A DNA stretch of 32,000 bases from positions 993,063-1,025,062 of the forward strand of contig CAZETV010000001.1 of the NCBI GenBank assembly GCA_964514965.1. Direction: 5' to 3'. Position numbers and translations under genes: made by a program. The stretch comes from Candidatus Hadarchaeota archaeon. Lineage in GTDB: Archaea; Hadarchaeota; Hadarchaeia; Hadarchaeales; Hadarchaeaceae. Positions 1-32,000 of this stretch are shown one piece after another; the first letter of the stretch is position 1, and each line of letters starts with the position of its first letter. Under the pieces are notes generated by a model. That model did not search any database and had not been told where the DNA came from. It saw only the letters and a list, made by a program, of their open reading frames with translations.

Positions 1-2263
1 TGAGAGCGGCACGAGGTACTTCTATCATGGTACCGAACTTGTAAAACACATCGATCCCGTGTTTAGACATCACTTCGCGCGCTACCCGCTCAAGTTGCTC
101 GCGCACCACCTTAAGTTCGTTGACGTGACCAACAAGGGGAATCATGATTTCCGGTCTCGGGTCGCTGCCTTCCCGCTTGAGTTCACATGCCGCCTCGAAT
201 ATCGCCCGAACCTGCATCTCATTGATGTCGGGGTGGATTATCCCAAGCCTGCATCCTCGGAGCCCCATCATCGGGTTGGCCTCCCGCATTTCCTCGACCC
301 GCTTCAAAAGTTTCTCCTCGGCTTCGAGTTCGGCTGGTTTCTCCCTGTTCATTCGTCGCGTAATCACCTCTTCCAGCAACTCCTCGTACTTGGGCAGAAA
401 TTCATGCAAGGGTGGGTCGAGGAGCCTTATCACCACAGGCAGGCCGTTCATCTCCTTCAAAATTCCCTTGAAATCACCCTTTTGAATCTCGAGCAATTTT
501 CCGAGAGCGTCTCTGCGCTCATCCTCTGTCTCGGCGAGTATCATTTGGTGGACGAGCGGCAGTCTCTTCTCCTCGAAGAACATGTGCTCAGTCCGACACA
601 ATCCTATCCCTTGAGCTCCAAGCTCCCTTGCTCGTTTAGCATCATGCGGATAGTCGGCGTTCGCCCAGTTCTGCAGTCGTTTGAACTCGTCAGCTGAAGA
701 AAGAAGTTTTTTGAACTCGACTGATATTTGCGGCTCTATCAACGGTGCCTCGCCAAGTATGACCTCGCCGTTTGAGCCGTTTATCGTGATTGTATCGCCT
801 TCTTTAACTGTTACCCCATTCACATCGAACAATCGCTTATCCGGGTCTATCTTGATGGACTCACAACCGACTACTGCGGGTTTCCCCATCCCTCTCGTTA
901 CCACTGCCGCATGGCTTGTCATTCCCCCTCTAGACGTGAGAACTCCCTGTGAGGCGATTATTCCCCCCACATCGTCCGGGCTTGTTTCCGGACGAACGAG
1001 TATGACTTTTTCTTTTTTCCCGCCCATCTCTTTTGCTTGCTCGGAATCAAACACAACTTTTCCAACCGCAGCACCCGGGCTAGCGTTAAGACCTTTCGCG
1101 ATTACTCGGACGTCAGCTTTCAGGTCTACCTGTTTATGTAACATTTGCTCAATTTGTTTAGGGTCAATCCTCAGGACGGCCTCTTCTTGGGTTATCAATC
1201 CTTCCTCAGCCATATCAACCGCTATTTTAACCGCAGCCTGAGCAGTCCTTTTTCCAGCTCGCGTCTGAAGCATGTAGAACTTCCCTTGCTCGACCGTGAA
1301 CTCAACGTCCTGCATCTCTCTGTAATGTTGTTCAAGTTTTCTTGCGATGTCGAGAAGCTGCTGGTAGAGGTGTGGAGCTTTTTCCTCAAGTTCTGCAATC
1401 TTAAGGGGAGTCCTAACTCCAGCTACTACATCCTCCCCTTGGGCGTTGAACAGGAATTCGCCGAAAAGTTTCTTCTCACCAGTGGCGGGATTGCGAGTAA
1501 AAGCAACTCCTGTTCCAGAGTCGGCCCCCATGTTTCCAAACACCATGGTGACAACGTTAACCGCAGTATACAGGTCATGAGGTATCTTGTAGAACTCGCG
1601 ATACTCCTTTGCCCGCTTTGTGTTCCAGGACTTGAAAACTGAGATTATCGCCCCTCTGAGCTGTTCATGTGGGTCATTCGGAAATTTCTCACCTTTTTCC
1701 TCTATTATTTGTTTGAATTGTCTGACTATTTCCTTCAGGTCTTCGGCTTTCAAGTCGGTGTCTAGCTTGGCCCCAACTTTGCTCTTGCGCCCATCAAATG
1801 CCGCCTCAAACTTTTTACCTTCGACCCCGAGCACTATCTTGCCGAACATCTGAATGAACCTGCGATAAGCGTCGTAGGCGAACCGCTCGTTTTTAGTCCG
1901 TTTTGCCAGCCCCTCAACACTCTCATCGTTAAGGCCGAGGTTGAGAATAGTATCCATCATGCCCGGCATCGAGAGCATGGAGCCAGAGCGAATGGAAACG
2001 AGTAGAGGGTTATTTGGGTCGCCGAAGCGTTTGCCCGTGAGTTTTTCAAGCTTCTGTATGGCTGATTCAACTTCGTCCATTAGCTCATCCGGTAACTTGC
2101 CCCCGCTTTCGTAATAGCTCCTGCAAACCTCGGTAGTGATCACAAAACCGGGGGGTACAGGTAGTCCAAGTTGTGCCATCGTGCAGAGACCGGCACCCTT
2201 GCCTCCAAGCAGCTTTTTATTTGAGCGATCCCCCTCATCGAAGGAGTAGAGGTTCTTTACCAT
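1..2263 (-). CDS. ppdK: Pyruvate, phosphate dikinase (PPDK); C-terminus runs off the window start
   Basis: This ORF is absent from the ORF track because it has no stop in the window. The reverse complement from the ATG at 2263 reads MVKNLYSFDEGDRSNKKLLGGKGAGLCTMAQLGLPVPPGFVITTEVC and stays open to base 1. It contains the phosphohistidine motif GGMTSHAAVVTRGMGKP, the PEP-utilizer motif GLCRTEHMF, and ends ...GTMIEVPRAAL. The plus-strand ORFs at 59-1853 are low-complexity antisense shadows. Confidence 0.9.
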   Translation of the reverse strand, partial: MVKNLYSFDEGDRSNKKLLGGKGAGLCTMAQLGLPVPPGFVITTEVCRSYYESGGKLPDELMDEVESAIQKLEKLTGKRFGDPNNPLLVSIRSGSMLSMPGMMDTILNLGLNDESVEGLAKRTKNERFAYDAYRRFIQMFGKIVLGVEGKKFEAAFDGRKSKVGAKLDTDLKAEDLKEIVRQFKQIIEEKGEKFPNDPHEQLRGAIISVFKSWNTKRAKEYREFYKIPHDLYTAVNVVTMVFGNMGADSGTGVAFTRNPATGEKKLFGEFLFNAQGEDVVAGVRTPLKIAELEEKAPHLYQQLLDIARKLEQHYREMQDVEFTVEQGKFYMLQTRAGKRTAQAAVKIAVDMAEEGLITQEEAVLRIDPKQIEQMLHKQVDLKADVRVIAKGLNASPGAAVGKVVFDSEQAKEMGGKKEKVILVRPETSPDDVGGIIASQGVLTSRGGMTSHAAVVTRGMGKPAVVGCESIKIDPDKRLFDVNGVTVKEGDTITINGSNGEVILGEAPLIEPQISVEFKKLLSSADEFKRLQNWANADYPHDAKRARELGAQGIGLCRTEHMFFEEKRLPLVHQMILAETEDERRDALGKLLEIQKGDFKGILKEMNGLPVVIRLLDPPLHEFLPKYEELLEEVITRRMNREKPAELEAEEKLLKRVEEMREANPMMGLRGCRLGIIHPDINEMQVRAIFEAACELKREGSDPRPEIMIPLVGHVNELKVVREQLERVAREVMSKHGIDVFYKFGTMIEVPRAAL

Positions 2264-2338
2264 ATGCGCGCCTCACCGTTCAACACAGGGAGCATTGCTT
2301 TTATCTTTTTTGGGATACCACTATAGAAGGGTTTGCGC

Positions 2339-3214
2339 ATGAGATGGCTCACACCAATCAGACCAGGGTTTGGAGGTTTCGATGAACCTTATGAGCGGGC
2401 TAACGTGGTGTTCGTAGGAGTGCCCCTCGATGTTACCTCAAGCTATCGCTCGGGCTACCGCTTCGGCCCAGCTAGAATTCGGGAGGCGTCGGCGAACCTT
2501 GAAACATACCTGATGGCGGCGGGACTGGATGTCTTCGAACGGCTCAACATCTCCGACCTTGGCGACTTGGAAGTTAGGCCCACAGATTTGAAGGAGACAG
2601 GTGAGCGGATCTTAAGAACGGTCCAAAGGATAAGGGGAGACGAAAAGATGCCCGTCCTGTTGGGCGGTGAGCACACCCTGACTTACTTCGCTCTCCAAGC
2701 TTTCGATGACGTGTTTGTAGTGCATTTAGACGCTCACCGCGATCTGCGCGAAGAGTACCTAGGCGATAAAATCTGCCACGCGACGGTTATGCGGCGGGTA
2801 TTAGACCGCTTGCCCCCCGAACGCTTGGTGCAGGTCGGAGTTCGCTCCTGTTCGAAGGAGGAAGCAGATTTCGCGCGCGAGGCAAATATACTCGCTTATA
2901 ATTCCGGGCAGATCATCGACGACGCGTCTCGGATAATATCGGAAGTGCGCAAGCTCGTCGGTAAGGCACGCGTTTACCTTACCATCGACCTCGATGTCCT
3001 CGATCCTGCTTTCGCTCCCGGGGTTGCGACGCCAGAGCCTGGAGGACCCTCGACGGTTGAAATTTCGCGATTAATTCGTGAACTCGGAAAACTCAACATA
3101 TGGGCTTTTGATTTGGTAGAATTGGTTCCTCCGCACGACGATGGTACCGCGGCCTTTGCTGCGGCGAAAATTATTTACGAACTACTAGCTGCGATTGCCA
3201 GTTTATCCAAGTAG
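2339..3214 (+). CDS. speB: Agmatinase / ureohydrolase (arginase-family) protein
   Basis: Arginase-fold metal-binding motifs are present: [36 protein letters not shown]. The track ORF starts at TTG 2333; the in-frame ATG at 2339 is taken as the start. Confidence 0.8.
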
Positions 3215-3721
3215 TTTCTGTCCCTGCTCCACGACGGTTCTAGACGGTAGAGGTAGTTTCAAACTTGCACGGCGAAGTGCTTCCTTGGCGACGAGCGCAA
3301 ATTCCTTCGCTACCCGCACACTCATAATTTTTTGTCCTGAGCTAACCCGCGCAGCAGTGCCAATTGGTCTGCCGAAGGCTCGGGCCATACCATCAGAGAT
3401 TCGGTCAGCGCCCGCCCCGGTTGCCATGGGGTTCTCGCGTAGGATCTGGTGAGGGTAGACGCGGAGCTTGAAATGGTAATTATCCTTGCCAGCTTTGACC
3501 TCGAGCAGACGATTCACGGCAATACGAGCGGCTTCCAGAGCATTGTGCCTTATCTGTCCGGTCTCCTGCGAAATTAGGGACATCTCGACCGGGAAATCAC
3601 CCTTAGGGTTGCCCATATCGAAGAAGGTAACACGTATCCCAGGGACTCCCTTAACGTACTCCCGGCGAGTGTAGGCCGGGCCGCTGAAGTAGCGGTAGGT
3701 CCGCGCGGGTCTAATCGGCAT
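3203..3721 (-). CDS. rpl10e: 50S ribosomal protein uL16 (L10e)
   Basis: The N-terminus [27 protein letters not shown] is typical of archaeal/eukaryotic L10e. The ATG at 3721 is preferred to the GTG at 3730. The gene converges on the agmatinase gene and overlaps its 3' end by 12 nt. Confidence 0.9.
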
Positions 3722-3794
3722 GTGAATCACTCTTAATAAGTTTTAAACCCCTTTACATTTATAACTGCTATTTGGAATTATAAGGAGTGGTCAA

Positions 3795-4454
3795 ATGTCA
3801 TATATAATAATTGTTGGAGGGGGCCAGACCGGCTCGAAGCTAGCTAAGCGGCTTTCCGACCGAGGACACAACGTGGTGTTAATAGAGAAGGACGAAAAGC
3901 GGGCCCACGAGCTAGCGGCTGAGCTGGACGTGTTAGTCATTCACGGCAACGGCGCCGACATAGACGCGCTGAAGGATTCAGGCGTCGATAAGGCTGACGT
4001 GTTAATTGCGCTCACCCAACATGATGAGGTCAACCTCATGGCGTGTGAGCTGGGCAAGAAGATGGGCGTTCGCAGAGTAATCGCCCGAGTCAACGATGAG
4101 AAACATGCCAAGATGTTCGAGGAGCTTGGGGTCGACATCGCGGTCAGCTTGGTGAGTGCCGCAGTAATGCTCTTCGAGAAGGCTGTGACGGGATCTGGGG
4201 TCTATGGATTGTTGGGAATAGGTGGTGGCAAAGGCGAGGTCGTGGAGGTCACGGTCGGCACTAACTCGAAGACGGTCGGGAAGTTCATCAAGGAAATAAA
4301 CGTGACGAAAGACTGCACGTTCGCAATGATAACTAGGGGGGATGACTTCATTCCCCCGCGAGGTGACACCCAGATTCAAGCGGGAGACCTCGTCACGGTC
4401 GTGGGCAAACCCGAAGCTGTTTTGAAGGTCACCCGTTATCTGCGCGGCGAATAG
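3795..4454 (+). CDS. trkA: TrkA/KtrA-type K+ transport regulatory protein (RCK N + C domains)
   Basis: A Rossmann motif (IIIVGGGQTGSKLAKRL) is followed by a TrkA-C-like C-terminal domain (IQAGDLVTVVG). An AAGGAGTGG Shine-Dalgarno sequence lies before the ATG and a TATA-like CATTTATAAC lies upstream. Confidence 0.8.
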   Translation: MSYIIIVGGGQTGSKLAKRLSDRGHNVVLIEKDEKRAHELAAELDVLVIHGNGADIDALKDSGVDKADVLIALTQHDEVNLMACELGKKMGVRRVIARVNDEKHAKMFEELGVDIAVSLVSAAVMLFEKAVTGSGVYGLLGIGGGKGEVVEVTVGTNSKTVGKFIKEINVTKDCTFAMITRGDDFIPPRGDTQIQAGDLVTVVGKPEAVLKVTRYLRGE

Positions 4455-5608
4455 GATTTTGAGACGTGAAGTTCGATAATATCTTTGTCCCGAAGTGCAT
4501 ACTCTCGAGGCACCTGTTGTCCCGGGAAGCGCGTCGACCCCCACACTCGAGCAAACTCCAGCTCTCGCGCAAAATCTTTATGCACCTCGTTCGCGACATC
4601 GAAGACTGTCGAACCCTTTGGCAGTACCAGTGGGCGCTTTGCCGGCTCCTCGTCGGGACGTTTAGTGTAAATGCGGATGAGTTCAAGATTTTCGAAAATC
4701 GCTCTTTTTAACTCATTCCCAGCCTCTTGGACGGCAATTGTCCGAAAGCGGTTCCTGAACTCGCGTTCTAGCAGCTTGATTTTCTCCCTAGGATTGGAGG
4801 AATCACATTTTGTGAGGAGGATAAAGGCGCGGCGATAGATCAAGGACTCGTCGAGCGATTCTTCGAGTTCCTCGGCCGTCACTGGTTCGTCGATGGTCAC
4901 GAGCGCGTTGTGGATGTGATGCCTCTGCAAAATAAGTTTGAGTTCCGCCTCGTCGACCGTAAACATACCCGCTCCTCGAATTTCAATTCCTCCTGTAACC
5001 CTGCGCTGAATGCTAAGCTTAGGGGGCAGCTGATTAAGCCTGATGCCGGCCGCCTCGAGCTCGTTAATCAGCATTAGGACCTGCTCGGTTAGTTTCGTTG
5101 AGGCATCGACCACTAAAATGATGGCATCCGCGTTTCGAGCGATGCTGAGCGACCGTGCTCCAATTCCCTTGCCGAGACTCGAGTCCTCAACTACAGCGGG
5201 GACTTCGACAAGTTGTATTTGAACATCCTCAAATTGCATCATTCCCGGCACCGGCTGTTGAGTGGTAAATGGGTAAACACCGATTTTTGGGCGAGCGGCC
5301 GTGAGCTGATGCAGTACCGTTGACTTCCCAGAGTTAGGTGCCCCCACGAGCGCGACCTGAGCGGCACCTTCTTTTTTGACGGCGAAACTCGGTCCACCTC
5401 TGCCGACCCGGCGCACCTGTTTTGTCTGCAGCTCTTGGCGGAGTTTGGCTAGACGCCGCTTGAGCACCTTCAGGAGCTTCTCGGTCCCTTTATGTTTCGG
5501 GGCAAGGCGGATGAGTTCCTCAGTTGCTAGGATTTTCTCGTCTATAGTTCGTGCTTGATGGTAGCGCGCTTCAGCCTTGAAGTATTCAGGTGGGGGATTT
5601 GCTGGCAT
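4436..5608 (-). CDS. DRG/Obg-family GTPase with C-terminal TGS domain
   Basis: G1 motif GAPNSGKSTVLHQLT and a C-terminal TGS-like segment (RIYTKRP...STVFDVANEVHKDF...IIELH). The ATG at 5608 (MPANPPPEY) is preferred to the TTG at 5620. The 3' end overlaps the trkA 3' end by 19 nt. Confidence 0.85.
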   Translation of the reverse strand: MPANPPPEYFKAEARYHQARTIDEKILATEELIRLAPKHKGTEKLLKVLKRRLAKLRQELQTKQVRRVGRGGPSFAVKKEGAAQVALVGAPNSGKSTVLHQLTAARPKIGVYPFTTQQPVPGMMQFEDVQIQLVEVPAVVEDSSLGKGIGARSLSIARNADAIILVVDASTKLTEQVLMLINELEAAGIRLNQLPPKLSIQRRVTGGIEIRGAGMFTVDEAELKLILQRHHIHNALVTIDEPVTAEELEESLDESLIYRRAFILLTKCDSSNPREKIKLLEREFRNRFRTIAVQEAGNELKRAIFENLELIRIYTKRPDEEPAKRPLVLPKGSTVFDVANEVHKDFARELEFARVWGSTRFPGQQVPREYALRDKDIIELHVSKSYSPRR

Positions 5609-5794
5609 TTTCAACGCCAAATTCTATTGAGGTGGTCTAACAATATGAATATCAATGAGGGGGGCCTGTTAAAGGCCCTGAGATAAAAGATAACGCGGCG
5701 TCAAGTTGTGCTTGATAGTAGTCAAGTGGTTGAATCTAGTCATTTTTTGAGTTGTAGTTCTAAGTTTGAAATATCTCAAATTTTGAAGAAATCC

Positions 5795-5801
5795 TTAAAT
5801 A
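5795..5801 (+). promoter_or_regulatory. TATA-box-like element upstream of the structured RNA
   Basis: TTAAATA is centred about 27 nt upstream of GGCGGGGA, the 5' strand of the terminal helix. This is the spacing expected for an archaeal promoter. Confidence 0.4.
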
Positions 5802-5821
5802 GACTGGTGCTTTAGCTAGAG

Positions 5822-6058
5822 GGTGGCGGGGATAAAAGCCTGCAGAGGAGGCCAAACCGGAGCCTAAGGGCAACGGGGAGCCGCGTAAAAACCCGGGCGA
5901 AAAACCGGGGGAGGACGCGGATAAATCCTGTGGAAGAACAGGACAAAGTAACGACTGCGGGAAAAAGATCCTAACGTGAAAAAGCAACGAATGAGTGAAG
6001 TGGTCGAGATTCACGAACTCGTTGAAGGAGTAATGGAAGGGTCGAAATCCCCGCCATT
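5822..6058 (+). ncRNA. Structured RNA, most likely RNase P RNA (short form)
   Basis: GGCGGGGAU (5825-5833) pairs with AUCCCCGCC (6047-6055) to form a terminal helix. A TATA box lies upstream and a T-tract (TTTTCTTTT) follows. The sequence is purine-rich with GC stems joined by A-runs. Several motifs resemble conserved RNase P regions: GGGGAUAAAAGCCUGC (compare GAGGAAAGUCCNNGC), CCUAAGGGCAAC (compare UAGGGCAG), GCGUAAAAACCCGGGCGAAAAACC (compare GCGGUAAACCCC...GAGAAACC), GAACAGGACAAAG and ACGAAUGAGUG. No P4 pairing could be convincingly drawn by hand and the length is short, so the class is not certain. Confidence 0.5.
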
Positions 6059-6063
6059 TTCTT

Positions 6064-7257
6064 TTAGGGTTTCAACAAGTAGCGTGAGTACTTTAAGATT
6101 TTTTTCAGCTCAAGCAAAGGCAGCAATCGCGGTGCGTTGACTAGGAGGGCTCGTAGAAGTTTTTCATGGCAATCGAAGTCAAAGTGTTTGAGCACCAAAG
6201 CTCGCACGTCTTCTTTCTTCAGAAGCTCGAATATTAAATTTAGATCCTCATCGGTCATTCGTTCAAAAACCTTGCGTGCACGAATTCCCAACTCAAACTC
6301 ACGACCAAACCTCTTCATCACAGCTTGTTCATACGCGCGAAGCTTCTTGGAGTTGGGTTCGCTTTTGAGGGCATCTGTCGCGACTTCGGCTGCAAGTTTG
6401 GCACAAGAAAGCCCGACATAGATGCCGCCTCCCGTAAGTGGCTTGACATGACCTGCGGCGTCTCCCACCAGCATCACGCGGTCAGTGCAGATTTTCCTCG
6501 TCATAGGTTGGGGGATTAGTCCAGTGAAGAAGTTGAGGGTTTTATCGGGTTGAATTTTGGTGGATACTATTGGGCAGTTTTTTACAAAAGAGAGGAGCTT
6601 CTCGATGGCATTGCCTTGGGAGGTGCCGAGCCCCACGCGGCAGAGGTTGCCAGCAGGGGTCAACCAAGCAAAGAAACCCGGCGCAAAAGAGTTGCCGAAG
6701 CAAAGCTCGGCGGTGTCGGATCGGACGCTCGCAAAGGTTTCGAGCTGAGCGCATTTGAGGTAGCGTGAAGTTTTCAGCAAACCTGCCTCCCGCGCGACAA
6801 TCGAAGCTGGGCCGTCCGCACCAATTACTAAACGTGCCTTGATTTCAGTTTCGCACGCGCCCTTGAGCTTCACCACAGGCTCGCGCCCGAGTTTGAGTCC
6901 CGCGCACCTCGTCTTTAGGAGCAGAGTGGCTCCAGCTTTCACGGCTTTCCTCGCTAGTTCCCGGTCGAAAGCAGCACGATCGATCACGAATGCCTCCACA
7001 TTGCCGCGACTTATCTCGATAGGCTCGTTAGATGGAGGATAAAAAATGGCGCGACGAAGCTTCCCGAGCACCCATTTCCCCAAATTAATTTTCAACTCTC
7101 GGAGACCACCTGTCCCGACTATACCAGCGCAGCAAGCGGGATTTCCGACTTCGCCGTGTTCTTCCACAATTACAACTTTCAACCCACGTTTGGCAAGCGC
7201 CTCACCGACAAAACATCCCGCAGGACCTCCGCCAACCACAGCAATATCTGCCCACAA
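6064..7257 (-). CDS. Geranylgeranyl reductase family FAD-dependent oxidoreductase (archaeal lipid saturation type)
   Basis: N-terminal FAD motif DIAVVGGGPAGCFVGEALAKRG, then CAGIV and GDAAGHVKPLTGGGI. The apparent start codon is TTG. Confidence 0.85.
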   Translation of the reverse strand: MWADIAVVGGGPAGCFVGEALAKRGLKVVIVEEHGEVGNPACCAGIVGTGGLRELKINLGKWVLGKLRRAIFYPPSNEPIEISRGNVEAFVIDRAAFDRELARKAVKAGATLLLKTRCAGLKLGREPVVKLKGACETEIKARLVIGADGPASIVAREAGLLKTSRYLKCAQLETFASVRSDTAELCFGNSFAPGFFAWLTPAGNLCRVGLGTSQGNAIEKLLSFVKNCPIVSTKIQPDKTLNFFTGLIPQPMTRKICTDRVMLVGDAAGHVKPLTGGGIYVGLSCAKLAAEVATDALKSEPNSKKLRAYEQAVMKRFGREFELGIRARKVFERMTDEDLNLIFELLKKEDVRALVLKHFDFDCHEKLLRALLVNAPRLLPLLELKKILKYSRYLLKP

Positions 7258-7312
7258 CCCAGCACCTTACAACTTTTTTAAGTCACAATAGATAACCCTA
7301 ACGAGTGGTTGA

Positions 7313-7837
7313 ATGCTCGATGTGCTAGCGTACGTGCTCTTCGGCCTGTTTGTCCTGATGGCGCCAGGCTTCCTATTCACGCTCGTGCTCTACCCACGTA
7401 AGGAGAGCTTCGATTTCTGGCAGCGCATGGGAGCTAGCTTGGGCTTGGGTGTGATCGTGCTCATCTATCTCGGTTTTGTGCTCGCTCAGCCAGGCTTGAA
7501 AATGCTCGCCTTGGCGCCATTCGTGCTAGCAGTATTTGGCGTGTGCCTGCTTTTTGCGCTCATAGCATATTGGCGTGGAGGCTTGGATGTGCTCATAATT
7601 TATGAACGTGCATTAATGCGAAAGATAAGTAAACTGAGACGGCCCAAGCCTAAGCCAGTTCCATCCGAGGAAAAACCAACCCTACCTGAGCTACCGCCCC
7701 AGCCAAAAGAGCCGCCGACTCCGCCTGAGGAGAAACCAGCTCCTCCAACCGAAGAGCGGCCAGCCCCATCTGAAGAGCAACCAAATCAACCGCCTCAATC
7801 CTCCGGAGGGAAGCGAGAAAGTGGCGAAAGTGTTTAA
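7313..7837 (+). CDS. Membrane protein (about 3 TM) with a Pro/Glu/Lys-rich C-terminal tail
   Basis: A hydrophobic N-terminal 100 aa is followed by the tail RRPKPKPVPSEEKPTLPELPPQPKEPPTPPEEKPAPPTEERPAPSEEQP. The 3' end overlaps the pth2 start. Confidence 0.55.
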   Translation: MLDVLAYVLFGLFVLMAPGFLFTLVLYPRKESFDFWQRMGASLGLGVIVLIYLGFVLAQPGLKMLALAPFVLAVFGVCLLFALIAYWRGGLDVLIIYERALMRKISKLRRPKPKPVPSEEKPTLPELPPQPKEPPTPPEEKPAPPTEERPAPSEEQPNQPPQSSGGKRESGESV

Positions 7838-8186
7838 GTGCAAGCAAGTCATCGTCGTTCGAGCCGACCTTAAAATGAGCCCGGGAAAGCTTGCGACACA
7901 GGTTGCGCATGGAGCGGTTGCCGCTTTTGAACGTGTGCGCAAAGAGCACCGTGAATGGGCAGAAGTTTGGTTGAACGAGGGGCAGAAAAAAGTGGTGGTC
8001 AAAGTGGCGGGCGAGCAAGAGTTATTAAAACTACAAAAGCGCGCGGAGGAACTTGGCGTTTCCGCTGAGCTGATTCAAGATGCCGGATTGACCGAGTTGC
8101 CCCCAAGTACGACGACGGTGCTCGCAATTGGTCCCGCGCTAAACGAGGTTGTGGACCCGCTTACGGGCAATTTGCCTCTCCTTTAG
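7821..8186 (+). CDS. pth2: Peptidyl-tRNA hydrolase, archaeal/eukaryotic type (Pth2)
   Basis: KQVIVVRADLKMSPGKLATQVAHGAV and a C-terminal TTTVLAIGP match the PTH2 family pattern. The length of about 120 aa also fits. Confidence 0.9.
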   Translation: MAKVFKCKQVIVVRADLKMSPGKLATQVAHGAVAAFERVRKEHREWAEVWLNEGQKKVVVKVAGEQELLKLQKRAEELGVSAELIQDAGLTELPPSTTTVLAIGPALNEVVDPLTGNLPLL

Positions 8187-9179
8187 GTGAAAGAGATGAA
8201 GCTAAGCGATGTTGGTGAACGAACGCTGGTCGAGCTTGCCCGCAAAATTTTCAAGCGTGGAGCCCATGTCAGAGTAGGTATAGGCGATGATGCAGCCGTG
8301 CTAGATCTGGATAGTTTCAAGTGTGCGGTTTTGACGACTGATATGCTCGCCGCAAGCAGGCATTTCCCACATGGCACCTCACCCGAGCAAATGGGCCGCA
8401 AGGCGGTCGTGGTCAACTTGAGTGACCTAGCAGCGATGGGCGCAGAGCCGCTGGGGCTGATTTTTTCGGTGGGTTTGCCGAGGGGGCTTAAGGTTAAATT
8501 TGTCGAGCGACTCGTGCGGAGCATGGATATAGCCGCACGCGAACACGGCACCTACATTGTCGGTGGAGACTTAGACGAGACCGAAGAGATAGTCATATCG
8601 GGGATGGCTTTAGGCGTGGTTCGCAGGCGGGAATTCTTAACGCGATCCGGAGCGAAAGTTGGCGACATCATCGCGGTAACCGGCAAACTTGGAGCTGCCG
8701 CTGCGGGTTTGAAGCTACTTCTCAAACGGCTCCCGGTCAATAGCTATCGTGCGCTGGTTAGAGCCCAGCTCGAACCGAGAGCGCGCGTGCGAGAGGGTAG
8801 AGCTTTGGTGCGGAGTGGCCTCGTTACATCAGCGATAGATGTGACAGATGGGCTGGCAGCAAATATCTGGCAGCTTGCAAAGGAGAGCAAGATGAAAATT
8901 GTTATTGATCGCGATGATATACCCGAACACCCGCTCGTCAGAAAATTCGCGGTCCAGCATGGTTTCAATGTGGATGATTTCGTGCTTGTTGGAGGGGAAG
9001 ATTTTGAATTGCTCTTCACGGTCCGCCCGCGAGGATGGGAAAAAGTTCGGCTGACGCTCAAGCGCGTGGGCACAACGGCAACTAAGATTGGATGTGTAAC
9101 CAAAGGCAGGGGAGTTTTTATTAGAACTAATGGAAAGACACGAAAGTTGCCAGACCGCGGTTACGAGCATTTCAGATGA
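8187..9179 (+). CDS. thiL: Thiamine-monophosphate kinase (AIR synthase-related fold)
   Basis: GERTLVE...IGDDAAVL near the N-terminus, then DLSDLAAMGA, GGDL and an IAVTG-type C-domain. An alternative ATG start is at 8196. Confidence 0.75.
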   Translation: MKEMKLSDVGERTLVELARKIFKRGAHVRVGIGDDAAVLDLDSFKCAVLTTDMLAASRHFPHGTSPEQMGRKAVVVNLSDLAAMGAEPLGLIFSVGLPRGLKVKFVERLVRSMDIAAREHGTYIVGGDLDETEEIVISGMALGVVRRREFLTRSGAKVGDIIAVTGKLGAAAAGLKLLLKRLPVNSYRALVRAQLEPRARVREGRALVRSGLVTSAIDVTDGLAANIWQLAKESKMKIVIDRDDIPEHPLVRKFAVQHGFNVDDFVLVGGEDFELLFTVRPRGWEKVRLTLKRVGTTATKIGCVTKGRGVFIRTNGKTRKLPDRGYEHFR

Positions 9180-9274
9180 GTAAGAATATGACACATGATT
9201 TGCGAATAAAAATCGGCTGACAGATAAATTAGTAAATCTTTGATTTCCCTTTTGGTCTAGGATAATTCCTCTTT

Positions 9275-10000
9275 TCACTCGATTGGCACTAAACGGTACC
9301 CGCCTACAGGAGCAGCTATATTCCCTGACCCTGAATATGGGGCCATAATCCCATTTTCGAAATCATATGCTGCGACACCCATTACGCCAATATTTTTCTT
9401 CACTAAGCCTAATTTTGCTGGGCAGTAGGTTTTGTCAGGCTCATTCCCCGCGGCTGCTACGACCATGACGCCAGCCTTTGCGGCATCCTCGGCCGCACGA
9501 CATATTTTACACTCTCCCTTGCAATCCCATATGCCCCATTTCTTCCAGTACAAGCCGACACTGAGATTGATTATCTGAGCTCCTTCTTTCACCGCCCATT
9601 GGATTCCATTTATCAAATTTTCCTCCGACCCTCTCCCCTCTGAATCCATGACCTTCACGTTAAGAAGACTCACGTCTGGGGCGGTAGCGAGCAAAATAAG
9701 AGCGACCATCGTCCCGTGTCCATTTAGGTCTTCGACCCCTTCTCCGGTAAAGTCTTCAGATTTTTCCGTGCTGCGCTTAATCCAGGGATGGTCAAGCATG
9801 AGCCCTGTGTCAATGACGGCTACTTTCACCCCCGAACCTGTATGTCCATTTTTATGCATTTTTTTGATGCCTTCAAATGAGGGATGTTCAGGAAGCATGG
9901 GGGCGAAATATTTGCCAGTTGCCGAGTCGTGAAGCAAATTTAAGTAGGCACCTTTTTTACCGGGTATTCCGCCTAAAATTTCTACTCTTTTTTCGTTCAT
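9275..10000 (-). CDS. Subtilisin-like (S8) peptidase homolog lacking the catalytic Ser region; possible truncated gene or pseudogene
   Basis: The Asp (VAVIDTG), His (NGHGTMVA) and oxyanion Asn (AAAGNE) motifs are present in the right order. The ORF ends at ...SGSGNIAAPVGGYRLVPIE*, about 10-15 residues before a GTSxA Ser motif is expected. No Ser motif occurs in any downstream frame. Confidence 0.65.
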   Translation of the reverse strand: MNEKRVEILGGIPGKKGAYLNLLHDSATGKYFAPMLPEHPSFEGIKKMHKNGHTGSGVKVAVIDTGLMLDHPWIKRSTEKSEDFTGEGVEDLNGHGTMVALILLATAPDVSLLNVKVMDSEGRGSEENLINGIQWAVKEGAQIINLSVGLYWKKWGIWDCKGECKICRAAEDAAKAGVMVVAAAGNEPDKTYCPAKLGLVKKNIGVMGVAAYDFENGIMAPYSGSGNIAAPVGGYRLVPIE

Positions 10001-10009
10001 GCGGTCACC

Positions 10010-10351
10010 CTATGTTGCTGCGACAAGAAGAACGATTGCCACGACGAGTATAACCAGAAATAAAACGGGGATTATCCTAGCCAATCTCTCTGTTAAGCTG
10101 TACTTCTCTCCTTCTTCTAAAACCACTATCCCCTTTGGGAGTCTGAGGGCGATAGTGCTCGCCAGCGCAGCTCCCACAACTAAAACAGCGAGCCCGGTTT
10201 GAGTGGTTTTTACTTTGATATCGCCTAAGCTACCCTCAAAAACTGTTGACCCCCCAAAACCAAGGATAGCAACTATCGCTCCAAAGAGGGATAGAATGAT
10301 GCCAGTCCATATTAGGGCTGTATAAGTGATAGACACCCTATTTTTCGACAT
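10010..10351 (-). CDS. Small membrane protein (about 3 TM), hypothetical
   Basis: There are three hydrophobic segments. It lies 10 nt upstream of the S8-like ORF on the same strand, so the two are probably co-transcribed. Confidence 0.5.
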   Translation of the reverse strand: MSKNRVSITYTALIWTGIILSLFGAIVAILGFGGSTVFEGSLGDIKVKTTQTGLAVLVVGAALASTIALRLPKGIVVLEEGEKYSLTERLARIIPVLFLVILVVAIVLLVAAT

Positions 10352-10631
10352 TTTTCGTCACCTTTTTTGGGTTATCCCGTATCGTACTGTTTAAGATAAT
10401 AATGACGACCCTTGTAACCTTGATTTATCGCTTTCTAAATTCATCAACAGCATTTTTAATCGTCTTTTCAAGTTTGCTTATCCTCTCAACCTCCTAAATT
10501 TCCCCCCACGTTTTTAACGCGCGGGCAACAATTTTTCTGGCATTTTATGAACATATAAGTTTACCCAATATTGTAATTTTTGGAAGTAGATATTGGGAGA
10601 GTAATCTATATCTCCAGTTTGGGGGAAAATC

Positions 10632-12218
10632 GTGTCCCGCAACCCTCATAACTCTTTCTCACCTTGTGTTTTTGGGATTAAGTTGGATATCCAAGCAATC
10701 ACCGACGGGCTGAGCTTCCAAGAGAAAAAAGTCCTACTTGCTCTTCAAGAACTTGGCGGGAGAGCTGAGATACCAAACCTTGCTGGACACGCCGGCCTTG
10801 ACCAGTCCGCTATAATGCGTGCTGTGCTCGCCCTATCCGAACATGGTCTGGTGGAGGTGCGGGAGAAAAAGTCTTCGAAAGTCGTAATTCTTCCAGAAGG
10901 TCTAGAATACTCTCGCGATGGGTTGCCCGAACGTAGGATGCTCGTGGCTTTGGCCAGCTGCGGCCCGGGAGTCGTCAACGAGATAGCCGACAGCGCCAAC
11001 CTGAGGGAGGAACGAACGCAGATTGCGCTCGTGTGGCTCAGGCGCAAGGGCTGGGCGGAATTTACCAAGAAGGATGAAAAGACCGTGCTAGCCATGACGG
11101 AAAGCGGCGGAGAAGCTCTTTCCCAGAAGTTGGCCGACGAAAAGCTGCTCGATTTGCTAGCAGCTCAGGCACGCAACTTAGACGAGTTGTCTGTTGATCT
11201 GAAAGAACCGCTTTACACTTTGGTGGAGCGGAAGCTGGTTAAAATCGAGGATGAAACATGGCGTGAGCTGGAGCTGTCCGATCTGGGAAATCAGGTGCTG
11301 AAGCTGGGCATCAAACTTGTCGAAGAAGTAAGCGAGCTTAGCCACGAGCTGCTCACTAGCGGGCGCTGGCGAGAGGTAAAATTCAGGCGTTATGATGTGG
11401 TAGCCCCGGTGACCCCTGCCCACCCAGGGAAGGTTCACCCCCAGCAGAGGGTCATCGACGAGCTCCGCGAAATTTTGCTCGAGATGGGGTTCGTCGAGAT
11501 TAAAAGTAACATTGTGGAATCGGAGTTTTGGAACTTCGACGCCCTCTTTCAAGCTCAAGATCATCCCGCTCGCGAAATCCACGACAGTCTCTCTCTCTCG
11601 AAGCCGGAACGGACTAAATTGTCATCGCCCGCGTTGGTCAAACGGGTGGCAGCGGCGCACGAGCGCGGTGTCGCAGGGTCGACGGGCTGGGGCTACAAAT
11701 TCAACGCCGAAATCAGCCAAAGGCCAATACTGTGCTCGCAGACTACCGCCGCGACCGTTCGCTACTTGGCTTCACACCCGGAGCCGCCAGCCAAGGTATT
11801 TTGCATCAACCGCGTGTACCGCAATGAAAAAATCGACTACAAACACCTTGCCGAATTCTACCAAGCCGAAGGGATAGTGATGAACCCCGGGCTTACGCTG
11901 CGTGACATGCTCGGATATCTCAAGCAGATAATGGTCAAGCTCGGGTTCTCGAAAATAAGGTTCAGGCCGGGATATTTCCCTTACACCGAGCCATCGGCAG
12001 AAGCGGAGGTATACTTCCCCGAAAAGCGTGAATGGCTTGAGGTTTTGGGTGCGGGAATGTTCAGGCCTGAGTTACTCCACCCGCTAGGCGTCAAACATCC
12101 CGTCCTCGCGTGGGGGATTGGATTCTCGCGTCTGGCCATGATTCGGCTTGGTGTCGAAGATATTCGAGACCTCTTCAACAACGATCTCGAATGGCTTCAT
12201 ACGAGGAGGAGGGTATAG
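10632..12218 (+). CDS. pheS: Phenylalanine--tRNA ligase alpha subunit (archaeal type)
   Basis: Class II core motifs are present: HPAREIHDSL, FRPGYFPYTEPSAE, GAGMFRPE, and GIGFSRLAM at the C-terminal end. The N-terminal winged-helix repeats are typical of archaeal PheS. The start may instead be the TTG at 10683 (MDIQAITDG). Confidence 0.9.
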   Translation: MSRNPHNSFSPCVFGIKLDIQAITDGLSFQEKKVLLALQELGGRAEIPNLAGHAGLDQSAIMRAVLALSEHGLVEVREKKSSKVVILPEGLEYSRDGLPERRMLVALASCGPGVVNEIADSANLREERTQIALVWLRRKGWAEFTKKDEKTVLAMTESGGEALSQKLADEKLLDLLAAQARNLDELSVDLKEPLYTLVERKLVKIEDETWRELELSDLGNQVLKLGIKLVEEVSELSHELLTSGRWREVKFRRYDVVAPVTPAHPGKVHPQQRVIDELREILLEMGFVEIKSNIVESEFWNFDALFQAQDHPAREIHDSLSLSKPERTKLSSPALVKRVAAAHERGVAGSTGWGYKFNAEISQRPILCSQTTAATVRYLASHPEPPAKVFCINRVYRNEKIDYKHLAEFYQAEGIVMNPGLTLRDMLGYLKQIMVKLGFSKIRFRPGYFPYTEPSAEAEVYFPEKREWLEVLGAGMFRPELLHPLGVKHPVLAWGIGFSRLAMIRLGVEDIRDLFNNDLEWLHTRRRV

Positions 12219-13859
12219 ATGCCGTCTATCACTGTCAGCTACCACGACCTCTGCAAGCTGGTTGGAAAGCGGATTGAGCCGAATCACCTCTGTGAGCGTT
12301 TGGCCATGCTTGGAATAGAGGCCGAAGCTTCTGACGATGAGCTCAAGCTTGAAATTACACACAACCGCCCTGACCTGCTCAGCCCCGAAGGAGTAGCACG
12401 GGCACTTAGGGGCTTTTTAGGCGTGGAGACCGGATTACCCCTTTACAAGCTGAGCGTTTCTGGAGTGAGTGTTGAGGTTGACCGGAGTGTTGAGGCCATC
12501 CGACCCTTTATCGCGGCTGGCGTTGTGGCAAACGTGAAACTGACCGATGAAATCGTGGCCTCGCTTATGCAGGTCCAAGAGAAGCTTCACGTCTCGCTAT
12601 GTAGAAATCGGAAGAAGGGCTCGATAGGTGTCTACGACCTCGACACCGTAAAACCGCCCTTGCGTTACACCACCACGTTGCCCGACGGCATTCGCTTCGT
12701 CCCGCTGGAATTCGCCCGGGAGCTCACGCCAGTTCAGATTCTGCGCGAACACCCTAAGGGTATTGAATATGGTTCAATCATGCAAGAGTGGCCCCGCTAC
12801 CCGTTACTAGTTGACTCCCAAGGTGTGGTGCTTTCCATGCCCCCAATCATCAACAGCGAGTCCACGCGTGTCACGAGCAACACAAAACGACTCTTCATTG
12901 ATGTCACTGGCGAGGACGAGCGCGTGGCTAACCAATCCTTAAAGATTTTGATGACAGGACTGGCGGAGCGGGGTTTTGAGATTCAGTCAGTCGTGGTTAA
13001 ATATCCGAGCAGGCGCGTTAAAACGCCCGACCTCCGCCCCAGTCGGCACCGCCTGAGTGTGTGCGCCACGAACGAGTTTACAGGTCTCAACCTAAAACCT
13101 AAGGAAATTGCCGATATTGCGGAACGCATGCGTTATGGCGTTGCGGGCATCAAAGGTAAAATCCTGACACTATTGGCTCCATCCTATCGAGGCGACCTAA
13201 TGCACGAGGTTGACCTCATCGAAGATATGGCAATAGGCTACGGCTACGACCGGCTCGAGCCCACGCTGCCTAAGGTGGTAACCACAGGCGAGCGGGCACC
13301 AGTAGAGCGACTCAGTGAGCGGGCTAGGCGAGTTTTGACTGGGTTGGGATTCATGGAGGTTATGACTTACACTCTCACCAACCAGCACACGAATTTCGAA
13401 CTCATGCGGGTAGAGGGCGAGGCTGCAGAAATCGCAAATCCGGTGTCAGAGGAGTACACAATCATCAGAAACTCGTTGCTCCCCTGCTTGCTCTCTGTGC
13501 TGCAAGCGAACCGACGCAACCCGTTGCCGCAGCGCGTGTTTGAGGTGGGGGATGTTTTGGTACTTGACGAACAGGCTGAAACTAGTGCTAGAGACGTACG
13601 CCGTGCCGCAGCAATGGTAATCGGCGAGGAAGCAGGGTTCACCTATCTCAAAGCCGTTGCGGAGGCCTTGCTCCGCGAGTTAGGCATTTTCTATGAGGTC
13701 CGTCCCATCGAGCACTCCAGCTTCTTGGAAGGTCGAGTGGCTGAGTTTGTCTCCGACGGTAAAAGCTTGGGGGTTGTTGGCGAGATACATCCAGAAGTCA
13801 TCCTAGGATTCGAGCTCGAGCATCCGGTCGCGGCGTTTGAGCTTGATCTAAAAAAGTAA
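12219..13859 (+). CDS. pheT: Phenylalanine--tRNA ligase beta subunit (archaeal type)
   Basis: MPSITVSYHDL at the N-terminus, ITHNRPDLLSPEG (B3/4 domain), and a length of about 545 aa. It starts immediately after the pheS stop. Confidence 0.9.
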   Translation: MPSITVSYHDLCKLVGKRIEPNHLCERLAMLGIEAEASDDELKLEITHNRPDLLSPEGVARALRGFLGVETGLPLYKLSVSGVSVEVDRSVEAIRPFIAAGVVANVKLTDEIVASLMQVQEKLHVSLCRNRKKGSIGVYDLDTVKPPLRYTTTLPDGIRFVPLEFARELTPVQILREHPKGIEYGSIMQEWPRYPLLVDSQGVVLSMPPIINSESTRVTSNTKRLFIDVTGEDERVANQSLKILMTGLAERGFEIQSVVVKYPSRRVKTPDLRPSRHRLSVCATNEFTGLNLKPKEIADIAERMRYGVAGIKGKILTLLAPSYRGDLMHEVDLIEDMAIGYGYDRLEPTLPKVVTTGERAPVERLSERARRVLTGLGFMEVMTYTLTNQHTNFELMRVEGEAAEIANPVSEEYTIIRNSLLPCLLSVLQANRRNPLPQRVFEVGDVLVLDEQAETSARDVRRAAAMVIGEEAGFTYLKAVAEALLRELGIFYEVRPIEHSSFLEGRVAEFVSDGKSLGVVGEIHPEVILGFELEHPVAAFELDLKK

Positions 13860-13894
13860 GGCTTTTACTCCACGAAAAACCAACTTAAACTGCG

Positions 13895-14176
13895 ATGAAG
13901 GAATAAACCCGTGGTAATCGAGAGCTGGCGTGATTTATGAGCGTCGGTGCATCACTGCGGGAACACTGGAGCAATCCGTCGGCAATCGTGCCAAAAATTG
14001 GGTCCTCGTCCGAGCGATTGGCGGGAACACCTAGTGATGATTTCGAGACAACCCTGGTGCGGAACACGGCGGGCGGCCCCCGAGAAAATCCGCCATCGAG
14101 GGTTAGCGGGTGAAGGACGTCTAAAAGACAGCCCATGAAGCCCGCTGTTAGTTGTGTCGGAGACATTGGGGGCCAA
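13895..14176. ncRNA. Candidate structured RNA of unknown class (strand unresolved)
   Basis: This is an ORF-poor, GC-rich island of about 280 nt between pheT and the pilus ATPase gene. Many helices can be drawn: CAUCACU 13950-56 with AGUGAUG 14033-39; AACCCU 14050-55 with AGGGUU 14098-14103; AGCGGG 14104-09 with CCCGCU 14145-50; and GGCCCCC 14076-82 with GGGGGCC 14168-74, which would form a pseudoknot. The motif GCGG(G)AACAC occurs three times. T-tracts flank the region on both strands. The size suggests SRP RNA, but I could not find the helix-8 signature. Confidence 0.35.
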
Positions 14177-14282
14177 TTTCGTTTTTCTGTTCATATTTGT
14201 AAGGCGAAAAAGAATATTCGCAAAATCCGAAGATAAGCTTAAATTTACTGAAATTCGGTTAACTTTGGGGGTGAGCGGGTAA

Positions 14283-15980
14283 GTGGCAAGGAAAAGAAAG
14301 ACAACACGCGCTGATAAAAACACGGGGCCTCGGACGAAAACTCCAAGTGGAGAATTTGAGGTTTTGGCTGGCGAGGGTGAGGGACTCTTATCTGAAATTC
14401 TAACAGGCGCACCGCCAAATGAAAGCAAATCAACCGCAAAGCCTGCAGGGGGACTTGCTTCATCCGCAAAAGTTGTTATAGAACAGGTATCCAAAGTTGG
14501 GAAAGTGGTTGATAGCTACGGTAAGACTGAAATAGTTTCTGTCGAGGGCCAGGCTCTGCCGATTTACAAGTCGAAATTGCCCGACCTGACGAAACAGGAA
14601 TTAAAGCTACTCGAGATTGCAAAAGAGAAGGCGATAGAGGAAGTCAGTGTCAATCTGGAAAAGATTTCTGACCCGGCAGAACGTCGGAACACCCTCATGC
14701 GCGAGGTCCTAAAAATACTCGAACGCGAGAGCAAGGGGACGTACATCTCGTCTGGAAGATTAACTCACTTAGGCGAAGCCGCCGTGCGGGACATGATCGG
14801 TTATGGGCAGCTTGATTCTATAATCGCTGATGACCAACTTGAAGACATTTTGGTGACGGCGGTGGGCAAGCCCGTTTACGTCTATCATCGAAAGTACGGA
14901 ATGTGCGCTACGAACGTTGTTTTTGAGAGCGATGAAGCGATTAAATATCTCATAGAAAAAATGGCGCGCGTCGTGGGCAGACGGATAGACCAGCAGACGC
15001 CCTTGCTTGACGCACGATTACCCGATGGAAGCAGGGTGAACGCGACTATACCGCCGATTTCTCTTGATGGATCAACGATCTCAATAAGAAAGTTCCGCAA
15101 GGACCCGCTCACGGTGGTCGACATCCTAAACTTGGGCACCCTCTCAACAGATGCCGCGGCGTTCCTCTGGCTGGTCGTGGATGGTTTTGGCATCAAGCCC
15201 GCAAACATCCTATTCGCGGGGGGGACGGGCTGCGGAAAGACGACCATGCTCAACGCCGCCATAACTTTCGTCCCAGAGCGGGAGCGCATCATCTCGATTG
15301 AGGACACCGCCGAGCTTCAACTTTCTCATAAACACTGGATTAGACTTGAGACGCGCCCACCAAACGTCGAAGGACGCGGAGAGGTTACGATGAATGATTT
15401 GGTTAAAAATGCACTACGAATGAGGCCGGACCGGATGATCGTGGGGGAGGTTCGAGGTCCAGAAGCACAGACGATGTTCACCGCGATGAATACCGGCCAT
15501 GATGGTTGCTGTGGCACGCTGCACTCAAACAGTGCGGTTGAGACAATTTCGCGCCTGACTGAGCCTCCGATGGCTGTGGCCCCCATAATGATTCCAGCTC
15601 TCGATATCATCGTGATGCAACAACGCATCTACCACCGCCAGAAGGGACAGATTCGAAGGGTCACCGAGGTCTCCGAGGTTACTGGTCTAGAGAGTGGAAA
15701 ACCTCAGCTCAGCCGCATCTTCAAGTGGGACCCCCGCACGGATGTGGTCGAGCCGACCAGCGTACCAAGCAAGATTAAGCGCACGATAGCAGAGTTTAGC
15801 GGGATGAGCGGGAACGATATCGAGATCGAACTTGGGAAGCGTGCGGCAGTACTGGAATGGATGAAACATCAAGGTATACGAAATATTTTCGAGGTGAGTA
15901 ATATTATCCAAGAGTACTACCAAAACCCGGAGGAAATATTAAATCGCGTAAGGAACGAGAAGAACACTAAGCGTCATTAG
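14283..15980 (+). CDS. Type II/IV secretion system ATPase (FlaI/PilB/TadA-CpaF family) of the type IV filament locus
   Basis: Walker A FAGGTGCGKTTMLNA, Asp box/Walker B PDRMIVGEVRGPEA, and His box GHDGCCGTLHSNS. The N-terminal 70 aa look disordered and basic. The start codon is GTG. Confidence 0.9.
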   Translation: MARKRKTTRADKNTGPRTKTPSGEFEVLAGEGEGLLSEILTGAPPNESKSTAKPAGGLASSAKVVIEQVSKVGKVVDSYGKTEIVSVEGQALPIYKSKLPDLTKQELKLLEIAKEKAIEEVSVNLEKISDPAERRNTLMREVLKILERESKGTYISSGRLTHLGEAAVRDMIGYGQLDSIIADDQLEDILVTAVGKPVYVYHRKYGMCATNVVFESDEAIKYLIEKMARVVGRRIDQQTPLLDARLPDGSRVNATIPPISLDGSTISIRKFRKDPLTVVDILNLGTLSTDAAAFLWLVVDGFGIKPANILFAGGTGCGKTTMLNAAITFVPERERIISIEDTAELQLSHKHWIRLETRPPNVEGRGEVTMNDLVKNALRMRPDRMIVGEVRGPEAQTMFTAMNTGHDGCCGTLHSNSAVETISRLTEPPMAVAPIMIPALDIIVMQQRIYHRQKGQIRRVTEVSEVTGLESGKPQLSRIFKWDPRTDVVEPTSVPSKIKRTIAEFSGMSGNDIEIELGKRAAVLEWMKHQGIRNIFEVSNIIQEYYQNPEEILNRVRNEKNTKRH

Positions 15981-15987
15981 TGATTCC

Positions 15988-17097
15988 ATGCCGAAAAAAA
16001 AAGCTAAAAAGCCGAGTTCGTTGAAGAGATTTTTTTCTGCAGTTGGCGGCGGTGTGATAAAAACAGGCACTACAGCACAGCGCGTGGGTCAGGCAGTCAA
16101 TATTACAAAGAGGCCTGAAGCTCCAGAAAAGGCTGATGGGGAAGTTGCCCGAAGGCTGCGTGAACTGAAACGGCTCGAAAGTTTGCGTGAGGAAGAAATT
16201 GCCGCAGAGCGTAAGCTGAGAGAAGATAAAAAGTGGGAGGTACGCGCGGAGCTGAAGAGGTCGTTATCCGAGCGCCTCTCTGAGATTTTTTATTCCCCGC
16301 TCAAGCGCCCGGCTCAGCGAATGGCTACGTTTTTTAAGGGGTTAGATGATGACCTCTACAAGGCTAACATCAGAGTTGCCCCCACGCATTATGTGGCACT
16401 AATGATCGGGATGAGCCTCATCATGAGTGTCTTTGCATTAGTTCTTATGCTCCTGTTTTTACCCGTCCTCTTTGCAGTGGTTGGTGGAGTGTTCGCTTTC
16501 GTGCTAGTACTGGTTTTTAGTAGAACCCAGCCAAAGCGTAAGGCTAAGGCGCGAGTAGTCGGGATAAATCGCGTAATCCCGTACGCTATGCGGCACATGG
16601 CAACGCAGCTTTCATCTGGAATAGGCCTCCCAGAAACTATTACTTCGGTCAGCAAGGCTGATTATGGCGCTCTCTCGGAGGAGTTTGACAGAGTCATACG
16701 TGACATGCATACAGGGATGAGCACGGAAGAAGCACTAACGAGTATGACCCAGCGGGTGGACTCCGAGCCACTCCGTCGAGCAGTCCGCCAAGTTCAGCGC
16801 ACTTTACGGACGGGTGGCGACTTGGCTGGCATCCTCCACACTTTGGCCGACGAAACAGCTTTCGAGATGCGCATGAAATTACGAGACTATACTCAATCAC
16901 TCAACATGCTCACGATGGTCTACATGTTTGCCTCCGCGGTCATCCCAGCCATGCTTATGGTCATGATAGCGGTGGGTAGTCGAATGGGCGGAATGATGTT
17001 TACTTCAGCGAGTGCGGCAGTCCTCTTTTTGATTCTCATCCCATTCATGTTATTATACTTCGTCATGATGATCAAACGCTTCGAGCCGAGGTTATGA
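15988..17097 (+). CDS. Type IV filament platform protein, single T2SSF domain (TadB/EpdJ-like)
   Basis: A cytoplasmic charged N-terminus is followed by one T2SSF-like helical domain (RHMATQLSSGIGLPETI...RAVRQVQRTLRTGGDLAGIL) bracketed by TM segments. The stop overlaps the next start (ATGA). Confidence 0.8.
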   Translation: MPKKKAKKPSSLKRFFSAVGGGVIKTGTTAQRVGQAVNITKRPEAPEKADGEVARRLRELKRLESLREEEIAAERKLREDKKWEVRAELKRSLSERLSEIFYSPLKRPAQRMATFFKGLDDDLYKANIRVAPTHYVALMIGMSLIMSVFALVLMLLFLPVLFAVVGGVFAFVLVLVFSRTQPKRKAKARVVGINRVIPYAMRHMATQLSSGIGLPETITSVSKADYGALSEEFDRVIRDMHTGMSTEEALTSMTQRVDSEPLRRAVRQVQRTLRTGGDLAGILHTLADETAFEMRMKLRDYTQSLNMLTMVYMFASAVIPAMLMVMIAVGSRMGGMMFTSASAAVLFLILIPFMLLYFVMMIKRFEPRL

Positions 17098-18035
17098 CGA
17101 TGAGTGTGCTTAAAAAAATGGCGGCGTTTGCGAAGCGCGTGTTTCCAGAGAAATTCCTGCAGAGCCTCAACCGCAGGTTGGAGTCAACGAAAATCGCACT
17201 CGCTGCTGAGGAATACGTGGGAGTGGCCCTCCTAGCGACGATACTCGTGGGTGTGACAGCGGGTTTCATGGGCATTCTCCTGAATTTCCCACTCCCAGCG
17301 CCTCTGCTCGCAATCATTGTAGCCGTTGCCACCTTTCCAGCGCTGACGATTGGGGTGCCCTATTATCTGGCCCAACGTAGGGCTGCTGAGCTGGAAAGTG
17401 TGTTACCAGATGCCCTCCGCCAGATGGCGAGCACTCTGCGGGCTGGTGTGGGGATAGACGCCGCGATGGATGATATAGTAAAATCAAAGTACGGCACGCT
17501 TTCAGATGAATTCGATCGGGTGGTGACGGAGATTCGTAGGGGGAGAACCCTCGACAACGCTCTCTTGGCTCTAGCGCGGAGGTCGAATTCGCCCCTCTAT
17601 GAGCGGGCCTTTCACCTGATTGTTGAAGGTATCGAACGCGGCGGAGCTCTCGCCAACGTGCTCGACGCAGTTTCCACTGACATCAAGGAGACGCATGCGA
17701 TCCAGCGTGAGAGGAGGGCAGCCACAATGCAGCAAGTATTATTCCTGCTCGCCGTGGCTCTCTTTGCAGTTCCATTCATAGTTGGCCTCACGGTTGCGGT
17801 GACCGGAATTCAGGTAGGCAGAGGGCCAGTGACAGGTTCAGGCCTGCCAGCGGAGATGAGCACGATCGCCATGATGTACATAGTGATACAAGCGCTCATC
17901 TGTTCGCTCGCGGTCGGAGTGATTCGTTACGGCAAGATGTTAAAAGGCCTAACTTTCGCCGTGCCGTTTGTGATGGTCTCGGCAGTCGTCTTCTATGTTG
18001 CCCAGAATATAATCGGGGGCATTGCGTCAGTTTAG
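17094..18035 (+). CDS. Type IV filament platform protein, single T2SSF domain (TadC/EpdK-like)
   Basis: LPDALRQMASTLRAGVGIDAAM...VVTEIRRGRTLDNAL plus flanking TM segments. It is a paralog of the preceding ORF and is translationally coupled to it. Confidence 0.8.
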   Translation: MTMSVLKKMAAFAKRVFPEKFLQSLNRRLESTKIALAAEEYVGVALLATILVGVTAGFMGILLNFPLPAPLLAIIVAVATFPALTIGVPYYLAQRRAAELESVLPDALRQMASTLRAGVGIDAAMDDIVKSKYGTLSDEFDRVVTEIRRGRTLDNALLALARRSNSPLYERAFHLIVEGIERGGALANVLDAVSTDIKETHAIQRERRAATMQQVLFLLAVALFAVPFIVGLTVAVTGIQVGRGPVTGSGLPAEMSTIAMMYIVIQALICSLAVGVIRYGKMLKGLTFAVPFVMVSAVVFYVAQNIIGGIASV

Positions 18036-18595
18036 CGTTCCATGCCAAGTTCTTGTAAATCGTTATATATCGTATCACGCGAAACTCCGAATCTCTTGGC
18101 CACTTGCACAAGGTTTATCGCTTTTGCGTCGTTGCCGAGCAATCGCAGTAGCACCGTTAAACGTTCTCGACGTTCCCACAAACTGAGCTTACTAATTTTT
18201 CTGGGGACATCCTCATTCACAGCAACGATGAGCGTGGCATAGGTACGCTTTGTTAGAGGGGGAGTAATGAATTTCAGGTAAAACCCGATGATCTCCCCGC
18301 GTAGTTTCGACAAGCGTGCATTTATTTTATCTTGGGCGCGTTGAAGGGCAACCGCCTCACTACCGCCGACTTCGTTCACCCAGAGGATGCATTTTGGTCT
18401 GACATCACTTTCGTCTATCACCAAAGCTATGCGCGCAATTCCGCCAGTCAAACCTGAGCTGACGTTCACATCCATCCGAGTTATACATCCTTGCATTTTT
18501 GCAAGCTTCTCGTTAATTTCATTTGCAGTTCGTTTGAGCGCCTTTCGCACATTTGTAGCTCGCCGCACGCAGCTCAGAACTTGCAAGTTTATCAA
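18032..18595 (-). CDS. HTH DNA-binding protein with an uncharacterised N-terminal domain (candidate pilus regulator)
   Basis: The C-terminal HTH is INLVQVAKRFGVSRDTIYNDLQELG. It diverges from the pilin genes and converges on the tadC-like gene with a 4-nt overlap. The start is uncertain: TTG 18595 or an internal ATG giving MQGCITRMD. Confidence 0.6.
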   Translation of the reverse strand: MINLQVLSCVRRATNVRKALKRTANEINEKLAKMQGCITRMDVNVSSGLTGGIARIALVIDESDVRPKCILWVNEVGGSEAVALQRAQDKINARLSKLRGEIIGFYLKFITPPLTKRTYATLIVAVNEDVPRKISKLSLWERRERLTVLLRLLGNDAKAINLVQVAKRFGVSRDTIYNDLQELGMER

Positions 18596-18717
18596 AATAG
18601 GTTGTATGGTGGATGTTTTTAAGGGTTTGTCTACAAAAATGTCGACTTTTTCTCAGAAATGTGGAGGTATCTTTATAACCCCAAATTTAAGAAAATTCCT
18701 GTAAAGAGGTGAAAAAA

Positions 18718-19089
18718 ATGAGATTGTCTAAAAAGGGTCAAGGCGCTACAGAGTACCTATTGATGTTGGCTGCAGTATTAGTAATAGTAGCCATAGCGGT
18801 GTACTACGTGACAAGCACTGGTGGTTATCCAGCAGTTGCTGCAACAGCAGTAAAGTCTGGTGACAACACGATTAGAATTGACGTTACAACTGGAACAATC
18901 CCGGCTGGAGACTGGCAATATATAGTGAGCACGACTCCAGGAAGCAATAACTGGCAGGACAAAGGCGTAGAACTGAAAGCACCATACGTTAGCTTGGAGA
19001 ATTGCTCCCCAAACACCTACTACGTGAGCCTGAAGCACACGCCGAGCGGTCACATCTACTTCTCGGACCAAACGATAACGATATCTTAA
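18718..19089 (+). CDS. Archaeal type IV pilin (class III signal peptide), paralog 1
   Basis: MRLSKKG|QGATEYLLMLAAVLVIVAIAVYYV shows the class III signal peptide pattern, with Glu at +5 and a hydrophobic helix. A GAGGTG Shine-Dalgarno sequence lies 6 nt before ATG 18718; the track start is GTG 18709. A TATA-like CTTTATAAC lies upstream. Confidence 0.8.
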   Translation: MRLSKKGQGATEYLLMLAAVLVIVAIAVYYVTSTGGYPAVAATAVKSGDNTIRIDVTTGTIPAGDWQYIVSTTPGSNNWQDKGVELKAPYVSLENCSPNTYYVSLKHTPSGHIYFSDQTITIS

Positions 19090-19138
19090 GCGCATTGGCC
19101 TGTTTGAAAGAAACGCCCACAGTTGGGTAGGGGATAGG

Positions 19139-19513
19139 ATGAGTGGGAGTAGAAAAGAGTGCGGACAAAGCGCGACCGAGTATATGTTAATCCTAGCGGC
19201 GGTGCTTGTCGCAGTTGCGGTGGCGGTCTACTACGTGGCAAAGGGCCCGTCTTTCCCACTATTGTCTGCTACCGTCACGAATGTGGACAACGAAATCAGG
19301 GTCAGCATAGACACGGGATCCATACCGGCAGGCGATTGGCAGTATTCCGTGAGCGCGATTTATGGAACATACGACTGGAAAAGTGAGGACGTAGAACTGA
19401 AAGCTCCGTACTTTAGCCTTGGGACTTACGACCCAGACATCTACTACGTGAGCCTTAAGCACCAACCAAGTGGCCACATCTACTTCTCGGACCAAACGAT
19501 AACGATAACGTAG
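19139..19513 (+). CDS. Archaeal type IV pilin (class III signal peptide), paralog 2
   Basis: MSGSRKECG|QSATEYMLILAAVLVAVAVAVYYV. It is about 60 percent identical to the previous pilin and shares IPAGDWQY, VELKAPY and YYVSLKH.PSGHIYFSDQTITI. Confidence 0.8.
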   Translation: MSGSRKECGQSATEYMLILAAVLVAVAVAVYYVAKGPSFPLLSATVTNVDNEIRVSIDTGSIPAGDWQYSVSAIYGTYDWKSEDVELKAPYFSLGTYDPDIYYVSLKHQPSGHIYFSDQTITIT

Positions 19514-19566
19514 ATTTTTATCCTATCCTCCCCTATTCTTTTTTGTTGGGGCTCATGGTCACGAGG

Positions 19567-19752
19567 ATGAGTGAGCGCTCTCAAGGAGCAACCGAGTACT
19601 TGCTGATGCTAGGTGTCGTGCTGGTACTCGTGGCGGGTATAGTTGCGTCTATTTTCCTAGCCTCTCAGACCTTGGGTTCAAACGTTAGTGGCCAAATCAA
19701 TGACGTTATAGATAACTTGATAATTCCAAGTCTCGTTGGAACAATTTTCTGA
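19567..19752 (+). CDS. Very short pilin (class III signal peptide; mature length about 55 aa)
   Basis: MSERS|QGATEYLLMLGVVLVLVAGIVASIFL is followed by only about 30 more residues. The track ORF starts at TTG 19543; ATGs at 19555 and 19567 are in frame. Confidence 0.7.
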   Translation: MSERSQGATEYLLMLGVVLVLVAGIVASIFLASQTLGSNVSGQINDVIDNLIIPSLVGTIF

Positions 19753-19789
19753 AAACTTAATAGCCAAGTGAATCGGTCAATCATATGAT

Positions 19790-20563
19790 TTACTCGGACT
19801 TACCCAAAATCGCTCTAACCTTTGCTCCCCGGAGCCCCAGCGTCGGCCGCTCCACGCTGATTTTTACCGAGTCCCCTTTCTTGATTTTGGCGAAGCTCTC
19901 CACAGCGTACAGGCCCGACTTCACGTTGCTGCAGATGTCGTAGCTTATTCTGACCACCGCCCGTTTGCCCCGAATCTCTTCAACCGTGCCGTAGGTGAAG
20001 TTTCGCCCGTACTTGAGCCTGAACGCCACAAACGCCACTAAAACGAACCCCATTGCCATCAGAGGAGGAATAAGCGCAAGGTAGAGCGCCTCGATTGAGA
20101 ACTCGACAGGGAAGTATCGGAATGCCAGCACAAAGACCCAAGCGATGGTCACACACATTATCACGAAGCTCCGGTAGGCGGAATAGTCTCGTTTGAACGC
20201 GTGCTTGAGTTGAGTTGCCGTCAAGTAGAGTAGATAAGCGCTCAGCGCGAGAAGCAAGAAAGTGAAGATAAAAATTTCTGCGGGGAACAACGCGATGTAG
20301 ATTACTGCAGCCCCGAAGAGTGAGAGGATCGCCAGCTGCGCTTTGAGCATCACGTACTCGGGCCATCCCGTGTGGCGCCGCTCAAAGAAGCTCTGAAACA
20401 TTTTTGGGATTTCGGGCTTTCGTATCTGCGGGGCCCTTTTCTTTACATTTGGAGCCCTGCGTTTCAGCCTGCTGGGGAGCTTTCCGACTTCTAGAACCGC
20501 GTCACCGACTCTGCGGAAGAAACCGGTTGTTCTGGAACTTTTGTGCGGCATTTTATTCACCAA
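19790..20563 (-). CDS. Polytopic membrane protein (about 4 TM) with a basic N-terminus and a beta-rich C-terminal domain; last gene of the pilin-like operon
   Basis: Four hydrophobic segments are followed by GTVEEIRGKRAVVRISYDICSNVKSGLYAVESFAKIKKGDSVKISVE. It starts 4 nt after the stop of the upstream pilin-like gene. I do not recognise the family with confidence. Confidence 0.6.
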   Translation of the reverse strand: MVNKMPHKSSRTTGFFRRVGDAVLEVGKLPSRLKRRAPNVKKRAPQIRKPEIPKMFQSFFERRHTGWPEYVMLKAQLAILSLFGAAVIYIALFPAEIFIFTFLLLALSAYLLYLTATQLKHAFKRDYSAYRSFVIMCVTIAWVFVLAFRYFPVEFSIEALYLALIPPLMAMGFVLVAFVAFRLKYGRNFTYGTVEEIRGKRAVVRISYDICSNVKSGLYAVESFAKIKKGDSVKISVERPTLGLRGAKVRAILGKSE

Positions 20564-20567
20564 ATAT

Positions 20568-21263
20568 CTACCCTAAATCCACCGTCGATGAGTACTGCAG
20601 GGCGCCTCTCGGATCTCTAACGTTAATAAACACTTTAAGTTGTGTCACGCCTTTTACCTCGGTGTTCTCCCCAACATGAGTATTCTCAGGAGCACCGACT
20701 CTATCCCAAAGTAGTTGGTCTGAATAATAAACATCCGGGTAATAGATGCCGTCGTACTCCTCGATAGTTATTCGGAGATTTTCACCGATTTTTTCGACAA
20801 ACAAGACGGGTTCATCATAATCTGGTTCTCCGATGCCCCAAGAAGCTTCATTTGACTCCTCGAAGTAGTAGAACCAGTTCTCTCCGGGAGCATTCTCAAC
20901 AATATTACAGTATTGTGTCCCAGCAAGATGATTTTCTCCTATGTTTATGACACGAATCCACAACATCCAACTGGGCTTGATATCCACGAGCAACCCTGTG
21001 GCAGCACGGTAGTTGTCCGCGAGCTCACTAAGCGTGATGTCGGCGTTGTCTATCAGCAGACTCTCATTCCACAAATCCTTTACCACGCGCTCGATATCAT
21101 TGCCAGTATAGAACACCTTATCAGCGGAGGCCTGTAACGTAGTGGCTTCTCCGCCCATCTCGATGATTGTAAAACAAGAGGCTACGAGCAGCATAGCCGG
21201 CAGTACGAGCAGCAGCGCTATCCCGCTCAGGACGAACCCCCGTTGGTCTTTACGCATTCTCAT
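20568..21263 (-). CDS. Pilin-like protein 7 (class III signal peptide-like N-terminus)
   Basis: MRMRKDQRG|FVLSGIALLLVLPAMLLV. The start at 21263 gives an ATGA overlap with the upstream stop; the track start is 21281. Confidence 0.65.
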   Translation of the reverse strand: MRMRKDQRGFVLSGIALLLVLPAMLLVASCFTIIEMGGEATTLQASADKVFYTGNDIERVVKDLWNESLLIDNADITLSELADNYRAATGLLVDIKPSWMLWIRVINIGENHLAGTQYCNIVENAPGENWFYYFEESNEASWGIGEPDYDEPVLFVEKIGENLRITIEEYDGIYYPDVYYSDQLLWDRVGAPENTHVGENTEVKGVTQLKVFINVRDPRGALQYSSTVDLG

Positions 21264-21742
21264 ATCCCCGTCCCCCGCCACACGTAAAGAGTAATAGGGT
21301 CAAACACGTTTTCAGGCGGAAATAGTAAAACACGAGTTGCAACGGCGATATCCTCGGCATTTATAAAATTGCTATACCATTCGGCGTGATTTCCAACGCT
21401 TGGATAAACATTATCCAGTCTAGGATTATTTTCGTCCCCAATTAGAAATCTAAACTGTATTTCATCGGGCAAGATTTTTCGTAGCTCGTTTTCGGCAAGT
21501 TCCGCGGCCCAAGAGTTTTCTCCTTCAGCGAGCAAGTTTATGATGTTGTCCAGCGTGCCAGAAAGCTGCATCGTCTCGAGCGCATCGTTGGCATAACGTT
21601 CCAAGCGCAGGTATCCGTGCTGCTCGTATATGATCCCAGGGCTGCTCACGTGAGCTACCCCTGCCATCACAATCATCACAACCAGCATCGCCAGTGTCGC
21701 GTCGAGGCTGAAGATGAACCCGCGTTGGTCCTTGGCGTTCAT
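21260..21742 (-). CDS. Pilin-like protein 6 (class III signal peptide-like N-terminus)
   Basis: MNAKDQRG|FIFSLDATLAMLVVMIVMAGV. Confidence 0.7.
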   Translation of the reverse strand: MNAKDQRGFIFSLDATLAMLVVMIVMAGVAHVSSPGIIYEQHGYLRLERYANDALETMQLSGTLDNIINLLAEGENSWAAELAENELRKILPDEIQFRFLIGDENNPRLDNVYPSVGNHAEWYSNFINAEDIAVATRVLLFPPENVFDPITLYVWRGTGI

Positions 21743-21746
21743 GTGT

Positions 21747-22790
21747 CTACCTCCACATTTTCACCTCAAGAGTCGCTGGCAACGGTTGTAAGAACATGGT
21801 GGCATCGCTCCAGTCTGAGCAGGATGGAAGTGTGACAATGCAAACTTTAACAACCCAATCTGGTCCAGAAGTGAATTTGAACCCCAAAAAGTTAGTACCT
21901 ACAAATAGATTATCTTCAGCTTCAATTTGGCTGTCGTTTTCTATGCCGCCATGTTGAAAGTGACCTTTAGGCGGGTCTTCCGGACCTGGAGAAACTCTTT
22001 GTGGCATATCTGAGTATACAAAGTTATAATCGGAAGATCCATCTGGGTTCTCACCGACATCACCATCTCTAGCGTTGTCGTTTACCCATATCTGAAGATT
22101 GGGCTTGGCGCCAGTTCCTTCTTTCAACCCAACGACGACGATGTAAAAGTCGAATGCATCGAGTTCTCCCGGATAAATCTCAAATACCAGTTCATTTTCC
22201 GTTGCTCCTCCTCCCGCTTTAAATATTGGCCCTGAATCTGCCCGAATCGCCGACCCGTACCTGACTGAAATCAAACGTCTAACGACTGCAACATCAAGGG
22301 AATTTTCCGCCCCGGAGTTTTCCCCCACTTGCTCAGCGCTCCACCTCGGAAAAGCATACCACATTTCATCATTATTTTCATCAAGTATCCTAACTTCAAA
22401 CTTCTCTGATCCCCCAAAGAGTTTTTTTATTGTTTCCACAGCTCCAGCGTTTATCGGGGCATCCCAGTTGTCTTTGTTGATCAAGCGCCTGAACTGTCCA
22501 AATTTCTTAATATCAATGGTATTCGGAATCGGCTCCCCTGCGTTCTCCTCTGCAAATCCCAAAATGCTTAGCGTGATAGAATTTTCCCACCAGTTATATG
22601 ACGCGCCAGCAGTCTTCAAAAGAACGTCTGCAGCATCATTTGCCGTGCGCTCGAGCGAGTACCGGAGCGAGTATTCCTCGGCCTGCTTGCGCGCCTGCTC
22701 AAGCGCCAGCCCGGAGTAGCTCACCACTAGCACAGTCAGGGCCAGCGCGAAAAACATGTCGAGAGTGAAAATTTGTCCTCGCTCTTTCAT
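21747..22790 (-). CDS. Large pilin-like protein 5 (347 aa; class III signal peptide-like N-terminus)
   Basis: MKERG|QIFTLDMFFALALTVLVVSY is followed by about 320 aa of beta-rich, acidic sequence. This is the largest member of the set and a candidate tip or adhesin subunit. Its start overlaps the upstream stop by 4 nt. Confidence 0.7.
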   Translation of the reverse strand: MKERGQIFTLDMFFALALTVLVVSYSGLALEQARKQAEEYSLRYSLERTANDAADVLLKTAGASYNWWENSITLSILGFAEENAGEPIPNTIDIKKFGQFRRLINKDNWDAPINAGAVETIKKLFGGSEKFEVRILDENNDEMWYAFPRWSAEQVGENSGAENSLDVAVVRRLISVRYGSAIRADSGPIFKAGGGATENELVFEIYPGELDAFDFYIVVVGLKEGTGAKPNLQIWVNDNARDGDVGENPDGSSDYNFVYSDMPQRVSPGPEDPPKGHFQHGGIENDSQIEAEDNLFVGTNFLGFKFTSGPDWVVKVCIVTLPSCSDWSDATMFLQPLPATLEVKMWR

Positions 22791-23188
22791 TTGATCACCC
22801 TCATTACCTCCACCGCCACATCATAGGTGTAGTGGCTGGTCTTGACAGGTTCTGCAGTTTCTGGGAGAAAACCGACGATAGCATTGTAAATGTGTTTGAG
22901 TGCTCCCTGCCTGAGGTTGTCCGAGATGGTCTGGTTATCCGGTGGTGGCCCGCCCCTCACATTGACATGAATCATTATGGTGCCCGCGTTGAAATCTAGT
23001 TGTTCAATACCAATTGTGCACCCATACTCGATGTCCAAGGCAGCAATCGCATTTTCCGCTCCAACACGGGCTGCCGACATCGCAACTGCCATCTCGTTGC
23101 TTCCGGTACCCGAATATAGCAGCGATGCGACCGCCACGAGGATCGCCCCGACGAGAATTAACATCTCCGCGCTGGATTGGCCCCTCAT
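22787..23188 (-). CDS. Pilin-like protein 4 (class III signal peptide)
   Basis: MRG|QSSAEMLILVGAILVAVASLLY with Glu at +5. The start at 23188 gives an ATGA overlap with the upstream stop; the track start is 23221. Confidence 0.7.
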   Translation of the reverse strand: MRGQSSAEMLILVGAILVAVASLLYSGTGSNEMAVAMSAARVGAENAIAALDIEYGCTIGIEQLDFNAGTIMIHVNVRGGPPPDNQTISDNLRQGALKHIYNAIVGFLPETAEPVKTSHYTYDVAVEVMRVIK

Positions 23189-23610
23189 GTTTTCGTGACC
23201 TCCAATTTGCTGTCCACCCAATGCACCAGGATTGTATTTTCCAGATTGTCATGCCCCAGCACGAAATTCTCAACGTTTTTACAGACGACCACCACGCCCA
23301 CAGTCCCCCAAGCCGAATTTTCCACTAAGATTTGCCGCTGGGTGTTGTCGAAACTAATTTGGTAAAAGTAGCTTCCAATTTTCGACGGCAGGTCCACGCG
23401 GAGCTCGAAGTTCGGCCCATCCGCATACACGGTGTTTATTGCCGCAGCGAGCTTTTCACCGATGGTTCTAGCTTCCAACCTAGCGCTCATCAGCCCGGCA
23501 GCTTCATTTCGTCCCTCGTAAATGTTTAAAAATGATGCTGAAATTATCAGGAGGAGAGTAACCGCGAACATCGCGTCAATCGAGAAAAATCCTCGCTCGC
23601 GAAGCTCCAT
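23185..23610 (-). CDS. Pilin-like protein 3 (class III signal peptide-like N-terminus)
   Basis: MELRERG|FFSIDAMFAVTLLLIISASF. Confidence 0.7.
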   Translation of the reverse strand: MELRERGFFSIDAMFAVTLLLIISASFLNIYEGRNEAAGLMSARLEARTIGEKLAAAINTVYADGPNFELRVDLPSKIGSYFYQISFDNTQRQILVENSAWGTVGVVVVCKNVENFVLGHDNLENTILVHWVDSKLEVTKT

Positions 23611-23612
23611 CG

Positions 23613-24062
23613 TCAGCCCCCCACCGGCTTGATGTTTATTGTGATTTTGTAGTTGTCTGGAGTAAGACTATTGTTGTCACTCGACCACTCTACAATTGCC
23701 GTGTAGGTTCCGGCCGAGAGGTTTTGTAGGGAACCGTTAAACCCGTACTTTAGATTACTTTGGACATTTTGCGTTCCGTTTGATGTCTTTAGACTAATCG
23801 TGAGTTTATTCTCTGTGAGCTGCAAGTCCCAGTTGCTGTCCATTGGAAAACTTACGCTTTTTACTGCCCCTTTTTCATTGCTGTACACGGAGTTTATCGC
23901 ACCCGAGATGGCATCGGCGGCGAATCTAGCTTGGGAAAGATGCAAAGTGTCTCTTCCAGCCTCCTGTGTAGGGGTTATCATTTGCCCGAACGTGACCGTG
24001 GCGAATATTACCAACACAGCCGAAAAAATGAGCAAGTATTCGACGGCTGCTTGCCCTCGCAT
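23613..24062 (-). CDS. Pilin-like protein 2 (class III signal peptide)
   Basis: MRG|QAAVEYLLIFSAVLVIFATVTF with Glu at +5. Confidence 0.75.
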   Translation of the reverse strand: MRGQAAVEYLLIFSAVLVIFATVTFGQMITPTQEAGRDTLHLSQARFAADAISGAINSVYSNEKGAVKSVSFPMDSNWDLQLTENKLTISLKTSNGTQNVQSNLKYGFNGSLQNLSAGTYTAIVEWSSDNNSLTPDNYKITINIKPVGG

Positions 24063-24593
24063 CTAAGTCACCTCGATATCGGAAATTACAATGTACCTCA
24101 GACCATCCTTGTACTCGTACGTGAAAGTTGTTATATGGAGACCAGAGTCATCCTTGAAGTTTTCATCCCCAACCACCACACGGTTTTCGTTATTCTCGCT
24201 CGGCAGAATGGTATCTAGCAGTATGATGGCCTCACGTTTGTTGTCCCACTCGCCGTTTCCGTCTAGATCAAGCCAGATTTGGACATCCATTCGGTTGTCG
24301 GGGGCTACATCGTTATCGGTGGTTTCTATCCCATCGACGTTCACATTCGCGTATATTTTTACTACCCCTTCCGGCAGCCGATACTCAACCGTCTGTTTTG
24401 AACCAACGCCTGCGGCATAAACAGTGTTGAGGGCATTTGTTATCTCGCCCGCAGCCTCGCGTGCATCCGCAAGTTTCGAGACTTTCTCAGCTTCGACGCG
24501 CGCCTGATTGTACATCGGCATTGTGGTCGCAGCGAGGATTATAAGCAATCCCGAAATCACGACGATAAACTCGATGCTGAGTTGGCCCCTCAC
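24063..24593 (-). CDS. Pilin-like protein 1 (class III signal peptide) with a DxDxDG-type loop
   Basis: (V/M)RG|QLSIEFIVVISGLLIILAATT. The GTG at 24593 gives the MRGQ pattern seen in the paralogs; the track start is 24602. It contains LDLDGNGEWD. Confidence 0.75.
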   Translation of the reverse strand: MRGQLSIEFIVVISGLLIILAATTMPMYNQARVEAEKVSKLADAREAAGEITNALNTVYAAGVGSKQTVEYRLPEGVVKIYANVNVDGIETTDNDVAPDNRMDVQIWLDLDGNGEWDNKREAIILLDTILPSENNENRVVVGDENFKDDSGLHITTFTYEYKDGLRYIVISDIEVT

Positions 24594-24737
24594 TTTGACC
24601 ACGTTGAAAATTTTGCCGCGCCAGTATTAACTTTTCTCTTGACGTTATTCAAAAAGCAACCAAATCAGCTAGTTTTGCTAGTTTGACCTGAAAAAACAGC
24701 AGATTTTAAGTTACTTAAACAATGGATATCTGGTGCC

Positions 24738-25469
24738 ATGGCGCGGATTATAATATTATCATCCGGTAAAGGCGGAACTGGGAAGACCACGGTGACCGCA
24801 AACTTAGGTATTGCGCTCGCAAAACGCGGTAAAAAGGTCATCGCCTTGGACGCCGATGTGACCATGGCGAACTTGGGGCTGATGCTCAGTCTTGAAGGGA
24901 AGAAAATAACATTGCATGAGGTGCTCTCGGGTAAGAAAAATGCTAAACAAGCGGTTTACAATGGTCCCGCTGGCCTGAAAGTCGTGCCATGTGGGATGTC
25001 ACTGGAAGGGGTTCAAAAAGTCAAACTCGGTAGGTTAAAAAAGGTGGTGCTGGAACTCGCCGATAATGTAGATTTCTTGCTCGTCGATAGTTCATCTGGG
25101 ATGGGGCATGATTCGATAACCGCGCTGGCCGTTGCTCAAGAGGCCATCCTCGTGGTAACCCCAAATTTTGCCTCTATTCTAGAAGCCATGAAGATAAAAC
25201 GTGTTGTTGAACGTCTTCACACAAAAGCACCTGGGATAATAATTAACCGTGCAAGTAGGGAACGAACAGATCTTTCTCAAAGGGAAATAGAGTCCATTTT
25301 GGAGTTGCCCGTGATCGGGGTTATTCCTGAAGATATCGAAGTCAAGCGTGCAGTAGCTCTCGGTGAAGCTGTGGTTTTACGTTCGCCGAAAGCACCGGCC
25401 GCAAAAGCGTTTAAAAAATTGGTCGAAACACTTCTCAAATCAAAGGGCAAAAATGACACAAGTAGCTAA
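24738..25469 (+). CDS. MinD/ParA-family P-loop ATPase (canonical motifs)
   Basis: MARIIILSSGKGGTGKTTVTANLG is a deviant Walker A with both lysines. LDADVTMANLG is the Walker A' with both Asp residues, and LLVDSSSG is the Walker B. It diverges from the pilin-like operon. Confidence 0.85.
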   Translation: MARIIILSSGKGGTGKTTVTANLGIALAKRGKKVIALDADVTMANLGLMLSLEGKKITLHEVLSGKKNAKQAVYNGPAGLKVVPCGMSLEGVQKVKLGRLKKVVLELADNVDFLLVDSSSGMGHDSITALAVAQEAILVVTPNFASILEAMKIKRVVERLHTKAPGIIINRASRERTDLSQREIESILELPVIGVIPEDIEVKRAVALGEAVVLRSPKAPAAKAFKKLVETLLKSKGKNDTSS

Positions 25470-25570
25470 CCAAAGCATAAAACAAGTTATCAATCTTCGG
25501 GTTCCTAAAAAAAGTATTTTTTATTAAAACTACCCGATAAACTTTAAATTTAGGCTGACGACGATAAGTT

Positions 25571-25954
25571 ATGCCAAAGAAGGACGAACAGGGTAAAAAA
25601 GCCACGGTCATAAAGCGCGATTTGGAGATAACAGAGCGAGAACTCCGTCAAGTCACAGATTTTCAATGGATCTATGCAAAACGAATGTTGAGATTTGGCT
25701 TTGCATCATGGATTTTAGGATTGGTTTTGTTTTTCTTTATCTTGGTCATTCGTGGGTTAGAATTTTTGGGCCGATTATCCTTGGCGTATCCTTTGTTGAT
25801 AATTGCTATTGTGGTTCCAATTTTTATAACAGCCTTCTCCGTGCGCAAATTTAACGCAAAACTCAAGCGTTTGGAACGCGTCCGAAAGCTGCTGCTGACA
25901 GATTATGAACGAGCAATTCTAAAGCGTGCTGATACCCTTATTAAGAAAAAGTGA
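25571..25954 (+). CDS. Small 2-TM membrane protein with charged N- and C-terminal helices, hypothetical
   Basis: Two hydrophobic helices (FASWILGLVLFFFILVI and AYPLLIIAIVVPIFITAF) are flanked by Lys/Glu/Arg-rich segments. A TATA-like ACTTTAAATTT lies upstream. Its stop abuts the stop of the convergent MinD-like gene. Confidence 0.55.
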   Translation: MPKKDEQGKKATVIKRDLEITERELRQVTDFQWIYAKRMLRFGFASWILGLVLFFFILVIRGLEFLGRLSLAYPLLIIAIVVPIFITAFSVRKFNAKLKRLERVRKLLLTDYERAILKRADTLIKKK

Positions 25955-26680
25955 TCATGAAGTTGATTTTTTAGTTCTCATTTCCACGAGTTTTCTGGCC
26001 AACGCCTTGATAGCCTTTGAAGCAAGTGAGTTTGGGGTTGCATCGACCGCGATTTTTCCTGAGTTGAAAGCTTTTTTGATGTTTATATCTTCGGGCACCT
26101 CCGCTAGCACTGGCAGGTTGAGTAGATGCCCAATTTCCGAGCTCGTGAGTTCAAATTCCTCTCGAAGTACACGGTTGACGACGACACCAATGGACTTTAA
26201 ACCCAAAAAATCCGCAATCAAGCGGGTCTTCATCATGTCTGAAGCTGCCGCAATTTCGGGAAGAGTGATCAATAACACTTCCTGTCCCGCGCGGAGCGCT
26301 GCAATAGTTTCGCGCCGTAACCCGCTGGGCGCATCGATGAGCAGAAAATCTGCATTTATCGATAATTCTTTCAATATCCCCGGTAAACGGTTGGGCAATG
26401 CTTTTTTTACTTGATTGAGCGTGACTCCCGCGGGTATTATTTTTAGACCAGAGGGCCCCTGATAGATGACATCATTCAATGGAATCTCGCCGGCGAGCAC
26501 ATCATTCAAGGTGTAAGGTACCTTCTCAAGCTTGAACATCGTACCGAGATTTGGGGTCGTCAAACTTGCATCCAAAACTATGGCCTTTTTACCCATTTTG
26601 GCGATCGCGAGGCCAAGATTCGCAGTTAGAGTACTACGCCCTACGCCCCCCTTGCCGGATCCAAGCACGATTCGGCGCAC
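25955..26680 (-). CDS. MinD/ParA-family ATPase paralog with degenerate catalytic motifs
   Basis: From GTG 26680 the protein reads (M)RRIVLGSGKGGVGRSTLTANLG. Walker A has Arg where the P-loop Lys is expected. LDASLTTPNLG has Ser where the second Walker A' Asp is expected. Walker B is LLIDAPSG. The 61-aa N-terminal extension in the track ORF (to 26863) is AT-rich and has no MinD counterpart, so it is probably not coding. Confidence 0.75.
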   Translation of the reverse strand: MRRIVLGSGKGGVGRSTLTANLGLAIAKMGKKAIVLDASLTTPNLGTMFKLEKVPYTLNDVLAGEIPLNDVIYQGPSGLKIIPAGVTLNQVKKALPNRLPGILKELSINADFLLIDAPSGLRRETIAALRAGQEVLLITLPEIAAASDMMKTRLIADFLGLKSIGVVVNRVLREEFELTSSEIGHLLNLPVLAEVPEDINIKKAFNSGKIAVDATPNSLASKAIKALARKLVEMRTKKSTS

Positions 26681-26844
26681 GTGATGCCCATAAGAAACAT
26701 TAGCTCGCCCGATTAAGAATAATGCGGTAGGGCCAATTTTTAAATAAATCAATGCTATTTTTTTAGGAGATTGATTGATAAAAATAGGTGAAATTTGGAT
26801 AAATTGGTCATTAAAAACGCATCTTTGTAGGATTTGAAGCTTTG

Positions 26845-28131
26845 TTGAATAAGTATTTCTCACCTCCTACTTTTGCAACACGGGGGCGACTTTTTCAACA
26901 ACATTAATCCCCAGCTCAAAGGATTCCTGAATCAGAACGCAGACGTTATGGCACAACAATTTTAACAATACCTCGTTTAGCTGGGCGGTCTTCGTCTTGC
27001 TTCTCACCGAGTCGCCGAACTTTGCCTTAACCATGTGGAAAACCGTTTCAACATTCGACCGCTTGTGGTAGTGGGTTAAAAATTCCTCACGGTTGAATTG
27101 GAAGTAATGGAACATTTTGGCCCATATCATCGAACCCCTCGCTTTTCCCGTTGTGCCTTGCTTGAACGGGATAAACGCCTCGCCTCCGAGTTTCCCGACC
27201 ACCTCAAGGTTATCCCTCGCTAAGTAACCCATGTCGGCTGAAACCTCCTTTATCTGGAAGTTCTGCGCCGTGTCTTCTATCAATCCCTTGAACTGTGGCG
27301 AATCCGCACCCGTTGATTCGGTGAGCTTGACCGCCGTGACGATATTCGTTTTTGTTCCACAGGCGATATGCGCCTTTATCCACATTCGAGAATCGATGAC
27401 CTTACCATATTTGAAACTGAACCATCGGTCAAATCTCGAAGTGCTGAAACCTGAGCTATCAACCGCAAAATCACTTTCGACCGAAGCAAGGGGTATGCTA
27501 CTTTGCTTAATCAAATTCATCAGGATCGGCGTTAGTTCCTCTTTCTCCATGTATCTTGCTACCGTGCTGTAATGCACAACCCCGTCTATGTATTTCTTCT
27601 CGTTTGCGGTTTTCATGAGGTTGGCGAACCTCCGCAGGGAAAAGGTCGAATAGACTTTCAAGGCACTCACGAAAACCATGTCCGACATCGGCACGGTTGG
27701 CCTGCCGAAGACGTAGGGTTTGTTCTGTATGCCGCCGCAAAGGTCTGAAAGATAGCGCATGAAAAACTCTCCCTCATGAGTTTGCGCCTTGTCGTATGCC
27801 GACCAATCCTGCGCATAAGTAACCTTGACCGCTTTCGTCACGGTCTTGTTACCTTCCGAATCAGTAACAATCTTGCAGTAATATTCAACGGCCCAGATGT
27901 GCTTGCATTTTGTATGTCGGGTTTGGCAGTCTGGGCAGTCACAAACGCTTTCTAATCCTCCTGTTTCTACGTGATAAACCCCGTGTCCCGTCTGGCTTGG
28001 GACAACCCACTTCATACCTTCCCTAATTATTCTTGAGGACTTGGCAATTGCCAAACCTCGTTGTTGTCGTTCGTCCATCTTTACCACCTATACGTATAAT
28101 ACGTATGGTATTAAGTATTTATACTTATCCA
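26845..28131 (-). mobile_element. Probable IS element carrying the SWIM-DDE transposase; ends not resolved
   Basis: There is one transposase ORF. An imperfect inverted match is GAATAAGTAT (26849 region) against the reverse complement of ATACTTATCC (28121-28130). I found no target-site duplication, so the boundaries are tentative. Confidence 0.35.
26867..28078 (-). CDS. DDE transposase (IS4/IS5-superfamily YREK signature) with an N-terminal SWIM-type zinc finger
   Basis: CDCPDCQTRHTKCKHIWAV is SWIM-like (CxCx..CxH). The DDE candidates are FAVDSSGFS, VSADMGYLARDN and YHKRSNVETVFHMVK, the last giving Y-2-R-3-E-6-K. ATG 28078 has an upstream GGTGG; the track start is GTG 28087. Confidence 0.8.
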   Translation of the reverse strand: MDERQQRGLAIAKSSRIIREGMKWVVPSQTGHGVYHVETGGLESVCDCPDCQTRHTKCKHIWAVEYYCKIVTDSEGNKTVTKAVKVTYAQDWSAYDKAQTHEGEFFMRYLSDLCGGIQNKPYVFGRPTVPMSDMVFVSALKVYSTFSLRRFANLMKTANEKKYIDGVVHYSTVARYMEKEELTPILMNLIKQSSIPLASVESDFAVDSSGFSTSRFDRWFSFKYGKVIDSRMWIKAHIACGTKTNIVTAVKLTESTGADSPQFKGLIEDTAQNFQIKEVSADMGYLARDNLEVVGKLGGEAFIPFKQGTTGKARGSMIWAKMFHYFQFNREEFLTHYHKRSNVETVFHMVKAKFGDSVRSKTKTAQLNEVLLKLLCHNVCVLIQESFELGINVVEKVAPVLQK

Positions 28132-28143
28132 TATAATACGTAT
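28089..28143. promoter_or_regulatory. Cluster of ATACGTAT palindromes (candidate operator) upstream of the RHH-nuclease-methylase operon
   Basis: TATACGTATA at 28089-28098, ATACGTAT at 28099-28106 and ATACGTAT at 28136-28143. The 11-mer ATAATACGTAT is repeated at 28096 and 28133. An inverted repeat AAGTAT-TT-ATACTT lies at 28114-28127. All of these sit between the divergent transposase start and ATG 28147. Confidence 0.45.
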
Positions 28144-28146
28144 TGT

Positions 28147-28314
28147 ATGTCAAGAACACAAAAACAAGAAAATAAAGCGATACCTAAGACAATTACGATT
28201 TTCCCCGAACATCAAAAATTCATAGACGACACTTCTTTGAACCTTTCTAAATTTGTTCAAAAAAAGATTGACGAAGAAATTGAAACAAGGAGGTCGGCAA
28301 ATGCCAAAAAATAA
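28147..28314 (+). CDS. Small ribbon-helix-helix-like protein (55 aa), candidate controller of the R-M module
   Basis: MSRTQKQENKAIPKTITIFPEHQKFIDDTSLNLSKFVQKKIDEEIETRR fits a beta-strand/helix/helix (CopG/Arc-like) pattern. Its 3' end overlaps the nuclease gene start by 14 nt. The fold is assigned by eye only. Confidence 0.45.
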   Translation: MSRTQKQENKAIPKTITIFPEHQKFIDDTSLNLSKFVQKKIDEEIETRRSANAKK

Positions 28315-28759
28315 ATTCTGCAAACTGGAGAATCTCAGAAATGAAAGCGATGTCGAGCAGTTTTTGGTTTACCCTATGCTCAACGATTTAGGTTATACTG
28401 CGGACTATATTGAAACTAAGGCATCGATAAAACAAGTCAATATTGGAAAAGAAAAAAGGAAACGTGCCTACCGGCCCGACTATGTCTGTTATTCGGACAA
28501 AAAACACCAACACCCCGTTCTAATAGTCGATGCAAAGAATCCCGACGAAGACCCTGAAGACGGAGTAATCGATGCTCAACTTTATGCTTCGGTGATTCGC
28601 AGATCACTGAGTAGACCGAAGCCAGACCAGTTTTGTATAGGAACCAACGGAAGAAAAACGATTATCAAACACTACGACTCAAGCACAACTGAATACACAC
28701 TTGATTTCGCTGAATTAGGTGAGGGAATTCCAGATACGAAGCTTTCAAAAATGACATGA
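28301..28759 (+). CDS. Stand-alone HsdR-N-terminal-like PD-(D/E)xK nuclease domain protein
   Basis: A GGAGG Shine-Dalgarno sequence lies 7 nt before ATG 28301. NESDVEQFLVYPMLNDLGYTADYIE...YRPDYVCY...PVLIVDAKNPDED matches the pattern of the type I restriction enzyme R-protein N-terminal domain (D...D-x-K core). There is no helicase or motor domain. The stop overlaps the next start (ATGA). Confidence 0.65.
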   Translation: MPKNKFCKLENLRNESDVEQFLVYPMLNDLGYTADYIETKASIKQVNIGKEKRKRAYRPDYVCYSDKKHQHPVLIVDAKNPDEDPEDGVIDAQLYASVIRRSLSRPKPDQFCIGTNGRKTIIKHYDSSTTEYTLDFAELGEGIPDTKLSKMT

Positions 28760-30957
28760 ATCGATTTTCCCGGACAAAATCCTCCGTGATGCAGTCGGAA
28801 ATATTCGAATTCAAGAAACCAGATTTGACTGAAATAAAGGGAATCTTTGAAACATGCCATAACATCATTTGGCGGAAAGAGGTAACTAACCCTCAATCAG
28901 CTTTTTATGAGTTTTCGAAATTGATGTTTGTAAAAATAAAAGAGGACAAGAGACTAAGAATGGATGCGGACATGCGCAAACTAATCGACGAAGGTAGACC
29001 GCTACCAATAGATAGAATAAGGTACTGTGTTTCGTGGATTGAACTAAGCGAAGAATCCGAACCGAATCCTATAGACACAATTCTATTTCGCCAACTTCGA
29101 GAGGAAATAGAATTGGAGATTTTGCACAAAAGGAAAAAACGGATGTTTGGGAAGGATGAACGCATAGACCTCAAACCAAGTACTGTTAAAGAAGTAGTCA
29201 GATTAATCGAACATTATGACCTCTACGGAATTGACGAAGACCTCAACGGTAGACTTTTCGAAACGTTTCTGAGTGCAACCATGAGGGGCAAAGAATTAGG
29301 TCAGTTTTTTACGCCGCGGTCAGTGGTTGACTTTATGACCTTGCTTGCAGACCCGTTTGTGGCAAAAGAAAAAATCGATAGCGTCATTGATGCTTGTTGC
29401 GGGACTGGTGGGTTTCTGATAGAAGCTATGGCACAAATGATTGCCAAAGTGCAAAACCCACCCTTATCAAGAACTTTAAGCTTGAAGGAAAGGCACGAAA
29501 TAATGAAGAAAATCAGAGATCAACAACTTATGGGAATCGACTTAGGAAAAAGTCCGCCCGTAGCACGTATAGCAAGGATTAACATGTATTTGCATGGCGA
29601 TGGTGGAAGTCGAATTTATTTTGCTGACGGATTGGACAAACAAGCAAGAATAGAAAAAACACTGGAACCAGAACTAAAAGCAGAGAGAGAAGAATTGCGG
29701 GAGTTATTCGTTGAAAAGAATACAAAATTCCAAATTGCTCTGACAAATCCTCCATTTGCAATGCGTTACAAAAAGGAAGATGCCGACCAAGGGCCAGTGC
29801 TTAAAGAATACTCATTAGCAAAAGATTGTAGTTCCCTAAAGTCCAGTGTGATGTTTCTTGAAAGATATAATGATTTGTTGGAGTCTGGAGGCAAGTTAGT
29901 AACAATAATGGACGAATCCATACTGAATACCGCTGGCGCAGAGCCAATTCGGCGTTGGTTACTCAATAATTATATTATCAGGGCAGTAATTTCATTGCCA
30001 AGAAATACCTTTGTTAAAGCTGAGAGTATTGTGAAAACTTCGATTCTATATCTGGTCAAGAAACAAGACCCTGAAGAACCCCAAGATGAAATTTTCATGG
30101 CAATAAGTGAGAATGTAGGACACGCTGATTCTGGGCGTGAAACACCGGACCTTAGTGATTTGCCCGCAATATTACAAAAATTCAAGGAGTTTGAGCAAGG
30201 GAAGTTGATGGCTTCAAAAAAACCAATGTGCTTTGTTATTACTGGGGAAAACCTACAAACTGAAAATCGGACGCTTAGAATAGACACACAATTCTTTGAC
30301 CCAAGATATCCAAAGACATTAAATATTCTAAAGAAACTCTCTGAAAGAAAGGGATGGAAATTAGAATCCTTGGAATCTTTGCTAAGTAATTCCAAAACAA
30401 ATCTGGCTGGCGGGGCCACACCCCGAGGCGCAAGATATGTGGAGAAGGGCATCCCTTTTATTAGAATTCAAAACGTGAGGCCCAACAAATTAGAATTAGA
30501 TGATGTGAAATACATTATTAGGGCCTTTCACGACGGCGAACTCAAACGATCTCAACTGAAACAAAAAGACGTTCTTTTGACAATCACGGGGAGCTATGGA
30601 ATCTCCGCGGTTGTTCCCGAAGACATGGGCGAAGCCAATATTAACCAGCATGTTGTAAAGCTCGAAGTAAATCGGGAAATAATAAATCCTGAATACCTTG
30701 CTTGTTTTCTCAATACCCAGATGTGTAAACGCCAATTTGACCGCTCCGTAACTGGCGGCACAAGACCAGCACTTGACTATGACGCAATTAAGACCACAAT
30801 GATTCTTTATCCTGTTGATAAAAACTCCCAAGACAAGATAGTCCATAAAGTCTTTGACATCCAGCGAAAAGCAGAATCAATATTTCAAGAAGCAAAAGCA
30901 AAAATGAACGAAAGTAAAGGCGTCTTGTTGAAGTGGGATGACCCCTTCTTGTCATAA
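28756..30957 (+). CDS. N6-adenine DNA methyltransferase (HsdM-like, gamma class) fused to a single HsdS-like target recognition domain
   Basis: QFFTPRSVVDFM (motif X), VIDACCGTGGFLIEA (motif I, SAM binding) and LTNPPFAMRY (motif IV, NPPF). The C-terminal 210 aa or so (from about 30316) resemble one type I S-subunit TRD plus its conserved helix: GGATPRG..YVEKGIPFIRIQNV...INQHVVKL...LDYDAIKTTMILYP...KIVHKVFDIQRKAESIFQEAKAKM. Confidence 0.8.
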   Translation: MNRFSRTKSSVMQSEIFEFKKPDLTEIKGIFETCHNIIWRKEVTNPQSAFYEFSKLMFVKIKEDKRLRMDADMRKLIDEGRPLPIDRIRYCVSWIELSEESEPNPIDTILFRQLREEIELEILHKRKKRMFGKDERIDLKPSTVKEVVRLIEHYDLYGIDEDLNGRLFETFLSATMRGKELGQFFTPRSVVDFMTLLADPFVAKEKIDSVIDACCGTGGFLIEAMAQMIAKVQNPPLSRTLSLKERHEIMKKIRDQQLMGIDLGKSPPVARIARINMYLHGDGGSRIYFADGLDKQARIEKTLEPELKAEREELRELFVEKNTKFQIALTNPPFAMRYKKEDADQGPVLKEYSLAKDCSSLKSSVMFLERYNDLLESGGKLVTIMDESILNTAGAEPIRRWLLNNYIIRAVISLPRNTFVKAESIVKTSILYLVKKQDPEEPQDEIFMAISENVGHADSGRETPDLSDLPAILQKFKEFEQGKLMASKKPMCFVITGENLQTENRTLRIDTQFFDPRYPKTLNILKKLSERKGWKLESLESLLSNSKTNLAGGATPRGARYVEKGIPFIRIQNVRPNKLELDDVKYIIRAFHDGELKRSQLKQKDVLLTITGSYGISAVVPEDMGEANINQHVVKLEVNREIINPEYLACFLNTQMCKRQFDRSVTGGTRPALDYDAIKTTMILYPVDKNSQDKIVHKVFDIQRKAESIFQEAKAKMNESKGVLLKWDDPFLS

Positions 30958-30989
30958 CTCCAAGAAACCCAATTTTAAATCCCAACTCC

Positions 30990-31038
30990 CTTTCTTTACA
31001 CCCGCCCGACTTTCTTTACAGAAGGCACTTTCTTTACA
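30990..31038 (+). repeat. Three direct copies of CTTTCTTTACA (iteron-like), spacing 20 and 18 bp
   Basis: The copies start at 30990, 31010 and 31028. The last is followed by AAGCCAG and, about 20 nt further on, a TATA-like CTTTAAAC (31058-31065) upstream of the 64-aa ORF. Confidence 0.7.
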
Positions 31039-31102
31039 AAGCCAGTGAATAGAAAAACTTTAAACTGAGCCATGATAAAAAAACAGTTGAGGTGAAAACT
31101 AC

Positions 31103-31297
31103 ATGAGAAAAACTAAGTTGTTGAAGATTTACCAAGATAGAAAGTCAGGTGCCTTATTTGTTCGTTCTACCAAAGTCGATGAAAATGACGATTTTGTCCT
31201 TAAGTCTGCCAAAGATGGGAAAGCTTTAGGCCCAAAGAAGACAAGCAACGAAGAACTCGGCATGTGGATTCGTAAAATTCTCGAAAAATGTGAGTAA
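31103..31297 (+). CDS. Hypothetical small protein (64 aa), Lys-rich
   Basis: A GAGGTGA Shine-Dalgarno sequence lies 7 nt before the ATG and a TATA-like element is at the appropriate distance. I recognise no family. Confidence 0.5.
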   Translation: MRKTKLLKIYQDRKSGALFVRSTKVDENDDFVLKSAKDGKALGPKKTSNEELGMWIRKILEKCE

Positions 31298-31316
31298 CCC
31301 TTTTCAAAGCTCACAT

Positions 31317-31350
31317 CGACTTTTGCAACAGAAAACCGACTTTTGCAACA
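31317..31350 (+). repeat. Two direct copies of CGACTTTTGCAACA (iteron-like), spacing 20 bp
   Basis: The copies are at 31317-31330 and 31337-31350. They are followed by AAGCCAGG and a TATA-like TTTATAAA (31371-31378), the same architecture as the module at 30990-31065. Confidence 0.7.
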
Positions 31351-31430
31351 AAGCCAGGATTTGAGGAAAATTTATAAACCAGGAAAAGAGAGGGTACGCT
31401 CATAAAGAGTCGTTTTAGCAGTCATGAGCA

Positions 31431-32000
31431 TCAAACAGTTTCAAGTCCTCCTCTGACAGTGGAAATTTTTACTTTTTTCAATCCTTCTTTTTTTGCTGTG
31501 CGTGCGAGTTCTAGCAAGCGTTCGCGGTCGGGCATAGGAAGCTTTCGGAAGTCCTGGTCGAAAGTGCGCTGGTTGCGGAACTGTTGGAGACGCAAACAAT
31601 CAACGCCTTTAACGTCGTTCGCTATCCGCGCTATGGTTCTCTCGTCGTCATTCAGTGTCGGCACTACCGTGGTACGCGCTTCGATTTCGGCTTTTGAGCT
31701 GATTACGAGCTTTAGGCTTTCTTTAACTTTGTCAGTTAAGTCTGGCACCCGCATTTGACCAGTCGCTCGGGCATAGAGTTTTGAATCACTCAGAGGTGCC
31801 TTGATGTCGATTGCGACGAAATCTAGATGAGGCAACAAACGTTCAAGCGTTTTGGGGTTGCTCCCGTTTGTTTCTATAGCGCAATAGAATCCGAGTCCTT
31901 TCGATTTTTTCAAAATATCTAAGCAAGCTTCGGGCTGGAGGAGCGGCTCCCCTCCTGTGATCAAGATCGTGTCGACGAGAGGTCCGAGCCTCTTGATTTG
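31431..32000 (-). CDS. Radical SAM activating-enzyme family protein (NrdG/PflA-like); N-terminus beyond the window end
   Basis: ILITGGEPLLQPE, CAIETNGSNP and FVAIDIKAPL are typical of the radical SAM TIM-barrel core of glycyl-radical activases and related enzymes. The reading frame stays open upstream of the listed Met to base 32000. The CxxxCxxC cluster motif would lie outside the window, so the assignment is by partial similarity only. Confidence 0.6.
   Translation of the reverse strand, partial: QIKRLGPLVDTILITGGEPLLQPEACLDILKKSKGLGFYCAIETNGSNPKTLERLLPHLDFVAIDIKAPLSDSKLYARATGQMRVPDLTDKVKESLKLVISSKAEIEARTTVVPTLNDDERTIARIANDVKGVDCLRLQQFRNQRTFDQDFRKLPMPDRERLLELARTAKKEGLKKVKISTVRGGLETV

Follow-up and report, generated by a model that had tools for sequence, protein, structure and literature searches.

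We analyzed a 32,000-nt window (the whole stretch of DNA under study) from an uncultured Hadarchaeota archaeon, in which the initial annotation had recognized, at positions 14283-26680, an archaeal locus for a Tad/Epd-like type IV filament whose platform is split into two genes. That description was right, and profile searches together with translated ORFs placed every component it named where it had put them. The locus contains one T2SSE ATPase, two single-T2SSF platform genes, one HTH protein, and ten class III precursors, as well as a DUF2101 membrane protein, a small protein with two transmembrane (TM) segments, and two archaeal MinD ATPases. The synteny of the locus is kept in more than 20 Hadarchaeota genomes.

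Assembly ATPase, split platform, and HTH protein

The first gene (14283..15980, + strand) encodes a 565-aa assembly ATPase of the FlaI/TadA/CpaF family, as had been proposed (Pfam T2SSE, E = 5e-54). Its top NCBIfam score is to the FlaI model (316 bits, cut-off 550), with TadA at 281 bits and BasE, the bindosome ATPase, at 182 bits (cut-off 1000). Among solved structures, the protein comes closest to A. fulgidus GspE (2OAP, 289 bits, spanning nearly the full length), followed by CpaF (275 bits) and FlaI (197 bits); the first two are about level, and both are clearly above FlaI.

Next are two platform genes on the + strand. Platform protein 1 (15988..17097, 369 aa) corresponds to the N-terminal half (TadC-like by the scheme of Denise et al.) and has a single Pfam T2SSF stretch at residues 201-326; in NCBIfam it aligns to positions 8-244 of 555 in FlaJ and 33-251 in UpsF. 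Platform protein 2 (17094..18035, 313 aa) is of the C-terminal-half type (TadB-like); its one T2SSF stretch covers residues 107-230, and its alignment to FlaJ (555 positions) runs from 253 to 551 and that to UpsF from 266 to 481. The two proteins are 28% identical. Their genes are joined by an ATGA overlap visible in the sequence, and the proposed arrangement of one domain per gene, N half and then C half, is borne out. The same pattern of fission into N-half and C-half genes is found in Epd-like and Tad systems (Denise et al. 2019, PMC6668835). The pair would represent the two products of a fissioned FlaJ/PilC-type gene. Judging from their families, a hexameric FlaI/CpaF-type ATPase would drive this two-protein platform, which would pull processed pilins out of the membrane and polymerize them.

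The FlaI model's top rank and the BasE score could suggest an archaellum, or a secretion or bindosome-type type IV filament machine, rather than an adhesive pilus, a reading we regard as extremely improbable. Both scores are far under their curated cut-offs, and none of the locus proteins scanned with Pfam and NCBIfam matched archaellin, FlaH/KaiC, FlaF/G, FlaC/D/E, or a substrate-binding protein. Furthermore, the platform is split here but FlaJ is not, and the pilin set is homologous to loci of Methanobacterium, whose species are not known to be motile.

The HTH gene (18032..18595, - strand) converges on platform 2 and is transcribed away from the pilin genes. Its 187-aa product is specific to the locus, has a C-terminal HTH_11 match (E = 3e-5) in agreement with the initial annotation, and occupies the same position in 13 Hadarchaeota loci. 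It probably controls the divergent pilin promoter.

Ten class III precursors and a DUF2101 protein

Three pilins are encoded on the + strand. The first (18709..19089, 126 aa, KG↓QGATEY) has a C-terminal globular domain and a Pfam Class_IIIsignal match above the cut-off (35.8 bits); its cleavage motif is kept in orthologues. The second (19139..19513, 124 aa, CG↓QSATEY, Class_IIIsignal 20.3 bits) is a paralogue with 62% identity to the first. The third (19543..19752, 69 aa, RS↓QGATEY) has an N-terminus in common with the first pilin and no globular domain, and RSQGATEY is kept in 12 of its orthologues. It is a candidate Flp/EpdE-type major pilin, and its length agrees with the ~70 aa of clade 1 major pilins (PMC4858521). 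We consider it the likeliest major subunit, with the two 125-aa paralogues as possible alternatives.

Seven pilin-like genes on the - strand lie within 20568-24602 and, with the DUF2101 gene, form an eight-gene operon. The first gene of the operon encodes a 179-aa minor pilin (24063..24602, RG↓QLSIEF, Class_IIIsignal 23.6 bits), followed by a 149-aa minor pilin (23613..24062, RG↓QAAVEY, 23.3 bits), a 141-aa pilin-like protein with a weak DUF7266 match (23185..23610, RG↓FFSIDA), a 144-aa minor pilin (22787..23221, RG↓QSSAEM, 19.7 bits), the largest pilin-like protein at 347 aa (21747..22790, RG↓QIFTLD), a 160-aa pilin-like protein (21260..21742, RG↓FIFSLD), and a 237-aa pilin-like protein with a class III-like N-terminus (20568..21281, RG↓FVLSGI). 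The three + strand pilins and seven - strand pilin-like ORFs thus match the earlier count and placement.

All ten ORFs have a [K/R/C]-[G/S] cleavage-type motif, then Q or F, and then an uncharged hydrophobic stretch, and these motifs are conserved across about 20 orthologues per protein. When all 126 mechanically called ORFs of 60 aa or more were put through a relaxed FlaFind-like test, only these ten and one spurious antisense ORF passed. The strict FlaFind motif is matched by six of the ten; in Pfam, only the first pilin exceeds the Class_IIIsignal gathering score, with four more near or below threshold. By their sequences, then, all ten are predicted to bear class III signal peptides, as first proposed. 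Three carry F at +1, and to our knowledge the EppA of M. maripaludis would reject such precursors. The other seven carry Q at this position, and in six it is combined with E at +5, which is the EppA-substrate signature (PMC4371748). An A24 aspartyl prepilin peptidase would cut the precursors after [K/R]-[G/S].

The last gene of the - strand operon (19790..20563) encodes the membrane protein that the initial annotation had left uncharacterized, and it belongs to Pfam DUF2101 (E = 6e-31). Its basic N-terminus is followed by four TM helices and, at the C-terminus, an OB-like β-barrel. The AlphaFold model (mean pLDDT 79) places helices in 67-185 and five strands in 189-255, and Foldseek returned weak OB/S1/CusF matches. 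We found DUF2101 in Hadarchaeota, Hydrothermarchaeales, Methanobacterium, Pyrococcus, and Diapherotrites, and no member in Methanococcales; this distribution largely overlaps the published System 1 range of Methanobacteriales, Thermococcales, and DPANN. In loci of both Hadarchaeota and Methanobacterium, the gene adjoins that of an A24 peptidase. Its constant place beside the system's peptidase in other phyla makes this 4-TM protein, whose OB-like barrel is predicted to be cytoplasmic, a likely assembly factor.

We then searched profile HMMs built from Hadarchaeota sequences against the EppA-like peptidase-linked loci of 58 Methanobacterium genomes. Six of the seven - strand pilin families and DUF2101 have matches in 42-58 of the 58 genomes, at E values of about 1e-13 to 1e-38 and with mostly full-length alignments. 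The 179-aa and 149-aa minor pilins each match 55/58 loci (best E = 4e-23 and 3e-28), and the Methanobacterium counterpart of the latter lies between the peptidase and DUF2101. The 141-aa protein matches 52/58 (best E = 1e-15) and the 144-aa minor pilin 42/58 (best E = 5e-13). The 347-aa and 160-aa proteins each match 44/58 (best E = 1e-28 and 2e-20), the former with its profile aligned full-length and the latter to proteins with KGFIFT.D N-termini. The 237-aa protein has orthologues in 24 loci; its homologues in the Methanobacterium loci are weak (E = 2e-6), with Y or F at +1. Because the six minor pilin families and DUF2101 match these loci, and Methanobacteria have the clade 1 system only (Makarova 2016, PMC4858521), we assign the accessory set to the Epd type (clade 1, "System 1"). 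The initial annotation could not place the set in any named system from sequence alone; in substance, it is that of a clade already described. The seven minor pilin-like proteins probably form a priming or tip complex and may include adhesins.

A displaced peptidase and adjacent MinD genes

Profile searches of the ORFs found no A24 peptidase encoded in the whole window, as the initial annotation had observed. In nine related loci, about half, a gene with A24 and Arc_PepC domains lies between the short pilin and DUF2101. One of these in-locus enzymes is a 380-aa long form with a hydrophobic insert of ~110 residues, which shares that insert and 42% identity with the 390-aa Methanobacterium enzymes; most Hadarchaeota copies are a short form of ~250 aa. 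The peptidases score 40-52 bits against each of the NCBIfam EppA and FlaK models, far under the cut-offs. A copy is present on a different contig of the same sequencing run, a run that also holds a 100% identical ATPase; this peptidase gene shares 87% identity with its counterpart in the closest relative and sits in the ancestral Cpn60-side context. The contig is probably of the same organism, but there a mutation has turned the peptidase's GTG start into GCG, so processing capacity in this genome is not assured. The peptidase is encoded outside the window and hence is not missing from the system. Synteny indicates that in the window's subclade the cluster relocated, and the peptidase, which lies within the locus in related Hadarchaeota, was left at the ancestral site when the rest moved.

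At the other edge of the locus, MinD1 (24738..25469, + strand, 243 aa, Walker A GKGGTGKT) and MinD2 (25955..26680, - strand, 241 aa, variant Walker A GKGGVGRS) score 298 and 259 bits against the archaeal MinD model TIGR01969 (cut-off 202), which bears out the call of two MinD/ParA ATPases. MinD2 starts with a GTG at 26680, checked in the sequence, and its K-to-R Walker A variant is kept in all orthologues. The 127-aa 2-TM protein (25571..25954, + strand, TM segments within 39-95) matches no family in Pfam or NCBIfam profile searches; it always lies between the two MinD genes and is conserved with the pair in seven related loci.

The adjacency had been considered notable because bacterial TadZ/CpaE is MinD-like, and the pair could be dedicated TadZ/CpaE-like localization factors, making the locus an archaeal counterpart of the full Tad set. 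We judge this unlikely, although it has several points in its favor. Seven related loci, down to ~59% DUF2101 identity, share with the window the placement of the trio beside the pilin operon; the conserved Walker A of MinD2 is atypical, as is that of TadZ (PMC6668835); clade 1 loci have a published link to FleN/MinD (arCOG00589; PMC4858521); and pilus-dependent transformation in M. maripaludis needs a MinD/ParA operon (PMC10133366). However, both proteins score as ordinary archaeal MinD, reach only 56 and 39 bits against the CpaE/Ssd model (cut-off 154), and have no N-terminal receiver-like domain in the NCBIfam profile search. MinD1 adjoins the pilin operon in 8/17 informative Hadarchaeota loci, and the other nine have EPSP synthase, ThiI, and TBP beside the operon in place of MinD genes. 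No MinD gene was found in the peptidase-linked Methanobacterium loci. The adjacency is therefore probably secondary and confined to one subclade, having arisen on relocation of the cluster. The trio may position or regulate the machine from its seemingly recent place beside it.

Probable assignment to the Epd-like pili

With a probability that we put at about 85%, these genes form a supercluster for the biogenesis of a type IV pilus of the archaeal Epd-like kind (Makarova clade 1, "System 1"). As published, this group combines a platform split in two with five or more minor pilins, further membrane proteins, a peptidase of its own, and an association with a FleN/MinD ATPase (PMC4858521; bioRxiv 10.64898/2026.04.22.720090), and the split platform, short pilin, and MinD-TadZ link were already noted by Denise et al. 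2019 (PMC6668835). The novelty implied earlier does not hold, and ten substrates is an ordinary number for this kind of system. The locus is a fresh, well-conserved example of a described kind, not a new machine. By gene content, it is a complete cluster for a putative adhesive type IV pilus. Hadarchaeota are not listed as a host phylum in the published censuses of such systems that we consulted.

We know of no cultured member of the Hadarchaeota and of no pilus observed in any of them. The likely role would be surface or cell-cell adhesion, with DNA uptake possible by analogy with M. maripaludis. As in the Epd system of that species (EpdL, EpdJ, EpdK), a single ATPase is combined with two platform genes of one domain each. 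The locus also has numerous class III precursors in which Q at +1 goes with E at +5, a candidate short major pilin, at least five minor pilins with additional membrane proteins, a dedicated A24 peptidase (here in the loci of related genomes), and the association with FleN/MinD ATPases described for "System 1" (Sivabalasarma & Albers 2026). The Methanobacterium version of clade 1 additionally has the six minor pilin families and DUF2101 in common with it. Unlike the M. maripaludis genes, whose modules are spread over at least three loci, this is one supercluster of ~12 kb. The peptidase, mostly of the short form in Hadarchaeota and displaced from the locus in this genome, and the three precursors with F at +1 also differ from Epd, as does the lack of a Pfam match to DUF2341, the clade 1 adhesin domain, in any locus protein scanned.

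Epd-like systems are the archaeal lineage that gave rise to bacterial Tad pili. The locus resembles Tad/Flp in its CpaF-like ATPase, fissioned platform, very short pilin with a G/S↓xxxxEY-type motif (here QGATEY), and nearby P-loop MinD/FleN-family protein. Unlike Tad/Flp, it has no secretin or other outer-membrane component, its MinD proteins do not have the TadZ receiver-like domain, no locus protein matches Flp or TadZ models, and the ATPase gene is ahead of the platform genes.

The PilB3/PilC3 and PilB4 systems of Haloferax volcanii (Makarova clade 2, "Halo pilus") are euryarchaeal type IV pili that likewise have an ATPase/platform operon, minor pilin sets, and an expected dependence on MinD-family ATPases. 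Three - strand proteins of the locus have weak Pfam matches to DUF7266, DUF7288, and DUF7289, which we take to be families built from haloarchaeal pilin-like proteins. In the H. volcanii systems, PilA-type pilins are PibD-processed at non-Q sites, the platform is usually a single gene by the 2026 census (bioRxiv 10.64898/2026.04.22.720090), and there is neither DUF2101 nor a locus-linked peptidase.

The ATPase/platform module could instead belong to Makarova clade 2, in a chimera where a euryarchaeal "Halo pilus" (PilB3/PilB4-like) ATPase and platform have been joined to pilins, peptidase, and DUF2101 of Epd type. Such modular exchange has been described by Makarova et al., but we consider it improbable here. 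The best solved match of the ATPase is A. fulgidus GspE, presumably a member of the euryarchaeal clade. Many clade 2 loci carry two tadC genes, and ATPase/TadC modules evolve independently of pilin sets (PMC4858521). Against this, CpaF scores nearly as high as GspE, and the Epd-like systems, rather than the Halo pilus, are the group to which Tad belongs (PMC6668835). System 2 is credited with a single platform gene in the 2026 census (bioRxiv 10.64898/2026.04.22.720090). The ATPase, platform, and pilin modules are, moreover, co-linear in all Hadarchaeota loci inspected.

Components of the pilus locus

The first gene of the locus encodes an assembly ATPase of 565 aa (14283–15980, + strand) that belongs to the T2SSE/VirB11 family (PF00437 T2SSE, E = 5e-54) and has afGspE, CpaF, and FlaI as solved homologues. 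Two adjacent platform genes are found next on the same strand (15988–17097 and 17094–18035), joined by an ATGA overlap (GTTATGACGA), and a gene for an HTH protein (18032–18595, − strand) is convergent with platform gene 2. Three pilin genes are present on the + strand. The − strand carries a tightly packed operon of eight genes, its neighbouring genes overlapping by up to 37 bp or separated by no more than 4 bp, made up of seven pilin-like genes and, in last position, a gene for a DUF2101 membrane protein (E = 6e-31). Past a 135-bp divergent spacer are MinD1 (+), a 127-aa protein with two transmembrane (TM) helices (+), and MinD2 (−). The ORF listing and profile scans bore out every component named in the initial annotation.

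The platform had been described as split over two genes with one T2SSF domain each, and this is what we observed (PF00482; E = 3.5e-20 and 3.8e-22). In profile alignments, platform gene 1 covers the N-terminal half of FlaJ/UpsF (FlaJ positions 8–244 of 555) and platform gene 2 the C-terminal half (FlaJ positions 253–551). Epd-like and Tad systems are known to share a platform fissioned into two single-T2SSF genes, as well as short pilins (Denise et al. 2019, PMC6668835), and the platform halves of the window locus follow that fission pattern.

Against proteins of known structure, the ATPase scored 289 bits with afGspE, 275 with CpaF, and 197 with FlaI. As far as sequence scores can tell, this excludes an archaellum and does not separate clade 1 (Epd-like, or “System 1”) from clade 2 (“Halo pilus”). 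The FlaI equivalog model gave 316 bits on the ATPase, below its cut-off of 550, and profile scans of the locus proteins found no archaellins, FlaH, FlaF, or FlaG. Both an archaellum and a bindosome were considered and dropped because the accessory genes of each are absent. In the homologue search, the closest ATPase relatives with names are proteins from Hadesarchaea/Hadarchaeota MAGs. Separately, four Hydrothermarchaeales homologues of the ATPase (P0013, P0017, P0018, and P0095) are 800–980 aa long, with a core that is ~50% identical and large extra regions.

All ten proteins proposed as class III signal peptide substrates share a basic residue (Cys in one) followed by G/S, then Q/F, then an uncharged hydrophobic stretch. 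Six of the ten fit the strict FlaFind pattern, and a relaxed FlaFind-like test on 126 mechanically called ORFs of at least 60 aa returned exactly these ten plus one spurious antisense ORF, which upholds the proposal. The Pfam Class_IIIsignal model is above its cut-off in one protein only and near or below threshold in four more. The motifs are almost invariant across ~20 orthologues of each family. Seven precursors have Q at +1, six of these also having E at +5, and the other three have F at +1; Q at +1 together with E at +5 is the signature of EppA substrates (PMC4371748). The same two N-terminal classes (RGQ... and KGF/KGY...) recur in Methanobacterium loci.

The short pilin gene (19543–19752) is kept in the locus across relatives. 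Its 69-aa product, ~56 aa once cleaved and without a globular domain, is inferred to be the major subunit, consistent with the short major pilin of clade 1, which is ~70 aa and has no globular domain. No locus protein matched the DUF2341 (PilY-like) adhesin at E ≤ 0.1; this adhesin is described as frequent, not universal, in clade 1. Likewise, no secretin (RcpA/CpaC) or Flp-family pilin was matched among the proteins scanned against Pfam.

Accessory set, DUF2101, and identity of the system

The initial annotation had considered the accessory set impossible to assign to any named system. This did not hold, as six of the pilin-like families and DUF2101 have counterparts in most of 58 Methanobacterium peptidase-linked loci. 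We built HMMs from Hadarchaeota orthologues only and ran them on these loci, obtaining mostly full-length alignments. The DUF2101 HMM matched 58 of 58 loci (best E = 2e-38). Those of the 149-aa (best E = 3e-28) and 179-aa (4e-23) proteins matched 55 each, and that of the 141-aa protein matched 52 (1e-15). The 347-aa (1e-28) and 160-aa (2e-20) proteins were matched in 44 loci each and the 144-aa protein in 42 (5e-13). In a scan of species-representative genomes, DUF2101 outside Hadarchaeota was nearly confined to genomes with the labels Methanobacterium, Methanobacteriaceae, or Methanobacteriota, with the caveat that the single peptide pattern of the DUF2101 alignment used there may have missed Methanococcales and Thermococcales. 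In the Methanobacterium-type loci, DUF2101 usually adjoins the A24 peptidase or lies one pilin gene away from it; this peptidase is ~390 aa long and 42% identical to the Hadarchaeota enzyme.

Methanobacteria have one type IV pilus system only, which is clade 1, and the large EppA peptidase, with nine TM helices, is confined to clade 1, where it is found within the clade 1 gene context (PMC4858521). Taken together, the HMM matches, the clade 1 status of the Methanobacteria, and the range of DUF2101 identify the accessory set of the window locus as Epd-type at the level of sequence profiles, with the clade 1 status of the Methanobacterium loci taken from PMC4858521.

The order ATPase, platform 1, platform 2, HTH, one or two pilins, short pilin, A24 peptidase (in some), DUF2101, and seven pilin-like genes is shared by over 20 Hadarchaeota genomes, the most distant with ~43% DUF2101 identity. 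We conclude that this conserved Hadarchaeota locus is real and complete, and is very probably an Epd-like type IV pilus supercluster, a known type of system. The reasoning that had led to a Tad/Epd-like locus was sound; the novelty it implied is not supported, as the features are already published. Clade 1 is described as having EppA, a FleN/MinD ATPase, additional membrane proteins, and five or more minor pilins (PMC4858521), and the 2026 census gives the same list for System 1 without mention of Hadarchaeota (bioRxiv 10.64898/2026.04.22.720090). The locus leaves the current picture of type IV filament systems unchanged. With it, the range of the Epd-like (System 1) pilus takes in Hadarchaeota, a subsurface phylum without cultured members, whose cells, the locus suggests, make adhesive Tad-like filaments. 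Since all modules are in one compact cluster, it is a convenient reference for annotating such loci, and it should be of use in comparisons that address how bacterial Tad pili arose from archaea.

In a set of 1.84 billion proteins, the small DUF2101 family counts 145 representatives at 50% identity; Pyrococcus, Hydrothermarchaeales, and Diapherotrites also have named members. This distribution largely overlaps the range reported for System 1 (bioRxiv 10.64898/2026.04.22.720090). The AlphaFold model of the window protein (mean pLDDT 79) begins with a basic, disordered N-terminal segment, followed by four TM helices (residues 67–185) and a five-stranded C-terminal barrel, for which Foldseek returned weak OB/S1/CusF-type matches only (E ~1e-2). 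With four TM helices, an even count, and a basic N-terminus, the protein is predicted to place its barrel in the cytoplasm. The order of peptidase, pilin, and DUF2101 mirrors eppA-epdA-epdF of M. maripaludis, and with this gene order as the sole argument we hypothesize that DUF2101 is EpdF (MMP0234); no Methanococcus protein is among the named members of the DUF2101 cluster. DUF2101 is a conserved partner of the system’s peptidase in at least three phyla. We found no mention of it in the literature, which makes it a concrete target for genetic work in Methanobacterium or Thermococcales.

Prepilin peptidase, cluster relocation, and MinD genes

The earlier observation that no prepilin peptidase is encoded in the window stands for the window itself, where the ORF listing and profile scans found no A24 peptidase. 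The other ORFs there are PPDK-like, arginase, L10e, TrkA, GTPase, PTH2, AIRS-domain (PF00586/PF02769), subtilase, PheRS, transposase, and restriction-modification genes. It does not stand for the system, as a gene with Peptidase_A24 and Arc_PepC domains is located between the short pilin and DUF2101 in nine related loci. In the peptidase-bearing genomes, the cluster has a thermosome gene at one end and EPSP synthase, ThiI, and TBP at the other. In the closest long-contig relative (87% ATPase identity), the contig that carries the pilus cluster also has a lone peptidase gene, between thermosome and EPSP synthase and ~50 kb away from the cluster. Therefore, in the window’s subclade the cluster moved beside PheRS and the peptidase was left behind. 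Comparison of four related loci (L004, L011, L020, and L023) with the window, L002 (the closest long-contig relative), and the related locus L086 shows the cluster, minus the peptidase, shifted from the thermosome/EPSP synthase-ThiI-TBP site to a site between PheRS and the MinD trio (MinD1, the two-TM protein, and MinD2). In the relocated cluster, the segments that formerly flanked the peptidase have been brought together, and the short pilin and DUF2101 are just 37 bp apart.

A peptidase 87% identical to that of the closest relative is present in the same thermosome context on L085, a contig of run SRR14802574. Because this run also holds an ATPase 100% identical to the window’s, the L085 peptidase probably comes from the window’s organism, the linkage of contig and genome being inferred. 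None of the 120 listed peptidase homologues is located on the window’s own 1.03-Mb contig. In the L085 gene (5850–6615), the GTG start of the relatives reads GCG, with an in-frame TGA just upstream, and a protein begun at the next canonical start would lack TM helix 1 and the first catalytic Asp. The codon for this Asp is among the 45 upstream codons, which are still open and conserved. The GCG may reflect non-canonical initiation, a recent lesion, or a variant of the assembly. A long form of the peptidase with a hydrophobic insert is found in L004 and Methanobacterium, and most Hadarchaeota copies are ~250 aa. The NCBIfam EppA model gave 40–46 bits on the peptidases (cut-off 450) and the FlaK model was equally weak, both models falling within 40–52 bits.

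The two MinD proteins match the archaeal MinD model TIGR01969 over its full length with 298 (MinD1) and 259 (MinD2) bits (cut-off 201.75), and on profile scores they are bona fide archaeal MinD. They are 42.5% identical single-domain proteins of 241–243 aa without a TadZ-like extra domain; a profile scan found the N-terminal receiver-like domain of TadZ/CpaE in neither, and the CpaE-homologue model gave 56 and 39 bits (cut-off 154). For MinD2 (25955–26680, − strand), the true start is a GTG at 26680, in agreement with its 241-aa orthologues and with the end coordinate of the initial annotation. The Walker A of MinD1 stays GKGGTGKT. MinD2 has the variant GKGGVGRS, with the P-loop Lys replaced by Arg, conserved in orthologues from related loci L005–L007, L010, and L017, and shows a sub-threshold match to the NCBIfam KGGVGR-motif variant ATPase domain.

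The MinD trio is beside the pilin operon in the window and seven related loci. In the other nine informative loci the operon is flanked by housekeeping genes, not MinD, which argues that MinD adjacency came with the relocation. MinD-family proteins are linked to clade 1 loci (PMC4858521) and tied to pilus-dependent transformation in M. maripaludis (PMC10133366), and TadZ is related to archaeal arCOG00589 MinD/FleN proteins (PMC6668835). A functional MinD-pilus link may exist, for which this locus adds little evidence.

A joint reading, to which we give roughly a one-in-eight chance, would be that Hadarchaeota keep an all-in-one, near-ancestral Epd/Tad layout of ATPase, fissioned platform, Flp-like short pilin, peptidase, minor-pilin operon, and MinD. 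The four-TM DUF2101 protein, with its basic, predicted cytoplasmic, OB-like barrel, would be an unrecognised core subunit of System 1. It may be the positional counterpart of the essential, uncharacterised EpdF, and may link the pilus machinery to DNA or a cytoplasmic partner in pilus-dependent transformation. The MinD pair, one member with a K-to-R Walker A, would then act as a TadZ-like positioning module.

Other features of the window

Between the PheRS-beta and ATPase genes is a non-coding element of ~250 nt (13930–14185, + strand), conserved far above its flanks across Hadarchaeota loci. Its features are TGATGA motifs and three GC-rich stems, with GGGAACAC or GCGGAACAC after each stem. 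Rfam returned no match at the gathering threshold and a weak H/ACA (HgcG/Pab40) match (18 bits, E = 0.005), and the folding z-score of −0.6 was not significant. A multi-hairpin guide RNA of the H/ACA type is a possible identity for the element. The PheRS alpha and beta genes abut directly in the window (12218/12219), unlike in L002, where a LAGLIDADG homing-endonuclease-like ORF (6618–7796) lies between them.

At the other edge of the locus, a DDE transposase gene with a SWIM zinc finger (26867–28087, − strand) abuts MinD2. Past it is a stretch of low GC (28253–30957, + strand; 0.39–0.41 vs. ~0.50 elsewhere) that encodes an HSDR_N protein and a 733-aa fused N6-methylase/specificity protein, and is probably an acquired restriction-modification island. 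Lastly, an ORF of at least 757 aa (2–2272, − strand) runs off the window start; its N-terminal sequence resembles pyruvate phosphate dikinase or PEP synthase.
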